64,000 nt of DNA. Origin: Patescibacteria group bacterium. GTDB lineage: Bacteria; Patescibacteriota; Patescibacteriia; Patescibacteriales; UBA12465. Where the stretch lies: positions 7,601 through 71,600 of the forward strand of contig JBAZJR010000001.1 of the NCBI GenBank assembly GCA_041651195.1, read 5' to 3'. The position numbers and the translations under genes were made by a program. Positions 1 through 64,000 of this stretch are shown piece by piece. The first letter of the stretch is position 1; each line of letters begins with the position of its first letter. Below the pieces are notes generated by a model. It had not been told where the DNA came from and did not search any database. It worked only from the letters and a program-made list of their open reading frames with translations.

Positions 1-70
1 GTCAAGATACGAATTGAAGATAGCGGGGAAAATACTGATCAGATGAAATTGCATATGAGGTTATTATATC

Positions 71-98
71 AAAAAAGTCCTCTTTTGACAGCGGACTT
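71..98 (-). terminator. putative intrinsic terminator downstream of the khpA-like gene
   Basis: Minus strand reads AAGUCC, a 12-nt loop, GGACUU, then UUUUUU. It lies just past the stop of ORF 124..468. Confidence 0.5.
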
Positions 99-123
99 CT
101 TTGTTTATCTTATTTATCTGATT

Positions 124-468
124 TTAGATTTTTAAATCGTCAATCGCGGAGGTGTCGATTTCATCGCGGCTATCGCGGCGTTCGCTGCGACCCTCGCTCC
201 GATGGCTACCCCCCTCCGGGTCATAGATCTTCAAGTTGACGCGGGAGTTATTTTTGGCGCCGATGATCTTGAGTAAGGTGCGGATGGACTGCGCGGTCTG
301 ACCTTTGCGGCCGATGACGTAACCCATGTCAGCCGGATTGGTTTTGAGGGTCAATAAGACGCCTCTTTCATCAATCGTCCGGTCGACGACCACATCGTTC
401 GGATTGCCTACGATGCTCTTGACTACCATTTCCAAGAACTCTTTGTCTTGTTCTACCATAGTTTTCAT
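124..468 (-). CDS. khpA: KH-domain RNA-binding protein (KhpA/UPF0109-like) with an Arg/Ser/Glu-rich C-terminal tail
   Basis: 114-aa ORF. It has a GxxG-type KH core (VIGRKGQTAQSIRTLL) and sits next to rpsP, the usual synteny. Confidence 0.8.
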   Translation of the reverse strand: MKTMVEQDKEFLEMVVKSIVGNPNDVVVDRTIDERGVLLTLKTNPADMGYVIGRKGQTAQSIRTLLKIIGAKNNSRVNLKIYDPEGGSHRSEGRSERRDSRDEIDTSAIDDLKI

Positions 469-600
469 TCGTCCTTCGTATTTTGAGCGGCTTTTCGTCC
501 GGTCAAAGTCGAAAGAAATTTTATTAGATAACTGCCATATCAGCAGTTTTATGTTTTAATCTTACTACTTTTTTAAAATTTGTCAATGTTTTTCTATCGA

Positions 601-1038
601 TTACGCATTTTCAGCCGTTGCTTCCGCCGCTTTTTCAGGGGCAGCTTCCGACGGAGTTTCTGGTTCGGCCGACGCTTCCGTTTCCTTCGCCGCCGTTTCG
701 GCCGGGATCGTTTCCTTCGCCGCTTTTTTGTCAGCCTTAGCTTTGATCTGGGCCAAGCGCTTTTCGCTCGGCTTGCCGGCCTTAGAGGCTTTTATTTTTT
801 GGCCATCGATTACTTTCTTCTCTACTAATAAATTGTTGACCGTGCTGGTCATCTGCGCCCCCTTAGATAGCCAGTATTTGACCTTATCGCCTTTAGCGGC
901 CAATTCCTTGGTGTGGGGGTTATAAGAACCCAGGATTTCTAAGACCTCTCCGAACGGATCGCGGCTTTTTTCCGAGATTACCAAACGGAACATCTTCTTA
1001 TTAGTTTTTCCGGTCTGTGCTAATTTGATCACTAACAT
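601..1038 (-). CDS. rpsP: 30S ribosomal protein S16 with an Ala/Glu/Lys-rich C-terminal extension
   Basis: N-terminus MLVIKLAQTGKTNKKMFRLV...GSYNP is typical of S16. Confidence 0.9.
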   Translation of the reverse strand: MLVIKLAQTGKTNKKMFRLVISEKSRDPFGEVLEILGSYNPHTKELAAKGDKVKYWLSKGAQMTSTVNNLLVEKKVIDGQKIKASKAGKPSEKRLAQIKAKADKKAAKETIPAETAAKETEASAEPETPSEAAPEKAAEATAENA

Positions 1039-1112
1039 ATTTTTTCGTTATTTCAGATTATTTTATATGGGGAAATATTATCTGAATGTTAAATAAAAGT
1101 CAATATTTCTAA

Positions 1113-3401
1113 TTAGAAACGGCTGGGACGGCTTGGTCCGCGGCGGCTATCGCTGTGCCCGCGGGAGCCGAAGCTCGGCCGGCCGCCGGCCGGCCGGCCG
1201 CCACCAAATGATCCGCCGAAGCTGGAACCGTTAGACTTGCCTTTTTCATCCTTCCATAAAGCAGCATTCTCTTCCAACCCTTTCATGGTCAGATTGACGC
1301 GGCCTTGGTCATCGATCTCCTTAATCTTGACGGTCACGATATCGCCGATATTCAAGAAATCGCCTGGCTTTTCGATCCGGTAAGGAGCGAGTTCGCTCAC
1401 ATGGACCATGCCGTCCTGGCTGGAATTTAAGGCGACGAAAGCGCCGAAATCTAGGAGCCGGACAACTTTGCCTTTGACGATTTCGCCCGGTCCGAAGACA
1501 TGGACGATCTCTTTCACTTGCCGGACCGCTTCTTCAACCATCGCTGCGTCCGTGCCGCAAACGACGACTAAGCCGCTGTCTTCGATATCGATGCTAACGC
1601 CGGTTTCGTCGATTATCTTATTGATAACTTTACCGCCCGGCCCGATGATCGCGCCGATCTTCTCCGGATCGACGTTAAAGCTGACGAGGCGCGGCGCATA
1701 CTTTGATAATTCGGCGCGCGGCGCGGGAATCGCCGTCGTGATGACGTCTAAGATCTGGTTCAGAGCTTGGCGTCCTTGTTTTAAGGTCTGGGCGATTATC
1801 GCCTCAGTCAAGCCGTCAGTCTTGGTGTCTAATTGGATGGCGGTCAGGCCGCTGTCGGTGCCCGTGATCTTGAAATCCATGCCGCCGTTACCGTCTTCCA
1901 GATCCTGGATATCGGTCAGGACTTCCCATTTGCTCATATCTGCATTGGAAGCTAAGCCCATGGCGATACCCGCTACCGGCTTCTTGATCGGAACGCCGGC
2001 GTCCATGAGAGCCAAGGTCGAAGCGCAAGTCGAGGCCATAGAGGAGGAACCGTTCGAACCTAAGGTTTCGCTGACGATCCGGACGGTATAAGGGAATTCT
2101 TCCTTATTCGGAACCATCGGCATCAGAGCCTTTTCTGCCAGGGCGCCATGGCCGATTTCGCGCCGACCAGTGCCGCGCAGCGGCGAAGCTTCGCCAACGG
2201 AATAAGGCGGGAAATTATAGTGGTGCATGTAGCGTTTTTTGCTTTGGCCTTCGAGTCCTTCCAGTGATTGTTCCAAGCCAGGTGCGCCCAGAGTAACAAT
2301 AGACATGACCTGGGTTTCGCCGCGTGAGAATAGGGAAGTGCCGTGATCGCGAGGCAGGATCGCCACTTCCGCTGATAAGGGGCGGATTTCATCCAGGGCG
2401 CGGCCATCAACGCGTTTTTTCTCTTCGGTAATCGCGCGGGTGATTTCCGCGTCGATCGCCTGGTCAACGGTTTTTTTGATGATCTGAGCACGCTTGTCGC
2501 TGTCTACTCCTTGGGCGGTCAGATAGACATTCAGCTGATCCTTGATCGCCGTAACGGCTAGTTTCCGTTCGCCTTTAGTATAGTAAGCTTTATCGAATAA
2601 AATCTTATGGACATTCTCTTTCAGCCAGCTTTGGCCGAGCGCCAAGAGTTCTTTCTGCTTCTTTTCTTCCTCGATTTCTGCCGCGGTTTCCGGTTTTTTT
2701 GCGGTTAGCGGGCTTAATTTCGGGGTGACGGCCTGCTTTAGTTCTTTGATCAATTCGATTGCCGTTTGCATCTTTTCTTGGCCGGACATTATTGCCTTAA
2801 GAACAGTCTCTTCGGGAATCTCTTGAGCGCCGGATTCGATCATGATTACTTTCTGGTCTGTTCCGGCGACGATCAGATCAAGCGAACTCTTCGCTTGTTC
2901 GACATAGGTCGGATTGAAGACGAACTCTCCTTCTACTAGTCCGACACGGATGCCGCCGATCGGCCCGTCCCAGGCTAAACCGGAAATCGCCAGGGCCGCG
3001 GAAGCGGCCAGCAATGAGACGATATCGTAATCATTTTCTTGGTCGACAGCTAAGACGGTAATGATGACCTGGACATCTCGGTTATCGCCAGCGGCGAATA
3101 AAGGGCGGATCGAGCGGTCGATCATCCGGCCGGTCAGGACAGATTGGTCAGTCGGACGGCCTTCGCGCTTTACCCAGCGCGAACCCTTGATGATGCCGGC
3201 GGCGTAGAGCTTTTCTTCAAAATCAACCATGAGCGGGAAGAAATCTATCCCGACCCGTTCGACGCGCGCTTGGACGACCGTCGCTTGGACGACTGTTTCG
3301 CCATATTGGACCCAGACGGCCGCGTCTGCCTGCTTGGCGACGTGTCCGGTCTTAATAGTGAGAGGGCGGCCTAGCCACTCCCGAGTGAATACTTTTTCCA
3401 T
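1113..3401 (-). CDS. pnp: polyribonucleotide nucleotidyltransferase (PNPase)
   Basis: 762 aa. Two RNase PH-like halves are followed by KH (GPGGKVINKIIDETG) and S1 (GEIVKGKVVRLLDFGAFV) domains and a Gly/Arg-rich tail. Confidence 0.95.
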   Translation of the reverse strand: MEKVFTREWLGRPLTIKTGHVAKQADAAVWVQYGETVVQATVVQARVERVGIDFFPLMVDFEEKLYAAGIIKGSRWVKREGRPTDQSVLTGRMIDRSIRPLFAAGDNRDVQVIITVLAVDQENDYDIVSLLAASAALAISGLAWDGPIGGIRVGLVEGEFVFNPTYVEQAKSSLDLIVAGTDQKVIMIESGAQEIPEETVLKAIMSGQEKMQTAIELIKELKQAVTPKLSPLTAKKPETAAEIEEEKKQKELLALGQSWLKENVHKILFDKAYYTKGERKLAVTAIKDQLNVYLTAQGVDSDKRAQIIKKTVDQAIDAEITRAITEEKKRVDGRALDEIRPLSAEVAILPRDHGTSLFSRGETQVMSIVTLGAPGLEQSLEGLEGQSKKRYMHHYNFPPYSVGEASPLRGTGRREIGHGALAEKALMPMVPNKEEFPYTVRIVSETLGSNGSSSMASTCASTLALMDAGVPIKKPVAGIAMGLASNADMSKWEVLTDIQDLEDGNGGMDFKITGTDSGLTAIQLDTKTDGLTEAIIAQTLKQGRQALNQILDVITTAIPAPRAELSKYAPRLVSFNVDPEKIGAIIGPGGKVINKIIDETGVSIDIEDSGLVVVCGTDAAMVEEAVRQVKEIVHVFGPGEIVKGKVVRLLDFGAFVALNSSQDGMVHVSELAPYRIEKPGDFLNIGDIVTVKIKEIDDQGRVNLTMKGLEENAALWKDEKGKSNGSSFGGSFGGGRPAGGRPSFGSRGHSDSRRGPSRPSRF

Positions 3402-3513
3402 AATTTTGTGAGGACTGGCCGCTAAATTACAGGACTGTATTTGATATATACAGTGCTATCTATTTAACGGTCAGCGCCTGATAGGGCCGTTTCCGCATCA
3501 GCGGGAAAGGCGT

Positions 3514-4020
3514 TTAATATTTACTGTAAATTAGAAATTTTTTATTGGCGCCCAGATCGGTGAAATCATCCGCCTCTTCAACTAATTTTGAAGAACAAGT
3601 TTTGCGGAAAGCCATTATTTCTACCAGGCAGCCTTTATTGTTTTGTAGGTAAGAGACCAGCGGTAGGTAGTCGCCGTCGCCAGAAACGATGACGATCACG
3701 TCCAGCTTGTCGGCCAACTTGATCGCGTCGATCGCGATGCCGACATCCCAATCAGCCTTTTTGGCGCCACCGGCGAAAATCTGCAGATCCTTCATCTTTA
3801 CTTCGAAGCCCTGTTGTTCCAAAGCTTCGACAAAAGGCGCCTCTTCTTTGTTTTCAGTCCGGATAGCATAAGCAGTGGCTCGGATCAATTTTCGGCCAGC
3901 CACTGCTTTGACTAAGATTTCTTTGAAGTTGACTTTTTTCCCGTATAGATTCTTCGCCGAGTGGTACATGTTGGAAACATCTACCAGGATTCCCACCCTT
4001 TGTTCCTTATGTTTGATCAT
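3514..4020 (-). CDS. NYN/LabA-like (DUF88) domain protein
   Basis: 168 aa. Motifs VGILVDVSNMY and IVIVSGDGDYLPLV are typical of NYN/LabA nuclease-like proteins. Confidence 0.7.
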   Translation of the reverse strand: MIKHKEQRVGILVDVSNMYHSAKNLYGKKVNFKEILVKAVAGRKLIRATAYAIRTENKEEAPFVEALEQQGFEVKMKDLQIFAGGAKKADWDVGIAIDAIKLADKLDVIVIVSGDGDYLPLVSYLQNNKGCLVEIMAFRKTCSSKLVEEADDFTDLGANKKFLIYSKY

Positions 4021-4026
4021 AAATGA

Positions 4027-4404
4027 TTATTTCTCTTCTTCCGTCGCCGTTTCCTTTATCTCCAGATCTTCCTCGTCGTTATCGATATATTTTTTCTCTT
4101 TCTTCTTTTCCTCCTCTTCCTCTTCCTGCAGTTTCTGGGCGATCTTTAATTTTAATTTTTCCGCCAATTCTTTGAATTGTTCAGCGCTTTCTTTCTGTAA
4201 GAATTTTAAGAGCTTGCGCCGTTCACTTACTTTTTTGAGCAAGCCGCGGCGGGAAGAGAAGTCGTGTTTATGCTTTTTCAAGTGCTCGGTGAGCTCTTTG
4301 ATCTCTTCGGTCAGGATCGCGATCTGGACTTGCGGCGAACCGGTATCCGTATCATGGACGCGGAATTTCTTAATGATTCTTTCTTTAGCTTTTTTATCTA
4401 ACAT
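4027..4404 (-). CDS. rpsO: 30S ribosomal protein S15 with an acidic/lysine-rich C-terminal extension
   Basis: Contains [48 protein letters not shown], the S15 signature. Confidence 0.9.
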
Positions 4405-4493
4405 TTTTTTTGGCGCTTATCCGAGCGGCGGCTCGACCCTTGGTATCAGGGTTTCGGTCTCCGCGGCCAAGATAAGTACATTAATTATATTAT

Positions 4494-4754
4494 TTATTTA
4501 AGCGTGTTGATCTTCTTCATGAGGCGCGATTTCTTGCGCGCGGCGGTATTTTTTTTGATGACGCCTTTTTTAGCCGCCTTATCGATCGCTTTGATAGTTT
4601 TAGTATATTCTTCTTTGATCTTTTGATCATTAGCCTTTATTTGTTTTAGGCTGATTTTCGTTAAATTCTTTAGTTTGTCGGCGACTTTTTTGTTGGCCGC
4701 GTTCCTTTTTACGGCTTTGCGTAGTTCTTTAGCCGCTGATTTCTTGTTTGGCAT
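4494..4754 (-). CDS. rpsT: 30S ribosomal protein S20
   Basis: 86-aa basic protein. MPNKKSAAKELRKAVKRNAANKK is typical of S20. Confidence 0.85.
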   Translation of the reverse strand: MPNKKSAAKELRKAVKRNAANKKVADKLKNLTKISLKQIKANDQKIKEEYTKTIKAIDKAAKKGVIKKNTAARKKSRLMKKINTLK

Positions 4755-4879
4755 ACGGAATTTCTAAATAATGAGTTAATTAATAATGACTGAATACTAA
4801 CACGATAATAAATAAAAATCAAGGCCTGGTTGATAGGCAGGATTATAAATTTTGTATATACTATTATTATAAAATCGAT

Positions 4880-5647
4880 ATGAGAATAAGAATTATCAAG
4901 AGCCGGACTAGCGTTTTAGGAGCATCCATCTTTTTTTTAATTTTGATCGGGCTTTATCTGAATCGCGCTTATGCTCGTATCTATGATACGATCGGCGGCG
5001 CCAACTTGACGGCGGTCAGCTCCCCTGCTCGTTTTACTGTTGACATCGAAGGAGCGACCAGCAGCTTGAACTATGTCGCCCTGGGGGACAGCCTGAGCGC
5101 CGGCGTCGGCACGGAGGAAGCAGCCGCGTCATTGCCGCGCCTCTTAGCCGGCAAGATGTTGGCGACTAGGCGGGATATTAATTTAGAAAATTACGCCGTG
5201 CCGGGATATCGGACAGCGGACCTATTAATCAGCGCTCTGCCAAACGCTATTGCCGCCCGTCCGGACATTATTACGGTCTTGATCGGCGTCAACGATATCC
5301 ATAATCAAGTCGCCGCTGCGGAATTCCGGAAAAATTATGATTTAATCCTAAAAGGGCTGACCACGGAAACGGCTGCCAAGATATATGCCATCAATTTGCC
5401 CTTTATCGGGGCGGGGCGGATGATGTGGCCGCCTTATCAATTCTATTTTGATGCCCGGACTAGAGAATTCAACGGAATTATCAGAGAATTAGCCGTTAAA
5501 TATCAAGTAAGTTACATTGATCTATATACGCCGACCGTTTCTTTATTTAAAAAATCGGGGGAACATTATTCCGCCGACCTATTTCATCCCTCCGCCGCGG
5601 GCTATCGGATCTGGGCGGACATAATTTATGATCGTTTCTATCACTAA
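4880..5647 (+). CDS. SGNH/GDSL hydrolase with an N-terminal membrane anchor
   Basis: GDS block (ALGDSLSAGVG), GVND block and a C-terminal DLFHPS (DxxH) block. Confidence 0.8.
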   Translation: MRIRIIKSRTSVLGASIFFLILIGLYLNRAYARIYDTIGGANLTAVSSPARFTVDIEGATSSLNYVALGDSLSAGVGTEEAAASLPRLLAGKMLATRRDINLENYAVPGYRTADLLISALPNAIAARPDIITVLIGVNDIHNQVAAAEFRKNYDLILKGLTTETAAKIYAINLPFIGAGRMMWPPYQFYFDARTREFNGIIRELAVKYQVSYIDLYTPTVSLFKKSGEHYSADLFHPSAAGYRIWADIIYDRFYH

Positions 5648-6752
5648 TCCAGTCATCGCGACCTGGATATTTTCTTCGGTCTTTTTTATAGCTCTGGCAT
5701 TATCTATCAGGCCGCGCATTATCGCTGCTTGGTTTCCGTCGTCTGTTAGCGCTGAGCTCAAAGGCTTGGCTATCTTGATGATCGTCTTATCGCATATCGG
5801 ATATTTTTTGGTCAGCGATACCCGTTTCTTATGGCCGCTCTCTATCGCCGCCGGCGTCGGGGTTAACCTCTTCCTGTTCTTATCCGGTTTCGGCTTGACA
5901 GTGAGCCAATTGCAGAAAGATTTATCGATCTGGCAATTTTATAAACGCCGCTTATGGAAACTGTTTGTCCCATTCTGGCTGATGTTGCTTACTTTCCTAG
6001 TTTTAGATTTTTTTGTCTTGCATCTCACTTATCCTTGGTCTTATATCGGCCGCGCGGTAAGCGGCATATTCAACCGCGCCGATTTGTATCAGGATATCAA
6101 CTCGCCGCTTTGGTATCTGACATTTATCTTAGGCTATTATATATTGTTTCCTCTGGTTTTTTCCCGACGTCGGGCTTGGCTATCAGCCCTACTCCTATAC
6201 TTGGCCGGCTACCTGTTTGTTTATTTTGAGCCCGCATTTTTTAATAATGTTTTTCATCTCTACAAGATCCATATTATCGCTTTCCCGCTGGGGGTTCTGG
6301 CCGCCTGGGGCCTGGGTCGCTTGCCCGCCGCTGAAAGTTTATCCGGCTGGTCGCGCGGTCGAACGGCCATCTTATATTATGCAGCTCTGTCTGCCTGTCT
6401 GGCAATCTTTGTCTACGCCAATATTAATTCCGGCATCGGCGGCAGCGCTAATTTCGAACAGGGTATGAGCCTTATCGCCGTTTTGGCGATTGTCGGAGTG
6501 TTTATCTTGAAGAAGGTGGAATTCCGCCTGCTATATTGGTTCGGCATTTATTCTTATGAAATTTATCTGTGGCATTGGCCGATTCTATACCGCTATGACA
6601 TTTTTTATCGCTTTTTACCGGATACTTGGGGCTGGTTGGCTACTATATTATATCTCGCCTTATTCCTCGGCCTCGGTCGGCTGATGTCTGGCGCGGTGGA
6701 GTATATTTCTTGGCTATGGTCGGCCGCGCGCCAGGTACCGGCTAAAAAATAA
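5628..6752 (+). CDS. acyltransferase family 3 (OafA-like) integral membrane protein
   Basis: 374-aa polytopic protein. LKGLAILMIVLSHIG is the acyltransferase_3 N-terminal His motif. It overlaps the SGNH gene end. Confidence 0.75.
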   Translation: MIVSITNPVIATWIFSSVFFIALALSIRPRIIAAWFPSSVSAELKGLAILMIVLSHIGYFLVSDTRFLWPLSIAAGVGVNLFLFLSGFGLTVSQLQKDLSIWQFYKRRLWKLFVPFWLMLLTFLVLDFFVLHLTYPWSYIGRAVSGIFNRADLYQDINSPLWYLTFILGYYILFPLVFSRRRAWLSALLLYLAGYLFVYFEPAFFNNVFHLYKIHIIAFPLGVLAAWGLGRLPAAESLSGWSRGRTAILYYAALSACLAIFVYANINSGIGGSANFEQGMSLIAVLAIVGVFILKKVEFRLLYWFGIYSYEIYLWHWPILYRYDIFYRFLPDTWGWLATILYLALFLGLGRLMSGAVEYISWLWSAARQVPAKK

Positions 6753-6795
6753 AAAAAGCGAGAATATTTAATTCCCGCTTATAAGCTACTTTAAG

Positions 6796-6966
6796 CTACT
6801 TTGTTCCGGCATGTACATGTTTGTCCGGCCCCTTGAATATCCCGATTAAGCAGGCGAATGAGGCTAAGCCAGTGACGATCGCCCAGCCAGATCCCTGTTC
6901 CCAGATATGCCAGGTAGCGACGCCAGTTATGACAAAGATTACTAATAATACTATTTTGCTTTTCAT
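6796..6966 (-). CDS. small two-TM membrane protein (56 aa, not in the ORF track)
   Basis: My own translation: MKSKIVLLVIFVITGVATWHIWEQGSGWAIVTGLASFACLIGIFKGPDKHVHAGTK. A strong SD (GGAGGAG) lies 3 nt upstream of the ATG at 6966. Confidence 0.5.
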   Translation of the reverse strand: MKSKIVLLVIFVITGVATWHIWEQGSGWAIVTGLASFACLIGIFKGPDKHVHAGTK

Positions 6967-7058
6967 TGCTCCTCCGAGGGTTGTTTAGAAATGATCGGAT
7001 ATTGATATTGATAGATTACGGCTTTTCTGCGGTTTAGTCAAATTGTCGCCAGTAATAT

Positions 7059-7086
7059 AAAAACTCGCCTGGACGGCGAGTTTTTT
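7059..7086. terminator. bidirectional intrinsic terminator (A-tract, CTCGCC/GGCGAG hairpin, T-tract)
   Basis: AAAAACTCGCC-TGGAC-GGCGAGTTTTTT lies immediately downstream of tRNA-Pro on the minus strand. Confidence 0.75.
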
Positions 7087-7087
7087 G

Positions 7088-7158
7088 TCGGGGCGCTGGG
7101 AATTGAACCCAGTCAACATGCTCCCAAAGCATGCGTACTACCGGTATACGACGCCCCG
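7088..7158 (-). tRNA. tRNA-Pro (UGG)
   Basis: Hand-folded cloverleaf: acceptor CGGGGCG/CGCCCCG, anticodon stem CAUGC/GCAUG with loop UUUGGGA, T-arm CUGGG-UUCAAUU-CCCAG. CCA is not encoded. Confidence 0.85.
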
Positions 7159-7222
7159 TGGCAGCCTTTAAAAAAATAAACCCATAAATAATAACCTGGG
7201 TTAATTTTTTATATATATCATG

Positions 7223-7294
7223 TGCCCCGGGTCAGAATCGAACTGACGACACAAGGATTTTCAGTCCTTTGCTCTACCACTGAGCTACCGAGGC
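7223..7294 (-). tRNA. tRNA-Phe (GAA)
   Basis: Acceptor GCCUCGG/CCGGGGC, D-arm GCUCAGUGGUAGAGC, anticodon loop CUGAAAA, T-arm GUCAG-UUCGAUU-CUGAC. Confidence 0.85.
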
Positions 7295-7322
7295 CCGGAA
7301 AATTATATTGTTAAAGTCTATC

Positions 7323-7398
7323 TGGTTGCGGGGGTCGGACTCGAACCGACGACCTCTAGGTTATGGGCCTAGCGAGCTGCCAACTGCTCTACCCCGCT
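7323..7398 (-). tRNA. tRNA-Met (CAU), possibly the initiator
   Basis: Anticodon loop CCCAUAA. It has a 1:72 A-A mismatch and an A11:U24 pair, both initiator-like, but only 2 of the 3 G:C pairs in the anticodon stem. It is the only tRNA here with an encoded CCA. Confidence 0.8.
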
Positions 7399-7412
7399 AT
7401 AATAAGAAACCG

Positions 7413-7486
7413 TGGGCAATGGAGGACTCGAACCTCCGACCTCAACATTATCAGTGTTGCGCTCTAACCAACTGAGCTAATTGCCC
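7413..7486 (-). tRNA. tRNA-Ile (GAU)
   Basis: Acceptor GGGCAAU/AUUGCCC, anticodon stem CAACA/UGUUG with loop CUGAUAA, T-arm GGAGG-UUCGAGU-CCUCC. Confidence 0.85.
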
Positions 7487-7555
7487 AATTTTTAACTGAC
7501 AAGAATATAACAAATATTAAATGAAAAAGCAAGGGACGAATTAGGGTAAGCGAGC

Positions 7556-8524
7556 CTATAGCCCGGAGATTAGCAAAGTTAATTCAGTTTTGATATCGCC
7601 CCGTCCGGTTTTGTTTAAAAAATCTAAGCGGACTAAGCGGTTTAAATAATTTTTTAAGGCCGTGATGCTAAAATTCCGAGCTTGAGCGAGCCCCTTTTTG
7701 ACTACGAAAGGGTGGAGCCGGAGTTGAGAAGCTAAATCGGCCGGATTGGCCTTATCATCGAGAGCGGAGCGGAGCTGCAGTAAGATTTTGAATTGACGGA
7801 TTAGCATCGTAATCAGGTATTCATCGCTTAAGCCAGCCGAATATTGTCTATGCAATAAGCTGATAGCCGTTTTTTTATCTTTTGCGCTTAAAGCGTCGGT
7901 CAGGCCGAAGATATCTTCATCGTAGGAGCCGGAGACCATCTCTTTGACATCGCTGGTAGCAATGGTCTTAGTGCTGACAGCGAAGGCTAGTTTTTTTAAG
8001 CTGCTGGCGATGATCCAGAGGTCGCCGCCGCTCAGGTTGATTAAGAGGGAAGCGGCGGAAACGCCGATTTCTTTTTGGTAAGAATTAGCCTCTTTCTTGA
8101 TGAAAGTAGAGAGTTGACTGTCGGAGAGGGGTTTGAATTCCTGGGAGTATGGCTGTTTGGCCAGATAGGCGAATAATTTTTTAGCTTCAACCTTCAGCTT
8201 ATTATTTTTGGCGTCTAATTCGGTATCGCGGAAGATGATTACATCGTCATCACGGTGTTCTAGCCTTTTTAAATAATCAGTCAGCGTCGTGAAGATCTGG
8301 TCTTTTTTGTTCTTGAAGATATCTTCTATGACGACTAGCCTTTTCCTGACGAAGAGAGAGCCGGTATTAAGTTTTTCGCTGATTTCTTTCAAGCTCGCCG
8401 TCGCACCATCCACCACGCTCAAGCTGCTGGCGCCCGGGTCGACGTCACGGGTGAATTTGGCTTGTAATTCGCGGAGGAAACGTCGGGAACGGAAAGTGTC
8501 GCTACCATGCAAGAAGATAATCAT
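7556..8524 (-). CDS. holA: DNA polymerase III delta subunit
   Basis: 322 aa. N-terminus MIIFLHGSDTFRSRRFLRELQAKF and overall length and architecture are typical of HolA. Confidence 0.75.
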   Translation of the reverse strand: MIIFLHGSDTFRSRRFLRELQAKFTRDVDPGASSLSVVDGATASLKEISEKLNTGSLFVRKRLVVIEDIFKNKKDQIFTTLTDYLKRLEHRDDDVIIFRDTELDAKNNKLKVEAKKLFAYLAKQPYSQEFKPLSDSQLSTFIKKEANSYQKEIGVSAASLLINLSGGDLWIIASSLKKLAFAVSTKTIATSDVKEMVSGSYDEDIFGLTDALSAKDKKTAISLLHRQYSAGLSDEYLITMLIRQFKILLQLRSALDDKANPADLASQLRLHPFVVKKGLAQARNFSITALKNYLNRLVRLDFLNKTGRGDIKTELTLLISGL

Positions 8525-8542
8525 ATTTAATGGTTAGTCTTA

Positions 8543-9394
8543 TTATTCAGCTATCCTAGCTTGAGACAGGCCGGTAATCCGTCGTCCCAAGAATTTTCCT
8601 CCTAATTTCCGGAAGCGTTCTGGAGAGTCGGTCGTATAATAATTAATTGTCGCGGCGGTTGCCGGCCGCAAGCCTAATTCTGGATGGCGGTATAGGTAGT
8701 CTTTTAAGGCAGCAGCGATAATCGTTCCGGGTTGCGGCACGTCTACGCGCCGGCCCATTATTTGCTTGATTTCGGGGTAGAGGAAGGGATAATGCGTGCA
8801 ACCTAGGATCAGACTATCTACTTTTTTCATTTTCAAGGGCCGCAGATATTTCTTCAAGATCATCTTAGTTTCCGGCTTAGCGGCCCAGCCCTCTTCGATT
8901 AGGGGAACCAGCAAGGGTGCGCTTATCTGTTCAACGTCCAGGCTCGGCCGCAATTTCTTGATTTCCAGGGTATAAGCTCCGGAATTGACCGTGGCCTTAG
9001 TGCCGATGATGCCGACGGATCTTATTTTCTTATCCTGGGCGACATATTCGATAAGCGGCCGAATTACCCCCAAGATCCGGCGCTCGGGATAAGCAACAGG
9101 CAAGTATTCTTGTTGCAGCCGGCGTAAGGCTTGGCTAGAAGCGGTATGACAGGCGATGATGATCAGGCTGCAGCCGGCACGGAAGAGAAAATCTGTGGCT
9201 TGGCGGGTGTAATGATAGATCGTCTCCGCTGATTTTTCGCCGTAAGGCAAGCGGGCGTTGTCGCCCAGATAAATATAGTTATAATCCGACAGGTCTGATA
9301 GGAAGTATTTTAAGACAGTTAGCCCGCCCAAGCCTGAATCGAAGATCCCGATAGTATTTTTAAGAGTGCCCTCTTTATTTTTTTTGCCGGGCAT
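8543..9394 (-). CDS. murI: glutamate racemase
   Basis: IGIFDSGLGGLTVLK, IIIACHTAS and LILGCTHYP motifs, including both catalytic Cys blocks. Confidence 0.9.
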   Translation of the reverse strand: MPGKKNKEGTLKNTIGIFDSGLGGLTVLKYFLSDLSDYNYIYLGDNARLPYGEKSAETIYHYTRQATDFLFRAGCSLIIIACHTASSQALRRLQQEYLPVAYPERRILGVIRPLIEYVAQDKKIRSVGIIGTKATVNSGAYTLEIKKLRPSLDVEQISAPLLVPLIEEGWAAKPETKMILKKYLRPLKMKKVDSLILGCTHYPFLYPEIKQIMGRRVDVPQPGTIIAAALKDYLYRHPELGLRPATAATINYYTTDSPERFRKLGGKFLGRRITGLSQARIAE

Positions 9395-10730
9395 AGTATT
9401 TGAATTGTTCTCCCCGATCCTTATAATTTTTAAATAGCCCGAAACTGGCGCAAGCGGTAGACAGCAGGATGACGTCGCCGCGCGCGCTATGCGTCCGGGC
9501 TAAAGCGACCGCTTCTTCCATGCCCTTTGCCGATGCGAGCTTCTCTTTAGGGAATTTTAGAGCGGTTAATGCTTTTTTTATCCGCGGCGTCGCTTGGCCG
9601 TCCAGTAAGATTAAAAATTTTACTTTATCTTTTATAGCTTTGGCCAGAGTCCGGAAATTCGCGCCTTTATCCGCGCCGCCGGCGATAAGGATCAACGGCG
9701 CCCGGAAAGATTCCAAGTCCAGAATCGTGCTCTCCGGCGTCGTGGAGAAGCTGTTGTCGAAATATTTTATACCATTTATCGTCGCCGCTAATTCCAGGCG
9801 ATGCTCCAGATTACGGAAAGAAGCGACTGTTTTTTCATAAATGGCCGGAGCAATCTTCAGGACCTTGGCGATAGCGACGGCCGCGCCGATATTTTCCTGG
9901 TTATAAACGCCGGTTAATCTTGATGGCAGGGAGTTTGCTCGGAAATAAATTATTTTACTCTTTATGTCAGCCGCCCTTAATTTATTTTTTAAACTCTGAT
10001 TCGCGACTAGATAGCGGTTAGACGGCGTCCGGGCGATATTTAATTTGGCTCGCCAGTAGGTAGCCGGGGAATTATGAAAATTAGGATTATGAGGATCGGC
10101 CGGAGCCAGGTGTTCTGGGAACAGGTTCGTAATCACCGCCCAGCGCGGCGCGTATTTTAGATCTTCCAGCTGGAAACTGGACAGTTCTAAGACCACGTAA
10201 TCGTCGGGCTTGATCCGATCGATGAAGGATAGGGGGGAGACGCCGATATTTCCGCCCAGCCAGACCCGGGCTTTTGTCCAGCGTTTATTGTGGCTTGAGG
10301 CGTCTTTTAGGATCCGGTAGATCAGACTAGCCGTCGTCCCCTTGCCTTTAGTGCCGGTGACGCCGATGATGTTCTTAGTCGGAGAAAGAGCGAAGAATAA
10401 ATTTAGCGGGTTCGTGATTTCTGTCTGGCCTTTCTGGCGAGCCGCCTTAATGCCCGGACAGGCCAGCGGCCATCCGGGCGAACGGAACAATCGATCGAAG
10501 CGATCCAGATCCTTATTAAAGTCGGCGCCCAGTTGATAATTAATTTTTAAATTCTTGGCTTTGATCCGGGGTAATTTATTCCTGGGCCGGAAATCGCAGA
10601 TCGTTATCGCGAGCGGCAGCTTAGTCCGATCTAGGACGGATAAAAGAGCCTGGTTATCCAAGCCTAAACCTAAGAGCGCGATCTTCTGGCCGCGCAGCTT
10701 CCGCAGTTCTTTCATTTGCGCTGTCGTCAT
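9375..10730 (-). CDS. murD: UDP-N-acetylmuramoylalanine--D-glutamate ligase
   Basis: Mur ligase P-loop GVTGTKGKGTTASLI, a MurD-type N-terminal Rossmann region, and a position adjacent to murI. Confidence 0.85.
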   Translation of the reverse strand: MTTAQMKELRKLRGQKIALLGLGLDNQALLSVLDRTKLPLAITICDFRPRNKLPRIKAKNLKINYQLGADFNKDLDRFDRLFRSPGWPLACPGIKAARQKGQTEITNPLNLFFALSPTKNIIGVTGTKGKGTTASLIYRILKDASSHNKRWTKARVWLGGNIGVSPLSFIDRIKPDDYVVLELSSFQLEDLKYAPRWAVITNLFPEHLAPADPHNPNFHNSPATYWRAKLNIARTPSNRYLVANQSLKNKLRAADIKSKIIYFRANSLPSRLTGVYNQENIGAAVAIAKVLKIAPAIYEKTVASFRNLEHRLELAATINGIKYFDNSFSTTPESTILDLESFRAPLILIAGGADKGANFRTLAKAIKDKVKFLILLDGQATPRIKKALTALKFPKEKLASAKGMEEAVALARTHSARGDVILLSTACASFGLFKNYKDRGEQFKYYARQKK

Positions 10731-10748
10731 TATTTTAACCTTTATATT

Positions 10749-13547
10749 TTACTTCAATTCGCCCCAATTATCGCCGCGGGCTTCTTCTACGATGATAGGG
10801 ACCCTCAATGCCAAGACTTCTTGCATGATCGTCTTGATCCGCGGCGCGTAAGCCCCAATCTTATCCTTTTTGATCTCAAAAATCAATTCATCATGGACCT
10901 GCAAGAGCAGTCGGATTTCCTCCTCTCTCCCTTTAATCAGCGCAGCGATTTTAACCATCGCCGCCTTGATGATGTCGGCCGCTGTCCCCTGGAGCGGCGT
11001 ATTGATCGCCATCCGTTCGGCGCTTTTGCGGACGACCGGGATCGTGGAATTAATTTCCGGGAGCGGCCTTTTACGGCCGAAGAGAGTTATCGCATAGCCA
11101 TTTTTTTGCGCTTCTCGGACGAAACGGTCGGTCATCTTCTTGATGCCGGGATAAGCGGCCAGATATTTTTTGATGAATTCGTTCGCCTGCCAGTAAGGGA
11201 TGCCGGCCGTTTGGCTCAGGCCATGCGGCCCCTGGCCGTAGAGGATGCCGAAGTTGATAGCTTTGGCTTCGCGGCGCATGTTTTTCGTGACCGTTGCCAA
11301 GTCGACATCATTTATTTCGGCTGCGGTCGCGCGATGGATGTCTTCCTCGTGCTTGAAGGCCTGGATCATCTTCTGGTCTCCGGACATATGGGCGGCCAGC
11401 CGGAGCTCTATTTGCGAATAATCGAAACCGACCAGTTGATAGCCCTTAGCCGCGACGAAAGCGCCGCGGATCTTCTGTCCCTCGGCGGTCCGGGTCGGGA
11501 TATTCTGCAAATTCGGATCAGCGGAAGAGAGGCGCCCGGTCGCCGCGATGGTCTGATTGAAACTAGTATGGATCCGTCCAGTCTTCGGGTTGACCAGTGC
11601 CGGGAGAGCGTTCAGGTAAGTCGTCTGTAATTTATTCAATTCCCGATAGTCTTGGAGCAGGGGGATGATCGGATGCAGGTCGCGCAACTTCACGAGCTCA
11701 TCTTCCGCCGTAGAAAAGCCGGTTTTGGTCTTTTTCAGGTTAGCCGTCGGGATTTCTAATTTTACGAATAAGATCTCTTTTAGTTGCTTGGTGGAATTGA
11801 CATTGAATCGGCTCTTAGCTAGCTTATGGATGGCTTTTTCCAGTTGTGCTAATTTTGTCCCGACTTCCTTATCCAGGCGAGCGAGCGGCGCGGTCTCTAG
11901 CTCGATGCCGTTATTTTCCATTTCCCCCAAGACCGGTACGAGCGGCATCTCGATCTTTTCAAAAAGCTCGTTCAGCTGTTCCGCTTTGAGCTTTTTTTTC
12001 AGGATATCGACTAGGCGATTGGTAAAGTCCGCATCCTCGCAGGAATAGAGGCTGAGCTTTTCCGGATCCAGGCTCTTAAAGTCAATCGTCAATTGTCCGG
12101 GCTGGGTGTCAGCCAGATTTACCTTACTGATCTTTTCAAAGCCCAACTCGGTAAAAACTAGGGCGTCCAAATTATGCTGGCGGTTAGAGGGGTTGATCAG
12201 ATAAGAGGCGATCATAGTATCGAAAGCCAAGCCTTGCAAGGCGACGCCTTGATTCTTTAAGACCCGCCAATCAAATTTTAGGTTATGGCCGTATTTTTTT
12301 ATTTTCTTATCCTCTAAGATCGGTTTTAACTCGGCTAAACGCTTCTTATTGATCAGGACGAAATAGGCTTCGCCCGTCCGCCAAGAGAAACTTAAGCCGA
12401 GCAGTTCGGCTGTGAGCGTGTCCAGGCCGGAAGTTTCACTGTCTATAGTGAAAGCTTTTTGAGTTTTTAATTTCTTTAAGAAGCTGGCGAATTTCTTATC
12501 GTCATCTACGAGCTGGTAATTGAATTTTTTCGCGTTGCGGGCAAATTTAGCCGCGCCGGATCCGCGAGCCAGGTCAACTGCCGCTATCTTTTTAGTCCCG
12601 GTTCTGGCCGCGGCGCTTGGTTCCGCATCCTTATCATGCGCTTTATTGATATTATCTCTTAGTTCTTTCACTTTTACCAAGAGTGATTTGAATTCTAATT
12701 CACTGAAGAGAGCCAGGACGCGGTCCAGCTGGAAAGCGGAAAATTTGATGTCATCCAGGGAAAATTTTAAAGGCGCCGCTTTATTGATCGTGGCCAGCTC
12801 TTGGCTCAGGTAGGCGTTAGCTTTACTGGCTTTTAATAATTCCAAGATCCGCGGCTTAATCTTAGGATCATTCTTTTTTACTGCGGCGTAGACGCCGTCC
12901 AAGTTTTTAAATTCCACGAGGAGTTCGCTCGCCGTCTTTTCGCCGATGCCTTTGACGCCCGGGATATTATCGCTCGGATCGCCGCGCAGGGCTTTATAGT
13001 CGATAATCTGGTCGGGATCCAGACTATAACGTTCTTTGACTTGCGGCGCGCCGTATAGGACGCTATCGGACAGGCCGCGGCTCATCGTATAGACCTTGGT
13101 TTTATCATCGATCAATTGGAGCGTATCCAGGTCGCCGGTGATGATTATTTTTTCCAACTTCTTTTCTCTATTTGCCTGGGCGCAGATCGTGCCGATCAGG
13201 TCATCAGCTTCGTAGCCGCTTAGCTCAAAGATCGGGATATTGAAAGCTTCCGCGACGCGTTTCACGAGCGGGATCTGTTCGTATAATTCATCCGGCGCCT
13301 TGACGCGGGTCGCTTTATAGTCGGCATAAACCTCATGGCGGAAGGTCGGCCCTTTCTTATCCAGGGTCAGGACGACATACTCGGGATGGAACTCATTCAG
13401 GGCTTTTAAGAGGAAAGCCGTAAAGCCGTAGACCGCGTTGACTAATAAGCCGTCTTTAGTGCGTAAAGTCGGCGGCAGAGCATGGAAACTACGATGGATA
13501 AGGGCGTTTCCGTCAATGATGATGAGTTTTGGCTTGGTCTTGGACAT
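10749..13547 (-). CDS. polA: DNA polymerase I (5'-3' exonuclease, 3'-5' exonuclease-like and polymerase domains)
   Basis: 932 aa. IIDGNALIHRSFHA (5' nuclease), DYSQIELRLAAHMSGD (motif A) and QVHDELIFE (motif C). Confidence 0.95.
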   Translation of the reverse strand: MSKTKPKLIIIDGNALIHRSFHALPPTLRTKDGLLVNAVYGFTAFLLKALNEFHPEYVVLTLDKKGPTFRHEVYADYKATRVKAPDELYEQIPLVKRVAEAFNIPIFELSGYEADDLIGTICAQANREKKLEKIIITGDLDTLQLIDDKTKVYTMSRGLSDSVLYGAPQVKERYSLDPDQIIDYKALRGDPSDNIPGVKGIGEKTASELLVEFKNLDGVYAAVKKNDPKIKPRILELLKASKANAYLSQELATINKAAPLKFSLDDIKFSAFQLDRVLALFSELEFKSLLVKVKELRDNINKAHDKDAEPSAAARTGTKKIAAVDLARGSGAAKFARNAKKFNYQLVDDDKKFASFLKKLKTQKAFTIDSETSGLDTLTAELLGLSFSWRTGEAYFVLINKKRLAELKPILEDKKIKKYGHNLKFDWRVLKNQGVALQGLAFDTMIASYLINPSNRQHNLDALVFTELGFEKISKVNLADTQPGQLTIDFKSLDPEKLSLYSCEDADFTNRLVDILKKKLKAEQLNELFEKIEMPLVPVLGEMENNGIELETAPLARLDKEVGTKLAQLEKAIHKLAKSRFNVNSTKQLKEILFVKLEIPTANLKKTKTGFSTAEDELVKLRDLHPIIPLLQDYRELNKLQTTYLNALPALVNPKTGRIHTSFNQTIAATGRLSSADPNLQNIPTRTAEGQKIRGAFVAAKGYQLVGFDYSQIELRLAAHMSGDQKMIQAFKHEEDIHRATAAEINDVDLATVTKNMRREAKAINFGILYGQGPHGLSQTAGIPYWQANEFIKKYLAAYPGIKKMTDRFVREAQKNGYAITLFGRKRPLPEINSTIPVVRKSAERMAINTPLQGTAADIIKAAMVKIAALIKGREEEIRLLLQVHDELIFEIKKDKIGAYAPRIKTIMQEVLALRVPIIVEEARGDNWGELK

Positions 13548-13851
13548 GTCTTGATTTTATCATTTTTAAAGCCAGCGGGCAAAGCCGAGAAAAAATCGGA
13601 AAATAAAAAAACGGCTCCTGACAAGAAACATCAGAAAGCCGTTTTGAGGGGGTCGTGTAAAAATTTTAAAATGTGATTGAAAGAACGGGAACCCGCCTCA
13701 AGAAAATAGTATGGCGGACCCACCGCGTTAGCCTGGCTGTAAATAACAACCAAACATAAAATCTAAATACTTAAATGCATCGATTCAAATATCCAGACTA
13801 TTCCTAGGACACGGCAGGAATTAGGAGTGTGTCCAGGCGATGGGCCCATAG

Positions 13852-13989
13852 TTAAGCGAAAGAAGTTATGTGGGGATTTGGTGAAACATCCCCAAGCTCC
13901 AGTTTATTTAGCGGAGCGAATTGGGCCTGTCTTTCGCCAACTACGAAGAAGATAACTGTAATGAACGAGGAAAAAACGTATAGTCTCAT
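13852..13989 (-). CDS. possible small hydrophobic peptide (45 aa, not in the ORF track)
   Basis: My own translation: MRLYVFSSFITVIFFVVGERQAQFAPLNKLELGDVSPNPHITSFA. AAGGAG lies 5 nt upstream of the ATG. It sits in an otherwise ORF-poor 0.8-kb spacer. Confidence 0.3.
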   Translation of the reverse strand: MRLYVFSSFITVIFFVVGERQAQFAPLNKLELGDVSPNPHITSFA

Positions 13990-14361
13990 AAAATCTCCTT
14001 GTGTTGGTTCGTGTTGGTAATGGTGATATTATGATGGCCGTACCGAACTTTTACCGTTTGTTAACCTGAGCAATATGCTTTCGGTCTTTGTGTTCTTGTT
14101 TGGTAAATTTCAGTATCGGACCGCTGATAAAGGAAAGGTGAGCCGGCGCACTGTGTCATGTGCAGTATCTCCCGCTGGGAAATGGTGGTATCCCGTCTTG
14201 GGGATTTTTTTATTTTGGGCTGCCCCTGTTGTTTATTTTGGGTTGTCCCTATCCTTTATATATCCTGTATATTACTCGTCCGCTTTTAAAAGTCAATACC
14301 CCCTATTTAGGATTTGTGGAAAAGCCTATTTTTTAGTAAAATTATATAGAAAAGCTATCTT

Positions 14362-15114
14362 ATGTCCATGGAGAAGAAAACAATCATCATTGCCGGCCGG
14401 AGTGTAAGCTATCTGGTCAGTCCCGGTCTTAAAAATGATCAGACCATAGTATTTTTGCCGGGCTGGAAGTCTCCGGTCGATTTATTCTGCTCGGTGATGG
14501 GTGATATGCCCAATCTGCTAGCGGTCAATTTTCCGGGTTGGCCGGGCAGCGAAGCGCCGGATAAAGCCTGGGGCTTGGCGGAGTATGCTGATTTTTTAAA
14601 GACTTTTTTAGAGAAAATAAATATTCGACCCGCCATCCTAATCGCCCATAGCGTCGGCGCCGCTATCGCCATTGAATATCTGAGTCGCGGCGGCCAAGCC
14701 AAAAAATTAATCCTAGTAGACGGCGCCGTCATCCGGGAGAAGTCAGGGAAGGCGAACGCGCTTTTTGTCGGCGCCAAGATTTTTCGTTTTTTATTCCCCT
14801 TCGTGGGCAGGAAATGGCGGCAGCGTCTAGGCGGCAAATTGTTGAGCGTGGACTATCGCGAAGCGGGTGAGTTAGAGAAAACCTATAAGCGCCTGATCAC
14901 TGAAGATCGGCAAGCTTTTTTCCGAGCCTTAGACTTGCCAATCGCTATGGTTTGGGGTCAAGATGATCAAGACACTCCTTTGGATCAGGCGAGAAGATTA
15001 GAGCGCCTGCGTCCGCAGACCGCCCTAGAAATCATCCCCGGCGCCGGCCATTATTGTTTTTTAGACAAGCCCCGGGAGTTTAAAGCTATCTTAGCTAAAT
15101 TATTATGGATATAA
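14362..15114 (+). CDS. alpha/beta-fold hydrolase
   Basis: Nucleophile elbow IAHSVGAA (GxSxG-like). A C-terminal GAGHYCFLD supplies the His of the triad. Confidence 0.75.
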   Translation: MSMEKKTIIIAGRSVSYLVSPGLKNDQTIVFLPGWKSPVDLFCSVMGDMPNLLAVNFPGWPGSEAPDKAWGLAEYADFLKTFLEKINIRPAILIAHSVGAAIAIEYLSRGGQAKKLILVDGAVIREKSGKANALFVGAKIFRFLFPFVGRKWRQRLGGKLLSVDYREAGELEKTYKRLITEDRQAFFRALDLPIAMVWGQDDQDTPLDQARRLERLRPQTALEIIPGAGHYCFLDKPREFKAILAKLLWI

Positions 15115-16475
15115 TCCGCGGCTTAATCTATATCTTGCAGCGCGAGTCTTATGATGCGCGGCGCTTCTTATCTTTTGTCTATCAGGATTGGCGCTGGTGG
15201 TCGCTAGAGAAGAGACAGGCGATAACTTGGACCAATAAGGCAAGAGTCTTATATTTTGCTGTCTGGTTTTTTGGCCTAGTCTTGATTATCGCCCTGATTT
15301 ACTGGTTGCGCGTTTGGGCGCTCGTTCCGCTTTTGGCTATGGCCCCCTTGTTGCCAGTCTTTGTCTTATTGGTTCTATTAGTCGTCTGGCCCTTAGACTA
15401 TATATTAAAGAAGAGGATAATCCTCCTGGCCGGCAGGGAATTGCGAAGAATGCCTGTCAAAGTGATCGGCATTACCGGCAGTTATGGTAAGACCAGCCTA
15501 AAAGAGATCTTATTAGTCACCCTTAACTCCGGTTTCAAGGTCATCGCCACGCCCGATAACGTCAATACTGACCTCGGCATCGCCAATTTTATCTTAGCCC
15601 AGCGGAAAGATATCGCCGCGGCGGATTTTTTTATCGTAGAGATGGGCGCTTATCAGGTCGGCGATATCGCCAAGATTTGTAGTTTAGTCCGACCCGCCTA
15701 TTCTTTTTTGACCGGCATTAATGAATCGCATCTGGAGAGATTCGGGAGCCTGGCCAACACGATCCAGGCGAAATTTGAATTAGCCGAACGGACTGGTAAA
15801 AAAGTTATCTTGAATCTGAACGATATTAATATCCGAGAGAATTATCCTAAATTTAAATTACCAGCGATGAGCGGCGTAGATTATGCCGCTGTATCGGCAA
15901 TCGCCAGCCTGCCTGATTTTGCCGGCTGGTCTTTTAAGTATAAACAGCATAGTTTCACTACCCGCCTCCTAGCTAGGCATAATATCATCCTGATCGCTAT
16001 GGCCCTGGTCTTAGCGGAAGAATTGGGCCTAGACTTAGGTCGAGCCGTACTCCCCCTAGCCTCGCTGCCTTATATCAAGCATCGTCTAGAACCTATCCGG
16101 AACGCCCAGTCGCGGCTCTTAGTCATCGACGACAGCTATAACGGCAACTTCCAAGGTTTCGTCAGCGGGGTCGAAGTCTTAAGCCGTGCCGCTGGCCGAA
16201 AATTAGTCATCACGCCAGGTTTAGTTGAACTCGGAGACAAGAAGGAAGAGCGCCATCGCGAGATTGCCCGGCTATACGCGGAGAACCATTTAGATCTCGT
16301 CCTCTTGATCAAGAATAGCGCAACGCAGTATATTATTGATGAGTTCATAAAGATCGGATTCACCGGCTACCAAGTTTATCCCGATACGGTTTCCGCCCAT
16401 CAGGCCTTGGGCGCGGTCTTGAAAGAAGGCGATACCATTGTCTTCCAGAATGATTGGCCGGATAATTATAAATAA
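15105..16475 (+). CDS. murF: UDP-MurNAc-tripeptide--D-alanyl-D-alanine ligase with an N-terminal ~100-aa membrane extension
   Basis: Mur ligase P-loop VIGITGSYGKTSLKE and a DDSYNGN block, immediately upstream of ddl. Confidence 0.75.
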   Translation: MDIIRGLIYILQRESYDARRFLSFVYQDWRWWSLEKRQAITWTNKARVLYFAVWFFGLVLIIALIYWLRVWALVPLLAMAPLLPVFVLLVLLVVWPLDYILKKRIILLAGRELRRMPVKVIGITGSYGKTSLKEILLVTLNSGFKVIATPDNVNTDLGIANFILAQRKDIAAADFFIVEMGAYQVGDIAKICSLVRPAYSFLTGINESHLERFGSLANTIQAKFELAERTGKKVILNLNDINIRENYPKFKLPAMSGVDYAAVSAIASLPDFAGWSFKYKQHSFTTRLLARHNIILIAMALVLAEELGLDLGRAVLPLASLPYIKHRLEPIRNAQSRLLVIDDSYNGNFQGFVSGVEVLSRAAGRKLVITPGLVELGDKKEERHREIARLYAENHLDLVLLIKNSATQYIIDEFIKIGFTGYQVYPDTVSAHQALGAVLKEGDTIVFQNDWPDNYK

Positions 16476-16484
16476 TTTAAATAT

Positions 16485-17666
16485 ATGAAGACCATAAGAA
16501 ATATCGGCGTTTTTTTCGGCGGAAAGAGCCCAGAACACGACATCTCAATCATCACCGGCCAGCTCATGATCGCGGAATTGAAGAAGATGCCGGAGTATCA
16601 CGTTATCCCAGTTTATCTGGATAAACAGGAAAGATTCTTTATCGGCGATAAATTGGGGAGCCTCGCTTTTTTCAGCGCCGATGATTATCAGTCCGATTTG
16701 GCCGGTTGCGGCGGCTATCTTCTTAATTTGGACGCTTCTGATGGCATCTTGTGTTTTGAGAAGAAGAGCTTGTTTTCTAAGACCGCGGTCGTGATCGATT
16801 TAGTCCTGCCCGCCTTCCACGGTAATCTGGGCGAAGACGGATCGATGCAAGGATTCTGGGATATCTTCGGCATCCCTTACGCCGGTTGCGAAGTGGCCGC
16901 TTCCAGCCTGGCGATGGATAAGGTGTTGACGAAAATATTTTATCGCGGCTTAGGCGTACCAACGACTAAATTCTTAAGTTATAGCCGGTCGGAATGGGCG
17001 GAGCGGAAAGATCAGATTTTGGTCGAGATCAAAGATTCTTTAAAGTGGCCGGTTTTCGTCAAGCCGCCGCATCTCGGCTCCTCTATCGGGATCACTAAGG
17101 TCAAAGAGTTCGCTGATCTGGAACAAGCTTGCGAAGTCGCTTTGCATTATGATGAGAAACTTTTAGTGGAAGAAGGCGTGGAGAATTTAGTTGATCTGAC
17201 CTGCGCGGTGCGCGGTTATCATGAGCCGCAAGCTTCATTGATCCAAGAATCTTCTTTCGCGACCGACCTCTTCAGTTATGAGGATAAATATCTGAGCGAC
17301 GGCGGCGCGCAGCTTGGCCAAGCAGAACAGAAAATCACTATTCCGGCGGATATCGATCCAGCTATCGCCACCGCCATCCAGGCCGCTTCCCGGAAAATAT
17401 TCAGCGCCCTAGGTTGTGTCGGTATCGCGCGTTTTGATTTTTTATACAACCGGGCGACCAAGGAATATTTCGCTAATGAGATCAATCCTTTGCCCGGTAC
17501 CTTATATCATCATCTCTGGCAGAAGAGCGGCGTCGCGATCAGCGATCTGATCCGCGGCCTGATCGCCGATGCTTTGGCGCGCCATGCGGAGAAGGAGGCG
17601 ACGGCGCGCACTTTCTCTTCCGAGGTCTTAGGACGCCTCAAGGGCTTAAAATTAGTCCAGAAATAA
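16485..17666 (+). CDS. ddl: D-alanine--D-alanine ligase
   Basis: FFGGKSPEHDISIITG N-terminus, ATP-grasp core, and a C-terminal NEINPLPG block. Confidence 0.9.
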   Translation: MKTIRNIGVFFGGKSPEHDISIITGQLMIAELKKMPEYHVIPVYLDKQERFFIGDKLGSLAFFSADDYQSDLAGCGGYLLNLDASDGILCFEKKSLFSKTAVVIDLVLPAFHGNLGEDGSMQGFWDIFGIPYAGCEVAASSLAMDKVLTKIFYRGLGVPTTKFLSYSRSEWAERKDQILVEIKDSLKWPVFVKPPHLGSSIGITKVKEFADLEQACEVALHYDEKLLVEEGVENLVDLTCAVRGYHEPQASLIQESSFATDLFSYEDKYLSDGGAQLGQAEQKITIPADIDPAIATAIQAASRKIFSALGCVGIARFDFLYNRATKEYFANEINPLPGTLYHHLWQKSGVAISDLIRGLIADALARHAEKEATARTFSSEVLGRLKGLKLVQK

Positions 17667-17684
17667 AAGCTTAGGCGGGGCCTT

Positions 17685-19835
17685 ATGTTCAAGAGAAAAA
17701 AATTATTATATTTTTCGGCCTTGGTCGGCGCTTTAACCATCTTTAACGCGCTGTTCTTTTTTTATTATTATACCCGGATCAATCTCCAGCTGTCCGGCCT
17801 GACCGTCCTCTTCATCTTTTTATTTTCCTTGAATTTCGTTTTAGCCTTCCATCTATTTAAGAATAAGCTCTGGCGCATTTCCTATGCCTTGTCGTTCGTA
17901 CTCTTCACCCTTTACTTCCTTGTCAATTTTGCTTATTACGACGTTTTTCGGATTTTCTGGCAGGCTAATACTGGGCAGCTGGGCGCGCTGAACAGTTCGG
18001 AGCTTGACCTGCTCTTGAGTTATTATAACCTGATCCCGCTCGGCCTGTATATTTCGGCCGGCGCTTTACTGATACTCACCGGTCTTAGTTTATTTCTTTA
18101 TGCGAAAACTAGACGGCGGCTTTACCAAAAGATCGTCCGTTCGATAGATTTTTTGCAAGGTCGGAGAAATAGCCGGTCGACGCCGGTTTGGCTGATCTTT
18201 TTCTTGATCATCGTCATTAATACTTCCGCCGTCGGCCTACTTAACGTTTATAAGCACCAGATCAGCTTGGCTGGCTTCCAAAAGACCCAGTATTATTCTG
18301 ACCTTGGTCCCTATGGTTTCCTGTTTGACCGCCTGATTGTCAGGCTCGGACAATTGCCGCGCCTTTTTGCCCAGCCGGAAGCGACCGCCAAGATCAGCGA
18401 TATTGATAGCCTGAAATCAAGCCTGCAGAAATTAGCCGCCCTGTCTTTAAATAGCGAGATAACGCCGACACCTTTAAGATTAACGAATAAGCTAGACCAG
18501 CCCCACATCATCATCTACCAGATGGAATCGGTTGGCGCTTGGGCTTTAAAGCAAGAACCATCGCCCATGCCTTTCTTGTCTAAATTGATCGCTGAAAATA
18601 TCAGTGTCGGCCATTTTTTTTCCAATAGCTGTACGACGATCAACTCCGAACTCGCCGCGAATTGCAGTTTCTATCCCGAGTCGACCGGCCCGGTGAGCGA
18701 TCTTTTCGCTTATAATAATTATTATTGCCTGCCGGAAATCCTGAAAGATGAATTCGATTATACGACCGCGGTCTATCATGCCAATGAGGCCAGCTTCTGG
18801 CATCGCGATATCTTGGATCCGAAGTGGGGATATAATCGCCTCTACTTCACGCCGGATTACCGCTTACGGGCGAGTGACGGCGAAGTCCTGGCTGATGTCC
18901 TTATTAAGATCAAGCAGTCGCCTAGACCGACTTTCAATTATATCATCGGCTTTACTAGCCATGGGCCGCATAATCAGGATTTTATTGATCTGAACCATTA
19001 TGAAAATAACCTGAACATCTCTCCCTATCTCCAGCCTTTGAGCGCGAATAGCCTTTCAGCCGCGACAGATGAAGTTAGCCTCCGGAATTATTTCGGTTTC
19101 CTGAAGGCGGTAGATAATGATATTAAAAAATTATTCTCTGATTTGGCAGCTAACGGCTTATTGGATAAGACCGTCGTCATCATTTACGGCGACCATCGTT
19201 ATTATCCCTTCGCTTCTGGCGACGTGGCGGCGGACTTTTATAATTATAACGAGATCCCCTTCGTGATGTATGTGCCAGGCGGGGTAAGCGGCCAAGCGCA
19301 GTCAGTGGCCAGCCAGGCGGATATCGCGCCGACTCTTTTGGATATCGTCGCTGGAGAGGGCTACGAGCGGCCGCCCTATTTTATCGGTACCAGTTTATTT
19401 TCGCCGGATCATCCTAATAACGCCATCAGCAAATGCCTGGGAGAAAATGATTATATCGATGATAATATCGTGATCCAGAACGAAAAATTATTAAATACTT
19501 TCCAGCCCTTGGTCTTCAGCCAGAAATATGCCGGCCTGAAGTATGAGCAGTATGTCGCGGCTTTTTCCGAGGTCATCGCCAAGAGTGATCGGATCTTAGT
19601 TAATAACGAGCTTACGGGACCGAGCGATTCCCTGACGGCGACGAGCACTGGCCCGGCCAAGGAATTAGACCTGAATCAGGCGACTGATTCTGATAAAGAC
19701 GGCTTGTCTGACCTGCGCGAGAAGGCACTCGGCCTGGATCCGCATAATCTGGACACCGATGGCGACGGCTATCTGGACGGAGTAGAAGTCATTAACGGCT
19801 ATAACCCGAAAGGCCCGGGAAAACTAGCTCCCTAG
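17685..19835 (+). CDS. LTA-synthase/sulfatase-family membrane protein with C-terminal thrombospondin-type-3-like Ca-binding repeats
   Basis: About 5 N-terminal TM helices, then a sulfatase-like domain (IIIYQMESVG, GFTSHGPH, VIIYGDH). The tail is DSDKDGLSDLRE...DTDGDGYLDGVE. Confidence 0.65.
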   Translation: MFKRKKLLYFSALVGALTIFNALFFFYYYTRINLQLSGLTVLFIFLFSLNFVLAFHLFKNKLWRISYALSFVLFTLYFLVNFAYYDVFRIFWQANTGQLGALNSSELDLLLSYYNLIPLGLYISAGALLILTGLSLFLYAKTRRRLYQKIVRSIDFLQGRRNSRSTPVWLIFFLIIVINTSAVGLLNVYKHQISLAGFQKTQYYSDLGPYGFLFDRLIVRLGQLPRLFAQPEATAKISDIDSLKSSLQKLAALSLNSEITPTPLRLTNKLDQPHIIIYQMESVGAWALKQEPSPMPFLSKLIAENISVGHFFSNSCTTINSELAANCSFYPESTGPVSDLFAYNNYYCLPEILKDEFDYTTAVYHANEASFWHRDILDPKWGYNRLYFTPDYRLRASDGEVLADVLIKIKQSPRPTFNYIIGFTSHGPHNQDFIDLNHYENNLNISPYLQPLSANSLSAATDEVSLRNYFGFLKAVDNDIKKLFSDLAANGLLDKTVVIIYGDHRYYPFASGDVAADFYNYNEIPFVMYVPGGVSGQAQSVASQADIAPTLLDIVAGEGYERPPYFIGTSLFSPDHPNNAISKCLGENDYIDDNIVIQNEKLLNTFQPLVFSQKYAGLKYEQYVAAFSEVIAKSDRILVNNELTGPSDSLTATSTGPAKELDLNQATDSDKDGLSDLREKALGLDPHNLDTDGDGYLDGVEVINGYNPKGPGKLAP

Positions 19836-19939
19836 GCGGAAAAGTCCGGGATAATTTTATTTTGACAGATCATCCCTGATATATTAATATAAGTTATTAT
19901 TTTTAACTGTCCTTTTATCAATGAAATAGGAGAAATGCA

Positions 19940-20512
19940 ATGAAAAAGACTTTAGTTATCAAAGGCGACGAATATCGCGTGGCTTTCAGCCAAGAGTCGA
20001 TCCAGATTAAGATTGCCACCATTGCCGATCAGCTTTTAGCTGACTATTCAGGGAGGGAGCAGCCGCCGATATTACTCTTGGTCTTAACGGGCGGCACTTA
20101 TTTTACCGTTGACCTATCTCGCAAGTTAGAAGAAATTGGCTTATTGCATCATCTGGACACCATCGGCCTCAAGCGCTATACGCAAGATGAATGCGGCGGA
20201 GCGGTTGAATTAATTAGTAAGCCGCACGCGGACTTGGGCGGACGCGATATCATCGTCGTCGAAGACGTCGTAGAAAATGGGGCGACTATGAATTTTTTGA
20301 ACGATTATCTAAAAAATTTAAGCGTTCCGCCGCGCTCCGTAGAATATTGCGTCCTGGGTCTCAAAGAGAACCATGGCCCTTTGAAGTTTTCAATCAAGTA
20401 TTGCTGTTTTTTGATGAAACCGGCCTGGATAGTCGGTTACGGCCTGGATTCGGATCAAGCTTATCGCGGCCTAGCCGACATTTATGAAAAAGTCGGGCCG
20501 GTCACAGGCTGA
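19940..20512 (+). CDS. hpt: hypoxanthine/guanine phosphoribosyltransferase
   Basis: PRPP-binding motif IIVVEDVVENGATM, with HPRT-like length and layout. Confidence 0.8.
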   Translation: MKKTLVIKGDEYRVAFSQESIQIKIATIADQLLADYSGREQPPILLLVLTGGTYFTVDLSRKLEEIGLLHHLDTIGLKRYTQDECGGAVELISKPHADLGGRDIIVVEDVVENGATMNFLNDYLKNLSVPPRSVEYCVLGLKENHGPLKFSIKYCCFLMKPAWIVGYGLDSDQAYRGLADIYEKVGPVTG

Positions 20513-20568
20513 GCCTAGGGGTAGCCAGGCTACAACTAAGACCCCGCCTTAGATATGTGGTATTTAAA

Positions 20569-20599
20569 AAGAGCTCTTGAATAAGAGCTCTTCTTTTTT
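20569..20599. terminator. intrinsic terminator shared by hpt (+) and tRNA-Ala (-)
   Basis: AAGAGCUCUU-GAAU-AAGAGCUCUU forms a perfect 10-bp stem flanked by an A-tract and CUUUUUU. Confidence 0.8.
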
Positions 20600-20601
20600 A
20601 G

Positions 20602-20675
20602 TGGACCCTAAGGGATTCGAACCCTTGACCCCCTGCTTGCAAAGCAGGTGCTCTGACCAGCTGAGCTAAGGGCCC
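20602..20675 (-). tRNA. tRNA-Ala (UGC)
   Basis: Acceptor GGGCCCU/AGGGUCC with the G3:U70 identity pair, anticodon loop UUUGCAA, T-arm AAGGG-UUCGAAU-CCCUU. Confidence 0.9.
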
Positions 20676-20680
20676 GCAAA

Positions 20681-20944
20681 TCAGTCTAATGATGGCGGTT
20701 GGCTGAATTTTAAGAGTGGACCGAGGAGCCAGCGCACGAAAGCCTCACCGCTACCGGTCAATGTTATGATTCCGATGAATAATAGCCCGACGCCGATCAG
20801 CTTATAGCCGAGACGTGAGCCGCCGTCAGAGCCCATCTTTTCCTCGAACCAGGCGATGCGGCCAAAGTTATTGATGAACCATTCGGTCTTGATGACCAGG
20901 GCGGCGCCGGCGGCGATAGATAGGATACCGATGACTATGGACAT
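20681..20944 (-). CDS. small membrane protein (2-3 TM), unknown function
   Basis: 87-aa ORF with hydrophobic segments at both ends. No family recognised. Confidence 0.5.
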   Translation of the reverse strand: MSIVIGILSIAAGAALVIKTEWFINNFGRIAWFEEKMGSDGGSRLGYKLIGVGLLFIGIITLTGSGEAFVRWLLGPLLKFSQPPSLD

Positions 20945-20949
20945 ATATT

Positions 20950-22245
20950 TTATCTGATATAATTAAGCGGATTATAGCGCCGACCGTTAATGATTATTTC
21001 GAAGTGGAGATGGGGGCCGGTCGAACGTCCGGTCGAGCCCATGGCCGCGATATGTTCGCCCTTACTGACCTCTTCTCCTACTTTAACAAAAAGTTTGGAG
21101 GCGTGTCCATAGCGGGTTTTTTTGCCGCCGCCATGATTAATGACTATCGTATTGCCATAACCGCCGTTCCAGCCGCTGCTCGCGATTTCAACGATACCGT
21201 CATCCGCCGCATAAATCGGCGTCCCGACCTTATTTCCGATGTCCAGTCCGTTATGGCGCCAGGAGAAGTATTGCGTGATCCGATGCCCGACAGTCGGCCA
21301 GACCATGCTGCCGCCGCTTGATTTGACGGTCGGGGTCTTCAGGAGGTTGCTGATGACATCGAGGCCAGTGTAGCTACTGGCGCTGCGGGCGATCGCGGCT
21401 GTTTCTGTAATTTTGCGGGCGCCTGGCAGGATTATCTTCTGTCCGATTTTTAGTCCGGAGCCGAGGCTATTATGGCTGATGATTTCTTCCATCCCTACGT
21501 TGTAACGGGCGGCAATCTTGGAGACCGTATCGCCGGATTTGACCGTATAAAGGACGCCGCTATATGGCAGGATAGTCAGCGTATCGCCAGGGCGGATTAA
21601 AGAATAGGCGCTCAGATTATTGGCCCAGAGGATCGTATTGACAGTCAGGCCGAAACGGTTAGCGATGGAGCTGGCTGTGTCGCCATTCTGTACGGTATAA
21701 TAGACGATTTCCGTCCGCTGCGCTACCGAACCGCCGCTTAAACCAATGGGGGCTCCAGCGCCCAATGGCTTGAAGACCATATCGTTGTCTTCGTTAAAAG
21801 CTAGCGGCTCCGTTTGACTGGAATTTTCTATAGTTAGCAGTCCGGCTTGCTTATCCAGGGTATCTTCGTCTAGATATTTCCCTTTATCAGCCGCGGTTCG
21901 GCTAGGGGCGGCCGTTTCCTCTATCAATTCTTCTTCCGCCGCCGCGAATTCCGTAGTGATCAGATTAGCCATAATGGTCCTGGAAATTGCCTTTTCCAGC
22001 AGCCCAGGCTTATTCTGATCAGTCAAGTTGGCGACAATGAATCCAGTGGTGAGAATGAATATGAACCAATAGACAGATTGATTATCGATGATCTCCCGGA
22101 GCGCCTTACGCGCCAGCTCGCTTTTTTTTAAACGGAAAATGTTATAGTATATTTTTACTAATATTCTGTAAAAAAATCCTCCGAAGAGCAAACGAAAAAA
22201 ACCGGCGTTGATCCGGAATAATCGTTTGAGCAGATTGCCTGCCAA
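20950..22245 (-). CDS. M23 family metallopeptidase with two LysM domains
   Basis: LysM repeats (YTVQNGDTASSIANRFG and YTVKSGDTVSKIAARYN). M23 motifs HNGLDI and GSTGRSTGPHLHFEI. Confidence 0.9.
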   Translation of the reverse strand: MAGNLLKRLFRINAGFFRLLFGGFFYRILVKIYYNIFRLKKSELARKALREIIDNQSVYWFIFILTTGFIVANLTDQNKPGLLEKAISRTIMANLITTEFAAAEEELIEETAAPSRTAADKGKYLDEDTLDKQAGLLTIENSSQTEPLAFNEDNDMVFKPLGAGAPIGLSGGSVAQRTEIVYYTVQNGDTASSIANRFGLTVNTILWANNLSAYSLIRPGDTLTILPYSGVLYTVKSGDTVSKIAARYNVGMEEIISHNSLGSGLKIGQKIILPGARKITETAAIARSASSYTGLDVISNLLKTPTVKSSGGSMVWPTVGHRITQYFSWRHNGLDIGNKVGTPIYAADDGIVEIASSGWNGGYGNTIVINHGGGKKTRYGHASKLFVKVGEEVSKGEHIAAMGSTGRSTGPHLHFEIIINGRRYNPLNYIR

Positions 22246-22425
22246 GCGCAGGGCCTTGATGCCGGCTAATCCGGCCTCGATCTTTAATTTTTTAAGTTGT
22301 GAATTTATGGAGGGGCTGATATGTTTTAAACTAAGCTCTTACTTATACTATCATTTTTGAACTTTTATCGTCAATTTATGATATAATTATAAAAATCGAG
22401 CTGACAAGATAATATTAAAAGGTTT

Positions 22426-23166
22426 ATGTATAAGATAGTTTTTTTACGGCACGGAGAAAGCACTTGGAATAAGAAAGGATTATTTACCGGCTGGACCGAC
22501 GTCGGTTTGACGAAACGAGGAGAAGCCGAGGCGCGGGCGGGCGGCCGAGCTTTGAAAAAGGGCGGCTTTGTCTTTGATCTGGCTTATACTTCGATGTTGA
22601 GACGGGCGAGCCGGACTTTGCGTCTAGTTTTACGGGAGATGAAAGAAAAAAATATACCAGTGACAGCGGATTGGCGCCTTAATGAGAGGCATTACGGTAA
22701 CCTGCAAGGCCTGGATAAAAAAGAGATGGCTAAAAAATTCGGCGAAGGCCAGGTGCTTATCTGGCGGCGCAGTTATGATATCCGGCCCCCGAAGATTAAT
22801 AGTCGGAATAAATATGATCAAAGATCCAATAAAAAATATAAAGGGATCAGGGTGCCGGTTACCGAGAGCCTGAAAGACGTGGTCGCGCGGGTGATGCCTC
22901 TATGGCGGGAGGAGATTGTGCCGCAGATCAAGGCCGGCAAGAAGATAATCATCGCGGCGAGCGGCAATAGCTTGCGCGCCATCGTTAAATATTTAGATAA
23001 GGTCGCGCCGCAGGACATCGTCGGCTTGAATATCCCGACCGGCATACCCTTGGTTTATGAATTAGATAAAAATTTGAAACCGTTACGGCATTATTATTTA
23101 GCTTCTCCCCGGGAGCTCAAGATGGCTCTGGAGAGAGTCAAGAACCAGGGGAAGGCGAAGTCCTGA
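22426..23166 (+). CDS. gpmA: 2,3-bisphosphoglycerate-dependent phosphoglycerate mutase
   Basis: LRHGESTWNKKGLFTGWTDVGL and ERHYG motifs. Confidence 0.9.
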   Translation: MYKIVFLRHGESTWNKKGLFTGWTDVGLTKRGEAEARAGGRALKKGGFVFDLAYTSMLRRASRTLRLVLREMKEKNIPVTADWRLNERHYGNLQGLDKKEMAKKFGEGQVLIWRRSYDIRPPKINSRNKYDQRSNKKYKGIRVPVTESLKDVVARVMPLWREEIVPQIKAGKKIIIAASGNSLRAIVKYLDKVAPQDIVGLNIPTGIPLVYELDKNLKPLRHYYLASPRELKMALERVKNQGKAKS

Positions 23167-23212
23167 TCTAATCTAAAAAACGCCTTTAATCATAAGGCGT
23201 TTTTTAATCGGT

Positions 23213-24127
23213 CTATTGTACGATGATCGGGAAAGGTTTCTTTCGGCCGTAGGGCTTCGGTCCGGTCTTGAGACAATAATCCGCCAAGCCTTTCTTGAAA
23301 TAAGGCGGACGGCTCGCCTGGATAAAGCCGATGAGATAGTAACTGGCGGAGATCAGCGTCGCGAAATCCGCGTCTTTCGGTAATTTAATATCCCAGCGGT
23401 TTTTAGGCAGTCCGAAGAATTTATTCTGGCCGAAAGCGATCACCAGTTCCCGCGTTGATTGGCAGATGAACTTAGCGTGCCGGGCGTTGCCTTCGGAGTA
23501 GGCGCGTAAGCTGGAATAAGGTCCGAATAATTCATCGTCTTTGACATTGATCATGTCGACTATCGGCCGGTAGCGGTCGGGCAGGATGAAAGTAAAATAG
23601 CGATAAGCGCTGAAATTTCTCGGTAACTTTATTTTTTTCAAGAAGGCCTTGATAGCCGCGGGTTTTTCCCCGGTCGCGTCAAGGATCATGCCTAGGTAAG
23701 TGGAGAAATTATAAGAATAAGGTTCCGGAGATTTAGGGAAAGAGAAAGTTCGATCGGCTAGTCGGGCGCCGGTCGAGTCCGGGTTGCAAGTTAAGAGAGC
23801 GGTTCGTAGCCCGGCTCGTTTAGCCGCTTTGATTTCCCAAATCGCGTCTTTCTCGCCGGAAGCGGAAATAATGGTGGCCTCTTTGATCGTGCCATTCTTG
23901 ATCAGAGAGCCGTATATCTTGAGTTGTCGCAAGAAATTTCCTTCATCGGCAAAGAAAGCGGCGCGGTCGCCAAAGAGCATCCGGCCAGTATTATAAGCAT
24001 TGACGCTGCCGATAACAAAACCGGCTGAACTTTTCTTCAGCTTAAGGCCGGGCAGCTTATTTTTTATAAAAAAATCAAGTCCCCTTAAGACACTTTCGTT
24101 TAGATTAGGTAAATTATCATTCTTCAT
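23213..24127 (-). CDS. SIS-domain-like sugar phosphate-binding protein (tentative)
   Basis: IISASGEKDAIWEIKAAKRAGLRTALLTCNPDS resembles the SIS SxSG...AK..G...ITxxxxS pattern. Confidence 0.4.
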   Translation of the reverse strand: MKNDNLPNLNESVLRGLDFFIKNKLPGLKLKKSSAGFVIGSVNAYNTGRMLFGDRAAFFADEGNFLRQLKIYGSLIKNGTIKEATIISASGEKDAIWEIKAAKRAGLRTALLTCNPDSTGARLADRTFSFPKSPEPYSYNFSTYLGMILDATGEKPAAIKAFLKKIKLPRNFSAYRYFTFILPDRYRPIVDMINVKDDELFGPYSSLRAYSEGNARHAKFICQSTRELVIAFGQNKFFGLPKNRWDIKLPKDADFATLISASYYLIGFIQASRPPYFKKGLADYCLKTGPKPYGRKKPFPIIVQ

Positions 24128-24249
24128 AGATTTTGCTTTATTTTAGAGCTATTTTTATTATAATTCATCTTGATTTTTATTTCAATTTTTGGTAGGATAA
24201 AGCCAGGACGACCGCTTGTCGCCCTAATTTTAAGAATCACTATTAGTTT

Positions 24250-24969
24250 ATGTCCGGACACTCCAAATGGGCGACAACGCATCGCCAGAAAGAATTAGTT
24301 GACGCGAAACGCGGCGCTATCTTTACTAAGTTAGCCAATATCATAACGATTGCCGCCAAGAAGGGCGGCGATCCGAACTCTAACCCGTCTCTGCGGGCGG
24401 CCGTCGACCGGGCGCGCGATGCCAGCATGCCGAAAGATAATATCGAGCGGGCAATCAAGAAAGGCACCGGCGAATTGGCCGGCGACCAGATCGAAGAGCT
24501 GTATTATGAAGGAATCGTCCCGCCTGGCGTACAAATAGTAGTCAAATGCGTGACGGATAATAAGAACCGTTCCGGTTCGACGATTCGCCATCTCTTTACT
24601 AAAAACGGCGGTGCGTTCAGCGCGGTCTTATGGAATTTTTCGCAGCTCGGAGTCATCAGGATCGCGAGCGATGAGGTCAGGGACAAGAAACTGAGCAATG
24701 AAGATCTGGAATTAGCCTTGATCGATCAGGGCGTCGTGGATTTCCAGAAAGAAGCCGAAGGGTTGACGGTCTATACCGAAGTGAAAGATTTGCAGGTTAT
24801 CCGTGAATTTTTAGAACAGAAAGGATTGAAGCTGGCTGCCGTAGAAATCGAATACGTCGCCAAAGACAAGATGAACCTGGCGCCTGCCGAACAAGAAAAG
24901 CTGGATAAGTTTTTTGACGAGCTGGACGCGAATGAAGATGTCAGCGATTATTATTCTAATTTATCATAG
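24250..24969 (+). CDS. yebC: YebC/PmpR family DNA-binding regulator
   Basis: MSGHSKWATTHRQKELVDAKRGAIFTKL is the family signature. Confidence 0.9.
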   Translation: MSGHSKWATTHRQKELVDAKRGAIFTKLANIITIAAKKGGDPNSNPSLRAAVDRARDASMPKDNIERAIKKGTGELAGDQIEELYYEGIVPPGVQIVVKCVTDNKNRSGSTIRHLFTKNGGAFSAVLWNFSQLGVIRIASDEVRDKKLSNEDLELALIDQGVVDFQKEAEGLTVYTEVKDLQVIREFLEQKGLKLAAVEIEYVAKDKMNLAPAEQEKLDKFFDELDANEDVSDYYSNLS

Positions 24970-24980
24970 CCGGCGTCCGT

Positions 24981-25469
24981 ATGGCGAAAATAATCTTAGG
25001 TCTGGATCCCGGCATCGCTGATACCGGGTATGGCGTCATCAAAGCCGAGGGGTCCAAGCTCACTTGCTTGGCTTATGGTTCCATCAAGACCAAGGCCGGT
25101 GAAGATCTGGTCAAGCGCTTGGACACCCTCCATCTAGAACTCGACAAGATTATCAAGAAGTACCGGCCGCAATCGGCCGCGGTAGAAGCTTTATTTTTCA
25201 ATAAGAATGTCCGGACGGCGCTCATTGTCGGCCAGGCGCGCGGCGTCGTCTTGCTGACGCTTAGCCAGAATAAATTGGCGATGATCGATGTGACCCCATC
25301 GCAAGTTAAGCAGGCTGTTGCCGCTTACGGCCAAGCCTCTAAATTACAAGTGCAGAAGATGGTTAAATTGATTTTGAATTTAAAAGAATTGCCGCGCCCT
25401 GATGACGCGGCCGATGCTTTAGCGGTCGCTATCTGCGCGTTAAATTCCCGCCTATGCCCAGGAAATTGA
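24981..25469 (+). CDS. ruvC: crossover junction endodeoxyribonuclease RuvC
   Basis: ILGLDPGIADTGYGVI and a C-terminal PDDAADALAVAIC. It follows yebC, the usual synteny. Confidence 0.9.
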   Translation: MAKIILGLDPGIADTGYGVIKAEGSKLTCLAYGSIKTKAGEDLVKRLDTLHLELDKIIKKYRPQSAAVEALFFNKNVRTALIVGQARGVVLLTLSQNKLAMIDVTPSQVKQAVAAYGQASKLQVQKMVKLILNLKELPRPDDAADALAVAICALNSRLCPGN

Positions 25470-26926
25470 AAATCGTCCATATCGCTTCAGAGGTCGCTCC
25501 TTTTTCCAAGACTGGCGGCTTGGGCAGCGTCGCGCGCAGCTTACCGAAGGCTTTGAGCCGCTTAGGCCAAGAAGTGATTATCATCACGCCGCTTTACGGT
25601 CGGCTGATCGATAAGCAGGCTCATAAATTAGAATTACTCTTTCCGAATATCAGCTTGCGCCTTAATTCGCAGGAAAAGATCAGGGTCAATTATTGGCGCG
25701 GCTATTTATTGCCGGATCTTCCGGTATATTTCGTCGAATATAAGAAATTTTTTTCCAAGCATCGCCGGCTTTACGGTTCCACGCGCGAAAACGCGCGTTT
25801 TTTAGTCTTTAATGTGGCCGCTCTTAAATTATTATCCCTGTTGAAATTCTCCGCTGACATCATCCAGTGCCATGATTGGCAGGCTGGCCTGATCCCTTAT
25901 TATCTGAAGACCGACTTCCGCTATTCTAAGACTTTAAAGCAAGCGCGGACGATATTTACGATCCATAACCTCTCCTTCCAGTTCGGGCATGATTGGTGGA
26001 CGGTCGCGCCTAAGAACAAGGATTATGGCCGCGGGAAATTGCCGCATCTGGACGACCCGAAATTGGAATATATTAATTTCGCCAAACGGGGAATTCTGGC
26101 CGCGGACTTCATCAATACGGTCAGCGAGCAGTATCGGGATGAGATCATGACTAAGAAATTCGGCCAGAATCTGCACCGTATCCTTCAACATCGCGCCGAC
26201 CGTCTCACCGGGATTATCAATGGCATCGATTACAATCTCTATAATCCGGAGCAGGATCGCGCTATCCATCAGCGTTATAGCTTTAAAGATCCCGCTGCCA
26301 AGTTAAGTAATAAGGCTTATCTGCAGAAGCTTTTTAAATTACCGCTCCGTCCCGAGGCGCCTGTGTTCTGTATGACTTCGCGCGTGACTTTCCAGAAGGG
26401 TTTCGGCTTGATTATCGCGACCCTGCCTCGCCTCTTGGAATTAGACGCGCAGTTCATTATTATTGGCGCCGGCGATCGGCAATATATCAAAGAATTGCAA
26501 AAAATTGCCCGCCGTCATCCGCAGAAGCTGGCCGTGATCCCATCGCACGAAGCGAATCAGAAATATGAAACTCAGGTCTATGCCGGCGCGGATTTTTTTC
26601 TCCTGACTTCCAATCATGAGCCATGCGGCATCAACCAATTGATCGCTATGCGCTATGGCTGCGTACCGATCGTCCGGGCGACCGGCGGCCTGCATGATAC
26701 GGTCGAGAATTTTTCACTTCTGCGGCGGCATAGCACCGGATTTACCTTCAAGCACGAAGACCCGGCCGATCTTCAGGCAGCGATCAACCGGGCGCTCAAA
26801 GTCTATTCCCGCCGTAAAATTTGGGCCAGCCTGGTCAAGCAGGTGATGCAGCAGTCGAATGGCTGGGAAATCCCGGCTAAGAAATATCTGGCTTTATATC
26901 GTAAGGTTTTAAAAGATAAGCGTTAA
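25454..26926 (+). CDS. glgA: glycogen/starch synthase (GT5)
   Basis: KIVHIASEVAPFSKTGGLGSV (KTGGL motif) and a C-terminal EPCGINQL block. Confidence 0.9.
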   Translation: MPRKLKIVHIASEVAPFSKTGGLGSVARSLPKALSRLGQEVIIITPLYGRLIDKQAHKLELLFPNISLRLNSQEKIRVNYWRGYLLPDLPVYFVEYKKFFSKHRRLYGSTRENARFLVFNVAALKLLSLLKFSADIIQCHDWQAGLIPYYLKTDFRYSKTLKQARTIFTIHNLSFQFGHDWWTVAPKNKDYGRGKLPHLDDPKLEYINFAKRGILAADFINTVSEQYRDEIMTKKFGQNLHRILQHRADRLTGIINGIDYNLYNPEQDRAIHQRYSFKDPAAKLSNKAYLQKLFKLPLRPEAPVFCMTSRVTFQKGFGLIIATLPRLLELDAQFIIIGAGDRQYIKELQKIARRHPQKLAVIPSHEANQKYETQVYAGADFFLLTSNHEPCGINQLIAMRYGCVPIVRATGGLHDTVENFSLLRRHSTGFTFKHEDPADLQAAINRALKVYSRRKIWASLVKQVMQQSNGWEIPAKKYLALYRKVLKDKR

Positions 26927-26931
26927 CTACT

Positions 26932-28116
26932 ATGCTTTGGATTAATTTTTTACATTTTTATCAGCCGGCTAACGCCGAATATTATAATATCCGCAAAGCG
27001 CTGGACAAAAGCTATTGGCGCCTGCTGCGTTTGATGGAAGAGCGACCTGGCTTGCGGATGACCTGGAATGTGAGCGGCTGCCTTTTAGAGAGGTTGGAGT
27101 CGGACAAAGAGACGGCTTTCCTGGAGCGTTTGAAATTCTTGGTCCGCAAAGGCCGCCTTGAACTCACGGGCTCGGCCGCTTATCATGGCTTCCTTCCGCT
27201 ATTGCCGGAAGACGAGATCGTCAGGCAGATCAAGGCTAACGAGAAGATTTTGCGGCATTTCTTTGGCCGGAGTTTCAAGCCGAGCGGTTTCTTTTTGCCG
27301 GAAATGGCCTATTCCGTGGCGGTAGCTAAAGTTATTAAACGTTTGGGTTATGACTGGATCATCCTGGGCGAGCCGGCTTATAATGGCGGCCAAGCGCGAG
27401 CCGGCCGGCCGGAACCGGATAAATATTATCTTGACGCGGCTAGTGGCCTGAAAGTAGTTTTCCGTAATCGGGAATTTTCCAACTCTTATCCGCCGGATAA
27501 ATTATGGCCGTTATTCAAGAAAGCGGCCGTCGGCACCTATATTACTGCGACTGACGCCGAGCTCTATGGTTTGCGCCATGAAGATCCGACCGCGGAATTA
27601 GAGAAGATGACTAGGGTTAAAAACTTGCAGACCATGACCGTCTCCCGCTTTATCAAGCGCGCCGGCGGCCGGCCAGCCGCGACGATCAAGGTCTGGCCCT
27701 CTTCCTGGGAATCGACGCCAGAAGAAATCCGCTCCGGCCGGCCCTATCAGCTTTGGCTCGACAAGAGCAATAAGATCCAGGTCGTCCTTTGGAAATTAGC
27801 TGCTTTGGCCTTGGCTATGGGTCGGAAATATCCGGCGGATAAGAACTATTATTGGTACCGCTGGCATCTGTCGCGCGGTTTAGCCAGTTGCACTTTCTGG
27901 TGGGCGAGCGCCCGGGATTTTTCCAAGGTCTATGGTCCTTACGCCTGGAGCCCGGACGACATTATCCGCGGCTTAGAAGACCTGATCCGGGCGGTCCGTT
28001 CTTTCGTCAACCCTAAGACTAAGAAACAGAAGCTGGAAGCGGAGAAATATTATTTGCGCGCGCAGAAGCTGATCTGGGAAAAGCATTGGAAAAAATATTG
28101 GCAGAAGATCATATGA
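26932..28116 (+). CDS. glycoside hydrolase family 57-like protein (tentative)
   Basis: N-terminal INFLHFYQP block and a position in the glycogen cluster. Called by eye only. Confidence 0.5.
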   Translation: MLWINFLHFYQPANAEYYNIRKALDKSYWRLLRLMEERPGLRMTWNVSGCLLERLESDKETAFLERLKFLVRKGRLELTGSAAYHGFLPLLPEDEIVRQIKANEKILRHFFGRSFKPSGFFLPEMAYSVAVAKVIKRLGYDWIILGEPAYNGGQARAGRPEPDKYYLDAASGLKVVFRNREFSNSYPPDKLWPLFKKAAVGTYITATDAELYGLRHEDPTAELEKMTRVKNLQTMTVSRFIKRAGGRPAATIKVWPSSWESTPEEIRSGRPYQLWLDKSNKIQVVLWKLAALALAMGRKYPADKNYYWYRWHLSRGLASCTFWWASARDFSKVYGPYAWSPDDIIRGLEDLIRAVRSFVNPKTKKQKLEAEKYYLRAQKLIWEKHWKKYWQKII

Positions 28117-29135
28117 ATAAAATATTATCATTATTCGACGAATCCTTCGTGATTGATCTATTTACTAAGGAGGTTCTCCCTCATTATCCAGCCTTCAAGT
28201 CGGTCAGCCGGGTTAAGATCAAGGCGCACAAGAATCTGATCTGGGAGACGACTTACCATGTGGTCATCGGTTTTAGCACTTATTTTTTGAAAGCGAACGG
28301 GGAAGAGGTTAAGATTCCGATCTTCTGTTCCGCCCATAGCGAGGAGACGCGAGATAATGTCTATCAGGCGCTTAAATATTTGTGGCGGGCGCATCTGCCG
28401 ACTAAGTTTATCGATATCCCCGACCCCTTATTTTATTCGGAATATTTCCAGGGGACTTTTTATCGCGGTCTGCGCGGCCATAATCTGCTCCATTACATCA
28501 AGCAGCAGGATTTTCGGGCCGTCAAGCAATTGGTGCCGCTAGCCGCCAAATTATTCGCCCGCCTGCACCGCTTGCCGACGGCGGAAGCCGTTAATTTTAA
28601 TCCGCTCAATTCCCGGATCGCGACCGTCGTGCCGGGCGTAAACCGGATCCAGGAAGAAGTCCTGGCGCGCTACCACGGCAAATATCAGCCGGTCTTGCGG
28701 CAATTTTATGATTATTTCATCGCCCGAGAAGAAAAATATTTCGTCGACGGCGGCGCGAGCGCGCTGATTCACGGCGACGCGCATCCGGAAAACATCCTGG
28801 CAACCGGCATCAAGCGCTTGGGCCTGATTGATTTTACGGATATGTGCTTGGGCGATCCGGCCCGCGATGTCGGCAGTTTCTTGCAGCAGCTGGATTATAA
28901 GATCATCGGCAAGACCGGCGAAGCTGGCCAGGCCAAAGCCGTCAAGAAATTATTTTTGGATACTTATCTGAGCGCCGCCAAACAGGAGCTTACTCCGGAA
29001 TTCCAGGCCCGGATCGACCTTTATTATAATTGGACGACCCTGCGGACGGCGATTTTCTGGTTGCTCAAGTTTGAGCACGATGAAGCGCGGGCGAATGTCC
29101 TGCTAGAGCAGATTAAGAATAATTTGCCGATGTAA
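28113..29135 (+). CDS. aminoglycoside-phosphotransferase-fold kinase (possibly a sugar kinase of the glycogen cluster)
   Basis: HGDAHPENIL and IDFTDMCLGDPARDV (Brenner and DFG-like motifs). I chose the ATG at 28113 because it overlaps the upstream stop (ATGA). Confidence 0.65.
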   Translation: MNKILSLFDESFVIDLFTKEVLPHYPAFKSVSRVKIKAHKNLIWETTYHVVIGFSTYFLKANGEEVKIPIFCSAHSEETRDNVYQALKYLWRAHLPTKFIDIPDPLFYSEYFQGTFYRGLRGHNLLHYIKQQDFRAVKQLVPLAAKLFARLHRLPTAEAVNFNPLNSRIATVVPGVNRIQEEVLARYHGKYQPVLRQFYDYFIAREEKYFVDGGASALIHGDAHPENILATGIKRLGLIDFTDMCLGDPARDVGSFLQQLDYKIIGKTGEAGQAKAVKKLFLDTYLSAAKQELTPEFQARIDLYYNWTTLRTAIFWLLKFEHDEARANVLLEQIKNNLPM

Positions 29136-29142
29136 TAATCAT

Positions 29143-29709
29143 ATGGTTCACCATCTCATTTTCGAAGGAGCGGAGTTGGCCGGCAAGAGCTGGGTCATGT
29201 CGCAAATCTATCATGACCTGGAACCGCGCGCCGCCGCCAGCGCTAATGTGCTGGATGGCTGCTATTGGCTTAACTGCGATCTCGGATTCTTCGGAACCGA
29301 ACTGGCCGCGCCAATGGTCCAGAATTATTTGGAGATTTTTCGGACTTTGCATGGAAAAAATCTGCTGATAGAGAAATTCAGCCTTTCCGCCCAGGTATAT
29401 AGCGAGCTCTATGGCGCCGGCTCTATAGATCGCCCGGCGATCGAGAAGGAATTAGGCAAGTCAGGATTTAGAACCATCCTTCTGACCTTTCCGGAGGATC
29501 AAGCGCTGATCCAGGATCGTCTTGATGACCGCCTCAGGCTTTACCCGGATTATCGGCGGATCGCCAAAGCGCCGGAATTCTATATCCGCCAGCAGCGGCT
29601 CTATCTAGAAAGAGCCAAAGACAGCTTCCTGGATTATCTGGTTTTGGAGGTAGAGAAGTTCCCCGACGAGAGGGCGGTCGCGCAGATTAAGGCGTGGATC
29701 AACGGCTAG
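29143..29709 (+). CDS. P-loop nucleotide-kinase-like protein, unknown specificity
   Basis: Walker A-like FEGAELAGKS near the N-terminus, with the ~190-aa size typical of dNK/TMPK-like kinases. Confidence 0.45.
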   Translation: MVHHLIFEGAELAGKSWVMSQIYHDLEPRAAASANVLDGCYWLNCDLGFFGTELAAPMVQNYLEIFRTLHGKNLLIEKFSLSAQVYSELYGAGSIDRPAIEKELGKSGFRTILLTFPEDQALIQDRLDDRLRLYPDYRRIAKAPEFYIRQQRLYLERAKDSFLDYLVLEVEKFPDERAVAQIKAWING

Positions 29710-29852
29710 GCCTTGCGGTGAGGCTATTTCCAAGGTTAAGCGGTTTACTATATTAATATATTTGGCTTTTATTAGAAGATTATTTTAAATTGTCTAGACA
29801 AAATTGTAATATTGTGGTATTATATTTAGATGTAAAAATAAGTTTAGAGCAT

Positions 29853-32435
29853 ATGTATAGAGAGAAAATTAATCAACAGGAAGAAGATAAGATGGCTCTT
29901 TCGGAGAATCAAATCCAAGAATCTGAGATAAAAGATAGGATTTGGGAGACGGTAGATAATTTTGATCAGGAAAAAGATAATAAAGAACTGGAAGAAATAT
30001 GGAGGGCGAAGTATAAGGGGGATGCCCAATCTTTTTTTAATGACGACAATCTAGAAAGTCTCGCCGCCTTAACCGGCGGACAAAGATTAAATCTATTAGC
30101 TGATGTTGCGTCGTCTATTTTTGCGACCCCGCAGTTGGTAGAAAAATATTATCAGAAATTTCCCGAAGACTTGCAGGCAGTAGATAAAATTTTCAGGATC
30201 AACCGTCACAATTTAGACATGAAAAAATACCATCTATTTAGTTTAAGCGCTCTATCAATGGACCAGTCCGGTTTACAGGTAGTAGAATGTCCGGATAGGT
30301 ATAACTATATGATGGGAGATCTAGAGCAGTTTTATGGTATCGCTCGGCGTCGTCAGGAAGCGCCAAAATTTCTGCTCAGTAATTTTAAGGATATTCCCAT
30401 GGCGGAAGATTTTGCCGAATTTGGCGCCGCTAAAGAAGGTTTATTTAAGACGCTCAGCCAGGCTTCTGACTATGAGTATACCGCCCGTTATTCTCTTAAT
30501 ACGGATAAGATGTTCTCGGGGGCATTTGAAGAATTATCTGAGGAAAATAAGGCTAGGTTCCTGCATAAATGTTTAGCTCATTTTCAGTATTTTTTGTTGT
30601 TTAACGAAACCTATAACAGTCGTTTCTCTCCGGAGAGCGCGGCTTACGAAGAAAAACAAAGCAAGAGCGACCATCGTCCTTGGGGGTATAATGTCGCTCA
30701 TTCCATGATCTATAAGACTTATCAGCCAGGGAAAGCTTACGAGTTGAGTCAAGATTTTTTTAATCACGATATGTCCAGCACCGCCGCCGGTGGCGGAGAT
30801 GTCGAAGAATATGCCGATCACAAGATGCTTTTAGCTACCCTCGATAGGTTAAAGGATGTTATGGCAGATAAAGATGAAACGACTCGGCTAGTAGTTGAAC
30901 TGTGGAATAAAAATCGTAACCCCATTTTCGCTAATGTGATTGCGGAAGTCCTTTCTAAGCAGAATGTCAACCTGGCCGCTGCCCAATTATTAGAATTATT
31001 GCATTCTGAAAAAGATAAAAAAGAGCCTTTGGCGGCGATGCTCTACCGCTTAGAATTCGGGCGCATCGGCGTCTCTCAGGAGGGGATTAAGTATTTGGAA
31101 AAGATCTATGATTTAGGTGAATATAATAACCCTGGTTATCATGCTAGCCGCCTGACGGCCGACGGAGAAGTCGGAGTATTCAATGAAGAATTAGAACTAA
31201 TTAAGTATTTCCACCTGGGCCGCTTGGATACAGAGGAAAAAAAGGTAAAGGCCAAAGTCATGGATTTTACTTATGACACTTTATTCATCGGACGGCCAGA
31301 TGAAAGTGCTGAGGAAAGAAAGAGTCGGGAAGCGTATTTGGCGGAATTTAAGAAAAATTATTATAAGATTTCCGAAGATCAAGTCTTCCAGGCGACCGGC
31401 GCGCGTTTAAATAATCTTTCTTTTAAAGAGCAAGGCTGGTTTTTGATCTATTATAATCAAGCGACGAGCGACGAGCAAAAAAAGTTGCAGGATTTCGTGG
31501 CTGATTTCAAGGAAGACGGCATCAAGTCTTTTCTATCATTAGAAATCGACCAGGGGTTGGGGAGTAAGATCATAGACTTAGGTCATAAGGTTGACCGGGA
31601 TTCGGCGCGCCTCATCTTCCAGCGGATAGCGGAAATAGTCAGCTTAGTCGAGAAAGAAAACAATGAACTGAACAAGCTGTTCTTATTAGGCCAAGGAGAA
31701 GATAAATTTGATTGGCGCGCGGTCCGTTTAACTTTATTGCAAAAAACCAAGAAGATAATCACTGATTTTCATTCGGATCCACCAGCGTTAGCGGAACCAG
31801 AAGCTGTCGCCGAGCTATTAAAAGATTTGGAGAGAAGCCATTCCGAGGTCTCGCTATTAGCCGCAGTCTTGAAAGAAGCTAAACAAGCCGGCCAGAAGAT
31901 TAATTTTGAAAAGATCAAGGATCTGAGATTGGAAAAGAAAATAATCAATCCAACGAACAACCTCAGCGTTGCCGAAAGAGAAGAATTAAAGGAAATATCG
32001 GCTGAAAATTATAAACGGATTTTCTTGAGTGACCCGGCGGCGACTAATCAAGCCGCCTACGAAAGAGTAACGGCAGAATTCGCAAAAGAAGTAGAGAGTC
32101 TTAATGGGCAATTAGTATATCTTTTAAAATATCAGAACCGGATTATTTCTTTTATTCGTTTTAAGCCGCTTTCCGGCACGGAAGTATATGGCGGCTCGCT
32201 TAATGTGGCCCAGGAAGTCCAAGGCCTGTCTATCGGCAATCATTTTATGAATTCCACTATCGCCGAAGTAGCCAAGAGTTATAATATCCGGGTTAAGAGC
32301 CGGAAAGATAATCCAGCTAATGACAATTATCAACGTCGGGGGTTTGTGATCGTTGATGAACATCGCGAGGCGGACGGCATAGAATATTATGATATGGTTA
32401 AGCCGAGCGATAAGGAGAGCCAAAAGGCGGCCTAG
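29853..32435 (+). CDS. large (~860 aa) AT-rich-encoded protein with a C-terminal GNAT-like acetyltransferase domain
   Basis: C-terminal VQGLSIGNHFMNSTIAEVAKS resembles GNAT motif A. The start is uncertain: ATG at 29853 or 29892, and the ORF opens at 29790. Confidence 0.6.
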   Translation: MYREKINQQEEDKMALSENQIQESEIKDRIWETVDNFDQEKDNKELEEIWRAKYKGDAQSFFNDDNLESLAALTGGQRLNLLADVASSIFATPQLVEKYYQKFPEDLQAVDKIFRINRHNLDMKKYHLFSLSALSMDQSGLQVVECPDRYNYMMGDLEQFYGIARRRQEAPKFLLSNFKDIPMAEDFAEFGAAKEGLFKTLSQASDYEYTARYSLNTDKMFSGAFEELSEENKARFLHKCLAHFQYFLLFNETYNSRFSPESAAYEEKQSKSDHRPWGYNVAHSMIYKTYQPGKAYELSQDFFNHDMSSTAAGGGDVEEYADHKMLLATLDRLKDVMADKDETTRLVVELWNKNRNPIFANVIAEVLSKQNVNLAAAQLLELLHSEKDKKEPLAAMLYRLEFGRIGVSQEGIKYLEKIYDLGEYNNPGYHASRLTADGEVGVFNEELELIKYFHLGRLDTEEKKVKAKVMDFTYDTLFIGRPDESAEERKSREAYLAEFKKNYYKISEDQVFQATGARLNNLSFKEQGWFLIYYNQATSDEQKKLQDFVADFKEDGIKSFLSLEIDQGLGSKIIDLGHKVDRDSARLIFQRIAEIVSLVEKENNELNKLFLLGQGEDKFDWRAVRLTLLQKTKKIITDFHSDPPALAEPEAVAELLKDLERSHSEVSLLAAVLKEAKQAGQKINFEKIKDLRLEKKIINPTNNLSVAEREELKEISAENYKRIFLSDPAATNQAAYERVTAEFAKEVESLNGQLVYLLKYQNRIISFIRFKPLSGTEVYGGSLNVAQEVQGLSIGNHFMNSTIAEVAKSYNIRVKSRKDNPANDNYQRRGFVIVDEHREADGIEYYDMVKPSDKESQKAA

Positions 32436-32436
32436 C

Positions 32437-33201
32437 CTATTCTTTGCTGATGCTCCAGAGCGTTTCAAACATCAGCCTGTTCATCTCATAAATATCTTTA
32501 TTTTCGATCAGTATGGAGATTATTTTTCCCTTATTGATAACCTGGAAAGATATTTTGCCGTCATAAATCTGGATAGAAGTCTTGAAGGTGGCGGACAGAT
32601 TCTCTAAATAACGGATAGCCGTTATTTTTTCATATTCAGAATTTTGTTCACTCCCTTGATCGGGCCGTTCACCGACACGGATAATTTTTTTCTTTATTCC
32701 GAGCTTCTCTCGTTTTTGTTTATATTCCAGATTGGCTTCTTGAAATTCACCCTCTTCATTAAGGGCTTGTTTATTCAGGAGAAGATAGATTTCCGTTTTG
32801 CTCGATAAAGTGTCTTCTAAAATTTTTCGCAGCCCTTCTTCTCCCTCATAAAATCTCACTCCCGGCTTATTGCTGATCAGGCTATAAGCGGAAATCAGGT
32901 CGGGCAGGGCGTTGATGAATTCCTGTTTATGCTTGATCGCTTCTTTTTCTTTCTGCTCAGCAATTGTCTCTAAATTATAGGGGTGTTCGGCGGCAAAAAT
33001 AGTGATACCCTTAACTTCCTCGGTCTTGGAGACTAAATTGAGCCTAATTAACTCATCCAAGCCTTTATAAGCGACCCCGCGGGGCCGTTTTATTTTTTTA
33101 GCGATATTACTGGCCTTGTCAGGGCCGGAATTCAGCAGGGAATCCAGGATTTCCGCCTGGACCTTGGATAAGCCGAGATTATAAAGAGTTTTTTCGTACA
33201 T
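32437..33201 (-). CDS. TrmB-family transcriptional regulator
   Basis: N-terminal wHTH (LGLSKVQAEILDSLLNSGPDKASNIAKKIKRPRGVAYKGLDELIRLNLV) followed by a TrmB-like C-terminal domain. Confidence 0.75.
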   Translation of the reverse strand: MYEKTLYNLGLSKVQAEILDSLLNSGPDKASNIAKKIKRPRGVAYKGLDELIRLNLVSKTEEVKGITIFAAEHPYNLETIAEQKEKEAIKHKQEFINALPDLISAYSLISNKPGVRFYEGEEGLRKILEDTLSSKTEIYLLLNKQALNEEGEFQEANLEYKQKREKLGIKKKIIRVGERPDQGSEQNSEYEKITAIRYLENLSATFKTSIQIYDGKISFQVINKGKIISILIENKDIYEMNRLMFETLWSISKE

Positions 33202-33441
33202 ATATTTGTTTTTTATTGTTTTAATAGTGGCTAGGGGGGATTCTTCCTGTGGATAACTTTACAAAAATTAAGTTTTATTTTGTTAGTAGTTTAAGGGTCA
33301 CATTAATCCATAGTCATATTATAGCGCATATTAAATATAGTGTCAACTCTTAAAATGACAAAAAAAGAAAATAAATATGCGTATTTAAAGCATTTCTGTC
33401 TATATTTTAATAACATTTGCCAAAAATAGTCTTTTTAAGTC

Positions 33442-33470
33442 TTGACAATTATCTCAGAGCGTGCTAAACT
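33442..33470 (+). promoter_or_regulatory. near-consensus sigma70-type promoter at the head of the island
   Basis: TTGACA (33442-47), a 17-nt spacer ending in TGc (extended -10), then TAAACT (33465-70). The predicted TSS is about 33477. Confidence 0.7.
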
Positions 33471-33584
33471 TAAGTTATCGAAAATGAGAAAGGAAAGAAA
33501 CGGGCAAAACGCAGTACATTACATTCAAATAAAATAATGGAAGGAGAGAGCCATTATCAACTTAGTTTACTACGATCTTTATAT

Positions 33585-33651
33585 AAAGGGGTATTAGGCG
33601 GGTTAAGCTTTCTCATTCTATTAGAAAGTTTTTCCGCTTAGTACCCTTTTT
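33585..33651 (+). terminator. long three-tier hairpin ending in a U-run (attenuator/terminator candidate)
   Basis: Pairings AAAGGG/CCCUUU, GGCGG/CCGCU and AAGCUUUCU/AGAAAGUUU, with U47-U51 at the 3' side. It lies about 110-175 nt after the predicted TSS. Confidence 0.45.
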
Positions 33652-34265
33652 GGTTGGAAGAGAGCGGATAGTCATGGAGAGGAGAGAGATTTAGTCCCTG
33701 CGCTAGCGCCCACAGCCTAGAGCAGCTCTAAATAAGAAGCGCGGCCGATCGGAACTAAAAATATCATTTGGAAACGCCACCCCATGCCGTTTCCCAAAAT
33801 TCCTTCAAGGACGCCGAATAAACTCCCCTTCATAACTATCCGCTTTGAGCGGAACCGAAGCGATTGCGGCACAATTGCCCCAATTATTTAGGGAATAAAT
33901 AAATCAGTTAGATCAGCTTATCGATTTTAGGAGATCAAATGGACACATAAGCTTTAAGAATAAAGCGGAGAGGGTTCATCTCCTGAGATTAATAAAGATT
34001 TAACAGTTTGCTTCCGGGATCAACCCGGGATCAGGCGGGAAGTGAGTCAGAGCCGAGTAGCGTCGCAAACCGCCGCGGAGCCGAGACGATCCTAGTAGCG
34101 CGTGGCCCAGTTATCCTTAACGGGATGAGCAAGCTCCGGGAACGGCACGAACGCCACCGTCTTCTTACGAGGAGATCGGCTGAGCCCCAAGCCTTGAACA
34201 AGCTTAGGCCCAGAAATTTCCTCGGAAAAGTATAATTAGCCGAGAAAAAGTTCTTTGAAACTAAT
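33652..34265 (+). ncRNA. candidate large structured non-coding leader RNA (class unknown)
   Basis: About 600 nt with no credible ORF. It is more GC-rich than the flanks and dense in local hairpins (for example GGAAACG/CGUUUCC at 33770-94 and GGAGA-GGGUUCA-UCUCC at 33967-84). It is co-oriented with the operon. Confidence 0.3.
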
Positions 34266-34289
34266 TTGAAAACAAAAAAGGAGTCCCGC

Positions 34290-34517
34290 GTGAGTAAAGT
34301 AAGCGCGGGAAAGGATATGAGTGATATTCAAATTCAATTGGTAAATGCTGGTCTAACCACCCAGCAAAAAATTGACGAAATCAATCGCCAGAAGGCGATT
34401 GATAAAAATTTTGTCCGGGTTGCGCGAAAAGCAAAACCCGGAGTTTCTCCCAAAATTTGGGAGAAATATGCCCGCTTGAAAAGGCAGGCGTCAAAAGATT
34501 TACAGTTTGTATACTAA
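34290..34517 (+). CDS. small basic protein (75 aa), unknown function
   Basis: The GTG at 34290 lies 6 nt after AAGGAG (34278-83). The ORF track opens at an upstream TTG (34266) that lacks an SD. Confidence 0.55.
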   Translation: MSKVSAGKDMSDIQIQLVNAGLTTQQKIDEINRQKAIDKNFVRVARKAKPGVSPKIWEKYARLKRQASKDLQFVY

Positions 34518-34631
34518 ACTGTAAATCAAGTTTCAAATTGGTTTAGCTTATCCCAAATCAAAAAATAAGCAGGCTATCCCACCGGATCGCCGGAGCTATT
34601 TCTACGCTCGAAGCGTCCATAAAAAGTTTAA

Positions 34632-34710
34632 AGAGCAGTGTCGTTCAAACATTGCTCTCCCTCCCGGGATGCGTGTTCCGGCTGATGAGTCCGAAAGGAC
34701 GAAAGGGAAG
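34632..34710 (+). ncRNA. hammerhead ribozyme copy 1 (type III) with 5' P0 hairpin
   Basis: P0 AGAGCAGUG/CAUUGCUCU. CCCUC with cleavage predicted after C34663. Stem I CCGGGA-UGCGUG-UUCCGG. Core CUGAUGA. Stem II GUCC-GAAA-GGAC. Then GAAA and GGGA. Confidence 0.9.
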
Positions 34711-34745
34711 TTCTTTGAAATTAAATTCATTAAATAAAATGCGGC

Positions 34746-34766
34746 TCCGACGTATTCGGGCAAGGA
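34746..34766 (+). promoter_or_regulatory. conserved leader hairpin plus SD (copy A)
   Basis: UCCGA-CGUAU-UCGGG hairpin, then cAAGGA, with the ATG 5 nt later. It is preceded by an A-rich tract and GCGGC. Confidence 0.7.
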
Positions 34767-34771
34767 ATAAG

Positions 34772-34990
34772 ATGGAAGAATTATTGAAGCAGCTCGGTTT
34801 TTCTAAAAGTCATAATCAATATGATTATGACAAGCATATAAAAAATAGAATATACATAACAGTTTATCCCAGCGGTGAAGGCTGGGAGGTGGCTGTTAGT
34901 TCTGAAAATTCGGACGGGAGCGCCAATACCATTTTTCTCGGCGCAACCACTGAGAAGAAAATAAGCCTCTTAGTTGAAGCGTTATTCTAA
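34772..34990 (+). CDS. small protein (72 aa), unknown function
   Basis: The ATG at 34772 is correctly spaced from the SD of leader copy A. The longer tracked ORF (from 34652) would read through the ribozyme. Confidence 0.6.
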   Translation: MEELLKQLGFSKSHNQYDYDKHIKNRIYITVYPSGEGWEVAVSSENSDGSANTIFLGATTEKKISLLVEALF

Positions 34991-35173
34991 GTAGACTTTA
35001 AATTTGGCAACGCAGCGGATTCTGCGGGATATACTTTTGACTCAAGTTGAGTTAAAAGCGGTTAGTTGATTATCCTTTAAAATCAGCGAGACTAGAAATT
35101 TAAATACTCATATAAATCTAAGTGAGTTCTTAGAGGAAACTGAGGAGATACTAATTTCTAGGGGAGAAGCGTC

Positions 35174-35485
35174 ATGTTTTTACTTAACGCTTTTTCCCTC
35201 AACATGATTTCTATCTTTCCGATAGCCATCAAGGTTGAGGAAATCTCTTTAGAGCAGGCTAAAGCCCTAGCCGCTGAAACTATTTCAGCAGTCGGTCACG
35301 CTGATACAGCTAATGTATTCAGCAGTGTTCTTGGGGTTAATGTGCCGACAAACAGAACGACCGTCGTCCTTAAAAAAGACGATCAAGCTCTCGTTGGTCA
35401 GTATATTGGGCCTCGTCTTCCGGAAGGGGCAACAACCTTACCGGAAGGCGCCACCATCAAGTGGCTCTTAGTTACCTTAGGGTAA
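35174..35485 (+). CDS. DUF1874 / AcrIII-1 (Crn2)-family ring-nuclease-like protein
   Basis: LLNAFSLNM N-terminus, AVGHADTA (conserved GH), NRTTVVLKKDDQALV and GPRLPEG. This matches the pattern I recall for STIV B116 / SIRV1 gp29. Confidence 0.7.
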   Translation: MFLLNAFSLNMISIFPIAIKVEEISLEQAKALAAETISAVGHADTANVFSSVLGVNVPTNRTTVVLKKDDQALVGQYIGPRLPEGATTLPEGATIKWLLVTLG

Positions 35486-35579
35486 TTAAGAAGAGATTGG
35501 GTGCGATTCGGGATTAAACCTTGAGGTTATGCTGTTAACCTTGCCGAATAAAAGCGGATCACCGCGACAGTAAGTTCAC

Positions 35580-35660
35580 GAGGGATGGCGTCAGTTCAAA
35601 CGTTGTCCTCCCTCCCGAGATGCGTGTCTCGGCTGATGAGTCCGAAAGGACGAAAGGGAA
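35580..35660 (+). ncRNA. hammerhead ribozyme copy 2 (type III) with 5' P0 hairpin
   Basis: P0 AGGGAUGGCG/CGUUGUCCU. CCCUC with cleavage after C35614. Stem I CCGAGA-UGCGUG-UCUCGG, a compensatory G:C to A:U change relative to copies 1, 3 and 4. Canonical core. Confidence 0.9.
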
Positions 35661-35789
35661 GTTCTTTAAAACCAGGCATTAATGGATTTAATTATTTTTT
35701 GAGATGTTTTTATAATTGTGTTCGTTCCGTCCAGATGATTTAAAGACGAATCGGATAATAATTAAATTCATTAAGTAAAAAAATGCGGC

Positions 35790-35810
35790 TCCGACGTATT
35801 CGGGCAAGGA
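35790..35810 (+). promoter_or_regulatory. conserved leader hairpin plus SD (copy B)
   Basis: Identical to copy A (UCCGA-CGUAU-UCGGG-cAAGGA). About 50 nt of upstream sequence (ttaaattcattaa.taaaa..atgcggc) is also shared with copy A. Confidence 0.7.
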
Positions 35811-35816
35811 TGAAAG

Positions 35817-37538
35817 TTGAAAAGGATTATAGTTTGCGGGCCACCCCATAGTGGAAAATCAGTGTTTTTAGCGAATCTGATGCGGCTGCTACCGCCAGAT
35901 TCGTTTTATTTAGCCTTCGCCGCTCCGGACGGCGAATGGCATTGGAGTAATTTCGGTGACCAGGATCTCGTATCCGTAGTTCGCCAGAAAGGAAAGTTCT
36001 CCGAGGATTTCGTTTCCTCAATGGAGAACGCCATTCGGAACAACCAGCAGCCGCTCGTGTTGGTTGACACCGGGGGAGTAATGTCCCCGGAAAACGGGCG
36101 GATATTTGATGTTTGCGAAGGGTGCATCATCCTCGCAAACAGCGAGAAAAGTAATGACGCAATTCCTGCCTGGCGTGAATTTGCCGCTAGCCATAGCGTG
36201 CAGGTTCTGGCCGAAATCGTTAGTGACCTTCATGGCACTAATGAACTCATCTCGTCGGGAGATGGGGATGGCGGGAAAATTATCGGTCGGATTGCCGGCC
36301 TTGAGCGCGGGCAGACAATTAATTCGCCCGTGCTGGAGGCGGTGGCAAACCGCCTGCGGGAAGTTATCCGGAGCAATTCGGAACTGACCGAAGGCGAGCT
36401 TCTTTGTAATGTGAACGGCGCCACTCTCGTGGACCGTATCGGCATTACCGAAAAGAATGACCCTTTCCTGGGGGTCAGGCCGATTCATCTCCAGGATGCC
36501 CTGCGTCTGACTAGTGCAGTGGCAAAATTAGAGACTGTGCGCATTTGGAATGTGCGCGCAGCTATCCTGGCCTGTGCTATGGCGAGCAGGTTCTCTGGCA
36601 ACATTGAACTATATGATGTTGCTAAGGGATATTTTCGTATCCCGGATGCGGTTCCGCAAGGCGCAGGGTGCAAGGATTGCGGTGTCGAATGGGAAGTGTT
36701 AGAGCTCCCCGAATTTACACTGGTTAGATTCCGTCCAACGCGGTTTATTACCGAGCGCGATTTGCCTAATATTTATCCTCCGGTAGTTGACACCACCAAA
36801 CCGGTCGTGATTGCTCACGACGGACCGCCGATGTGGCTTGATGCCACGGTAGTTCGTGCTTATTGGCGCTCGGGCGTGCCATACGTGGCTATGCTTTGGC
36901 CCGTGGAAAGTGCCCGCTCCCAAAAGCATCTTGGCGGGAAAAAATGGGATAAGGTATACCCGTTTGCTGGACCGGCCGTGGTAGTTGCTGGATCGGCAGA
37001 GAAAATCGGAGACATTATTCCAGTCTCCTTTGACCTCTTGAAATGGGACGCGCCGGTTGTTGGAAAATTAGCGTCTGGGCAAATAGTGATTGATCGCAAG
37101 GACAGCCATGTCCAAGGCCATTCCGAAGTCCTTCCTCTTCTTGTGGAAGCGCTTGCAAAGATCCATGCTATGGACCGTAAGAGTTTCTGTGAAGAGATAA
37201 GATTTTGTCGTACCATAGGCGAAACAATCTGCATTAATACAACTGACGCTGATGAAATTATTTATGCTCAACGCCCAAATCGCCGCGGGTTGACGCGGTT
37301 TGTCAAAAATCGTCAGCCCGAAGCAACCAGTTCAGTGGTTGCTTGCTTCATGAAAAATGATGGTATGGGAGGAGCCTATCTTCTCACAACCGCATTTATT
37401 GGGAGTCGCGCTCCTGCCGAGCCGTGGGACAAGCAGTGGGCGACCGAGGAATCGGCTACTTTCTGGAATACCCATGCTTTGATTTTTGAGAAATCAGAGA
37501 TCGTTGATGGGACTGAAACTGATAAGTGCCCATGGTAA
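35817..37538 (+). CDS. P-loop NTPase fused to a large C-terminal region with possible Csx3-like segments
   Basis: The TTG start lies 6 nt after the leader SD. Walker A is CGPPHSGKS and Walker B-like is LVLVDTGG. Segments RIWNVRAAILACAMA...ELYDVAKGYFRI and HDGPPMWLDATVV...VAMLWP...GPAVVVAGS are present. Confidence 0.7.
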   Translation: MKRIIVCGPPHSGKSVFLANLMRLLPPDSFYLAFAAPDGEWHWSNFGDQDLVSVVRQKGKFSEDFVSSMENAIRNNQQPLVLVDTGGVMSPENGRIFDVCEGCIILANSEKSNDAIPAWREFAASHSVQVLAEIVSDLHGTNELISSGDGDGGKIIGRIAGLERGQTINSPVLEAVANRLREVIRSNSELTEGELLCNVNGATLVDRIGITEKNDPFLGVRPIHLQDALRLTSAVAKLETVRIWNVRAAILACAMASRFSGNIELYDVAKGYFRIPDAVPQGAGCKDCGVEWEVLELPEFTLVRFRPTRFITERDLPNIYPPVVDTTKPVVIAHDGPPMWLDATVVRAYWRSGVPYVAMLWPVESARSQKHLGGKKWDKVYPFAGPAVVVAGSAEKIGDIIPVSFDLLKWDAPVVGKLASGQIVIDRKDSHVQGHSEVLPLLVEALAKIHAMDRKSFCEEIRFCRTIGETICINTTDADEIIYAQRPNRRGLTRFVKNRQPEATSSVVACFMKNDGMGGAYLLTTAFIGSRAPAEPWDKQWATEESATFWNTHALIFEKSEIVDGTETDKCPW

Positions 37539-37579
37539 TAATCAGTATAAACCAATAGATAAATCATAAAAACCGCGGC

Positions 37580-37604
37580 CCCGACGGTCAAATCGGGCAA
37601 GGAG
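37580..37604 (+). promoter_or_regulatory. conserved leader hairpin plus SD (copy C)
   Basis: CCCGA-CGGUCAAA-UCGGG, then cAAGGAG, with the ATG 5 nt later. It is preceded by aaaaaCCGCGGC. Confidence 0.65.
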
Positions 37605-37609
37605 AATTA

Positions 37610-38005
37610 ATGATGAAAACTACAAAATTTTTTGCAAGTTTAGGTGTTGTCCCTGGTTATGGCCACGATAACGCGACTGACGCCAGTGCGGTTGATATTG
37701 CTGGCAACGCCTGGCAAGCAGCTGCTGCAGGCGTGTTCGCTGAACAAAAAGTTTACGTCGGGGCGATAATTACGCCAGCCCGTACGGTTTACCATAAAGA
37801 CTGGGGTTGCCCAGTCGGTGGCGAATTAACGGTTTTGATTACTGGGGAACGCAACCCCCAGTATACGGCGGAAGAAAACTTCAAGACGGCCGTAGTTGAA
37901 ACTTTAAAAAGGACTGCTCAAGCGTTGAAGCAGTCTACCACGCAGGTAACTTTTCAGGAAGTCGATATGGAATATCTTGACTTTCGTGAAAAGAAGCCTG
38001 AATAA
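37610..38005 (+). CDS. hypothetical protein (131 aa)
   Basis: Good SD and spacing. No recognisable motif. Confidence 0.6.
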   Translation: MMKTTKFFASLGVVPGYGHDNATDASAVDIAGNAWQAAAAGVFAEQKVYVGAIITPARTVYHKDWGCPVGGELTVLITGERNPQYTAEENFKTAVVETLKRTAQALKQSTTQVTFQEVDMEYLDFREKKPE

Positions 38006-38064
38006 AGTTGCGGATCCTCTAGTCCACGGAGGAATTGGCTAAGCCAGTGGAAAGTTCATGAGAC

Positions 38065-38144
38065 AGAGCAATGATAGTTCAAGCATTGCTCTCCCTCCCG
38101 GGATGCGTGTCCCGGCTGATGAGTCCGAAAGGACGAAAGGGAAG
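38065..38144 (+). ncRNA. hammerhead ribozyme copy 3 (type III) with 5' P0 hairpin
   Basis: P0 AGAGCAAUG/CAUUGCUCU, a perfect 9 bp. CCCUC with cleavage after C38097. Stem I CCGGGA-UGCGUG-UCCCGG. Canonical core and GAAA-capped stem II. Confidence 0.9.
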
Positions 38145-38164
38145 AACATTAAAAACTTAATAGG

Positions 38165-38236
38165 GTTTGACTGCGAACCGAGTCTCGGTGCGCCAGTTTT
38201 TGATTTAGCTGGCCGAGATTGAGTTAGCAGTCAAAC
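38165..38236 (+). promoter_or_regulatory. structured 5' UTR of the MoxR-like gene
   Basis: Outer 10-bp helix GUUUGACUGC/GCAGUCAAAC encloses CCGAG / CUCGG / CCAG...CUGG / CCGAG segments. The central CUCGG can pair with either CCGAG. Confidence 0.5.
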
Positions 38237-38266
38237 TTAAACAAAAAACAAGAGGAGGAGTTAATC

Positions 38267-39493
38267 ATGGATGCTATAGTAAAAAAGTTGCAAAATAATG
38301 AGACGGAAATTTGCCGTCTCTTAATTGGACGGAAAGAAGAAGTCCGAGGTATTTTCTTGGCGGTTTTAGCCCGCCAGCATGCGATTCTATTCGGGCCGCA
38401 CGGTGAAGCAAAATCAATGCTTTTGGATTACTTTGTAGAAGGTATTGATGGCGCGTCGGTATTTACTAAAACCGTAGCGCAGGATACTTTACCGGATGAT
38501 CTCTTTGTAGCCGCTTACGATTTTCTCATGGAAAATCTGGAAGGCGGCAAACAACGCAACATTACGGAGCCGATTACGACCGGTATGATGCCGGAAGCGC
38601 ACTTTGCAATGTTGCGGGAATTATTCCGATGTTCCGGGCCTACTTTAAATGCTTTATTAACCGCTATCAACGAACGCTATTATGAGGTTCGCGGCCAGCG
38701 GAAGAAAATGCCTTTAATTTCTGTCTTTGGGGACACTAATAATCTCCCCGGCGAGGATTTGGAAGCTTTCTATGATCGCTTCATGCTCCGGTATGTAGTG
38801 GATCGTATTGCCGAAAAATCCGAAAGGATCCGGATGCGCCAGTTATCTCATCAGCGTCGCCAAGGCAACCCGAGCGCTAAACCTAAATTGAGCAAGGTCA
38901 CTTTAGAAGAACTTGCTTCAGTTCAGGAAACAGTGCTCGCCGTTGACATTAATGAGCGGATTGATGATCTTATTGAAACCATAATTGAAAAACTTTACAG
39001 CGAAGGAGTGATCATTTATGGCCGACGTGATGTTCGTCTTAATCCATTGCTTCAAGCCAACGCCTATTTAGAGGGTCGGGACGAAGTAACGGAAGCGGAT
39101 CTCGTCGATGTTCTCCCGCATGTGCTCTGGGATAATCCGGATCATCAAAAGTTGGTTCGCAAAGTTATCTTATCGGTCGCTAATCCGCTTGGTTTATTAG
39201 TCCAAGAACTATTGGACGAAGCCAAGGAATTACGTGATGCCGCCATCAGTCGCAAGAAAGATGACGGAAGCGATAAGAACGACGCGGAATATAATCGCGG
39301 TGGGTCAGAAGCTAACGCTAAACTTAAAAAGTTAATTTCTGGCGACGATAACGCCGGCATTAAAGGAATAACTCAACTTTTTGAGGAAGCAAAAAAATCT
39401 GGCTTCCCAACCAAAAGCATCCAGGACGCTTTAGATACAGTTAAGCGCTATCAGCGCGATGTGGCTAAAGAGGTTATGGGTTTTGACGTTTAG
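38267..39493 (+). CDS. RavA-like MoxR-family AAA+ ATPase (atypical Walker B)
   Basis: Walker A is [35 protein letters not shown] aligns with my recollection of RavA ([23 protein letters not shown]), so the Walker B Asp is Arg here. An [10 protein letters not shown] block is also present. Confidence 0.8.
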   Translation: [408 protein letters not shown]

Positions 39494-39506
39494 GAGAGGA
39501 GGGGCC

Positions 39507-41096
39507 ATGAAAAAGACTGAAAACGTCGTATATTCTGACCGCTACGATAAAAGGACTTTTGAGTCTATAAAGTCGCGGGCGGCCAGAATACAAGAATTGG
39601 AAAATAAAGGTCTGGAGAAGTTGCCAAGTTATTCGCCTTTACTTATGGATTTGTATTCAATTCTGTACAAGACAGATCCGATTTTGAAGTCTAAAGAAAA
39701 AGTAAAGGCGAGCGAACTCATCAACAGGAATATAATTGAAAAAGTTATGGATACCAAGCAGTATCCAGAACTACGAAGTTATACCTATTTGGATGAATTC
39801 GCTAGCTCCATGGCTGTCCTGTCGTTGGGCGAAGCGGTCTTAGAATTGATTCCTGAAGATGCAAAGCAGAAAATGCAAAACATTAAAAGTCAGGAAGATA
39901 ATCAGTTACAAGGTCTGCAAGATCAAGCAGAGCGGGCGCAGGAAGCAGCAGATTGGGCAAGCGATGAGGCCCAGGAAGCAGCCGATGCCGCTCGCGAAGC
40001 AAAGAAAAGTAATAGTTCGCAAGCTAGCAAATTTCAGCAACGGGCGCAACAAGCTAAAGATAGAGCGCAGCAAATGTCCGATCAAGCCGAACAAGCTCAA
40101 ATGACATTTGAAGAGGCGCAACAGAAGCTGGCCGAGCAGGCGGAAGCAATTGAGCAGGAACTGGAGGATGGAGCGGGCGAGAAAATGCGCCAAGCGATTC
40201 GTAAGGCGGCTAAGCAGTCACGCGACCAAGCGGAAGAGCAGACTGAAACTTTAGAAGCTTGGGGCACGGAGCCCGGTGAGATCCAGAAGTTATCTTATGA
40301 GGATAAGATGGCTTTAGCCGAAAGGCTGAAGAACAATAAAAAACTTCGTGAGATAGCTAAAATCGTCGGGCGTTTCCGTCGGATGGCTATTGCCAAACAA
40401 AAGGAGAAAATAAATTCTCGGACTGGCGTCGTCACTAACGTGAAACGAGGTAATGATTTGCGGAGATTAGTTCCGGCTGAACGCTCTAAATTCGCTCATC
40501 CGTCGATGCGATTAGATTTCATCCGTCGCTTTGCTTCTAAGCAATTATTTGTCTTCGAAACCGAAGAAAAACAAAGTTTGGGACAAGGTCCGGTGATAGT
40601 CGGCATTGATAATTCTGGATCAATCACTTCCGAACAGGAAATTTGGGAAAAAGGTTTAGCGCTTGGATTATATCAATGCGCTGATTATCAGAACCGCCAT
40701 TTCATATTCATTCAATATGGCGGACCCAGCGATCCTCTCAAAGTGATTGAGATTAAAAAGGGTGAAGCGAGCTATTTGAAGCTCCTAGAAGTAGCTGAAT
40801 ATTTTTTGGGCGGTGGCACTGACTTTGAAAAGCCGTTGAAGAAAGCACAAGAATATATTGAGAAAGGACTAAAAGCCGATATCGTTTTTATTACGGATGG
40901 CGAATGCGCGGTTTCCAGCGAATTCTTAATAGAATTCAATGAAGCGCGCAAGAAAATCCCTTTTAACGTATTCTCCGTTCTGCTTAATATCGGCGGTCGG
41001 ACCAGTTCGGCCAGCCTGGAAAAGTTTAGTGACGAATTATTCAATGTCAGCGAGCTCACGGTTGAGCAAGCTGGCGCGGTGTTTGCCCGGGTTTAA
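39507..41096 (+). CDS. VWA-domain protein (ViaA/CobT-like) with a central Gln/Ala/Glu-rich coiled-coil
   Basis: The ATG at 39507 follows GGAGAGGAGG. The MIDAS motif is VGIDNSGS, followed by GGGTDF and VFITDGE. The tracked ORF start (39459) overlaps the upstream gene. Confidence 0.8.
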   Translation: MKKTENVVYSDRYDKRTFESIKSRAARIQELENKGLEKLPSYSPLLMDLYSILYKTDPILKSKEKVKASELINRNIIEKVMDTKQYPELRSYTYLDEFASSMAVLSLGEAVLELIPEDAKQKMQNIKSQEDNQLQGLQDQAERAQEAADWASDEAQEAADAAREAKKSNSSQASKFQQRAQQAKDRAQQMSDQAEQAQMTFEEAQQKLAEQAEAIEQELEDGAGEKMRQAIRKAAKQSRDQAEEQTETLEAWGTEPGEIQKLSYEDKMALAERLKNNKKLREIAKIVGRFRRMAIAKQKEKINSRTGVVTNVKRGNDLRRLVPAERSKFAHPSMRLDFIRRFASKQLFVFETEEKQSLGQGPVIVGIDNSGSITSEQEIWEKGLALGLYQCADYQNRHFIFIQYGGPSDPLKVIEIKKGEASYLKLLEVAEYFLGGGTDFEKPLKKAQEYIEKGLKADIVFITDGECAVSSEFLIEFNEARKKIPFNVFSVLLNIGGRTSSASLEKFSDELFNVSELTVEQAGAVFARV

Positions 41097-41141
41097 TGCG
41101 GGCAACGCCGTTAATCTAATAAATATAACTAAATAATAAAT

Positions 41142-41175
41142 CCGGTCCGCGGTGAGACGCGGCAGCATTTACCGG
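41142..41175 (+). promoter_or_regulatory. nested hairpin in the 5' UTR of the 407-aa gene
   Basis: CCGG...CCGCG-GUGAGA-CGCGG...CCGG, followed by an A-tract and AAGGAGG. The inner hairpin resembles the one over the 34290 start codon. Confidence 0.45.
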
Positions 41176-41194
41176 AAAAAACAAGGAGGAAATA

Positions 41195-42418
41195 ATGCGA
41201 TATATTAGTTTTTCTGATATTAAGTCCGCCGTAGATTTATATCATGGTTTACCGGCCGCCACCTTTTTCAAAGGGTTGACCGGTTATGGGTTAGTTTCCG
41301 AAGACGGAGTGGAGAGTATTGGCAAGATCGGACCTTGGTCCGGTATTTGGAAGCCGATGTATTTCTTTATTTCTGGCGGACAGCAACAAGCTTCTAAAAT
41401 TTTAACTGCTGATGATATTAAAAAATCAGTAGAAAAATTTTTAGGAAATGAGCTGTTTGCTCTGTTGCGAGTAAAAACCGGAAAAGGAATTAGATTGAAT
41501 TCTGGGTTTCCAGAAGTAGTTGATTCCGCCAAATCTGAAACAGAAATCAGCTATGAGTTAAATCATTTCGGCGGACGGTCAATTACACCACGGCTGGAAG
41601 TCGGACTTAACTCCTTGCAGGATCCCAATATAAAATGGCAGTCGGGATTCCTGTATCAAGATAAAAATCATGTTGCCCCAAAAATAAATAAGCGATTGTT
41701 GCTTAGTCGCGTTTTGGTGCAAAGTGATTTTGCTGATCAGGCTAGTTATGAGATAGCCTGGCAGGAAGTGGAGAAAGAAATAAAAAGATTGCTTTTTATG
41801 CACTGTGAGGGCAATCTGGTGAAGGTCGCGACTAATGGTGGCGATCGCGTTAGAACGTTTTTTTCACAGGAACTGACTGGTCTGTTGCCGCACAGTCAGA
41901 TAGACAAAAAAAAGGGTTTTGATTATTCTCAACGTTCGGACGGAACGGTAGTAATTCAAAAATCCGTTCAGCCTCGGGAATATCAAGATGCCGGAACATT
42001 CGAAAAGTATATGGAAGATTTTACGAAAGAATGTTCTCGCGTTTACACCCTTTATTGCCAGCCGCTATCCGATGCTCAAAGGAAAAAACTAGGCAAGCCA
42101 GGCAATGAAGAAGGCGAACTAGTTTTTACCGCCAACGGCGATTTTGAACGCGATGAAAGACGTTCAAATGAAGATAATGAACAGCTGATTATGTGGCGTC
42201 ATCGTCGCGGTGCGCCCCATTTCCCTTATGAAGGCTGGCAGCCGGAGAAGGGAAAAGATTACTATGTAATCTGCCATAAGTGGGGGAATGGTTATCGAGT
42301 ATCTCCTGGCTCGGCTCGCTATGAGCAAAGAACAGGGGAAAAATTCATTGAAAAAATTAAAAAGGAGTTTGACGGCAGCGAGAATGTGATTGCCCAGACT
42401 CCAATCGTTAGTTCTTAA
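41195..42418 (+). CDS. hypothetical protein (407 aa), third gene of the MoxR-VWA block
   Basis: Strong SD (AAGGAGG). No motif recognised. Confidence 0.65.
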   Translation: MRYISFSDIKSAVDLYHGLPAATFFKGLTGYGLVSEDGVESIGKIGPWSGIWKPMYFFISGGQQQASKILTADDIKKSVEKFLGNELFALLRVKTGKGIRLNSGFPEVVDSAKSETEISYELNHFGGRSITPRLEVGLNSLQDPNIKWQSGFLYQDKNHVAPKINKRLLLSRVLVQSDFADQASYEIAWQEVEKEIKRLLFMHCEGNLVKVATNGGDRVRTFFSQELTGLLPHSQIDKKKGFDYSQRSDGTVVIQKSVQPREYQDAGTFEKYMEDFTKECSRVYTLYCQPLSDAQRKKLGKPGNEEGELVFTANGDFERDERRSNEDNEQLIMWRHRRGAPHFPYEGWQPEKGKDYYVICHKWGNGYRVSPGSARYEQRTGEKFIEKIKKEFDGSENVIAQTPIVSS

Positions 42419-42430
42419 AAAAGTTCAAAA

Positions 42431-42506
42431 AAGTGAATAGCATAGTTCCTTTAGGTCTATTCACTTCTTTTCTGAAATCAGCAAGTGATTGGTGATTTCA
42501 GAGAAG
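42431..42506 (+). terminator. two tandem hairpins downstream of the 407-aa gene (weak terminator or processing site)
   Basis: AAGUGAAUAG/CUAUUCACUU (10 bp, loop contains UAGUUCC) is followed by CUUUUCU. Then CUUUUCUGAAAUCA/UGAUUUCAGAGAAG (14 bp with one G:U). Confidence 0.4.
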
Positions 42507-42610
42507 AAAATAAAGGCGGAGGAGAATATTTTATAATTTCTCTCCTATAATTCTGTTCTTTTCCGCTTTTTCTTCTAGTTCATTAAAAGTTGAATAAGGC
42601 CAAGATTTTT

Positions 42611-42657
42611 TAGCTACTATTTCTGGGGTTCGGATAAAACTCTAGAAATAGTAGCTA
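42611..42657 (+). other. perfect 14-bp hairpin with a GUUC-containing loop (ribozyme-less P0-like element)
   Basis: UAGCUACUAUUUCU, a 19-nt loop GGGGUUCGGAUAAAACUCU, then AGAAAUAGUAGCUA. It lies 30 nt upstream of leader copy D. Confidence 0.6.
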
Positions 42658-42687
42658 AACAAATTAAACCAATAAAAAAATCGCGGC

Positions 42688-42710
42688 CCCGACGTATTCG
42701 GGCAAGGGGA
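42688..42710 (+). promoter_or_regulatory. conserved leader hairpin plus SD (copy D)
   Basis: CCCGA-CGUAU-UCGGG, then cAAGGGGA, with the ATG 4 nt later. It is preceded by aaaaaaaUCGCGGC. Confidence 0.7.
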
Positions 42711-42714
42711 AATA

Positions 42715-43095
42715 ATGAAAAAAATAGTAATTTTTTCTTTACTGTTATTGCTGTTGCCGGCCTGCCGGGATAGCCAAGTTGACTTAGAAAAATCTGGCAT
42801 CAAAATTGGCGGAATAGTAAAGTCGGAATACGGAAATATAGCTATAACCGACATTAGTAGTCGCGCGGAAACGGCAGATTTTTCCGTATTTCGATTGACA
42901 GGGATTCTGTATGTTGACTCCATCGTGGCTTATACATCGTGGAGCTCAAGATACTTCAATGGCCCCGCCTGGCATGTCCTAAACAATGGACGCAGCTACT
43001 TTATCAGGGGTGACAACGGGAATTATTCATATTACGATATGGATCTCGATTATGCGAGATTTTATACAATAATTTCTGAGGTTCGCCAGAACTAA
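42715..43095 (+). CDS. putative lipoprotein (126 aa)
   Basis: Signal peptide with a lipobox: MKKIVIFSLLLLLLPAC. Confidence 0.65.
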   Translation: MKKIVIFSLLLLLLPACRDSQVDLEKSGIKIGGIVKSEYGNIAITDISSRAETADFSVFRLTGILYVDSIVAYTSWSSRYFNGPAWHVLNNGRSYFIRGDNGNYSYYDMDLDYARFYTIISEVRQN

Positions 43096-43120
43096 AAAGG
43101 GAAGCGTTAAGTTTTTAGCA

Positions 43121-43200
43121 AGGGTGGCACTCGTTCTATTGCCGCCCTACCCTCCCGGGATGCGTGTCCCGGCTGATGAGTCCGAAAGGACGAAAGGGTA
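43121..43200 (+). ncRNA. hammerhead ribozyme copy 4 (type III) with 5' P0 hairpin
   Basis: P0 AGGGUGGCA/UGCCGCCCU. ACCCUC with cleavage after C43154. Stem I CCGGGA-UGCGUG-UCCCGG. Canonical core. The outermost stem III pair is flipped to A:U (ACCCU/AGGGU), where the other copies have U:A. Confidence 0.9.
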
Positions 43201-43245
43201 ATCTACTAAAAATTATATCAACGCAATAAAAAAAATAAAACCGTG

Positions 43246-43268
43246 CTCGACGGTTATCGAGTAAGGAG
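43246..43268 (+). promoter_or_regulatory. conserved leader hairpin plus SD (copy E)
   Basis: CUCGA-CGGUUA-UCGAG, a compensatory C:G to U:A change, then uAAGGAG, with the ATG 5 nt later. It is preceded by aaaaaauaaaaCCGUGC. Confidence 0.65.
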
Positions 43269-43273
43269 AGATT

Positions 43274-43480
43274 ATGGATATCCAAGAATTTAAATATTTG
43301 TTATCCACTGAGCTTAATAGTGCTGGAATAAAGAACGTCCTCATTAAAGAGGACGGGATAACAATAATTAGGGGCGTTGTTAATGTCCCTAACGAAGAGA
43401 TACAAAACTTTATCGATCGTTATGGGGATAATCCCCTGCCGATTGAGAAGTTATTTGTTTGTGTAAGAGTGCTTCAATAG
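43274..43480 (+). CDS. small protein (68 aa), unknown function
   Basis: Good SD and spacing. It lies entirely between ribozyme copies 4 and 5. Confidence 0.55.
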   Translation: MDIQEFKYLLSTELNSAGIKNVLIKEDGITIIRGVVNVPNEEIQNFIDRYGDNPLPIEKLFVCVRVLQ

Positions 43481-43488
43481 TGTTCAAG

Positions 43489-43587
43489 AGGGATGACGTC
43501 AGTTCAAACGTTGTCCTCCCTCTCAGGATTATATCCTGACTGATGAGTCCTCGTTTTGCCACTAGGGCGGACAAAGGACGAAAGGGA
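43489..43587 (+). ncRNA. hammerhead ribozyme copy 5 (divergent type III)
   Basis: P0 AGGGAUGACG/CGUUGUCCU. CCCUC with cleavage after C43522. Stem I is fully replaced but still paired (UCAGGA-UUAUA-UCCUGA). Core CUGAUGA. Stem II GUCC...GGAC carries a 25-nt insertion. Then GAAA-GGGA. Confidence 0.85.
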
Positions 43588-43595
43588 AAATCGAG

Positions 43596-43638
43596 ACGGC
43601 CGGAATTATGTTATAAACGGCCGGGAATTATGCTATAA
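43596..43638 (+). repeat. tandem direct repeat (21 + 22 nt)
   Basis: ACGGCCGGAATTATGTTATAA / ACGGCCGGGAATTATGCTATAA. Each ends in an extended -10-like TGnTATAA. Confidence 0.8.
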
Positions 43639-43645
43639 TATGATT

Positions 43646-43753
43646 AACCGCCTTTGAAGCGTAGAGCGTAAAAGACAGAACATTATTAAAACTCTCTCTC
43701 CTTAATACTGTACTTTCTTTTTACAACGCTCTACACTTGAAGGGCGGTTTTTG
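43646..43753 (+). terminator. long inverted repeat plus U-run: probable terminator of the island operon
   Basis: 24-nt arms (43646-69 and 43726-49) with 21 Watson-Crick pairs, 1 G:U and 2 mismatches. The loop is 56 nt and is followed by UUUUU. Confidence 0.6.
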
Positions 43754-43760
43754 CTATAAT
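43752..43760 (+). promoter_or_regulatory. extended -10 element (TGCTATAAT), candidate ftsK promoter
   Basis: A perfect TGnTATAAT 55 nt upstream of the ftsK ATG. An identical copy lies at 43631-39. Confidence 0.5.
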
Positions 43761-43814
43761 AAAAGCAGATTAATAAGAAACCGCCTAAAATAATGGTTTT
43801 TCCATTTTTTATTT

Positions 43815-46478
43815 ATGTCTAGACGAAAAAAGACTAACCCCTTGGATTATATCGCTCTGCCGGAATTCAATCTGGACGAGAAAGCGAAGCGCAGCATCTT
43901 GATCGTGATCCTGCTCGTTTTCGGGCTGATCAGCCTGCTCGGGTTATTTAATTTAGCCGGCCATTTCGGCCTCTTTATCTCTAAATGGCTCACGCTTATC
44001 TTCGGTTTCGGCAAATGGCTCGTGCCCTTCATCTTCTTATATTGGGCCCTGGTCTTAGTTCGGAAAGCCAAGCGGCCTCTGAAATTTACGGATTCTCTCG
44101 GCCTATTCCTATTATTCATCTCCTATCAGACTCTTTTCCATTTTTTCCTGGAACCGGCGCGCTGGGAGAGCGCAGTCGCGATCGGGACGGGCGGCGGCTA
44201 TATCGGCTGGTATCTGAGCCGTCTTTTCTTTTACGTTTTCGGTTTTTGGGGCGGAGTTTTGGTCTTAGCCGCCTGCCTCTTGATTTCTCTAGTCTTGGTC
44301 TTCAATACTTCATTATCCCGTCTGATTGGCCAGGATAGTTTTTTCGCTAAGCTCTTCCGCCCCTTCGTCTGGTTTTTTAGGAGCCTGTTCAGCGATTCTG
44401 GCGCGACAGAGGAAAGAGAGAACGAAGGGAAAAAATATATTGATGAGGCGCGTGAAGAGATTTTGGAAGCCTGGCAGAAGAAAGAGGTACCGGCGAGCCT
44501 GGAAATAATCGAGGAAGAAATCGAAGAAGAACCGAGTCCGGCCGCAGCCAAAAAAGATAAGCCGAAAGTCCAGGAAAAGATCGTCTGGCCGAAGCGTTCG
44601 ATCAAGATTGATATGCCGCTCGAACTCCTGAATAATAAATCAGGGAAGGCCATCGGCGGCGATACGGAACTCAATGCCCAGCGGATCCAGAAGACGCTAG
44701 AAAAATTCGGCATCAATGTCGAGATGGGTGAGACTAAAGTCGGTCCGACCGTGACCCAATATACTTTCCGGCCGGCCGAAGGCGTAAAATTATCCCGCAT
44801 CACGACTTTGAATAATGATTTATCGCTAGCCCTAGCGGCGCATCCGATCCGGATCGAAGCGCCGATTCCCGGCAAATCTTTAGTCGGCGTGGAAGTGCCG
44901 AATCGCGCGAAGGCGATCGTCGGTCTGCGAGAAATCTTGGAAGATAGCGCTTTCAAGAGCCGGAAGAATAATCTTTTCATCGCTCTCGGCAAAGACGTGG
45001 CTGGCACGGCTTGGCTCTATGACTTGACCAAGATGCCGCACCTGCTTGTCGCTGGCGCCACCAATTCCGGCAAGTCGGTCTGTTTGAACGCGATCATCGT
45101 CAGCCTGCTCTATCAGAATAATCCGGACGATCTGCGTTTTATCATGGTCGATCCGAAGCGGGTGGAGCTCCCGACCTATAACGGCATCCCGCATCTTTTG
45201 ACGCCGGTCATCACCGATGTCAATAAGACGATCAACGCCTTGAAATGGTGCTTGAACGAGATGGAACGGCGCTATGATGTTTTAAATAAAGCGGGAAAGC
45301 GCAATATCCAATCGTATAACGCGGTGAGCAAGGAAAAATTACCCTATATAGTCTTCATCATCGACGAACTGGCCGACTTCATGATGACTTCCGGCAAGGA
45401 CATGGAAGCGGCGATTATCCGTCTGGCGCAGATGTCGCGCGCTATCGGCATCCATTTGATCCTGGCGACCCAGCGGCCGAGCGTCGATGTCATCACGGGC
45501 TTGATCAAAGCCAACGTGCCGACGCGCATCGCTTTTTCCGTCGCTTCTCTAGTCGATTCAAAGACGATCTTAGATTCTTCCGGTGCGGAAAAACTATTGG
45601 GCCAGGGCGATATGCTGTTTATGTGCGCGGAATTCGCCAAGCCGAAACGCATCCAGGGGGCTTATCTGAGCGATGGCGAAATCAACGATGTTGTGAATTA
45701 TATCAAGGATAAGAGCGGTCCGGCTGAATATCTGGAGGGCGTCACCGACCGCCAGAAAGTCGGCGGCAATGCCGGCGTCGGCCTAGACGGCAACCACGGC
45801 GATGAGGATGAATTATTTGAAGAAGCAAAAGCGATCATCATCAAGGCCGGTAAGGCTTCAACCTCTATGTTGCAGCGCCGCCTGTCTATCGGTTATGGCC
45901 GCGCCGCTAAGATCCTCGATATGCTAGAAGAGGCGGGCATCATCGGTCCGTCTAACGGCGCCAAACCGCGCGAAGTGATGATCAGCCAGGAACAATACGA
46001 AGCGATGGGCGCGAGCCCGCTCAGCGGTTTGCCGGTGCATAATCGAAATGAGGCCGTTGCGCCGGATAGTTATTTAGGCGAAGATGAAGAGGAGGAGGGC
46101 GATGACGGTACTCTGGTCTTTAAAGGCGAGGACAATCGCGTCGCGGAGATTGACGAGGAGGCTGACGAGGAAGAAGCGGCAGAAGGCATTGCCCAAGAAG
46201 AGGAAGAAATAATTAAAGAAAGTTTTGCGGAGGAGCTGGAAGACGCAGAAGAAGCCGATGACGATCTGCCGGCAGAAAAAATAGAAGCTGAAAAGATCAA
46301 GGAAGAATTGCTATTAACGCCGGATGAGCAGGATGAAGTGATCGAGGATGAAGATGAGATCTTGGCGGAAATCAGGGAGAAGAAAAGCGCGCCGGCGTCT
46401 CCGGCAGCCAAGTCTTCAAATCCGGCCAAGAAGCATAATCCGCTTGAAGATGATGACGAGATGTTTTTCGCGAAATAA
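43815..46478 (+). CDS. ftsK: DNA translocase FtsK/SpoIIIE with an acidic linker and tail
   Basis: N-terminal TM helices, Walker A VAGATNSGKS, IIDELADFMM, and a gamma-domain-like SMLQRRLSIGYGRAAKILDMLE. Confidence 0.95.
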   Translation: MSRRKKTNPLDYIALPEFNLDEKAKRSILIVILLVFGLISLLGLFNLAGHFGLFISKWLTLIFGFGKWLVPFIFLYWALVLVRKAKRPLKFTDSLGLFLLFISYQTLFHFFLEPARWESAVAIGTGGGYIGWYLSRLFFYVFGFWGGVLVLAACLLISLVLVFNTSLSRLIGQDSFFAKLFRPFVWFFRSLFSDSGATEERENEGKKYIDEAREEILEAWQKKEVPASLEIIEEEIEEEPSPAAAKKDKPKVQEKIVWPKRSIKIDMPLELLNNKSGKAIGGDTELNAQRIQKTLEKFGINVEMGETKVGPTVTQYTFRPAEGVKLSRITTLNNDLSLALAAHPIRIEAPIPGKSLVGVEVPNRAKAIVGLREILEDSAFKSRKNNLFIALGKDVAGTAWLYDLTKMPHLLVAGATNSGKSVCLNAIIVSLLYQNNPDDLRFIMVDPKRVELPTYNGIPHLLTPVITDVNKTINALKWCLNEMERRYDVLNKAGKRNIQSYNAVSKEKLPYIVFIIDELADFMMTSGKDMEAAIIRLAQMSRAIGIHLILATQRPSVDVITGLIKANVPTRIAFSVASLVDSKTILDSSGAEKLLGQGDMLFMCAEFAKPKRIQGAYLSDGEINDVVNYIKDKSGPAEYLEGVTDRQKVGGNAGVGLDGNHGDEDELFEEAKAIIIKAGKASTSMLQRRLSIGYGRAAKILDMLEEAGIIGPSNGAKPREVMISQEQYEAMGASPLSGLPVHNRNEAVAPDSYLGEDEEEEGDDGTLVFKGEDNRVAEIDEEADEEEAAEGIAQEEEEIIKESFAEELEDAEEADDDLPAEKIEAEKIKEELLLTPDEQDEVIEDEDEILAEIREKKSAPASPAAKSSNPAKKHNPLEDDDEMFFAK

Positions 46479-46480
46479 AT

Positions 46481-47917
46481 ATGTTAGAACAGATAAAAAA
46501 AATTATTCCGACAAGGATCTTCAAAGCTCTCCAGCCGCCCTACCATTTTCTGATGGCCTGGCTGGCGGCTTTAGTTTACGGCTTTCCCAGTCGGAAACTA
46601 GTGATCATCGGCGTGACCGGGACAGCCGGCAAGACTTCGGTCGTCTATCTGATCGCCCGGATGCTGACGGAGGCCGGTTATAAGACCGGATTCACGTCAA
46701 CGGCAGCGATATCCGACGGCCAGCGAGAATGGCTCAACGCCAAGAAGATGACGATGCCCGGCCGGTTTTTTATCCAGAAGCTCTTGCGGAGCATGGTTAA
46801 GAATAATTGTTGTTACGCGGTCGTTGAAACGACCTCTGAAGGTATCAAACAGTTCCGCCATCGTTTCATCAGCTACGATCTCCTGGTCTTCACCGGTCTG
46901 TATCCGGAACATATTGATTCGCACGGCTCTTTCGATAAATACCGGGCGGCCAAAGGGAAGCTATTTACGCATCTCAAAAGGAGCCGCACTAAATATATCG
47001 ATAGCGATCATCGGGTCGTCGAACCAAAGAGCGAACTCAGGAAATTAGATTTGACCCGGGTCGCCAAGACGATCATCGTCAATGGCGACGACGCTCAGGC
47101 CGATTATTTTTTGAATTTTTGGAGCGAGGCGAAGATGGCCTGCTCTTTCAATCCTGAAGCGGACGCCGATCTATTTTTGAAAAAGTTGAATAGTGAGACG
47201 ATCGTAAAGGATTTCGTACTCGTCCGCGGCGAGGGCGTCTCTGCTAGCGCGAGCGGGACCGTCGTAACGATCGACGGCCAGCGCGTCAATTTAAAGTTAT
47301 TAGGAGAATTTAACGCGGCGAACGCCTTGCTGGCCGCGGCTGTCGGCTTGAATCAGGGTTTGAGCCTGCCCGGCATCAAGATCGGCTTAGAGGAAGTCCG
47401 CGGCTTGGCCGGTAAATTAGAGAAGATAGAGGCGGGGCAGGATTTTTCCGTTATCGTCGATTACTCTTTCGAGCCTAAAGCCTTAGAAAAACTCTATCAG
47501 ACCCTAGAACTGATCCCGCATCAGAAGCTGATCCATCTCTTAGGTTCGGCCGGTGGCGGCCGAGATAAGGCGCGGCGTCCGATCCTAGGCCGTTTAGCCG
47601 CGGAAAAGGCCGCTTTTGTTATAGTCACCGATGAAGATCCTTATGATGAGGACCCCGCTACTATCATCAATCAGGTCGCGTCTGGGGCAGAAATGGCTGG
47701 GAAGCGGATAAATATTGACCTGTTTAAGATCCTTGATCGGCGTGAAGCCATAAGAAAAGCGCTATCTTTAGCCAAAGAAGGTGATTTAGTCCTGTTTACC
47801 GGCAAAGGGGCGGAACAGTCTATTTGTCTGGCCGCTGGCCAGAAAATGCCTTGGGACGAGAGGGAGGCCGTTCGAGAGGAATTGGTGGAGTTGATGCGTA
47901 TTGACAAGCGGGAATAA
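46481..47917 (+). CDS. murE: Mur ligase, probably UDP-MurNAc-L-Ala-D-Glu--diamino acid ligase
   Basis: IGVTGTAGKTSVVYL P-loop and a DYSFEP / GSAGGGRD block (MurE-type). Confidence 0.75.
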   Translation: MLEQIKKIIPTRIFKALQPPYHFLMAWLAALVYGFPSRKLVIIGVTGTAGKTSVVYLIARMLTEAGYKTGFTSTAAISDGQREWLNAKKMTMPGRFFIQKLLRSMVKNNCCYAVVETTSEGIKQFRHRFISYDLLVFTGLYPEHIDSHGSFDKYRAAKGKLFTHLKRSRTKYIDSDHRVVEPKSELRKLDLTRVAKTIIVNGDDAQADYFLNFWSEAKMACSFNPEADADLFLKKLNSETIVKDFVLVRGEGVSASASGTVVTIDGQRVNLKLLGEFNAANALLAAAVGLNQGLSLPGIKIGLEEVRGLAGKLEKIEAGQDFSVIVDYSFEPKALEKLYQTLELIPHQKLIHLLGSAGGGRDKARRPILGRLAAEKAAFVIVTDEDPYDEDPATIINQVASGAEMAGKRINIDLFKILDRREAIRKALSLAKEGDLVLFTGKGAEQSICLAAGQKMPWDEREAVREELVELMRIDKRE

Positions 47918-48182
47918 GTATAATATACTCAGAATATCTTAACACTTTTTTGTTTAAAAAAAGTGATTTATCAAAAAATAAATTAATTTAATAAGACTGA
48001 AACTCAAACCAATTTGGGATTGGGATTTTTTTGTTAAATTAGCTAGATATTAGGTTTTTAAATCAACATAAATAGTCGGGACGGGTCAGTCTAGCCGGCT
48101 ATTTTTTCCCTCTTAAAATATAATTTAAACTTCCGCTTTCCGCTTTTTTGTTGTCCGGAAATGCGGCAACGTCCATTTACTT

Positions 48183-51100
48183 ATGCTAAAACGAAAATCT
48201 TTTTCGGAGTTGAATGAGATCATGCCCATCCCGGATTTAATCGAGATCCAGACAGAAAGTTATAAATGGTTCCTCAAGGAAGGTTTAGCCGAGCTTTTCG
48301 ATGAGATCAATCCAGTCGTCGATTTTATCGGCCGCGACTTGGAATTATATTTTGAAGATTATTATCTCGATGAGCCGAAATTTTCGGAAGTGGAAAGCCG
48401 GGAAAAGAATATCACTTACGAGGCTCCGCTGCGCGTCAAGGTCCGTTTAGTCAATAAGAAAACCGGCCGGGCTTTGAATCAGGAGGTTTTCTTGGGCGAT
48501 TTTCCGCTCATGACCGAAAAAGGCACTTTTATCATCAACGGCATCGAACGGGTCGTTGTTTCGCAGCTGATCCGCTCGGCCGGAGTCATGTTTACCGCCG
48601 AGTTCATCAAAGGCAAGAAATGCTATGGCGCGAAGATCATCCCGAATCGCGGCGCTTGGCTGGAAATCGAGACGGATGCCAATAAGGTGCTCTGGGTGCG
48701 CATTGATCGGAAGCGCAAGGTTGCGGTCACTTCTTTGATGCGCGCTTTAGGTTATGGTAACGACGAGGAGCTTTTGAAACTATTTACCGATGTCGACCTG
48801 GTCAAGAGCGATGATGAAAAGACTTATATCGAAGCGACGATCGAGAAAGACGCCGCCAAAACCGAAGCGGAGGGTTTGCAGGAAGTCTATCGCCGCATTC
48901 GGCCGGGCGACCTGGCCTCGGTCGATAACGCCCGCCAGCTCATCCATTCCATGTTTTTCCGTTTTGACCGCTATGATTTCGGCCGCGTCGGCCGCTATAA
49001 GCTGAATCGGCGCTTTAACCTTGATCTGCCGGCCAATAAGAAAGAAAACCGGATCTTAAGGAAAGAAGATCTGCTTTTGATCGTGAAAGAAGTGATCCGC
49101 TTGAACATCGTTAAGGAGCCGGAAGATGATATCGACCATCTCGGCAACCGGCGGATCCGCGCCGTGGGCGGCCTGATTCAGAATCGTTTCCGCGTGGGCC
49201 TCGCCCGCATGGAACGCATCATCAAGGACCGGATGTCCACGACCGATATCGCCTCTTTGACCCCGTCCAAGCTCGTCAACGCCCGTCCGGTCATCGGCGT
49301 GGTCCGGGAGTTTTTCATGTCTTCCCAGTTATCGCAGTTCATGGATCAGACTAATCCGCTCGCGGAGCTGGAGCATAAGCGTCGTTTGTCGGCGATGGGT
49401 CCGGGCGGCTTGACGCGGGAACGCGCCGGTTTCGATGTCCGCGATGTGCACGCTACCCACTACGGCCGCATCTGCCCGATCGCGACGCCGGAAGGCCCGA
49501 ATATCGGCCTGGTCGGCCATCTGGCCAGCTATGCCCATCTGAATAGTTATGGTTTTTTGGAAACGCCGTATCGCAAAGTCGCTCATGACAAGAAGGGCAG
49601 CCGGGTGACGGATGAAATTATTTATATCGATGCTTTTGAAGAGGAGAAATATGTTACCGCGGACGCGACTATCCCGGTCGATCAGAACGGCTATATCTTG
49701 GTTAGTAAATACGAAGTGCGCAAGAATGGCCAGCCGGGCATGGAAGAGACCGGGAAAATAGACTTTGTCGGCTTAGCCGCCAATCAGATCATCTCGATCG
49801 CGACCAGCTTGATTCCGTTTATGGAACATAACGACGGACAGCGTTCCTTGATGGGTACGAACATGCAACGCCAGGCCGTCCCGCTCATCAAGAGCGAGGC
49901 GCCGATCGTCGGAACTGGCGTCGAGGAAAAGGCGGCGCGCGATAGCGGCCATGTCGTCATCGCGAAAGACGACGGGGTGATTACGAAAGCCGATGCCAGC
50001 CTGATCGAACTCACTGACAAGAAGGGGCAGGTGACGACCTATCATCTGAATAAATTTTTGCGCTCCAATTCTTCCACCTGTATTAACCAGCATCCGATCG
50101 TGGAAGTCGGGCAGAAAGTCAAGAAAGGCGAGATCCTCTCGGACGGGCCGGCGATCGATAACGGCGAGTTATCACTGGGCCGCAATGTGCTCGTCGCTTT
50201 CATGACCTGGGAAGGCTTCAATTATGAAGACGCCGTCATTATTTCCGACCGCATGGTCAAAGAAGACGTCTATTCTTCCATCCATATTGAAAATTATACG
50301 ATCGATGTCCGCGACACGAAATTAGGCCCGGAAGTGATCACGAACGATATCCCGAATATCAGCGAAGAGAAGCTGAAGAATCTGGATGAAGAAGGGATCA
50401 TCTCCATCGGCGCGGAAGTCTCCTCCGGGGATATCCTGGTCGGCAAGATTACGCCGAAAGGCGAAACGACGCTGTCGGCCGAAGAGAAATTATTGCGCGC
50501 GATCTTCGGCGAGAAAGCCAAAGATGTCCGGGACTCCTCTTTATATCTGGAACACGGCGAGCACGGCAAAGTCGTCGACATCAAGATCTTTTCCCGCGAA
50601 CAAGGCGATAAATTAGCGGCCGGCGTTTTGAAATCTATCCAGGTCGCCGTCGCCAACCTGCGCAAGATCCAAGTCGGTGACAAGATGTCCGGCCGGCACG
50701 GCAATAAGGGGGTTATTTCCCAGGTTGTGCCGATCGAGGATATGCCTTTTATGGCGGACGGGACTTCGATCGACGTTATCTTGTCGCCGCTCGGCATCAT
50801 TTCCCGTATGAACTTGGGTCAGCTCTTGGAAACCCATATGGGCTTTGCCGCCAAGAAGCTAGGCTATAAGGTCGTGACGCCAGCTTTGAACGGGATTACC
50901 GAAGAACAGATCCGGAATGAGTTGCGGGCCGCTGGTTTGCCGGAGAACGGCAAGGTGACTCTGTATGACGGGAAGACCGGCGAGGCCTATGACCATCAGA
51001 TCACGGTCGGCTATAAATATGTCTTGAAATTGAACCATATGGTGGAAGATAAGATCCACCAGCGCTCGATTGGCCCTTATTCCTTGATTACCCAGCAGCC

Positions 51101-51482
51101 TTTAGGCGGCAAGGCACAATTCGGCGGGCAGCGTTTCGGGGAAATGGAAGTCTGGGCTCTCGAAGGCTACGGCGCGGCGCATACGCTCCAGGAAATGCTG
51201 ACGATCAAGTCAGACGATGTCCCCGGCCGCAGCAAGGCTTATGAAGCGATCATCAAGGGCGAGGAGATTGAAAAATTGAACGTGCCGGAATCATTCAATG
51301 TCCTTATCCGCGAGCTCAAAGGCTTGGGCTTGAATGTGGAGCTTTTGGACGGCACCGGCGGTCAGCCCGCTTCGGAAGTAGTGACTGAGATCGACGAAGA
51401 GCTCCAGGCCGATGAAAAATTAGCTTATGACAAGCCGGAGATCGTTGCCGCTTTGAACGAGGACGCTAAGGATGAGGACTAA
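48183..51482 (+). CDS. rpoB: DNA-directed RNA polymerase beta subunit
   Basis: 1099 aa. GRHGNKGVIS, NMQRQAVPL and EVWALEGYGAA motifs. Confidence 0.97.
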   Translation: MLKRKSFSELNEIMPIPDLIEIQTESYKWFLKEGLAELFDEINPVVDFIGRDLELYFEDYYLDEPKFSEVESREKNITYEAPLRVKVRLVNKKTGRALNQEVFLGDFPLMTEKGTFIINGIERVVVSQLIRSAGVMFTAEFIKGKKCYGAKIIPNRGAWLEIETDANKVLWVRIDRKRKVAVTSLMRALGYGNDEELLKLFTDVDLVKSDDEKTYIEATIEKDAAKTEAEGLQEVYRRIRPGDLASVDNARQLIHSMFFRFDRYDFGRVGRYKLNRRFNLDLPANKKENRILRKEDLLLIVKEVIRLNIVKEPEDDIDHLGNRRIRAVGGLIQNRFRVGLARMERIIKDRMSTTDIASLTPSKLVNARPVIGVVREFFMSSQLSQFMDQTNPLAELEHKRRLSAMGPGGLTRERAGFDVRDVHATHYGRICPIATPEGPNIGLVGHLASYAHLNSYGFLETPYRKVAHDKKGSRVTDEIIYIDAFEEEKYVTADATIPVDQNGYILVSKYEVRKNGQPGMEETGKIDFVGLAANQIISIATSLIPFMEHNDGQRSLMGTNMQRQAVPLIKSEAPIVGTGVEEKAARDSGHVVIAKDDGVITKADASLIELTDKKGQVTTYHLNKFLRSNSSTCINQHPIVEVGQKVKKGEILSDGPAIDNGELSLGRNVLVAFMTWEGFNYEDAVIISDRMVKEDVYSSIHIENYTIDVRDTKLGPEVITNDIPNISEEKLKNLDEEGIISIGAEVSSGDILVGKITPKGETTLSAEEKLLRAIFGEKAKDVRDSSLYLEHGEHGKVVDIKIFSREQGDKLAAGVLKSIQVAVANLRKIQVGDKMSGRHGNKGVISQVVPIEDMPFMADGTSIDVILSPLGIISRMNLGQLLETHMGFAAKKLGYKVVTPALNGITEEQIRNELRAAGLPENGKVTLYDGKTGEAYDHQITVGYKYVLKLNHMVEDKIHQRSIGPYSLITQQPLGGKAQFGGQRFGEMEVWALEGYGAAHTLQEMLTIKSDDVPGRSKAYEAIIKGEEIEKLNVPESFNVLIRELKGLGLNVELLDGTGGQPASEVVTEIDEELQADEKLAYDKPEIVAALNEDAKDED

Positions 51483-51505
51483 TCTCTATAAATTTTAAAT
51501 ATTAT

Positions 51506-54500
51506 ATGTTAAATCCGATCAAAACCAGCGATTTCGCCGCCATCCGCCTCCGTCTCGCCAGTCCGGATGAAATCTTAGGCTGGTCGCACGGCGAAGTGAC
51601 CCGGCCGGAAACTATCAACTATCGGACGCAGAAACCGGAGAAGGACGGTTTGTTCTGCGAAAAGATCTTTGGTCCGACCAAGGACTGGGAATGCGCCTGC
51701 GGCAAGTACAAGAAAATCCGCTATAAAGGCATCGTCTGCGACAAATGTGGTGTGGAAGTGACGCGGAGCATCGTGCGCCGCGAACGTCTCGGCAACATCA
51801 CTCTTCAGGTGCCGGTTTCCCATATCTGGTTCTTGCGCGGCCTATCCTCCAAGATCGGCTTGCTGCTTAATCTCGGCATTCAGTCTTTGGAAAAAGTCAT
51901 CTATTACGCCAGTTTTATCGTCACGGAAGTCGATGAGAACCTGAAGGCCACGACTTTGGACCAGGTCAAGGCAGAATATAAATCAAAGCTCAAGAGCATC
52001 GATAACGAATTCAATATGGCTGTCCGGAAGATTAAGGAAGCAGCCAAAGACGCGGGAGATGATCACGCGGAGATCAAGGATGCGGCCAAGCTCAAGGCCG
52101 AACGCTTGGCGCGCTTGGAAGATGATTTCGGCACGGTCCAGAAAGAGCTTAAAGAATTAAAGCCGCTGCTCATCCTGTCGGAACAGCAGTATCAGGAACT
52201 CAGTAAAAAATTCGGCCATATCTTCGAAGCCTCCATCGGCGCGGAAGCGATCCGCCGGCTCTTAGCCAAGATCGATCTGGATAAGAGCATCGAGAATTTG
52301 GAAGAAAAGCTGGCGGGCGCCGTGGACTCTAAAAAAGAAAAACTGGTCAAGCGCTTGAAGCTCTTAAAGAATTTCCGGAATAACAATATTCGCCCGGAGT
52401 GGATGATCTTGACGGTGCTTCCTGTCGTCCCGCCCGATTTGCGCCCGATGGTCGCTTTGGACGGCGGCCGTTTCGCCGCTTCCGACCTGAATGACCTTTA
52501 TCGCCGCATCATCAACCGCAATAACCGCTTGAAGCAGCTGATTGAGCTGAACGCGCCGGAAGTCATCTGCCGCAATGAGAAGCGGATGCTCCAGGAAGCG
52601 GTTGATGCCTTGATCGATAATAGTGCCCGGCATACCAAGACTGTCACGGCTTCGACCGGTCAGAAACGGCAACTCAAATCTTTAGCCGATACCTTGAAGG
52701 GCAAGCAGGGTCGTTTCCGCCAGAATCTGCTCGGCAAGCGCGTGGACTATTCCGGCCGTTCGGTCATCGTCGTCAATCCGCGCCTGAATCTGGACCAATG
52801 CGGCTTGCCTAAGACCATGGCTTTGGAATTATTCAAACCATTTATCATTTCTCAACTCATCAAGCGGGAAATCGTCCATAATGTCCGGAGCGCTTCGCGT
52901 TATATCGAAGCTGGCCATGATGAAGTTTGGGACATCTTAGAAGAGATCATCAAGGAATCCTTCGTGTTATTGAATCGCGCGCCTACTTTGCATCGCCTCG
53001 GCATCCAGGCTTTCCGGCCGATCTTGATCGAAGGCAAAGCGATCCAGATCCATCCGCTCGTTTGTACTGCCTTCAACGCCGACTTCGATGGCGACCAGAT
53101 GGCCGTCCACGTCCCCTTGACCAAGGAAGCCAAGCATGAAGCGGAGACCCTGATGTTATCTTCCCATAATCTCTTAAAGCCGGCGACCGGCGATCCGATC
53201 GTCGCGCCCGCGCAGGATATCGTCTGGGGGACTTACTATATCACGTTGGTCGAAAAAGATTATGACGAGAAGAAGCCGGAAGAACTCCGCAATTTTTATG
53301 ATTTTGACGAAGCGATGCTCGCTTATGATAATGACGGCATCGGTTTGCATGAAGCGATTACTATCCGCCATGAAGGTGCTCGCCTGAAGACGACGATCGG
53401 CCGCTTGATCTTCAATTCCTTGCTGCCGGAAAAATTAAAATATATAAACGACGTGGTCGGCAAAGGCAAGCTGAAAGACCTGATCCGGGAATGTCTGCGG
53501 ATTTATGGCGAAGAGGAAACCGTTAAGTTCATCGATGGCCTGAAGAATCGCAGTTTCGCCTTCATCACCAAGTCCGGCTTATCCTGGGGTTTCGGCGACC
53601 TGCCGGATCTGCCGGAAAAAGATAAGCTGATCGCCGCGGCTAATGAGAAAGTCGAGCTGATCAAGGGGCAATATGAAGACGGCTTGCTGACGGAAAGCGA
53701 ACGTTACGCCAAGGTGATCGAGGAATGGACTAGCACGAAAGATAAGATTGCCGATATTTGCAAGAAAGGCTTGGCTAATATCTTGCCAGTTTTCTCGATG
53801 ATCGACTCCGGCGCCCGCGGTTCCTGGGCTCAGCCGGTCCAGATCTTGGGCATGAAAGGTCTCGTGACCTCTCCTTCCGGCGCCATCTTCGAGCTGCCGG
53901 TCAAAGGAAATTTCAAGGAAGGTTTCGGCGTGCTTGAGTATTTCATTTCAACGCACGGCGTCCGCAAAGGTTTGTCCGATACGGCGCTGCGGACGGCGAA
54001 TGCCGGCTATCTGACCCGTCGGCTTGTCGATGTTTCCCAAGATGTCATCATTTCTGAAGAAGATTGCGGCGATCACGAGGGCCTGCGCCTGAGCCGGACC
54101 GAAGTAGAAGCCAGCGGCGAAGATTTTTTCAAACGGATTACCGGTCGTTATCTGGCGCAAGATATCCTGGATAAGAAAGGGAAGGCCGTCCTTAAAAGTG
54201 GCGAATTATTAAATGAAGAAAATATTAAATTATTGAAGACCAAGGAGATCGACGATGTCGTCGTTCGTTCGGTCTTGAGCTGTAAGTTGCATAAGGGCGT
54301 TTGTGCCAAATGCTATGGCTGGGACTTAGCTTATAACAAGGCGGTCAAGATGGGCTCGACCGTCGGTATCATCGCCGCCCAGTCTATCGGCGAACCGGGC
54401 ACCCAGCTGACGATGCGGACTTTCCATACCGGCGGCGTCGCTGGCCAAGACGATATCACCCAGGGTCTGCCGCGCGTGGAAGAGATCTTTGAAGCGCGCA

Positions 54501-55438
54501 GCCCGAAGAAGAAAGCCCTGATTTCCGATGTGGCCGGGCGGGTCAAGATCGAATTCGCGCAGAAGATCATCAAGGATAAAGACGGCCGGGAAATTTCCGT
54601 GGACAATCCGCAAACCAAGATCTTAAGCATCTATTATAAGGGCAAGGATCATGATAAATATTATTTTTCGGAAAAGATCAATGAATTGAAATTGGCCGGC
54701 GGTCTGACCGCTAAGGACACGAAGAAATTGGAAATCAAGGTTCTGGTCAAAGACGGCGCCACGGTCGCTAAGAACGCGGAATTATTTAAAATCGGAGCGG
54801 AAATCGTCCGAGCTAAATCAGCCGGCACAGCCGCGGTCGCGGAAAAATATATCAGCGTCGCAAAAGAGGTGGAGAAAGTTAAGGAATTCCCGATTTTGAA
54901 GGGGACAATGCTCCTGGTCAAGGACGGCGAAACGATAGAACGGGGCACGCAGCTGACGGAAGGTTCTCTGGATCTGCGCGAATTGTATAAGCTGAAAGGC
55001 CGCTTGGAAACGCAGAAATATATCATCAAGGAGATCCAATATGTTTATTCTTCGCAGGGCCAGCCTCTGAACGATAAGCACGTGGAGATCATCGCCCGCC
55101 AGATGTTCTCACGCTATTTCATTAAGGAAGCGGGTGACACTAGCCTTTTGCCGGGGGAAACCATCGAAGAAGAGGTCCTGGAGACTTCTAATCAAGGTTT
55201 GAAGCATCCGGCGCAAGCCGAACGCCTCTTGCTCGGCATCACCAAGGCTTCGCTGACGACCGACAGTTTCTTATCGGCTGCCTCTTTCCAGGAAACTTCA
55301 CGCGTGCTCATCGATGCGGCAGTCGGCGGCAAGATCGATTATCTGGAAGGGTTGAAAGAGAATGTCATAATCGGCTGCCTGATCCCGGCCGGCACCGGCT
55401 ATAAGGGGAAGAAACAGCGGCTGGATTATAGTAAATAA
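51506..55438 (+). CDS. rpoC: DNA-directed RNA polymerase beta' subunit
   Basis: 1310 aa. Zn-finger CACGKYKKIRYKGIVCDKCGVEV and the catalytic NADFDGDQMAVH. Confidence 0.97.
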   Translation: MLNPIKTSDFAAIRLRLASPDEILGWSHGEVTRPETINYRTQKPEKDGLFCEKIFGPTKDWECACGKYKKIRYKGIVCDKCGVEVTRSIVRRERLGNITLQVPVSHIWFLRGLSSKIGLLLNLGIQSLEKVIYYASFIVTEVDENLKATTLDQVKAEYKSKLKSIDNEFNMAVRKIKEAAKDAGDDHAEIKDAAKLKAERLARLEDDFGTVQKELKELKPLLILSEQQYQELSKKFGHIFEASIGAEAIRRLLAKIDLDKSIENLEEKLAGAVDSKKEKLVKRLKLLKNFRNNNIRPEWMILTVLPVVPPDLRPMVALDGGRFAASDLNDLYRRIINRNNRLKQLIELNAPEVICRNEKRMLQEAVDALIDNSARHTKTVTASTGQKRQLKSLADTLKGKQGRFRQNLLGKRVDYSGRSVIVVNPRLNLDQCGLPKTMALELFKPFIISQLIKREIVHNVRSASRYIEAGHDEVWDILEEIIKESFVLLNRAPTLHRLGIQAFRPILIEGKAIQIHPLVCTAFNADFDGDQMAVHVPLTKEAKHEAETLMLSSHNLLKPATGDPIVAPAQDIVWGTYYITLVEKDYDEKKPEELRNFYDFDEAMLAYDNDGIGLHEAITIRHEGARLKTTIGRLIFNSLLPEKLKYINDVVGKGKLKDLIRECLRIYGEEETVKFIDGLKNRSFAFITKSGLSWGFGDLPDLPEKDKLIAAANEKVELIKGQYEDGLLTESERYAKVIEEWTSTKDKIADICKKGLANILPVFSMIDSGARGSWAQPVQILGMKGLVTSPSGAIFELPVKGNFKEGFGVLEYFISTHGVRKGLSDTALRTANAGYLTRRLVDVSQDVIISEEDCGDHEGLRLSRTEVEASGEDFFKRITGRYLAQDILDKKGKAVLKSGELLNEENIKLLKTKEIDDVVVRSVLSCKLHKGVCAKCYGWDLAYNKAVKMGSTVGIIAAQSIGEPGTQLTMRTFHTGGVAGQDDITQGLPRVEEIFEARSPKKKALISDVAGRVKIEFAQKIIKDKDGREISVDNPQTKILSIYYKGKDHDKYYFSEKINELKLAGGLTAKDTKKLEIKVLVKDGATVAKNAELFKIGAEIVRAKSAGTAAVAEKYISVAKEVEKVKEFPILKGTMLLVKDGETIERGTQLTEGSLDLRELYKLKGRLETQKYIIKEIQYVYSSQGQPLNDKHVEIIARQMFSRYFIKEAGDTSLLPGETIEEEVLETSNQGLKHPAQAERLLLGITKASLTTDSFLSAASFQETSRVLIDAAVGGKIDYLEGLKENVIIGCLIPAGTGYKGKKQRLDYSK

Positions 55439-55460
55439 ATGATTGGTTTTTATCAGCCAG

Positions 55461-55497
55461 AAGACCCGCGCCATAAATCAGCGCGGGTCTTTTTTTA
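55461..55497 (+). terminator. intrinsic terminator after rpoC
   Basis: AGACCCGCGC-CAUAAAUCA-GCGCGGGUCU followed by UUUUUUU. Confidence 0.85.
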
Positions 55498-55530
55498 TTA
55501 TCGAAAATACAGTAAAATATAGGTATATTT

Positions 55531-57027
55531 ATGAGAAAATTGTTTTTGACAAAATGGCCATTTTTGTTTAAGTTGCGCTTATTTTTTGCTTTATCAGCCC
55601 TGATCATCGGCTTGATTTTTTTGTATCTTAAGATTGTTCCCGGCGGCCAGATTTCTTATAGCAAGTCTTGGCCGGGCGGCCTCAGATCGGGGAAGGGATT
55701 CATTTATGATTTTAAACCGGCAGAAAGGATGTCTGCGGCGAGCGAATTCTTGAAGATAGTCGCTGACCCGGTATATTTTTCCTTGTTTACGCCGCGCCGT
55801 TTTGATGAAGCGGTCCTGACTATCCGGTATCGCGACCGGCTGGGGACGACTACGCCGCTGTTTGAAGCCGGCGTTTTGAAAGATAAGCTGACGGGTCATT
55901 ATGAATTACGCCCGCTTCAGAATGACGTCATTGATGATCTGCGTTTCCGTTGGCCGCGTTTAGAAGATAGCGCCGCACTTTTAATTTTACAAGCGGAGCG
56001 GAACTATGATTCAGCGGACGCTTTTTTCAGCGATCTGCAGGCCGGCCAGCTGCGGGATTGCCCGGGCGGGCCAACCGCCTGCGTCGCGGTTTATAATTAT
56101 CCGCTCACCTTTGACTATCGTCTGCCTGACTATGCGCCGCTCAAACCGCTCAAGATTGAGCAGCCTTTGCGCGGCCCTCACCAATTTTATCTTTATCTGA
56201 AAGATGAGTCTTGGCGTTTGAGCCTGGATTTCAGTGACCTCAATCAAGACAAGGAACAGGATCCGATTAGCGTCCAGGTCCGGGGAGCTGGCGGGGTGAT
56301 CGCTCATGAGACGCTGGGCGATAATAACCCGACGCCGGATAACGGCCGGGTCGAGGAGAAGCGGCTGGTCTTAAGCGGCCAATCCCAGCCTACCGGCGTG
56401 TATAAGGTGAGTGTAGATATAAGTTCGGATGTGGTTATTGCCCGGATTATCAGTTCTTCGGATAAATTATCTTTCTTAAATAAGATCTGGCCGGTTTCCG
56501 GAACGGGGAGCCTGACGCTTTTTACGGACGCCGCCTACCTGGAGGCCAGCACTCTTAATCCGGCTAGCCTAGGCGTCATTACTTTCGCCGGCCGGGATCA
56601 AGAATTGTCTCAGACCGGACAGCCATTTGTTTTTTCCGCCCCGGCTGGCGTTAAAGAATTGATCCTGCGCGCTGATGACATCCGCTTGGCGAATAATGGC
56701 GTTTTGGCCTTTTCCCGGGACAGCTTATTCAATCCGGGCTTCAAGAAGCTCGACCGGTATTTATCAACGACGACAAGCGTCCGTTATGTCGTAGCCGATT
56801 ATCAGCAGCCGATTTATGACGAGGGCTGGAAAACCGCGACCGCGCGTTTTTCTTTGGGTGACGCGGATCGTGAAAATGGCCGGTATAGCTTCTTATTATC
56901 AATCCCTGGTTTGAACGGTTCGGCTGATGCGCCGCATTACTTAGAGATAAAAGAAATCGAGGTCAGCTTGCAAGGCAAGACTTTAGGGCGGCGGCTCCTT
57001 GATTTGTTTAAAAGCCTATGGCAGTAA
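55531..57027 (+). CDS. membrane-anchored hypothetical protein (498 aa)
   Basis: A single N-terminal TM helix followed by a large extracytoplasmic region. No motif recognised. Confidence 0.6.
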   Translation: MRKLFLTKWPFLFKLRLFFALSALIIGLIFLYLKIVPGGQISYSKSWPGGLRSGKGFIYDFKPAERMSAASEFLKIVADPVYFSLFTPRRFDEAVLTIRYRDRLGTTTPLFEAGVLKDKLTGHYELRPLQNDVIDDLRFRWPRLEDSAALLILQAERNYDSADAFFSDLQAGQLRDCPGGPTACVAVYNYPLTFDYRLPDYAPLKPLKIEQPLRGPHQFYLYLKDESWRLSLDFSDLNQDKEQDPISVQVRGAGGVIAHETLGDNNPTPDNGRVEEKRLVLSGQSQPTGVYKVSVDISSDVVIARIISSSDKLSFLNKIWPVSGTGSLTLFTDAAYLEASTLNPASLGVITFAGRDQELSQTGQPFVFSAPAGVKELILRADDIRLANNGVLAFSRDSLFNPGFKKLDRYLSTTTSVRYVVADYQQPIYDEGWKTATARFSLGDADRENGRYSFLLSIPGLNGSADAPHYLEIKEIEVSLQGKTLGRRLLDLFKSLWQ

Positions 57028-57200
57028 TGACTAAAAAACAGATTATCCGGCGGGAGATATTTTATTTTATTTCCGGTCTTTTCGTGCTTTTAGCCGGCTT
57101 AGAGATCATCTGGCCGAATATCGTCCTCGCTTATTTTAATTTGAATTGGCTGGCGGTCCTCTGGTTTTTGGCCGGCCTGTATATATTAATTAAAAGATAA
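57018..57200 (+). CDS. small two-TM membrane protein
   Basis: 60-aa ORF that overlaps the upstream stop. It has two hydrophobic helices. Confidence 0.45.
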   Translation: MAVMTKKQIIRREIFYFISGLFVLLAGLEIIWPNIVLAYFNLNWLAVLWFLAGLYILIKR

Positions 57201-57228
57201 TTAGCGGCGCTCTGGCGCCTATCCGCTT

Positions 57229-59217
57229 ATGAAGTCTCTTAAGAATTTTTTTAACCCGCGCGCCGTCGCGGTCATCGGCGCTTCGCGTCGTCCGGAAAAG
57301 TTGGGACGGCAGATCCTAGACAATCTTCTGGCTGGCGGTTTCCGCGGCCCGGTCTATCCGATCAACCTGAAAGAGAAGAAGATCGCCGGCCTTAAGGCCT
57401 ATGCTGGCTTGGAAGAATTATTGCTTCGCGAACGACAAGGGATACTGGTCGTCGTCGCGATTCCAGCCCCTTTCGTCCTGGCGGAAATCAAGAAATGCGC
57501 ATCGCTCGGCCTTAAAGATATTGTGATTATTACCGCCGGTTTTAAAGAGAACGGCGCGGCCGGAGCGAAGATTGAAGAGGAGATCGCGGCCGTCGCGGCG
57601 CGGCATGGCCTGAATATCCTCGGTCCGAATTGCCTGGGGATGATCAATACTTGGCATCGCTTGAATGCGACTTTCGCGGCGGCTGACCAGGACACGGGAA
57701 ATAGCGCTCTCTTATCGCAGTCGGGCGCGATCGGCGCCGCCTCTCTAGATTGGCTGAAGACCATGGATTTTAATTTTGGTTATTTTATCAGCCTGGGCAA
57801 TAAGGCCGTTCTGGATGAAAACAAGATCATGTCCCACCTGGGAGCTGATCCGCGCATCGATATCATCTCAGCTTATCTGGAAGAGATCAAAGACGGCAGA
57901 AAGTTTATGGAAATCGTTTCCCGCCTGGCTAAGCGCAAGCCGGTCGCAATCTTGAAAGCCGGGACGAGCGCCGCGGGCGGCGCGCTAGCCAAATCGCACA
58001 CCGGGTCATTAGCTGGCTCGGCCGCCGCGGTCCGGACCGGAGTAGAACGCGCCGGCGCGATCTGGCTGGAGAATCTGGAAGACCTATTCCATCTCCTTTT
58101 GCTTTTCCGGAAAGAATCCTGGCATAACCAGGGGCCGCAGGAATTATATATCATCACTAACGCCGGCGGCGTCGCGGTCATCACGGTTGACGAAATAAGC
58201 CGGCAGGGACTGCCTTTCGGCCGCAGCCTTGATCTCTTGGGTGACGCGGATGCGGCGCGTTATGAAGCTGCTCTCGCCGATATGCTCGCCGACAAGAAGG
58301 TCAATAATCTCTTAGTCTTATTGACGCCGCAAACTTCCACGGAAGTGCTCAAGACGGCTCGGGCAGTCGTCGCGGCCGCCAAAAAATATCCGCGCAAGCT
58401 GATTATGACTAGCTTTGTGGGCGGTCAGGAAGTCGCGCCGGCCCGCGCGCTATTTTCCCGCTCCGGCGTTCCGACTTTCGGGTATCCGGAAGAGGCAGTC
58501 CGGAGTTTTAAGAAGCTGATCGCCTATAAAGAATCAGCCGCCCGTCTGCGCCCTTATCGCGCCTCTCGCCGCCCCGTCGGCTCGCTTGTCCGCCAGACTG
58601 ATTACCTCGCTTCGCTCCGGCTCCTAGAGAAGTATCAGATTCCGACCATCAAGACTGTCCGTTATGACGCGGCGCGTTTAAAAGACTATCGTTATCCGGC
58701 CGTCTTGAAGACGGTCGGCCCGGATTTCCTGCATAAGACTGATACCGGCGGAGTCGTAGTCAACCTTAAGACGCCGGCGGAATTGCGGGCGGCGGCGCTT
58801 GACCGGCAGGAAAAGAATCGGCGCGCCTTGAGCCGGCCGGAGAATTATCTGGTCGTCCAGCCGCAGGCCGGGCACTTCCAGGAAATTATCTTAGGCTTCA
58901 AACGGGATAGCAGCTTCGGCCCGATCATGATGATCGGCCAAGGAGGCATTTATACGGAAGTTTTTAAAGATTTTAAATTAGCGATCAGCGATCTTAATCT
59001 GAGAGAGGCGCGTTCGCTCATCGCCGGCCTGAAAATATACCCTATCTTAAACGGGGCGCGCGGACAGAAAAAATATGATCTGGCAGCTCTTGCCCGGGCC
59101 TTAGTCCGTTTAGCGAAATTAGCTAATGAGCATCCCGAGATTTCCGAATTGGATATCAATCCGCTTTTTCTCTTTAATCGAGGCCTCGCCGCTGGCGATG
59201 TCCGGATCATCTTATAA
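57229..59217 (+). CDS. acetate--CoA ligase (ADP-forming), fused alpha/beta type
   Basis: CoA-binding N-terminus (PRAVAVIGASRRPEKLGR), LGPNCLG, SQSGA and HTGSLAG motifs, and a C-terminal ATP-grasp domain. Confidence 0.8.
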   Translation: MKSLKNFFNPRAVAVIGASRRPEKLGRQILDNLLAGGFRGPVYPINLKEKKIAGLKAYAGLEELLLRERQGILVVVAIPAPFVLAEIKKCASLGLKDIVIITAGFKENGAAGAKIEEEIAAVAARHGLNILGPNCLGMINTWHRLNATFAAADQDTGNSALLSQSGAIGAASLDWLKTMDFNFGYFISLGNKAVLDENKIMSHLGADPRIDIISAYLEEIKDGRKFMEIVSRLAKRKPVAILKAGTSAAGGALAKSHTGSLAGSAAAVRTGVERAGAIWLENLEDLFHLLLLFRKESWHNQGPQELYIITNAGGVAVITVDEISRQGLPFGRSLDLLGDADAARYEAALADMLADKKVNNLLVLLTPQTSTEVLKTARAVVAAAKKYPRKLIMTSFVGGQEVAPARALFSRSGVPTFGYPEEAVRSFKKLIAYKESAARLRPYRASRRPVGSLVRQTDYLASLRLLEKYQIPTIKTVRYDAARLKDYRYPAVLKTVGPDFLHKTDTGGVVVNLKTPAELRAAALDRQEKNRRALSRPENYLVVQPQAGHFQEIILGFKRDSSFGPIMMIGQGGIYTEVFKDFKLAISDLNLREARSLIAGLKIYPILNGARGQKKYDLAALARALVRLAKLANEHPEISELDINPLFLFNRGLAAGDVRIIL

Positions 59218-59220
59218 CCT

Positions 59221-59934
59221 ATGTATGCCGAGCGTAAAATCATCGTCGTCTTGCCGGCTTATAACGCCGCCCGGACTTTGGAGCGGACAGTTCGAGATTT
59301 GCCGGAGCTGGTCGATGAGATAATCTTGGTCGATGATAAGAGCAGTGATGAGACCGCGGCGGTCGCGCGCCAGCTCGGGCTTTTCGTTTTCGCCCACGAC
59401 CGGAACGGCGGCTACGGAGCGAATCAGAAGACCTGTTATCGCCTGGCCCTGGAACACGGGGCGGATATCGTCGTGATGATCCATCCGGATTATCAATATG
59501 ATCCGAAGCTAGTCAGATATTTCGCCGAATTCATCGCTGCCGATTATTTTGACGTCATGCTTGGGACGCGGGTCAGGAGCCGCCGGGAGACGCTCCAGGG
59601 CGGTATGCCGCTCTATAAGTATCTGGCGAACCGCGTCCTGACGATTTTTGAGAATCTGGTCAGCGGCCAGAATCTGTCAGAGTGGCATACGGGCATGCGC
59701 GCGTATAAGAGAGAGGTGTTGGAGAATATTGATTGGGCTGCGAATTCTGATGATTTTGTTTTTGACAGCCAAGTCTTATTCCAGATCGTGGCGCGTCGCT
59801 ATCGGATCGGCGAGATTCCGGTGCCGGTCCGTTATTTTAAAGAAGCTTCCTCGATCAATTTTATCAGGAGCCTGCGCTATGGTTTTGCGACGGCCGGCGT
59901 TGCTCTTAAATATCTGTTCGGCGGCTATCGATAG
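59221..59934 (+). CDS. family 2 glycosyltransferase (polyprenol-phosphate glycosyltransferase-like)
   Basis: IIVVLPAYNAARTL and ILVDDKSSDET (DxD region). Confidence 0.8.
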   Translation: MYAERKIIVVLPAYNAARTLERTVRDLPELVDEIILVDDKSSDETAAVARQLGLFVFAHDRNGGYGANQKTCYRLALEHGADIVVMIHPDYQYDPKLVRYFAEFIAADYFDVMLGTRVRSRRETLQGGMPLYKYLANRVLTIFENLVSGQNLSEWHTGMRAYKREVLENIDWAANSDDFVFDSQVLFQIVARRYRIGEIPVPVRYFKEASSINFIRSLRYGFATAGVALKYLFGGYR

Positions 59935-59951
59935 GTCGGCGACAGCAAGTT

Positions 59952-61564
59952 ATGAATAAATCTTACGACAACCAGCTAGGCACAAGCGGCCACCCCGCCC
60001 TTGATAACCGCCGAAAATGGCGCACGCTCCAAGGCTGGCGCCCTTATCTCGTCATCTTAGTCCTTGGTTTTTTACTTTATGGCCGGACTATATTTTTTGA
60101 CTTTACCTATCTAGACGACAATTCTTTGATTTTGGAAAATTATCCGATTATCAGCAGCTTTCGGAATATTGGCGCGGTTTTCAGCCAGGACGTTTTTTTC
60201 GGGGCAGATAAGTTTTATTATCGCCCGCTCTTGAACCTGTCTTTCATGATTGATGCGGCCATCGCCGGAGCCTTGCCGGCCATTTTCCATCTGTCCAATA
60301 TCCTATGGCATGTCTTGGCGGCAAGCTTAGTTTTTTCATTATTCCTGAAAGAGCGGCGGCCGCGTCATCTAGCCTTCTTCCTGGCGCTTATTTTTTTAGT
60401 CCATCCGGTCATGTCCCAGGCGGTCGCCTGGATTCCCGGGCGCAATGATTCTCTCTTGGCGGTTTTTGTCTTGGTTTCTTTCCTGTCTTTTTTGAGCTTC
60501 AGCGAACGGCCGCGTCTGGGCGCTTATATCGCATATCTGCTTTTTTTTCTGGCCGCCCTTTTGACCAAGGAAACAGCTATTTTTTTACCGATTCTCGTAG
60601 TTTTTTATTTTTTATTTATTACTCCGAATAAAGTTTCCTTGGCTGACCGTTGGTTGCTCGTCATCGGTTCGGCCGCCACTGGCTTCCTTTGGTTTTTAGC
60701 GCGCCACTTCGCCTTAGGCGGCGAAACGACTAATTATATCGCCGCCGGCCGGAATATCTTCCAGAATGCGCCGGCCTTGCTCGTCTATATCGGGAAATTA
60801 GTCTGGCCTTTTAATTTAGCCGTCTTTCCGATCTTAGCGGACTCCCGTCTATTCTATGGCGCCTTAGCATTGCCAGCCCTGATCATCGCTTGGTGGCGAT
60901 CGCGTTCCGCCCGGCATATTTATTTTGTCTTCGGTAGCCTTTGGTTCATGCTATTTCTTCTGCCTTCCTTTATCCGAGTGAGCGGCCTGCCGGATTTTCT
61001 GGAGCATCGCCTCTATCTGCCGTTTATCGGATTCTTGATATTTTTAGCCGAATTGGCCTGGTTTAATAACCTAGACTTTAGTCGAAAAAATGTTAAGATG
61101 ATAAGCGCGGCTCTGCTTTTGGTCTTGGCGGGCGTAACTTGGCAGCATAGCGCGCTCTTCCGCGACCGCCTAACTTTCTGGCAGGCAGCGGTGCTGGTTC
61201 GTCGCATTCGCCTTTGGCCAATAAGAATCTGGGAGCGATGCATTATTTCAATCAAGATCTGCCTTCAGCCGAAAGGTATTATCGTCGCGCCCTGGAGCTG
61301 AATCCGCAGGAAACATTAGTCCATAATAATCTGGGCGTGATTTATCTGTCGCGTGCGGACTACGCGCGGGCGGAACAAGAATTTAAAGCGGAGTTAAGCC
61401 TTAATCCGCGTTATGACAAGGCTTTATTCAATCTCGGCGATCTCGCCTACCGCCAGAAACGCTATGCCGAGGCCGAGAATTTTTGGTCGCAGGCTTTGGC
61501 CGCCAACCCTTTTTATCGGGAAGCGGCTGAGCGTTTGCAGCTCTTAAAAGTCCAACCGGAATAA
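59952..61564 (+). pseudogene. PMT_2/ArnT-like membrane glycosyltransferase fused to TPR repeats, interrupted by a frameshift near 61190-61200
   Basis: The first frame ends in non-conserved sequence at 61301. The second frame is open from 61151 and reads SPLANKNLGAMHYFNQDLPSAERYYRRALELNP (TPR). The two frames overlap by about 150 nt. Confidence 0.5.
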
Positions 61565-61568
61565 TTTT

Positions 61569-63224
61569 ATGATCAGATTTCAAGACATCTTCAAGCGTCA
61601 GATCAATAGTATAACCGCCGCGGCCAGCTTAGTTGCTTTATCTTCTTTGGCGTCGCGTTTTTTAGGTATCGTGCGCGATCGGATCTTAGCCGGCCAATTC
61701 GGAGCGGGACAGACGCTGGACATCTATTATGCCGCTTTCCGCGTGCCGGACTTGGTTTATAACTTGATCGTCCTTGGCGCCTTATCATCCGGCTTCATTC
61801 CGATCTTTACGGCGCTTATCAAAGATTTTTCTGGCCGGCACGGCGCTATGGATGAGGGGGCGGCTGATCGGAATCAGGCAGCCTGGGATCTGGCCAGCAA
61901 CGTTTTGAATTATTTATTTTTAGGCTTAGGCGTTCTATCGATTATTGGCATAATTTTCGCGCCGGCTTTGACGCGCTTGATTACGCCCGGCTTCGGCTCG
62001 GCGGAACAGGCGGATACGGCCGCCTTGACTCGCATCATGTTCTTATCACCTTTGTTTTTAGGTATTTCCGGAATCTTAGGCGGCATTTTGCAATCTTTTA
62101 AGCGTTTTATCATTTATTCTCTCGCGCCGGTCTTTTATAATTTAGGGATCATCTTCGGAGCCTTATTCCTCGTGCCTTGGTTCGGGCTCTATGGCTTAGC
62201 CTGGGGCGTAGTCTTAGGCGCTTTTCTGCATATGGCTATCCAGATTCCGACCGTCCGGCAGTTAGGCTTCCGCCATCGTTTTAAGATTCGGCGCCATGAC
62301 GCCAATACTTTTAAGATCGGCCAGATGATGGTGCCGCGTACTTTGAGCCTGGCTGTTTCTCAGATTAATCTAGTGGTTGTCACCGCGCTGGCTTCCGGTT
62401 TGGCCGGCGGTTCGCTTGCCATATTTAATTTCGCGAACAATCTACAATCTTTCCCGATCGGGATTTTTGGCGTTTCTTTCGCGATCGCGGCTTTCCCGTC
62501 ACTCGCGGCCACGGCTTTTGATAAAGAAAAGCTCACCGCTAATTTTTCTTCCAGTTTCCGGCAGATCCTTTTTTTCATCATTCCGGCCATGGTCTTGATC
62601 GTCGCGCTCCGGGCTCAGATCATCCGCGTGGTCCTCGGGACGGGTGCCTTCGATTGGCAGGATACGATCTTGACCATGGACACTTTAGGGTTCTTCGCGC
62701 TTAGTCTCTTCGCCCAAGCGACAATCCCGCTTTTAGTCCGGGTATTTTATGCTCGCCATAATTCGGCCACCCCGTTTTATATCGGCGTCTTTACGGTAGC
62801 GGTCAATATCGCCCTGGCTTTCTGGCTGACGCCTCAACTCGGCGTCGCCGGTCTGGCGCTCGCTTTTTCTATCGGGAATATCCTTAATTTTTTACTCCTT
62901 TGGGTCTGGCTATCCCTCAAAATCGGCAATTTGGATATTGGCAATATTTTAAAGTCCGTGTTAAAGTTTAGCCTTAGCGCTGTCGCAGCCGGCGGTGCGG
63001 CGCAGATTATGAAAGTGATCGTTTGGCCGTATATCGATATGACTAGATTTAGCGGAGTATTCATACAATTAGCCGCGGCCAGCTTGGTCGGACTCTTGGT
63101 TTATGGGCTATTCTGCTATTTGCTGGGGAGCGAAGAATTTTTCAGTTTCATATCGGCGCTCGGCCGGCGCTGGCCTTTCAAGAAGGTCGGCATCGATGAC
63201 CAAGGCGAGGCGCGGGGAGTTTAA
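61569..63224 (+). CDS. murJ: lipid II flippase MurJ (MviN)
   Basis: 551 aa and about 14 TM helices. The N-terminal SRFLGIVRDRILAGQFGAG...DIYYAAFRVPD is the MurJ signature. Confidence 0.9.
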   Translation: MIRFQDIFKRQINSITAAASLVALSSLASRFLGIVRDRILAGQFGAGQTLDIYYAAFRVPDLVYNLIVLGALSSGFIPIFTALIKDFSGRHGAMDEGAADRNQAAWDLASNVLNYLFLGLGVLSIIGIIFAPALTRLITPGFGSAEQADTAALTRIMFLSPLFLGISGILGGILQSFKRFIIYSLAPVFYNLGIIFGALFLVPWFGLYGLAWGVVLGAFLHMAIQIPTVRQLGFRHRFKIRRHDANTFKIGQMMVPRTLSLAVSQINLVVVTALASGLAGGSLAIFNFANNLQSFPIGIFGVSFAIAAFPSLAATAFDKEKLTANFSSSFRQILFFIIPAMVLIVALRAQIIRVVLGTGAFDWQDTILTMDTLGFFALSLFAQATIPLLVRVFYARHNSATPFYIGVFTVAVNIALAFWLTPQLGVAGLALAFSIGNILNFLLLWVWLSLKIGNLDIGNILKSVLKFSLSAVAAGGAAQIMKVIVWPYIDMTRFSGVFIQLAAASLVGLLVYGLFCYLLGSEEFFSFISALGRRWPFKKVGIDDQGEARGV

Positions 63225-63256
63225 TCTTAATGAATATCGGTTAGGTAATATTGGCT

Positions 63257-64000
63257 ATGACAGAAGAAACAAATAAAATCAGAAATTTTTGCATCATCGC
63301 CCATATCGATCACGGCAAATCGACCTTGGCCGACCGTATGCTGGAAATAACCGGTACCGTGGAGAAACGGAAGATGAAGGATCAGATTTTGGACGGGATG
63401 GATATCGAGCGGGAGCGGGGGATTACGATCAAGCTGCAGCCGGTCACGATGGATTACCAGGGTTATCAATTGAATCTGATCGATACGCCCGGCCACGTAG
63501 ATTTTTCTTATGAAGTTTCGCGTTCGCTGGCGGCGGTTGAAACCGCCGTCTTATTGGTCGATTGCACCCAGGGTATCCAGGCTCAGACTTTGGCTAATCT
63601 CTATTTAGCTTTAGAACAGAATCTGACAATCATCCCAGTCGTCAATAAGATCGATCTGCCGGCCGCTGATGTGCCGAAGACGAAGCGGGAAATTATCGAT
63701 CTCTTGGGTTGCCGCGAGGATGAGATCATCGCTTCTTCCGGCAAGACCGGCGCCGGGGTGGCCGATATTTTGGCGGCGGTCATCGCGCACGGCCGTTCGC
63801 CGCAGACGCCGGAGCGGCCGTCGGGCGCCTCGCTTAGCGTTGATTATCCGCGCGCCCTAGTCTTTGATTCTAAATATGATATCTATCGCGGCGTCGTCGC
63901 TTATGTCCGAGTGTTTGACGGCCGCTTGAAAAAAGGCGATAAGATCCGCCTGCTTTCCACCGGCGTAGAGAGCGAAATCCTAGATTGCGGGATATTCCGT
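63257..64000 (+). CDS. lepA: elongation factor 4 (LepA), 3'-truncated by the window edge
   Basis: My own translation from ATG 63257: [30 protein letters not shown]...[16 protein letters not shown]...NKIDLP. The frame is open to the end of the window. Confidence 0.9.

Follow-up and report, generated by a model that had tools for sequence, protein, structure and literature searches.

Antitermination at rRNA leaders and spacers (boxB-boxA-boxC, NusA/B/E/G, SuhB) combines a strong promoter and a long folded untranslated RNA with a single-stranded boxA motif just past the leader hairpin, repeated in each spacer, and with RNA processing at the spacers. Similar features, with a motif that is only boxA-like and processing that is only predicted, were recognised around a leader RNA in the window (the whole 64-kb stretch of Patescibacteria DNA analysed). 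Its operon nevertheless differs in carrying protein-coding, variable cargo and predicted self-cleaving hammerheads in place of RNase III, and its folded RNA is non-ribosomal and lies upstream of the first box, with Nus binding only inferred. The lambda nut, HK022 put and EAR elements are likewise cis-acting leader RNA elements of long, horizontally variable operons, and the hairpin-plus-box arrangement of the leader resembles a nut site; these elements, however, measure 40–120 nt as against ~765 nt, and no N-, Q- or LoaP-like partner was identified. OLE, ROOL, GOLLD, HEARO and raiA resemble the leader in their length of hundreds of nucleotides, many covarying helices, conserved loops, restricted phylogenetic range and frequent co-transcription with neighbouring genes, but they have no sequence or structure match to it and belong to another host phylum. 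Compared with them, the leader alone is fixed between a regulator gene and variable cassettes, and it is modular, only a 57-nt hairpin being common across lineages.

Two further comparisons concern the spacers. Watson-Crick complementarity of 6–8 nt between the apical loops of stable hairpins is also the basis of CopA/CopT, RNAI/RNAII and phi29 pRNA, whereas here one leader loop would face several targets along its own operon transcript, the contact is inferred, and neither an evident inhibition mechanism nor a Rom-like protein was recognised. Integron cassette arrays share a fixed platform (regulator, promoter and conserved non-coding head) followed by promoter-less, genome-variable cassettes with conserved structured repeats between them. 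In contrast to integrons, no integrase adjoins the leader platform, the place of attC recombination sites is taken by hammerhead modules at the RNA level, and cassette mobility is not shown.

Extent, promoter and non-coding status of the leader RNA

The leader RNA (hereafter ‘A-type’) is a structured untranslated RNA of ~765 nt at positions 33477–34240 of the plus strand, supported by nhmmer homologues, covariation and minimum free energy (MFE). Its 5′ end was inferred from the promoter and its 3′ limit from the end of conservation; the transcription start site, the 3′ end and co-transcription with the following genes all remain inferred, because no expression data exist. The promoter (33442–33470, plus strand) consists of TTGACA, a 17-nt spacer and TG-c-TAAACT, with an extended −10 element. 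A previous sequence-only reading had described it as the best promoter match in the window. The hexamers, their spacing and the preceding TG were confirmed and are conserved in every homologue (TTGACA-17-TGnTAnACT), including L025, L003 and L018, and the promoter was also read by eye in related loci, but the ranking failed already in the vicinity, where a 12/12 match lies on the minus strand (33346–33318). This sigma-70-type promoter serves the divergent TrmB-like gene described below and sits inside a TGTCA..TGACA inverted repeat, which may be an operator; similar TTGTCA-N8-10-TGACAA repeats occur upstream of the RNA promoter in L009, L012, L020 and L029.

The claims that this region lacks a credible open reading frame (ORF), that the first SD-preceded (Shine-Dalgarno) start codon comes at 34290 and that the ORF at 34008–34235 looks like noise all stood up to comparison. 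Only ORFs of ≤75 aa are present between 33470 and 34290, and the first gene called is 34290–34517. Stretches homologous to 34008–34235 measure 223–241 nt, with differences that are not multiples of three, and their longest stop-free runs are only 25–62 aa. No conserved coding frame was found in the leader (in L003, the one at 33537 ends after 6 codons), nor did its ORFs have any Pfam or PHROG match. The GC content is 0.47–0.60 within the leader region versus 0.26–0.39 in the flanks, as the sequence-only reading had noticed, and only 50–170 nt, without a terminator, separate the RNA from the first gene across loci.

That reading had also been unable to assign the region to a known RNA class. 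Rfam 15, whose models include OLE, ROOL, GOLLD, HEARO, raiA, RNase P, tmRNA, 6S, group I/II introns and riboswitches, yielded only tRNAs in the 64-kb window at gathering thresholds and, at E up to 10, no match within 33470–34290 on the plus strand; no match overlapped the related RNAs in L007, L012, L019, L020 and L027. A match to drum RNA (RF02958; 31.3 bits against a gathering threshold of 43) falls inside the conserved small ORF 34290–34517 and was rejected. Among 50,697 phage records, blastn found no match, and a literature search on hammerheads or structured RNAs in Patescibacteria/Parcubacteria, or on Csx3 together with hammerheads, found nothing relevant. The leader RNA belongs to a previously undescribed family of large structured Patescibacteria RNAs that is absent from Rfam 15.

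Conservation and secondary structure

Eight further distinct homologues were collected from Patescibacteria contigs using nhmmer (L025, L003, L018, L024, L035, L031/32, L033/34 and L036/37; E = 1e-38 to 1e-209), of which six are near full-length, one comprises the 5′ 600 nt only and one carries an internal deletion. The RNA is conserved across contigs whose adjoining TrmB proteins are only 46–69% identical. The plus strand folds far below shuffled sequences (MFE z = −6.4) and the minus strand more weakly so (z = −2.3), in line with the structured appearance reported earlier. In the alignment of seven sequences (A7), 96 consensus pairs were obtained with 91.8% of cells paired, and double (compensatory) changes were present in 42 of the 96 pairs; none of 500 shuffles reached such values, and slid controls gave 39–48% paired and 6–15 double-change pairs. 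The leader RNA therefore satisfies the generic criterion for a structured RNA, namely compensatory substitutions beyond those expected from relatedness alone. The proposal of a large structured RNA heading the island was thus supported by the suggested check of homologue collection and covariation. Two of the outcomes named as refuting it did not occur: conservation and covariation are strong, with compensatory changes well above the controls, and there is no hidden coding frame shared by the homologues. Nor does any Rfam family match. On these comparative grounds, we consider it firmly established that the leader is a real, conserved, structured non-coding RNA.

The whole RNA is closed by helix 1, in which UGAGA (33485–33489, plus strand) pairs with UCUUA (34163–34167); this helix is paired in 7/7 sequences and near-invariant, and both strands are kept even in the L024 deletion variant. 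It is followed on the same strand by hairpin H1 (helix 2, 33534–33557), with an invariant, Shine-Dalgarno (SD)-like purine loop of 10 nt, AAGGAGAGAG, that also occurs on different stems in L019 (GGAAAG/CUUUCC) and L012. The domain at 33655–33846 (plus strand) contains GGAGAGGAGAGAG, a CACCCCAUGCCG hairpin and CUCCCCUUCAU and is closed by a long-range helix. The 10-bp pairing of 33663–72 with 33835–44, previously put forward with reserve, proved real and lies within this helix of ~22–25 bp (33655–33686 with 33822–33846), which shows compensatory changes in L018, L025, L003 and L035 and duplex energies of −26 to −35 kcal/mol. The interior of the domain is deleted in L031/L033, where ~100 nt are missing from the RNA, and L024, in which a loss of ~500 nt from the middle leaves a natural variant of 290 nt, lacks the domain altogether, so that much of the structure is dispensable in some genomes.

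Further downstream on the plus strand, a long hairpin (helices 6–7, 33919–33994) with AGGAGA/UCUCCU and UGGAC/GUUCA pairings comprises 20 pairs, of which 8 show double changes, and overlaps a conserved SD plus AUG-GAC-ACA-UAA mini-ORF (33928–33951). A multi-helix domain (helices 9–14, 34041–34149), including the hairpin 34058–34075 with the conserved loop UCGCAAAC, contains 25 pairs, 20 with double changes. The most conserved part of the leader is its 57-nt 3′ hairpin domain (34168–34224, plus strand), formed by P1 (GAGGAG/UUCCUC), an internal loop (AUCGG/AAAU), P2 and P3; an alignment of this domain across two RNA types (A4) was 89.5% paired, with double changes in 13 of 19 pairs and none of 500 shuffles reaching these values. 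The internal loop was considered as a K-turn or a hairpin ribozyme, and those consensus motifs do not fit. A pairing between the purine tracts and the pyrimidine-rich substrate strand of the hammerheads was also considered and discarded, since the two do not track each other in L003.

Other Patescibacteria lineages have the 3′ hairpin too, in shorter RNAs that precede AAA-Csx3 operons, and its covariation there is strong; a model of it (R1) found it in L012, L020, L007, L027 (twice), L029 and L031–L037; L027 contains two tandem RNA units, each with its own promoter. Homology of a larger core across lineages is not shown, since a model of domain II plus the 3′ domain (R2) found only the 3′ hairpin in B-type loci. 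Scans of viral contigs for the hammerhead core and leader motifs gave 0 or 1 match, the single one (L030) being non-homologous. Two degenerate patterns of the 3′ domain gave 13 and >120 viral matches, which were attributed to chance because none of the 93 loci examined passed R1. The leader RNA appears to be chromosomal rather than viral.

A constant regulator gene, variable cargo and spacer modules

A gene for a TrmB-like winged-helix regulator (32437–33201, minus strand; Pfam TrmB, E = 5e-9) is divergent from the leader RNA, and a TrmB homologue was observed upstream on the opposite strand in 11 of the 13 RNA loci with enough sequence. It is the sole constant neighbour: the RNA travels with the TrmB-like gene and not with the island genes, which could not be seen from the window alone. 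The first ORF of the operon (34290–34517, plus strand) encodes 75 aa from GTG or 66 aa from an ATG at 34317; it has a diverged counterpart in L003, and in L035 a 75-aa gene comes after the RNA. In L031, L033, L035, L036 and L024, neither the first nor the later genes after the RNA are related to those of the window. Because the following genes differ between genomes, what the RNA heads is a region of variable cassettes and not any one gene, and a riboswitch or gene-specific cis-regulatory leader fails the criterion of one constant downstream gene family or pathway. Ring-nuclease genes and type III CRISPR accessory genes are among the cargo of the island, and the surroundings of the locus contain no CRISPR-Cas genes. 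The possibility that the VWA protein is a Ro60-like partner and the leader a Y-RNA analogue was rejected, as a PDB sequence search returned coiled-coil matches only and no TROVE domain.

The spacers of the operon carry structured modules on the plus strand. Module 1 (34632–34720) consists of a P0 hairpin (34632–34658; loop UCGUUCAAA), a type III hammerhead (34656–34710) and a 13-nt box (34708–34720). Against Rfam Hammerhead_3, its hammerhead scores 39.5 bits (E = 4e-6), short of the 48.5 set as gathering score; the type III criteria (CUGAUGA and GAAA cores, three stems and an NUH site) are met in the RF00008 alignment, and the predicted cleavage site lies after C34663. Modules 2 (35580–35671) and 3 (38063–38154) each combine a P0 hairpin with a GUUCAA loop, a hammerhead and a box, which is degenerate in module 3; hammerhead 4 (43134–43211) is preceded by a hairpin without GUUCAA, and at the far end of the island a P0 hairpin with a GUUCAA loop accompanies a fifth hammerhead-like core (43482–43570; families D4 and D7). 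Judged from their sequences, these elements are active-looking type III hammerheads, for which cleavage is inferred.

The 13-nt box also follows the leader itself (AAGUUCUUUGAAA, 34248–34260, plus strand). The repetition of AAGTTCTTTGAAA noted in the first description was reproduced: the copy at 34248–60 is identical to that at 34708–20 and differs by one mismatch from that at 35659–71. The box further occurs after hammerheads in L003, L009, L024, L025, L031, L035 and L036 and after the 3′ domain of B-type RNAs. What that description had not seen is that the repeat looks like boxA. The E. coli rrn boxA is GCUCUUUAACAA, and the box variant GUUCUUUAAAA agrees with it at 9 of 11 positions; in this cross-phylum comparison, GUUCUUU(G/A)AAA matches GCUCUUUAACAA at 8–9 of 11–12 positions. 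In addition, GUUCUUUGAAACUAAU is near-identical to GTTCTTTGAAAACTGAAT, a conserved motif of Mollicutes 16S–23S spacers. The placement expected of a boxA (single-stranded, past a promoter-proximal hairpin and repeated in spacers) is met, the box coming after the leader's 3′ hairpin and after every hammerhead. No rRNA operon was found within the window or any examined locus. The boxA consensus drifts between phyla, and boxA has been documented outside rRNA operons, on long non-coding CRISPR transcripts (PMC7665894). That the box is a boxA, i.e. a NusB/NusE antitermination site, remains an inference from cross-phylum resemblance without binding data. Other resemblances of the box are to a −35 hexamer (TTGACA/TTGAAA) and to a half-site of the palindrome that precedes the RNA promoter. 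A role as a sigma-70 promoter was rejected, as TTGAAA at 34255–60 and 34715–20 lacks a properly spaced −10 element and only the L027 copy has one.

The hairpin at 34189–34205, described earlier as presenting a loop complementary to the P0 loops, was confirmed; the apical loop of the 3′ hairpin is CUUGAACAA (34193–34201), unchanged in six other A-type homologues and CUUGAACAG in L024. Correspondingly, CCUUGAACAAG is invariant in 7 of the 8 A-type RNAs that retain the 3′ domain, L024 having CCUUGAACAGG. GUUCAA, complementary to this loop, occupies the P0 loops of 4 of the 5 hammerheads in the window, and every A-type locus presents it (GUUUAA in L024) in the loops of P0 hairpins with covarying stems; 6-mers complementary to the leader loop are over-represented in intergenic sequence. 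L027 has CUAAACCAG as its loop instead, and ACTGGTTTAG, CTGGTTTA and ACTGGTTT were found in three successive intergenic regions, the first of which contains an exact 10-nt loop complement. Among B-type loci, only this match was statistically notable, with none in L029 and no enrichment in L020. The A-type pairing is a match of two near-invariant sequences and not true covariation. The kissing contact between UUGAAC and GUUCAA, which had been called conceivable, is hence supported by the near-invariant loops and the L027 complement, but it is unproven, and a kiss between the leader loop and the P0 loops is inferred from complementarity.

Possible roles of the leader RNA

The reading we prefer, with a probability of roughly 0.4, is that the leader RNA forms the non-coding head of an rrn-like, antiterminated and ribozyme-processed operon whose spacers are tied to it by loop pairing. 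The strong, conserved promoter diverging from the TrmB-like gene would drive the leader RNA, and the transcript, meeting no terminator past the leader, would continue into the genome-specific gene set, such that the RNA would be the untranslated first ‘cistron’ of a unit resembling an rRNA operon. The box directly 3′ of the 3′ hairpin would be a boxA-like NusB/NusE loading site that renders RNA polymerase termination-resistant across long foreign, poorly translated sequence. Each spacer would supply a P0 hairpin, a self-cleaving hammerhead and another copy of the box; we propose that this re-supply is needed because each cut would sever the RNA that tethers the box-bound Nus complex to the polymerase. 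Pairing of the apical loop CUUGAACAA with the GUUCAA loops may physically link the leader to each spacer or processed 3′ end and so control cleavage, stability or expression, a consequence that is inferred along with the contact itself. The need for 0.8 kb of conserved structure is not explained by the rrn-like operon model.

The leader could instead be a stand-alone, trans-acting structured RNA, an RNP or scaffold of the OLE, ROOL or GOLLD type that is cut from the mRNA near the box and has a job unrelated to cassette expression, its position at the island head being a convenience of transcription. The leader has the size, the multi-domain build and the conserved loops that typify such RNAs, and both the company of the TrmB-like gene rather than of any cargo gene and the tandem units of L027, each with its own promoter, suit this explanation. 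Between the RNA and the first gene, however, there is neither a terminator nor a recognisable processing site, the 3′ hairpin and box stand directly before that gene at every locus, and the loop would match spacers of its own operon only by coincidence. We regard it as unlikely, though far from negligible. Rather unlikely, in our view, is the broader idea that the leader RNA represents a new class of large RNA and is the hub of a hitherto unrecognised cassette-expression system, an RNA-based counterpart of an integron platform. In it, a regulator and an RNA of 0.35–0.85 kb would head arrays of swappable genes, which would be transcribed under rrn-style boxA antitermination and cut by hammerheads into single messages, each held to the hub RNA by loop-loop pairing.

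The 5′ UTR position, the SD-like purine tracts that are either looped out (H1) or paired to UCUCCU (33919–33994), and the conserved SD with AUG and a mini-ORF of 2–4 codons would fit a giant sensing 5′ UTR that refolds with ligand, temperature, protein or mini-ORF translation and, together with the TrmB-like repressor, switches read-through or first-gene translation. Such a riboregulator remains doubtful: unlike in riboswitches, the genes controlled would be unrelated between genomes, no expression platform is conserved, be it a terminator or a helix sequestering the SD at the first gene, the covarying pairs fully explain the bases of the mini-ORF, and the leader is several-fold larger than any known sensor RNA. 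Still less weight can be given to a 5′ stabiliser, in which the fold and exposed SD-like tracts bind 30S subunits in the manner of Bacillus STAB-SD and block 5′ exonucleases, protecting the long transcript while hammerhead folds protect the downstream pieces. Five purine-rich SD-like motifs, the invariance of the AAGGAGAGAG loop and the placement of the 3′ hairpin relative to the box, which is the same as that of the hammerheads, are compatible with it, but stabilisers are short, 42 covarying pairs over 0.8 kb would be unnecessary, and most purine tracts are base-paired rather than exposed. A non-functional origin as a decayed gene, mobile-element scar or chance GC-rich spacer, for which only the losses in L024 and L031/L033 of parts of the RNA could be cited, is practically untenable and already contradicted by conservation among contigs with TrmB proteins only 46–69% identical, by compensatory changes far above the shuffled and slid controls, by the retained long-range helix and promoter, and by the absence of a conserved frame.

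Few large, ornate RNAs are known from bacteria, and every discovery so far has led to a new line of research; the host of this one belongs to the candidate phyla radiation, a group in which non-coding RNAs have hardly been explored. A covarying leader RNA of large size, active-looking hammerheads arrayed as operon spacers and a boxA-like antitermination signal renewed after each predicted cleavage have not been described together. The leader and the P0 loops also offer a compact, testable system of RNA–RNA docking. If the rrn-like operon model is true, bacterial hammerheads would gain a clear physiological role, the production of monocistronic messages from cassette arrays, and the locus would reveal a way for tiny-genome bacteria to express their variable accessory genes.

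The leader RNA and its homologues

The untranslated leader RNA at the head of the gene island (33477–34240, plus strand) is very likely a new conserved structured RNA (probability approximately 0.9). The proposed promoter, consisting of TTGACA, a 17-nt spacer, and a TG-preceded TAAACT, was present at 33442–33470, and was conserved in the homologues, including the TG of the extended −10. The sequence-only reading had ranked it first among promoter matches in the window, but a perfect (12/12) promoter lies nearby on the other strand (33346..33318), serving the divergent gene 32437–33201. The same reading had found no credible ORF in the region, and indeed 33470–34290 holds short ORFs only, the first gene being placed at 34290 by the gene caller of the public contig copy. 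The only sizeable ORF (34008–34235), previously regarded as noise, was broken in every homologue. In these homologues, conserved blocks alternated with variable stretches, and indels were not multiples of three. The suggested enrichment in GC was also borne out (0.47–0.60 vs 0.26–0.39 in the flanks), and folding exceeded that of shuffled sequences by 6.4 SD on the plus strand and 2.3 SD on the minus strand.

The window belongs to a Patescibacteria contig, and homologous loci were gathered via two neighbouring proteins, a 573-aa AAA-Csx3 protein and a divergent TrmB-like regulator. Relatives of the former led to leader homologues in four loci: L025 (E = 1e-48 with a single-sequence query), L003, L018 (5′ 600 nt only, without the 3′ domain), and L024, a natural deletion variant keeping leader positions 1–204 and 718–793. 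Relatives of the regulator led to four further distinct copies of this A-type RNA (E = 1e-38 to 1e-157): the full-length L035, L031/32 and L033/34 (central domain missing approximately 100 nt in each), and L036/37, whose 5′ half is rearranged. In L018, a GIY-YIG-type nuclease ORF (1311–1604, minus strand) is inserted between the leader RNA and the AAA-Csx3 gene.

The RNAalifold consensus of a seven-sequence MAFFT alignment comprised 96 pairs, with 91.8% of cells paired and changes on both sides in 42 pairs. None of 500 column shuffles reached these values, and sliding the 3′ partners by 1–3 columns left 39–48% paired with 6–15 double-change pairs. The best-supported elements included the closing helix (33485–89 with 34163–67), hairpin H1 (33534–57, invariant loop AAGGAGAGAG), a long hairpin (33919–33994), a multi-helix domain with a UCGCAAAC loop (34041–34149), and the 3′ hairpin domain (34168–34224). 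A 10-bp long-range pairing suggested earlier turned out to belong to a helix of 22–25 bp (33655–86 with 33822–46), which is kept with differing sequences in L018, L025, L003, and L035; this region was misaligned by MAFFT. A conserved strong Shine-Dalgarno sequence, AGGAGAU, followed by AUG GAC ACA UAA, lies at 33928–33951, and a start codon with a stop 2–4 codons on recurs there in L025, L035, L031, and L036; its translation may be incidental, since the same bases take part in covarying pairs.

Scanning with all Rfam models gave no family match for the leader, nor for the shorter RNAs described below; tRNA genes (a cluster of four and one nearby at 7088–7486, and one at 20602–20675 on the minus strand) were the sole gathering-level matches in the window. 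A sub-threshold drum RNA match at 34370–34480 (31.3 bits, E = 0.004) was judged to be due to chance because it lies inside a small ORF (34290–34517), of which L003 encodes a diverged protein counterpart. Pattern matches in viral contigs failed the covariance model of the 3′ hairpin domain, and no description of the leader or its relatives was found in the literature.

Shorter relatives and the shared 3′ hairpin

In more distant lineages, shorter RNAs (B-type, 320–590 nt) occupy gaps upstream of AAA-Csx3 operons (loci L027, with two tandem units, L029, L012, L020, L007, and L019). They have the promoter type and the purine-rich GAGGAGAGAG motifs of the leader; most notably, they also have its 3′ hairpin domain, whose alignment across both RNA types was 89.5% paired with double changes in 13 of the 19 pairs. 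The covariance model of this domain recovered all copies, each of them upstream of the operon and on its coding strand. A larger model found nothing beyond the 3′ hairpin in the distant loci; thus, the 57-nt hairpin appears to be the shared core and the rest lineage-specific. Locus L009 carries a third variant of the RNA. In L027 (1640–2730), the tandem units are ~290 nt each and accompany three TTGACA-17-TATAAT-type promoters; the last gene of the AAA-Csx3 operon downstream encodes a large serine recombinase.

Hammerhead spacers, boxes, and loop complementarity

Cassettes in every A-type locus were separated by three-part modules of a P0 hairpin (covarying stem, loop GUUCAA(A/G)), a type III hammerhead with an intact core, and a box similar to AAGUUCUUUGAAA; P0 hairpins lacking a hammerhead also occurred. 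The window holds five type III hammerheads between the genes of a single operon (34632–34720, 35580–35671, 38063–38154, 43134–43211, and 43482–43570). Every one has a covarying P0 hairpin and an AAGUUCA motif ahead of it and the box behind it, and the same arrangement was observed in L003, L024, L025, L031, L035, L036, and L009. Standard annotation misses them because all five score under the Rfam gathering threshold (39.5 and 23.8 bits vs 48.5).

The repeated 13-mer AAGTTCTTTGAAA was confirmed at 34248 and 34708, with one mismatch in the copy at 35659. In A-type RNAs, the box also comes after the leader 3′ hairpin; B-type RNAs have it at this position as ACUUUGACAAU, and both L009 units end with it. 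A promoter role was rejected, as there is no −10 partner. The box resembles boxA, the NusB–NusE site of rRNA operons (UGCUCUUUAACAA in E. coli rrn). A conserved motif of the Mollicutes 16S–23S spacer, used as a PCR primer site (GTTCTTTGAAAACTGAAT), nearly equals GUUCUUUGAAACUAAU in the window. boxA drifts between phyla and is used on other long non-coding transcripts, e.g., CRISPR arrays (PMC7665894). Its identity with the box remains an inference from sequence likeness, with no rRNA operon of this lineage for comparison.

The hairpin at 34189–34205 presents UUGAAC, as noted previously, and GUUCAA loops occur in the hairpins preceding four of the five island hammerheads. The leader loop CCUUGAACAAG is complementary to P0 loops over 6–8 nt. 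Among the eight A-type RNAs retaining the 3′ domain, seven carry it unchanged; that of L024 is CCUUGAACAGG, and the GUUUAA loops of L024 can still pair by wobble. In most loci, the density of complement 6-mers in intergenic sequence was several times that in coding sequence. B-type loops are CUAAACCA(C/G) or similar, and L027 contains an exact 10-nt and two 8-nt complements in three successive intergenic regions (ten-mer matches expected in the whole locus, ~0.05). Spacer complements of 7–8 nt were found in L012, L019, and L007, and none in L029. The kissing contact proposed earlier gains support from the P0 complementarity and the L027 match but is unproven, and the apparent cross-lineage co-variation of loop and target is suggestive, but thin.

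Possible roles and the variable cargo

On the likeliest reading, the leader would be the untranslated head of an operon organised like an rRNA operon: a strong promoter would drive a long folded RNA with a hairpin-plus-boxA loading site, and the spacers would supply sites for processing and new copies of boxA. A renewed boxA behind every hammerhead would make sense, as cleavage is inferred to sever the RNA loop holding the Nus complex on the polymerase; the leader apical loop would probably dock on the P0 hairpins. As a whole, this mechanism is tentative, with the odds somewhat against it, and does not account for the remaining 0.7 kb of structure, part of which the L024 deletion indicates to be dispensable. 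Alternatively, the RNA could be a stand-alone ribonucleoprotein RNA, a sensing riboregulator, or a 5′ stabiliser; that it has no function at all is contradicted by the covariation.

The TrmB-like gene adjoins the RNA on the opposite strand in 11 of the 13 loci. Between them, ahead of the RNA promoter, lies an inverted repeat, TTGTCA-N8-12-TGACAA (33318–33360), also found upstream of the promoter in L009 (895–925), L012, L020, and L029, which is probably the operator of this regulator; its half-site resembles the −35 hexamer and the box alike. The window cargo comprises two small ORFs, a B116/Csx16-like ring-nuclease homologue, AAA-Csx3 (PADLOC C3a67, E = 4e-40), and an Mvol_0529-family protein, then a MoxR/RavA-like ATPase, a ViaA-like VWA protein, and an unknown protein. 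The ring-nuclease homologue, AAA-Csx3, and the Mvol_0529-family protein (35174–38005) are accessory proteins of type III CRISPR systems; the 64-kb window contains neither cas genes nor a CRISPR array. Four different island genes are preceded by a repeat, GCGGCUCCGACGUAUUCGGGCAAGGA...AUG, containing a small hairpin and a Shine-Dalgarno sequence (34739–34775, 35783–35819, 37569–37612, and 42677–42717), which looks like a portable translation-initiation unit carried by each cassette.

Outside the island, the window consists of core chromosome (FtsK, Mur ligase, rpoB, rpoC), and L031, L033, L035, and L036 have the same flanking housekeeping genes with entirely different cargo. As far as could be found, a leader RNA combined with hammerhead spacers and boxA-like boxes has not been described before. 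Since the regulator is near-constant and the downstream genes vary, the RNA and regulator form a fixed platform heading a variable cassette region.

Follow-up and report, generated by a model that had tools for sequence, protein, structure and literature searches.

Five type III hammerhead motifs, all in one orientation, lie within a variable gene island of a Patescibacteria group bacterium, in a 64,000-nucleotide stretch of DNA (hereafter the window), and they are very probably active, cis-cleaving ribozymes, as judged from their sequence and that of their homologues. All five are intergenic, share the strand of the genes and lie 42-146 nt past a stop codon (Table 1), and the role that we propose for them, and consider reasonably likely, is the intercistronic processing of the island transcript.

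The five copies share a single strand order: the 5' strand of stem III, C17, the stem I hairpin, CUGAUGA, the stem II hairpin, GAA, and the 3' strand of stem III, AGGG(A/U). Loops cap stems I and II and stem III is open to the flanking RNA, which is the type III topology; the core CUGAUGA...GAA is perfect in 5/5 window copies, the stems are fully paired, and the A15.1:U16.1 and G10.1:C11.1 pairs are intact. An earlier sequence-only reading of this DNA had described these elements accurately: the motifs are where it placed them, all on the plus strand, and its predicted cuts (after 34663, 35614, 38097, 43154 and 43522) agree with the sequence and with the model alignments. As it had noted, the cleavage triplet is CUC in all window copies, the 5' strand of stem III is (U/A)CCCU pairing with AGGG(A/U), with an outer A:U pair in place of U:A in copy 4, and stem II is GUCC-GAAA-GGAC in copies 1-4, while stem I reads CCGGGA/UUCCGG in copy 1, CCGAGA/UCUCGG in copy 2, CCGGGA/UCCCGG in copies 3 and 4, and UCAGGA/UCCUGA in copy 5. 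This last copy also has UUAUA, not UGCGUG, as loop 1, and an insertion of 25 nt lengthens its stem II. The 53-nt core of copy 2 is identical to copies in two relatives (L020 and L043).

Table 1. Features of the hammerhead island, in window coordinates.
Feature	Position	Strand	Description and source
Sigma-70-like promoter	33442-33470	+	TTGACA, 17 nt, TAAACT, TG extension; promoter scan
Structured leader	33477-34250	+	Non-coding, ~770 nt, conserved; head of the island
Leader terminal hairpin	34168-34224		Invariant loop CCUUGAACAAG at 34192-34202, complementary to P0-loop GUUCAA
75-aa ORF	34290-34517	+	ORF list
P0, copy 1	34632-34658	+	9-10 bp, GUUCAA in loop
Hammerhead 1, type III	34657-34709	+	Sequence; model R1 77.9 bits
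Stem III 5' strand, copy 1	34658-34662
C17, copy 1	34663		Predicted cut after this position
Stem I, copy 1	34664-34681
CUGAUGA, copy 1	34682-34688
Stem II, copy 1	34689-34700
GAA, copy 1	34701-34703
Stem III 3' strand, copy 1	34704-34708
72-aa ORF	34772-34990	+	ORF list
DUF1874/Csx16-like	35174-35485	+	Pfam/PHROGs; PADLOC Csx16 3.9e-11
P0, copy 2	35582-35609
Hammerhead 2	35608-35660	+	3' of DUF1874/Csx16-like gene; sequence; R1 80.1 bits
AAA-Csx3	35817-37538	+	PADLOC 3.6e-40
Mvol_0529-family	37610-38005	+	PADLOC 1.6e-27
P0, copy 3	38065-38092
Hammerhead 3	38091-38143	+	3' of Mvol_0529-family gene; sequence; R1 80.9 bits
MoxR ATPase	38267-39493	+
VWA protein	39459-41096	+
407-aa ORF	41195-42418	+
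Module B	42421-42508	+	Cassette-end element without hammerhead: AAGUUCAAAAAA, P0-type hairpin, imperfect long hairpin; sequence
Module B, P0-type hairpin	42433-42464		AGUUC in loop
Module B, imperfect long hairpin	42465-42508		UUCUUUUC...GAGAAGAA
126-aa lipoprotein-like ORF	42715-43095	+
P0, copy 4	43121-43148
Hammerhead 4	43148-43200	+	Sequence; R1 79.9 bits
68-aa ORF	43274-43480	+
P0, copy 5	43490-43517
Hammerhead 5	43516-43588	+	Sequence; R1 52.5 bits

The Rfam model RF00008, which the sequence-only reading had named as a check, did not recognize the elements at its gathering score of 48.5, as the five copies reached only 39.5 (copy 1), 34.9 (copy 5), 23.8, 20.2 and 19.5 bits; none of the copies of seven related 20-kb loci passed that score either. 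These sub-threshold scores are explained by the bias of the model to viroids and plants, not by absence of the motif. In the 12-kb search, copies 1 and 5 gave E-values of 9e-6 and 1.7e-4, and copies 2-4 were partial matches only (E = 0.25-4). A class-specific model (R1) scored the five window copies at 52-81 bits, with the next match at 8.9 bits (64 kb, both strands, filters off), and found no further hammerheads outside the island within the window. Elsewhere it recovered about 60 relatives, mostly from Patescibacteria, a type III class that escapes Rfam at its curated thresholds. The loose pattern CTGATGA-N(4-30)-GAAA was seen 6 times with 1.03 expected, and 0/100 shuffles reached 6. The pattern count, the RF00008 E-values and the class-model scores thus exclude a chance origin. 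Apart from the hammerhead, the modules matched no Rfam family.

The covariation set consisted of 65 distinct homologues, among which 95.9% of pair cells are standard pairs. Both-side changes were found in 11/16 pairs (6/7 in stem I, 4/5 in stem III and 1/4 in stem II), counts that overstate the independent events because copies within a genome share lineage-specific changes, as in L044, where all three copies have UUCCU/AGGAA in stem III. The covariation score was 0.583, compared with 0.152 for shuffles and at most 0.097 for partners slid, with no control reaching the observed value, and RNAalifold recovered stems I, II and III, together with the preceding hairpin P0, de novo from 15 modules. 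A15.1:U16.1 and G10.1:C11.1 are present in 65/65 homologues, no variation occurs at the core positions C3, G5, A6, U7, G8, A9, G12, A13 and A14, and at position 17 there is C in 60 homologues, U in 3, A in 2 and G in none. The description of the elements as canonical type III hammerheads with compensatory changes behind their structure is therefore upheld for the five copies, in which every defining sequence and structure feature was found, and extends to the 65 homologues. Most copies have UGYGUR as loop 1 and GAAA or AAAA as loop 2, whereas those whose stem II is longer (window copy 5, L044 7553 and L110 6200) have a different, UUAUA-like loop 1, a co-change that hints at coupling; in natural, fast-cleaving hammerheads, loop 1 or a bulge of stem I makes a tertiary contact with loop 2.

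It is extremely improbable that the five elements are inactive relics, that is, decayed copies of a repeated element in which cleavage was lost. The Rfam scores below gathering, one degenerate hammerhead in L047 (19.6 bits) and the replacement of U by C at core position 4 in 8/65 homologues, none of them in the window, would fit such decay; as C4 should weaken hammerhead catalysis, not every member of the family need be fast. However, the window copies retain the perfect core, the key pairs and fully paired stems, and purifying selection on the class is evident from the comparison of the 65 sequences, which come from many genomes.

Analysis of the locus, with gene identities drawn from the ORF list, Pfam, PHROGs, PADLOC and the gene calls of the source contig, places the island genes (34290-43480, plus strand) between the gene of a TrmB-like regulator and ftsK. 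Across relatives, conservation covers the YebC-RuvC-GlgA-GH57-APH-GNAT-TrmB flank, the leader and FtsK, and each genome has a different set of genes in between. All hammerheads found in the syntenic relatives L042-L045 (2-4 copies per island), L047 and L049 are also intergenic and on the gene strand. By this comparison, the island is a hypervariable gene island in a Patescibacteria chromosome. The window is bacterial chromosome and not phage, and the array locus has neither an integrase nor phage structural genes. A match to drum RNA (RF02958; 31.3 bits, E = 0.01, against a gathering score of 43) was discarded; that family is expected at a non-coding site with a 3' terminator, and the match is located inside the 75-aa ORF, which shows no indels with respect to L043 and has substitutions by codon position of 19/14/28, most at the third.

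The promoter leading into the island is invariant in six genomes and divergent from that of the TrmB-like gene. The leader that follows it has no ORF or called gene (ORF list and contig gene calls) and no Rfam match, and is an RNA without annotation. It is about 85% identical to that of L033, above the 76% of the flanking TrmB gene, and in 18 distinct sequences 69 pairs were predicted, 45 of them with compensatory changes, with many G:U pairs fixing the strand. The loop of its terminal hairpin is unchanged in 9/9 leaders, which were found by synteny and not by pattern.

The sequence-only reading had also placed the five hammerheads in a single operon, each between genes. Their intergenic position and co-orientation with the genes hold, and a terminator scan flagged no intrinsic terminators between genes from 33.5 to 42.4 kb, but the single operon is put in question by a gap of 296 nt (42419-42714) that contains a hairpin module, a terminator-like structure and a TATAAT box, so that the last two ribozymes may sit on a separate transcript. 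Directly 3' of the 407-aa gene is Module B, which in relatives takes the place of the hammerhead at equivalent positions, after the same P0-type hairpin, and shows compensatory changes in 11/17 pairs (18 examples). This exchange fits a position that needs an RNA-level processing or end-forming element.

A P0 hairpin precedes each of the five hammerheads, and its 3' strand abuts stem III. It was predicted in every single-sequence fold, and RNAalifold showed both-side changes in 8/9 of its pairs (15 modules). A hairpin ending 0-3 nt upstream of stem III accompanies about 30 of the 44 class hammerheads in other genomes; since, outside this lineage, about one third of the class lacks it, P0 is an accessory and not a requirement. 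Probably it stacks on stem III, which is open and just 5 bp long, and aids its formation. P0 could also serve a regulated switch, in which cleavage would not be constitutive and the ribozymes would be toggled to tune the expression of each gene block, either by pairing of the P0 5' strand (GAGGG...) with the cleavage-site CCCUC, or by kissing of the leader UUGAAC loop with the P0 loop GUUCAA. The first route agrees with the centroid folds of copies 2 and 5, in which the 5' side of P0 sequesters CCCUC by forming an alternative helix with it. For the second, besides the invariance of the leader loop, the P0 loops of the lineage all carry GUU(C/U), of which GUUUAA still pairs via G:U wobble, and GTTCAA is enriched in the island (7 occurrences versus 2.7 expected). 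However, because neither side of the kissing pair varies, the contact is beyond covariation testing; it is weak, with 4-6 AU-rich base pairs, and a 6-mer complement has a few percent chance of occurring in a 770-nt RNA. Other long-range pairings gave p-values of 0.12 (P0 loop with downstream flank) and 0.09 (upstream with downstream flank). We regard such a switch as quite unlikely.

Intercistronic processing, our preferred role, would operate as follows. The island would be transcribed from the conserved promoter through the long structured leader, and whenever the RNA polymerase passed a module the ribozyme would fold and cut after C17. The upstream mRNA piece would end in the stable P0 hairpin followed by six nt and a 2',3'-cyclic phosphate, and this 3' end would be protected from 3' exonucleases, for example the PNPase encoded in the same window (1113-3401), whereas the downstream piece would have a 5'-OH and the compact fold of the ribozyme at its start, making it a poor substrate for 5'-end-dependent RNases. 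The protective roles assigned to both ends come from general bacterial RNA decay, not from Patescibacteria data. In this manner the island transcript would be split into messages of one to four genes, uncoupled in stability and translation, and each gene block would have its own portable 3' processing module, as would suit a locus of constant gene swapping. The ribozyme modules are always 3' of gene blocks, and a non-hammerhead structured RNA substitutes for them at equivalent positions. The locus is thereby a clean natural experiment, in which the same chromosomal site can be tracked across the clade with flanks and leader kept and genes swapped; the conserved site, the 3' modules and the Module B substitution make the processing-module idea directly testable.

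As co-oriented ribozymes flank segments of 0.37-5 kb, paired hammerheads might instead free the intervening RNA, with its 5'-OH and 2',3'-cyclic-phosphate ends, for circularisation by an RtcB-type ligase, as in retrozymes, a possibility raised for clustered bacterial hammerheads (PMC3088659). This is very improbable here, as Perreault et al. searched for RNAs that had been spliced or circularised and detected none (PMC3088659), the long window ORFs scanned included no RtcB-like gene, and what lies between the ribozymes is ordinary protein-coding genes that carry Shine-Dalgarno leaders.

The modules occupy consecutive intergenic regions in a one-orientation array confined to the variable island, persist while gene content differs in every relative, and are homogenised within a genome; moreover, one and the same unit of gene and module changes rank, the 131-aa gene with its hammerhead coming first in L005 and L049, near the head in L047 and third in the window. 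These features would suit cassette boundaries, with P0 plus hammerhead or Module B acting mainly as DNA homology or recombination sites, like integron attC, through which blocks of genes could be acquired, dropped and reordered, and ribozyme activity being secondary or hitch-hiking. The attC idea has been raised for a DUF1874-associated motif found in consecutive intergenic regions (Weinberg et al. 2017, PMC5737381), and a DUF1874 gene is present in this island. Nevertheless, we find this explanation rather improbable. Strict conservation falls on the unpaired catalytic nucleotides and position 17 avoids G, which make sense for RNA catalysis only, and no integrase, recombinase, transposase or reverse transcriptase appeared among the scanned long window ORFs or, by Pfam, in the islands of relatives. 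By the attC criterion that we applied (an adjacent integron integrase, and R''/R' core sites, RYYYAAC / GTTRRRY, in the stem), an integron cassette array was rejected, as those ORFs and islands yielded no integrase or recombinase domain and the conserved GUUC is in the P0 hairpin loop and not in a stem. Homologous recombination between repeats could be a by-product compatible with processing.

A broader reading, which we consider unlikely, is that the Patescibacteria clade has an RNA-organised cassette system, not described before, of which hammerheads are one interchangeable part. Its head would be the fixed locus with the ~770-nt structured leader RNA and invariant UUGAAC loop, and its body would be a run of gene blocks open to free exchange, many linked to conflict or defence; closing each block would be a P0 with GUUC in its loop, followed by either a hammerhead or Module B. 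Module B would then be a new self-cleaving or nuclease-directing RNA doing the hammerhead's job, and contacts of the leader RNA with the P0 loops would coordinate processing or exchange of the blocks. The same guilt-by-association logic as applied to Module B led to twister, pistol and hatchet.

Among known systems, the elements resemble the type III hammerhead of Rfam (RF00008, clan CL00010) in the core CUGAUGA...GAAA, the three-way junction with stem III open, the A15.1:U16.1 and G10.1:C11.1 pairs, and the NUH triplet (CUC); their stem II, GUCC-GNRA-GGAC, closely resembles its counterpart in classical hammerheads of the sTRSV type. They differ from RF00008 in a stem III of just 5 bp (CCCU/AGGG), a conserved loop 1 UGYGUR and a P0 that abuts stem III, and in their host, a Patescibacteria chromosome and not a viroid, satellite or plant genome. 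Retrozymes, which are non-autonomous retroelements of plants and animals that produce circular RNAs, also have type III hammerheads as direct repeats flanking an RNA segment, but they are eukaryotic, non-coding and dispersed, whereas the flanked segments of the window encode bacterial proteins and belong to one locus. RiboJ, an engineered insulator that decouples genes from upstream context, combines an sTRSV-derived hammerhead with a hairpin; the arrangement of hammerhead and adjacent hairpin between expression units, leaving a 5'-OH end and uncoupled neighbours, is alike, although the RiboJ hairpin is downstream of the ribozyme and the window P0 is natural, upstream, and stays on the 5' product. 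Integron attC arrays and the DUF1874 motif (PMC5737381), the latter compared by description only, share with the window a structured repeat in consecutive intergenic regions, among unrelated genes and in one orientation, but the conserved nucleotides of the window are those of an RNA catalyst.

The sequence-only reading had invoked bacterial hammerhead clusters near genes as a precedent. Arrays in which several hammerheads flank single genes or blocks of genes were described in 2011 (Perreault et al. 2011, PMC3088659); the window array is therefore a further case and not a new kind. Three such arrangements were cleaved at all sites upon in vitro transcription, and gene-length mRNAs produced through hammerhead processing were the role proposed (PMC3088659), a hypothesis that a review describes as still unproven, the function of bacterial hammerheads being an unresolved question (PMC6765202). 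In our literature search we found no paper tying hammerhead ribozymes to Patescibacteria. Like the window array, the prophage clusters of Clostridium scindens, Azorhizobium caulinodans and Agrobacterium tumefaciens (PMC3088659) have co-oriented hammerheads flanking inconstant genes or blocks, with processing of a polycistronic RNA proposed and conflict genes nearby (ardA there, ring-nuclease-like here). Those clusters are associated with prophages, near integrases, and have three ribozymes, whereas the window array has five, at a TrmB-FtsK locus fixed across the clade, and is accompanied by P0, by a long structured leader and, at equivalent sites, by a module that takes the place of the hammerhead.

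Reading of the sequence recovered five copies of one architecture, all on the + strand and exactly where the sequence-only reading had placed its five type III hammerhead ribozymes. Each element reads, 5' to 3', (U/A)CCCU, C, a stem I hairpin of 6-7 bp, CUGAUGA, stem II GUCC-GAAA-GGAC, GAA and AGGG(A/U); copy 5 deviates, as its stem II carries a 25-nt insertion and its loop 1 is different. The stem I variants proved identical to those previously listed, the outer stem III pair of copy 4 is indeed swapped from U:A to A:U, and the predicted cut sites, which derive from the position of C17, were likewise reproduced. In the window, the loose pattern CTGATGA-N(4-30)-GAAA occurred 6 times versus 1.03 expected, and no shuffle reached 6.

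A scan of the window at Rfam gathering thresholds returned five tRNAs only. Comparison with the Rfam hammerhead model RF00008, the check suggested with the sequence-only reading, gave a split result: with E-value reporting all five sites were matched, in full length for copies 1 (39.5 bits) and 5 (34.9 bits) and partially for copies 2-4 (19.5-23.8 bits), but every match lay below the gathering score of 48.5 bits, so that this check falls short of the curated threshold yet is not wholly noise. None of the hammerheads in the relatives' islands described below reached the Rfam gathering score. Relatives were gathered from the GTDB species-representative genomes with the exact pattern CTGATGAGTCC-N(4-30)-GGACGAAAGGG, which yielded 36 matching stretches, mostly from Patescibacteria (Saccharibacteria, Parcubacteria, Shapirobacteria and others) with some Gammaproteobacteria MAGs; all but a few share the type III layout, and their stem I sequences vary freely. 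A class-specific covariance model (R1) built on 18 gap-free sequences found exactly these five sites in the window with filters off, at 52-81 bits, the next best being 8.9 bits, and also recovered copies outside the reach of the search pattern. Three viral contigs (L001-L003) share the stem II pattern but were rejected from this class, their stem III being closed and their stem I open.

For covariation, 65 distinct sequences were aligned to R1; in this alignment, which is fitted to the model and in which 36 sequences had been chosen by a search pattern with stem II and some of stem III fixed but stem I and position 17 unconstrained, standard pairs filled 95.9% of the pair cells, versus 74% in shuffles and at most 55% with slid partners, and as copies of one genome share changes, the independent events are fewer than the pair cells. 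Changes on both sides were seen in 11 of the 16 pairs (stem I, 6/7; stem III, 4/5; stem II, 1/4), A15.1:U16.1 and G10.1:C11.1 being invariant. The core positions C3, G5, A6, U7, G8, A9, G12, A13 and A14 did not vary, and position 17 was C, U or A and never G. When 15 extended modules, each comprising a hammerhead and its upstream hairpin, were aligned with MAFFT, RNAalifold recovered all helices unaided. The five elements are real, canonical type III hammerheads, as the sequence-only reading had it, and we regard their ribozyme identity as secure at the level of sequence.

Two side observations concern the members of this class. Core position 4 is C instead of U (CCGAUGA) in 8 of the 65 hammerheads, among them those at L042 8480 and 5968, L034 543 and L012 4767 (L-numbers denote loci or contigs of other genomes); as these are otherwise intact, C4 may be a tolerated natural variant. 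Lineage-specific changes are also shared within single genomes: all three L044 copies have the stem III UUCCU/AGGAA, all four L042 copies have a common downstream flank, and window copies 1-4 likewise share changes, which points to concerted evolution or to modules duplicated recently.

Ahead of each window copy lies a 9-10-bp hairpin (P0) that the sequence-only reading had not described. The 3' strand of P0 extends as far as the first stem III nucleotide, its loop holds GUUCAA or a close variant, and it is preceded by a single-stranded AAGUUCA; downstream of the hammerhead runs a conserved G(U/A)(U/A)C-N-UU-N-AAAA..AAUAG stretch. Covariation extends to P0, 8 of whose 9 pairs changed on both sides among 15 modules; of 44 class members in other genomes, about 30 have a hairpin, of unrelated sequence, that ends 0-3 nt ahead of stem III. 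No Rfam family matched the module flanks in narrower, laxer scans. Neither a pseudoknot of the P0 loop with the downstream flank (p = 0.12) nor an outer helix between the upstream AAGUUCA and that flank (p = 0.09) was significant when duplex energies of matched and mismatched partners were compared, and a tRNA T-loop, considered by eye for the GUUCAA hairpin, was discarded because the closing pairs do not fit.

A phage origin of the stretch was dropped, as the window is housekeeping chromosome, encoding RpoB, RpoC, FtsK, PolA, PNPase, Mur ligases, Ddl, MurJ, glycogen synthase and five tRNAs, and megablast against a phage collection gave no match for 34000-44000. The TrmB-like protein matches, at 100% identity, an NCBI entry of a Patescibacteria group bacterium MAG, and ENA assembly ERZ27247363 contains the locus. 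The ribozymes occupy a stretch of lower GC content (0.40-0.45) within an island of co-oriented genes flanked by a TrmB-like regulator gene and ftsK. To compare this locus, seven syntenic genomes (L042-L047 and L049) were fetched via their TrmB homologues, and three partial loci (L005, L020 and L033) were added. All seven share the flank YebC-RuvC-GlgA-GH57-APH-GNAT-TrmB, with FtsK on the opposite side where the sequence reaches, and the genes in between differ in every genome compared. Hammerheads of the class were present in six of the seven islands (four in L042, three in L044, two each in L043, L045 and L049, and one plus a degenerate copy in L047), all on the gene strand and each shortly 3' of a gene; the conserved flanks of these relatives contained none. 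Units of gene plus ribozyme recur at different ranks in different islands, as illustrated by a 131-aa gene and its ribozyme, a unit that comes first in L005 and L049, near the head in L047 and third in the window. A rival explanation, in which the elements mark cassette boundaries at the DNA level, is compatible with RNA processing.

The remaining syntenic island (L046) lacks any hammerhead; at the equivalent places the same P0-type hairpin recurs, and an imperfect hairpin of about 45-50 nt (UUCUUUCC...AGAGAAGAA) comes next. This element, module B, whose P0-type hairpin has a GUUC loop, is present in many islands at the post-gene site held by a hammerhead in other cassettes, and once in the window, directly 3' of a 407-aa gene. 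Across 18 examples, compensatory changes were seen in 11 of its 17 pairs, and no Rfam family was matched. Possible identities of module B are an RNase III-type site, a variant of a terminator made up of P0 and a U-rich tract, and a ribozyme of a new kind. That an unrelated structured RNA is able to replace the hammerhead speaks for a need of some RNA-level function at this position, and not of the hammerhead sequence as such.

Coordinates of the ribozymes, structured RNAs and flanking features (window positions unless an L-number is given)
Feature	Position	Strand	Remark
tRNA cluster Pro, Phe, Met, Ile	7087-7486	-	ordinary chromosomal feature, unrelated to island
tRNA-Ala, single	20601-20675	-	ordinary chromosomal feature, unrelated to island
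TrmB-like regulator gene	32437-33201	-	one island flank
Conserved promoter	33442-33470		upstream of structured leader
Structured non-coding leader, ~770 nt	33477-34250	+	island head; conservation, covariation
Leader terminal hairpin	34168-34224	+	loop 34192-34202, invariant CCUUGAACAAG
Hammerhead copy 1	34657-34709	+	predicted cut after 34663
Hammerhead copy 2	35608-35660	+	predicted cut after 35614
Hammerhead copy 3	38091-38143	+	predicted cut after 38097
Hammerhead copy 4	43148-43200	+	predicted cut after 43154
Hammerhead copy 5	43516-43588	+	predicted cut after 43522
5' leader hairpin + Shine-Dalgarno	34739-34768, 35783-35811, 37573-37607, 42682-42711	+	precedes four unrelated island genes
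Module B	42421-42508	+	once in window, directly 3' of 407-aa gene
Module B in L046	~8595-8490, 6615-6515, 5345-5270	-	
Module B elsewhere	L052, L066, L068, L069, L081, L110, L115, L118, L042 3119, L049 2059, L045 3462		
ftsK	43815-46478		other island flank

Every relative has a gene-free stretch of about 1 kb from the TrmB-like gene to the first gene of the island, and in the window this space holds a structured leader that shares 85% identity with L033, the neighbouring protein gene sharing 76%. In its 3' 400 nt, 45 of 69 predicted pairs are compensatory (18 distinct sequences), the many G:U pairs fix its strand, and it has no Rfam match. The loop of its terminal hairpin is complementary to the GUUCAA of the P0 loops before the hammerheads, and the motif found downstream of each hammerhead also comes after the 3' end of this hairpin. 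A metagenome scan with the pattern of the leader 3' hairpin gave 75 loci, 18 being true homologues and the other 57 being discarded as chance matches inside ORFs of unrelated GC-rich organisms; among the 13 homologues with at least 1.5 kb of downstream sequence, 10 had same-strand hammerheads there. The leader was considered by eye as a tmRNA, which was rejected for want of a tRNA-like domain and of any tmRNA detected by ARAGORN, and we consider it a candidate for a new, large structured RNA in a Patescibacteria clade. In addition, a recurring 5' leader, GCGGCYCCGACGUAUUCGGGCAAGGAG, forms a small hairpin leading directly into a Shine-Dalgarno sequence before four island genes and before a different gene in the relative L020 (~808-845), with no Rfam family matched in narrower, laxer scans.

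The island genes include a DUF1874/Csx16-like gene, an AAA-Csx3 fusion, an Mvol_0529-family gene, a MoxR-VWA pair and several small unknown ORFs; no integrase, transposase, reverse transcriptase or RtcB was found among the scanned long ORFs, which cover most of the window. The adjacent DUF1874/Csx16, AAA-Csx3 and Mvol_0529 genes (35174-35485, 35817-37538 and 37610-38005, +) resemble CRISPR type III accessory proteins, DUF1874/Csx16 being the family of viral AcrIII-1 ring nucleases; the window ORFs that were scanned included no cas gene, and the three may serve the island in anti-defence or in signalling control. A 126-aa ORF (42715-43095, +) with a lipoprotein-like N terminus (MKKIVIFSLLLLLLPACRDSQ) and the conserved 5' leader hairpin has no gene call in the source assembly annotation.

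Further elements were noted in and around the island. The divergent promoter region that separates the TrmB-like gene from the island contains an invariant TGTGGATAA (33248-33256, +), a perfect complement of the DnaA box kept in all six aligned genomes. A long conserved hairpin (43648-43755, +), sited after hammerhead 5 and before ftsK, has the apical region CUCUCUCUCC and a G+C-rich base with UUUUU behind it; a TGCTATAAT box and a 22-nt direct repeat (ACGGCCGGRAATTATGYTATAA) lie upstream. With counterparts in L020 (~2050-2160), L044 and L046 and a weak FasX-like match only in Rfam, this hairpin is either the island terminator or a small RNA. The DUF805b RNA motif (RF02914) exceeds its gathering score as an island-gene 5' leader in L042 (4329-4363, -) and L046 (6477-6511, -), and was not found in the window. 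A drum RNA match (RF02958; 34370-34480, +; 31.3 bits versus 43, E = 0.01) was rejected; it lies inside a conserved 75-aa ORF (34290-34517) that is kept without indels in L043, and is thus probably spurious.

The best-supported reading is that the island ribozymes process a polycistronic transcript into gene-length pieces, for which we infer cleavage, co-transcription of the island and effects on RNA stability. Upon cutting, each upstream product would keep P0 at its 3' end, where the hairpin could protect the RNA from 3' exonucleases, a reasonable expectation given the PNPase gene in the same window. Besides the DNA-level boundary, rivals to processing are that the elements act as regulated switches, that they serve circularisation, or that they are relics. 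The more ambitious view, of a cassette system that is organised by RNA and may include a new processing RNA, strikes us as rather improbable.

Hammerhead arrays flanking genes have already been described, and the cutting of polycistronic RNA into gene-length pieces was proposed in 2011 for clustered bacterial hammerheads (PMC3088659), a processing role still listed as unproven in 2019 (PMC6765202). To that model the locus adds the P0 hairpin, the 5' leaders combining a hairpin with a Shine-Dalgarno sequence, and a second structured RNA at hammerhead positions. Our literature search returned no paper linking hammerheads with Patescibacteria or the candidate phyla radiation; relative to the literature found, what is new is the host phylum, a chromosomal locus that stays fixed as its genes turn over rapidly, the accessory hairpin P0, the unannotated leader RNA and the substitute module B.

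Follow-up and report, generated by a model that had tools for sequence, protein, structure and literature searches.

Each of the five hammerhead ribozymes encoded in the window (the whole analysed stretch of 64,000 nucleotides, whose nearest relatives are uncultured Patescibacteria) is directly preceded by a hairpin, here called P0, which is a genuine covarying helix with a conserved loop. On the reading preferred here, to which a probability of about one half is assigned, P0 would be a gene-end hairpin that acts as an accessory helix for a hammerhead with a short stem III, and its loop would be a kissing site for a second hairpin, X, located in the leader of the same operon. X is previously undescribed and is absent from Rfam. 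The coordinates of these features, and the X loops of related loci, are collected in Table 1.

Table 1. Features of the hammerhead operon in the window, followed by X loops and their candidate partners in related operons. Bit scores of P0 are from the P0-only covariance model R2.
Feature	Position	Strand	Description
TrmB-family gene	32437-33201	-	Pfam match; divergent from the hammerhead operon
Likely operon promoter	33442..33470	+	TTGACA-17-TAAACT, TG upstream of the second hexamer; 10/12 consensus matches
Leader hairpin X	34164..34230	+	67 nt, three stacked helices; apical loop CCUUGAACAAG; model R3
Box 1 of element 1	34624..34632	+	AAGUUUAAA; single-stranded; directly 5' of P0
P0 of hammerhead 1	34632..34658	+	stem AGAGCAGUG / CAUUGCUCU; loop UCGUUCAAA; 49 bits
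Hammerhead 1	34659..34707	+	type III; 39.5 bits against Rfam; predicted cut after 34663
Element 2	35572..35658	+	box 35572-79; P0 35582-35609, loop (U)CAGUUCAA(A), 54.6 bits; hammerhead 35610-35658; predicted cut after 35614
Csx3-AAA fusion	35817-37538		operon gene
Element 3	38052..38141	+	box 38052-59; P0 38065-38092, loop AUAGUUCAAG, 51.2 bits; hammerhead 38093-38141; predicted cut after 38097
Ribozyme-less module	42421..42466	+	box AAGUUCAAAAAA 42421-32; 10-bp hairpin 42431-66; 13 bits, E 0.38
Element 4	43109..43198	+	box 43109-16; P0 43121-43148, loop CUCGUUCUAU, 42.2 bits; spacer A; hammerhead 43150-43198; predicted cut after 43154
Element 5	43480..43586	+	box 43480-88; P0 43490-43517, loop (U)CAGUUCAA(A), 53.7 bits; hammerhead 43518-43586, long stem II; predicted cut after 43522
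ftsK	43815-46478		
X loop, L231 and L233			YCUAACCAAG (UAACCAAG); hairpin loops CUUGGUUUU, UGUUUGGUUACU and UUGGUU, then CUUUAUU tails
X loop, L237			CUAAACCAG; box CUGGUUUAG is a perfect 9-mer complement and adjoins a hairpin with loop UUGGUUU
X loop, L229			AUUAACCAC (AUUAACCA); UGGUUAAU at a hairpin apex (7-mer in scan, 8-mer by eye)
X loop, L228			CCUAACCAC; no matching hairpin loop found
X loop, L234			CCUAAACCAG; no matching hairpin loop found

The window is chromosomal. It carries ftsK, a Mur ligase gene and five tRNA genes, and a search of a phage collection with the window returned no matches; on these grounds a phage origin was rejected. The ribozymes lie in an operon of conserved order, in which a long leader without any open reading frame of at least 50 codons is followed by small ORFs and by genes for a B116-like protein, a Csx3-AAA fusion, a MoxR ATPase, a VWA protein and a protein of about 400 amino acids; the first four of these proteins have domain matches. 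The divergent TrmB-family gene adjoins the operon in all syntenic loci. A consensus scan of the region finds a single strong promoter on the plus strand, at 33442-70, in a stretch that is conserved in all relatives, and this is the likely promoter of the operon, oriented away from the TrmB-family gene. An internal promoter behind each hammerhead was also considered and set aside, as the scan gave no convincing site.

A pattern scan for hammerhead cores (CTGATGA...GAAAGGG) finds five on the plus strand of the window, at 34682, 35633, 38116, 43173 and 43540, against a chance expectation of 0.04. All five have the catalytic core and the NUH cleavage triplet of a type III hammerhead (RF00008), an architecture that is classic, and all have helices I and II closed and helix III open. 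In the first, the parts in order are CCCUC, stem I CCGGG/UCCGG, CUGAUGA, stem II GUCC-GAAA-GGAC, and GAAAGGG. The segments CUGAUGA, GAAA and CUC occur in all five window copies and are shared by 20 related elements, with CUA in place of CUC in a single case. The helices are 100% paired throughout, and both sides have changed in five of five pairs of stem I, two of four of stem III and one of four of stem II. CCCU/AGGG in stem III, for example, is replaced by UCCUU/AAGGA, UCUGU/ACAGA or CGCU/AGCG, and GUCC/GGAC in stem II by GUCG/CGAC. Since stems I, II and III covary, the ribozymes are under selection.

The window elements thus share with Rfam family RF00008 (clan CL00010) the CUGAUGA...GAAA core, the CUC triplet and the arrangement of open and closed stems, but differ from it in a stem III of only 4-5 bp, and none of them reaches the Rfam gathering threshold of 48.5 bits. 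Hammerhead 1 and element 5 (34.9 bits) are reported below the threshold, and the other three are unreported at E<=1. These low scores are attributed to the short stem III and to the seed alignment of the model, not to any missing part of the core, and they mean that standard annotation overlooks these hammerheads. For elements 1 and 4, the fold of minimum energy contains P0 together with the native hammerhead. In that of elements 2 and 5, GAGGGA slips onto UCCCUC, an alternative pairing that, as modelled, would mask the cleavage strand or, after cleavage, fully pair the new 3' end.

P0 was first noticed in a sequence-only reading, in which each hammerhead was said to be preceded by a hairpin of 9-10 bp abutting stem III, with stems that differ from copy to copy and yet stay paired. 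This description holds for all five copies, each of which ends 0-1 nt before CCCUC, with a cleaner 10-bp register, GGGAUGRCGU/ACGUUGUCCU, in copies 2 and 5. With the P0-only model, the five copies obtain 42-55 bits (E 1e-9 to 1e-13), and a run over the 64 kb without speed filters reports nothing else below E 0.38. Eight hairpins with GTTC loops occur on the plus strand, five of them being P0s, and there is no other enrichment. A covariance model of the whole element (R1) was assembled from 20 copies, 19 of them distinct, in about 10 Patescibacteria genomes. These genomes are related, and the counts of elements are not counts of independent events. Among the 19 distinct elements, both sides have changed in nine of nine P0 pairs and 97% of cells are paired, with far lower pairing and covariation in slid and shuffled controls; on this point the earlier reading is supported. 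That the stems covary so as to keep pairing, G.U pairs included, implies that selection acts on the RNA.

Public collections were also scanned for hammerheads with a pattern consisting of stem II and GAAAGGG. This pattern specifies the hammerhead alone, so P0 could not bias the survey. The scan returned 36 genome stretches, mostly from Patescibacteria, 67 metagenome stretches and 3 viral ones. With the window included, these contain 92 distinct matches, and a type III hammerhead can be parsed from 66 of them. A stable single hairpin lies 0-2 nt before stem III in 39 of these 66, as opposed to 58 of 400 random positions (14.5%), and hammerheads of this class thus have, as a general trait, a hairpin that adjoins a short stem III. 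Stem III is 4-6 bp in nearly all of the surveyed hammerheads; across the 66, its length is the same with or without the hairpin, and there is no anti-correlation with the presence of P0. The loops of the abutting hairpins in the class are mostly unrelated to that of P0 (GCAA, GAAA or UUCG), and the GUUC loop is restricted to one sub-family, found in the TrmB / Csx3-AAA / MoxR / VWA operon. Abutting hairpins that lack GUUC were not among the observations of the earlier reading. A separate scan of viral contigs, with a loose and poorly chosen pattern combining P0 and hammerhead, returned 120 stretches and no real elements.

The loop of P0 is more constant than its stem. The statement that every loop contains GUUC, with GUUCAA in four of five, is accurate for the window, but the family is slightly broader: 17 of the 19 distinct elements have GUUC and two copies in relative L227 have GUUU, mostly followed by AA, so that the family motif is GUUYA(A), with GUUUAA in the L227 copies, in loops of 4-10 nt. 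The stems comprise at least eight unrelated sequences, across which an apex of 4-8 nt is retained, and the apex UUGUUCAA recurs in five elements with unrelated stems, where the stem is topped by pairs between its UU and AA. Because the motif is kept while the stems turn over, the loop itself is taken to be a recognised element, as the earlier reading had suggested. An improbable alternative is that P0 is a mere clamp or a former terminator, and that its GUUC loop and the box upstream of it are functionless traces of the recent descent of a repeat of about 110 nt. Such a history would suit the 73-92% identity of the five window copies across 78 nt, the orthology of one element in L087 (6492) to copy 1 and of one in L030 (1804) to copies 2 and 5, and the many class hammerheads whose abutting hairpins carry unrelated loops. 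It sits poorly with stems that have been fully replaced around a retained apex, and with the retention of the motif in ribozyme-less hairpins whose stems are also unrelated; drift would erase an unpaired loop sooner than a stem.

Hairpins of this kind do occur without a ribozyme, although only one of the three examples proposed in the window by the sequence-only reading survives. The hairpin at 42431-66 resembles P0: its loop contains AUAGUUCC, it is followed by CUUUUCU and a second hairpin, and it belongs to a module that begins 3 nt past the stop codon of a 407-aa gene and coincides with the best non-member match of R2 (42416-42470). The second candidate, at 42611-57, is unreported by R2 even at E 10. 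The third, at 33967-84, is a hairpin of 5 bp within a conserved stretch of the leader that reads GUCCA in L236, and for these reasons it is not regarded as a module of the P0 type. Clear ribozyme-less copies are present in relatives (three in L235, one each in L087 at 8345 and L065 at 2387), where the layout just after stop codons is a box, a hairpin of 9-11 bp with a (U)GUUCA loop, and a U/C-rich tail of mixed composition such as CUCUUUUC or UCUCUUUCC. The occurrence of the GUUCA-loop hairpin without a ribozyme indicates a separable gene-end module, of which P0 would be the form with a hammerhead behind it. P0 is not an intrinsic terminator, since CCCUC and the ribozyme come next in place of a U-tract, and a terminator scan lists no P0.

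A second copy of the motif, also absent from the earlier reading, lies upstream of the hairpin. This box, AAGUUYAAA, is single-stranded and occurs 2-8 nt 5' of every P0 in the window (from 34624, 35572, 38052, 43109 and 43480) and in all 19 distinct elements, and AAGUUC is often repeated a third time just past the ribozyme. The spacing from box to loop, counted by hand on the printed sequences, varies from 19 to 26 nt.

Several identities that the motif brings to mind do not fit. It is hardly credible that P0 and its tail mimic a tRNA acceptor/T-arm minihelix read by a tRNA enzyme; UUCAA does agree with the pentamer of a T-loop, and several relatives read helix-A-CCCUC, but loop length varies between 4 and 10 nt, a 7-nt loop closed by G-C is obtained in no register, the CCC is already accounted for by stem III, and both ARAGORN and Rfam are empty at P0. 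A T-arm/acceptor minihelix in the strict sense was rejected, the UUCRANY loop with G53-C61 on a stem of about 12 bp being absent. An integron attC site, with R'' RYYYAAC and R' GTTRRRY at its base, was rejected in the same way: GTTCAA is in the loop, all copies have the same sense and there is no inverse box. Contacts of the P0 loop close to the ribozyme were also discarded. A contact within the ribozyme is opposed by the stacking of P0 away from loops I and II and by the lack of GAAC in either loop, and a pseudoknot with downstream sequence (UUUGAA after element 1, GAAC after element 3) is inconsistent across the copies.

A candidate partner is found instead in the leader, about 470 nt upstream of hammerhead 1. 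The apical loop of hairpin X includes UUGAACAA (34194-34201), which when reverse-complemented matches the P0 apex consensus UUGUUCAA exactly. A search of Rfam with X gave no match. Model R3 finds X at 80-96 bits in every genome of the hammerhead lineage whose locus covers the position, and even in the more distant of these genomes X is 80-85% identical over aligned stretches. Compensatory changes are seen in its helices: CGAGGA/UCCUCG becomes UGAGGA/UCCUCA or CGAAGA/UCUUCG, and CUGAG/CUCAG becomes CCGAG/CUCGG or CCGAA/UUCGG. Read in the sense direction, helices A and B show 92% pairing across 13 genomes, and in 9 of their 13 pairs both sides have changed. It was also considered that X might be transcribed from the minus strand, as a P0-like GUUCA hairpin. 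Among close relatives the counts of G.U pairs speak for this, the helices pairing slightly better as antisense (136 versus 125 of 143 cells), but several sense-strand G.U pairs in the 13 genomes would be C.A in the antisense. Because the wider family pairs with sense G.U, X is taken as part of the sense leader of the operon.

The complementarity extends beyond a single consensus. When the X loop is compared with the apexes of 22 P0 and ribozyme-less hairpins, the longest Watson-Crick complement averages 6.0 nt, with at least 6 nt in 14 of the 22, the length taken as the mark of a kissing pair, and 8 nt in 6. For shuffled X loops the average is 3.4 nt, and the observed mean is not attained in any of 2000 shuffles. 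The strict complement to X is as short as 3-5 nt in several P0 loops, namely those of element 4 and L026 and, when G.U pairs are left out of account, of two L227 copies; the GUUU of the L227 loops and the UUGAAU of the L065 X loop stay compatible with pairing in this way. In the intergenic DNA of the window the target sites are strand-biased, with 6 in the sense and 0 in the antisense orientation. There is one X per transcript for a dozen target sites, an imbalance that counts against the contact.

Related operons offer a comparison. Hammerheads are present in operons whose Csx3-AAA proteins are 79-81% identical to that of the window (L227, L235 and L236) and absent from syntenic operons in which this identity is 51-68% (L228-L234 and L237), from which it follows that the hammerhead was added in one lineage to an arrangement that already existed; judged by these loci, box, hairpin and X also occur together without it. 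Where hammerheads are lacking, an X homologue still occupies the same position in the operon but carries another loop, and in most of these operons gene-end hairpin loops or boxes match it. In L233 and L231 the gene-end hairpin loops UUGGUUA and CUUGGUU contain 7-mers matching their own X, and in L237 a second hairpin loop contains CUGGUUUA, an 8-nt complement of its own X loop. Hairpin loops that match the UUGAAC class number 16 in loci of the hammerhead lineage versus 3 in hammerhead-less loci, and those that match the UAACCAA class 2 versus 10. The proposed pairs of address and reader in the different lineages would be UUGAACAA with UUGUUCAA, UAACCAAG with CUUGGUUA, and CUAAACCAG with CUGGUUUAG.

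A broader test is weaker. When all intergenic sense 6-mers complementary to the X loop are counted against shuffled loops, the excess is significant in L233 alone (P 0.0045) and marginally so in the window (P 0.046); no complementary 6-mer occurs in L228, and L231 has more matches to the loop of the other lineage than to its own. An ORF-based definition of intergenic DNA was uninformative for counting motifs, since too large a part of the G+C-rich loci was masked by it. In view of the weak 6-mer test, the apparent co-variation of X loop and gene-end loops between lineages is rated as suggestive.

The sequence-only reading had left the role of the loop between a protein-binding site and a loop-loop contact. 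The complementarity favours the latter, with a partner that lies outside the ribozyme, in the leader hairpin X. It is rather unlikely that GUUYAA, in loop and box, is instead the site of an RNA-binding protein such as a nuclease, a stabiliser or an operon factor, with X a coincidence or a competitor. The occurrence of the motif two or three times per element (in the loop, in the single-stranded box and in the AAGUUC past the ribozyme) is typical of multi-site recognition by a protein, a tolerant protein would account just as well for the Y at position 4, and the weak 6-mer test for pairing with X points in the same direction. Such a protein would leave unexplained both the exact 8-nt complement in X and the lineage-matched pairs of L237, L233, L231 and L229, and no candidate for it was found, the operon proteins with domain matches being the B116-like, Csx3-AAA, MoxR and VWA proteins.

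A third possibility, that GTTCAA/TTGAAC is a DNA half-site, for example for the divergent TrmB-family protein, with site and protein co-evolving, is very improbable. The constant presence of the TrmB-family gene beside the operon is in keeping with it; the motifs of X and P0 are the same double-stranded sequence inverted, and changes in the specificity of a protein would also produce co-variation between lineages. But the motifs stand at the apex of hairpins that covary with G.U pairs included, the variable spacing of box and loop is not helically phased, the target sites show the strand bias described above, and six bases are too few for a regulator.

If P0 is a gene-end hairpin read by X, the following course of events may be envisaged. 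The operon would be transcribed as a single long RNA from the promoter at 33442-70. P0 would fold first and present CCCU(C) at its base; once GAAAGGG emerges, the geometry suggests that the 4-5 bp stem III would stack end-to-end on P0, and that the ribozyme would then cut after CCCUC. The hammerhead rules place the cut at this point, and the upstream RNA would therefore end in hairpin-CCCUC>p, in agreement with the prediction of the sequence-only reading. By hammerhead chemistry the upstream product would consist of P0-CCCUC with a 2',3'-cyclic phosphate, thus carrying a terminal hairpin, and the downstream product would begin with a 5'-OH and the ribozyme body. It is inferred that the terminal hairpin protects the upstream RNA, which fits both the anatomy of the element and the ribozyme-less copies. 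The P0 apex (UUGUUCAA, or minimally GUUYAA) and the upstream box would be docking sites for the X loop UUGAACAA. The contact would be a kissing interaction, both loops carrying a sequence of the YUNR type, and it could link the leader, or a leader fragment released from it, to every gene-end hairpin. The best guess is that it acts on the formation or stability of 3' ends. More tentatively, and with somewhat less than even odds, the operon as a whole may be a case of RNA-addressed punctuation, in which X reads an address held in gene-end loops and boxes, address and reader co-evolve, and hammerheads were recruited in one lineage.

Parts of this scheme have parallels in known systems. Kissing-loop antisense RNAs (CopA/CopT, RNA I/RNA II, hok/sok) make use of U-turn loops of the YUNR type. 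X and P0 resemble them in loop complementarity of 6-8 nt and in their YUNR sequences, UUCA or UUUA in P0 and UUGA in X, but differ in that both lie on the same sense transcript without an antisense gene, with one leader loop facing many gene-end loops and their single-stranded copies. 3'-terminal stem-loops stabilise bacterial mRNAs. P0 is likewise a stable hairpin at the predicted 3' end of the upstream product, and the ribozyme-less copies have U/C-rich tails right after stop codons; unlike an intrinsic terminator hairpin, P0 would owe its 3' end to predicted ribozyme cleavage, and it lacks a U-tract behind it. The synthetic insulators of the RiboJ type combine a hammerhead with an added hairpin, giving a defined RNA end as envisaged here; there, however, the hairpin is downstream and engineered, whereas P0 is upstream, natural and provided with a conserved loop.

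The closest natural precedent is found in bacterial and prophage hammerheads clustered around single genes or short gene blocks, which Perreault et al. 2011 (PMC3088659) describe, with in vitro cleavage for three such arrangements. As in that paper, same-orientation hammerheads here punctuate a multi-gene transcript, implying gene-length RNAs. The present case differs from what is described there in being a conserved chromosomal operon of Patescibacteria, in which each hammerhead is fused to a covarying hairpin, a conserved loop and a box; a term search of PMC3088659 returned no mention of an upstream helix like P0. A full-text literature search of incomplete coverage likewise found no upstream accessory hairpin with a conserved loop beside hammerheads, in line with the earlier remark that P0 lies outside described hammerhead architecture, and no relevant report of hammerheads in Patescibacteria or the candidate phyla radiation.

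Since these elements score below the Rfam threshold, hammerheads with such a helix probably go unnoticed in many Patescibacteria genomes, and the models built here can be used to survey such genomes. The coupling of a ribozyme to a separable gene-end module suggests a job for it, namely making and marking 3' ends within an operon, and the complement in X turns the reading of the loop into a hypothesis that can be tested directly. If the operon does use RNA-addressed punctuation, Patescibacteria would provide a novel form of cis/trans RNA control acting on operon processing or read-through.

The operon in which the five elements lie (each a box, a P0 hairpin with a GUUC-containing loop and a type III hammerhead) has in its leader a conserved hairpin, X, whose apical loop is complementary to the P0 apex (see table). 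The internal loop of X is invariant, with GAUCGG opposite AAAUU, and X has no match in Rfam. Syntenic operons without hammerheads carry, at the equivalent place, divergent X homologues whose loops are different. Just downstream of X, a copy of the sequence that follows hammerhead 1 stands without a ribozyme. The equivalent stretch in three of the related sequences collected for comparison (L087, L030 and L002) reads GAGGGAAGAGUUCUUUAAA or GAGGGAAAGUUCUUUG, similar to the 3' end of a hammerhead (GAAAGGGAAGUUCUUUAAA). It may be that this copy is the remnant of a ribozyme, or it may be a separate 5'-UTR module.

Upstream of X, the region of the two back-to-back promoter-like sites is kept in all relatives. 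The stretch between the predicted promoter and X, 80-85% identical to its counterparts in L087 and L030, is devoid of ORFs of at least 50 aa on both strands, save for one of 51 aa on the minus strand; it may represent a non-coding RNA or else an extended leader with structure of its own. Beyond X, the drum RNA motif gives a hit below threshold, with E 0.0013 when 1.4 kb was searched; this hit falls within a putative short ORF.

Features in and around the operon leader (window positions)
Feature	Positions	Strand	Details
Promoter-like site facing TrmB-family gene	33318-33346	-	Sequence match; perfect TTGACA-17-TATAAT
Promoter-like site, back-to-back with the preceding	33442-33470	+	Sequence match
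Leader, predicted promoter to X	33470-34160	+	~700 nt
X, conserved three-helix hairpin	34164-34230	+	67 nt; apical loop CCUUGAACAAG
AAGUUCUUUGAAA copy without ribozyme	34248-34260	+	18 nt past X
Putative ORF	34317-34517		66 aa
Drum RNA motif (RF02958), sub-threshold	34370-34480	+	31.3 bits vs gathering score 43
Shifted fold, element 2	35580-35614	+	GAGGGA/UCCCUC
Shifted fold, element 5	43488-43522	+	GAGGGA/UCCCUC
Second repeat, GCGGCYCCGACGUAUUCGGGCAAGG	34741-34765, 35785-35809, 42683-42707		Variant near 37572-37600
AAA-Csx3/Crn3 fusion protein	35817-37538	+	573 aa; P-loop kinase-like AAA domain and Csx3/Crn3 ring-nuclease-like domain

A second repeat contains a short hairpin (CCGACGUAUUCGG) and, after it, an AAGG that resembles a ribosome-binding site; the start codons of four genes lie 6-8 nt past the copies of this repeat. 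It could serve as a translational leader or operator common to these genes. Homologues of the fusion protein are numerous in Patescibacteria, and in the majority of the syntenic loci retrieved its gene has bpMoxR and VWA genes downstream.

For elements 2 and 5, the minimum-energy fold has a register-shifted pairing. As modelled, this fold would sequester the cleavage strand, or would leave the 3' end fully paired after cleavage, and could act as an on/off switch or as a product trap.

The hammerhead-only pattern (stem II and GAAAGGG, with P0 left out) also matched a different group in viral and metagenome loci (L037, L039, L055, L061, L082 and L095), in which GAGGUUAA precedes CUGAUGAG and CCCUCUUAACC lies past the core. 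These loci, which look like another hammerhead topology on viral contigs, gave no type III parse and were left out. A second hammerhead sub-family, with stem I AACACAUUAAGUGUU, is present in four Saccharibacteria loci (L016, L029, L078 and L088). There too, a hairpin abuts the hammerheads, with a conserved box, AGUUCUAAC, downstream and AAGUUC upstream. A related address motif may therefore be in wider use.
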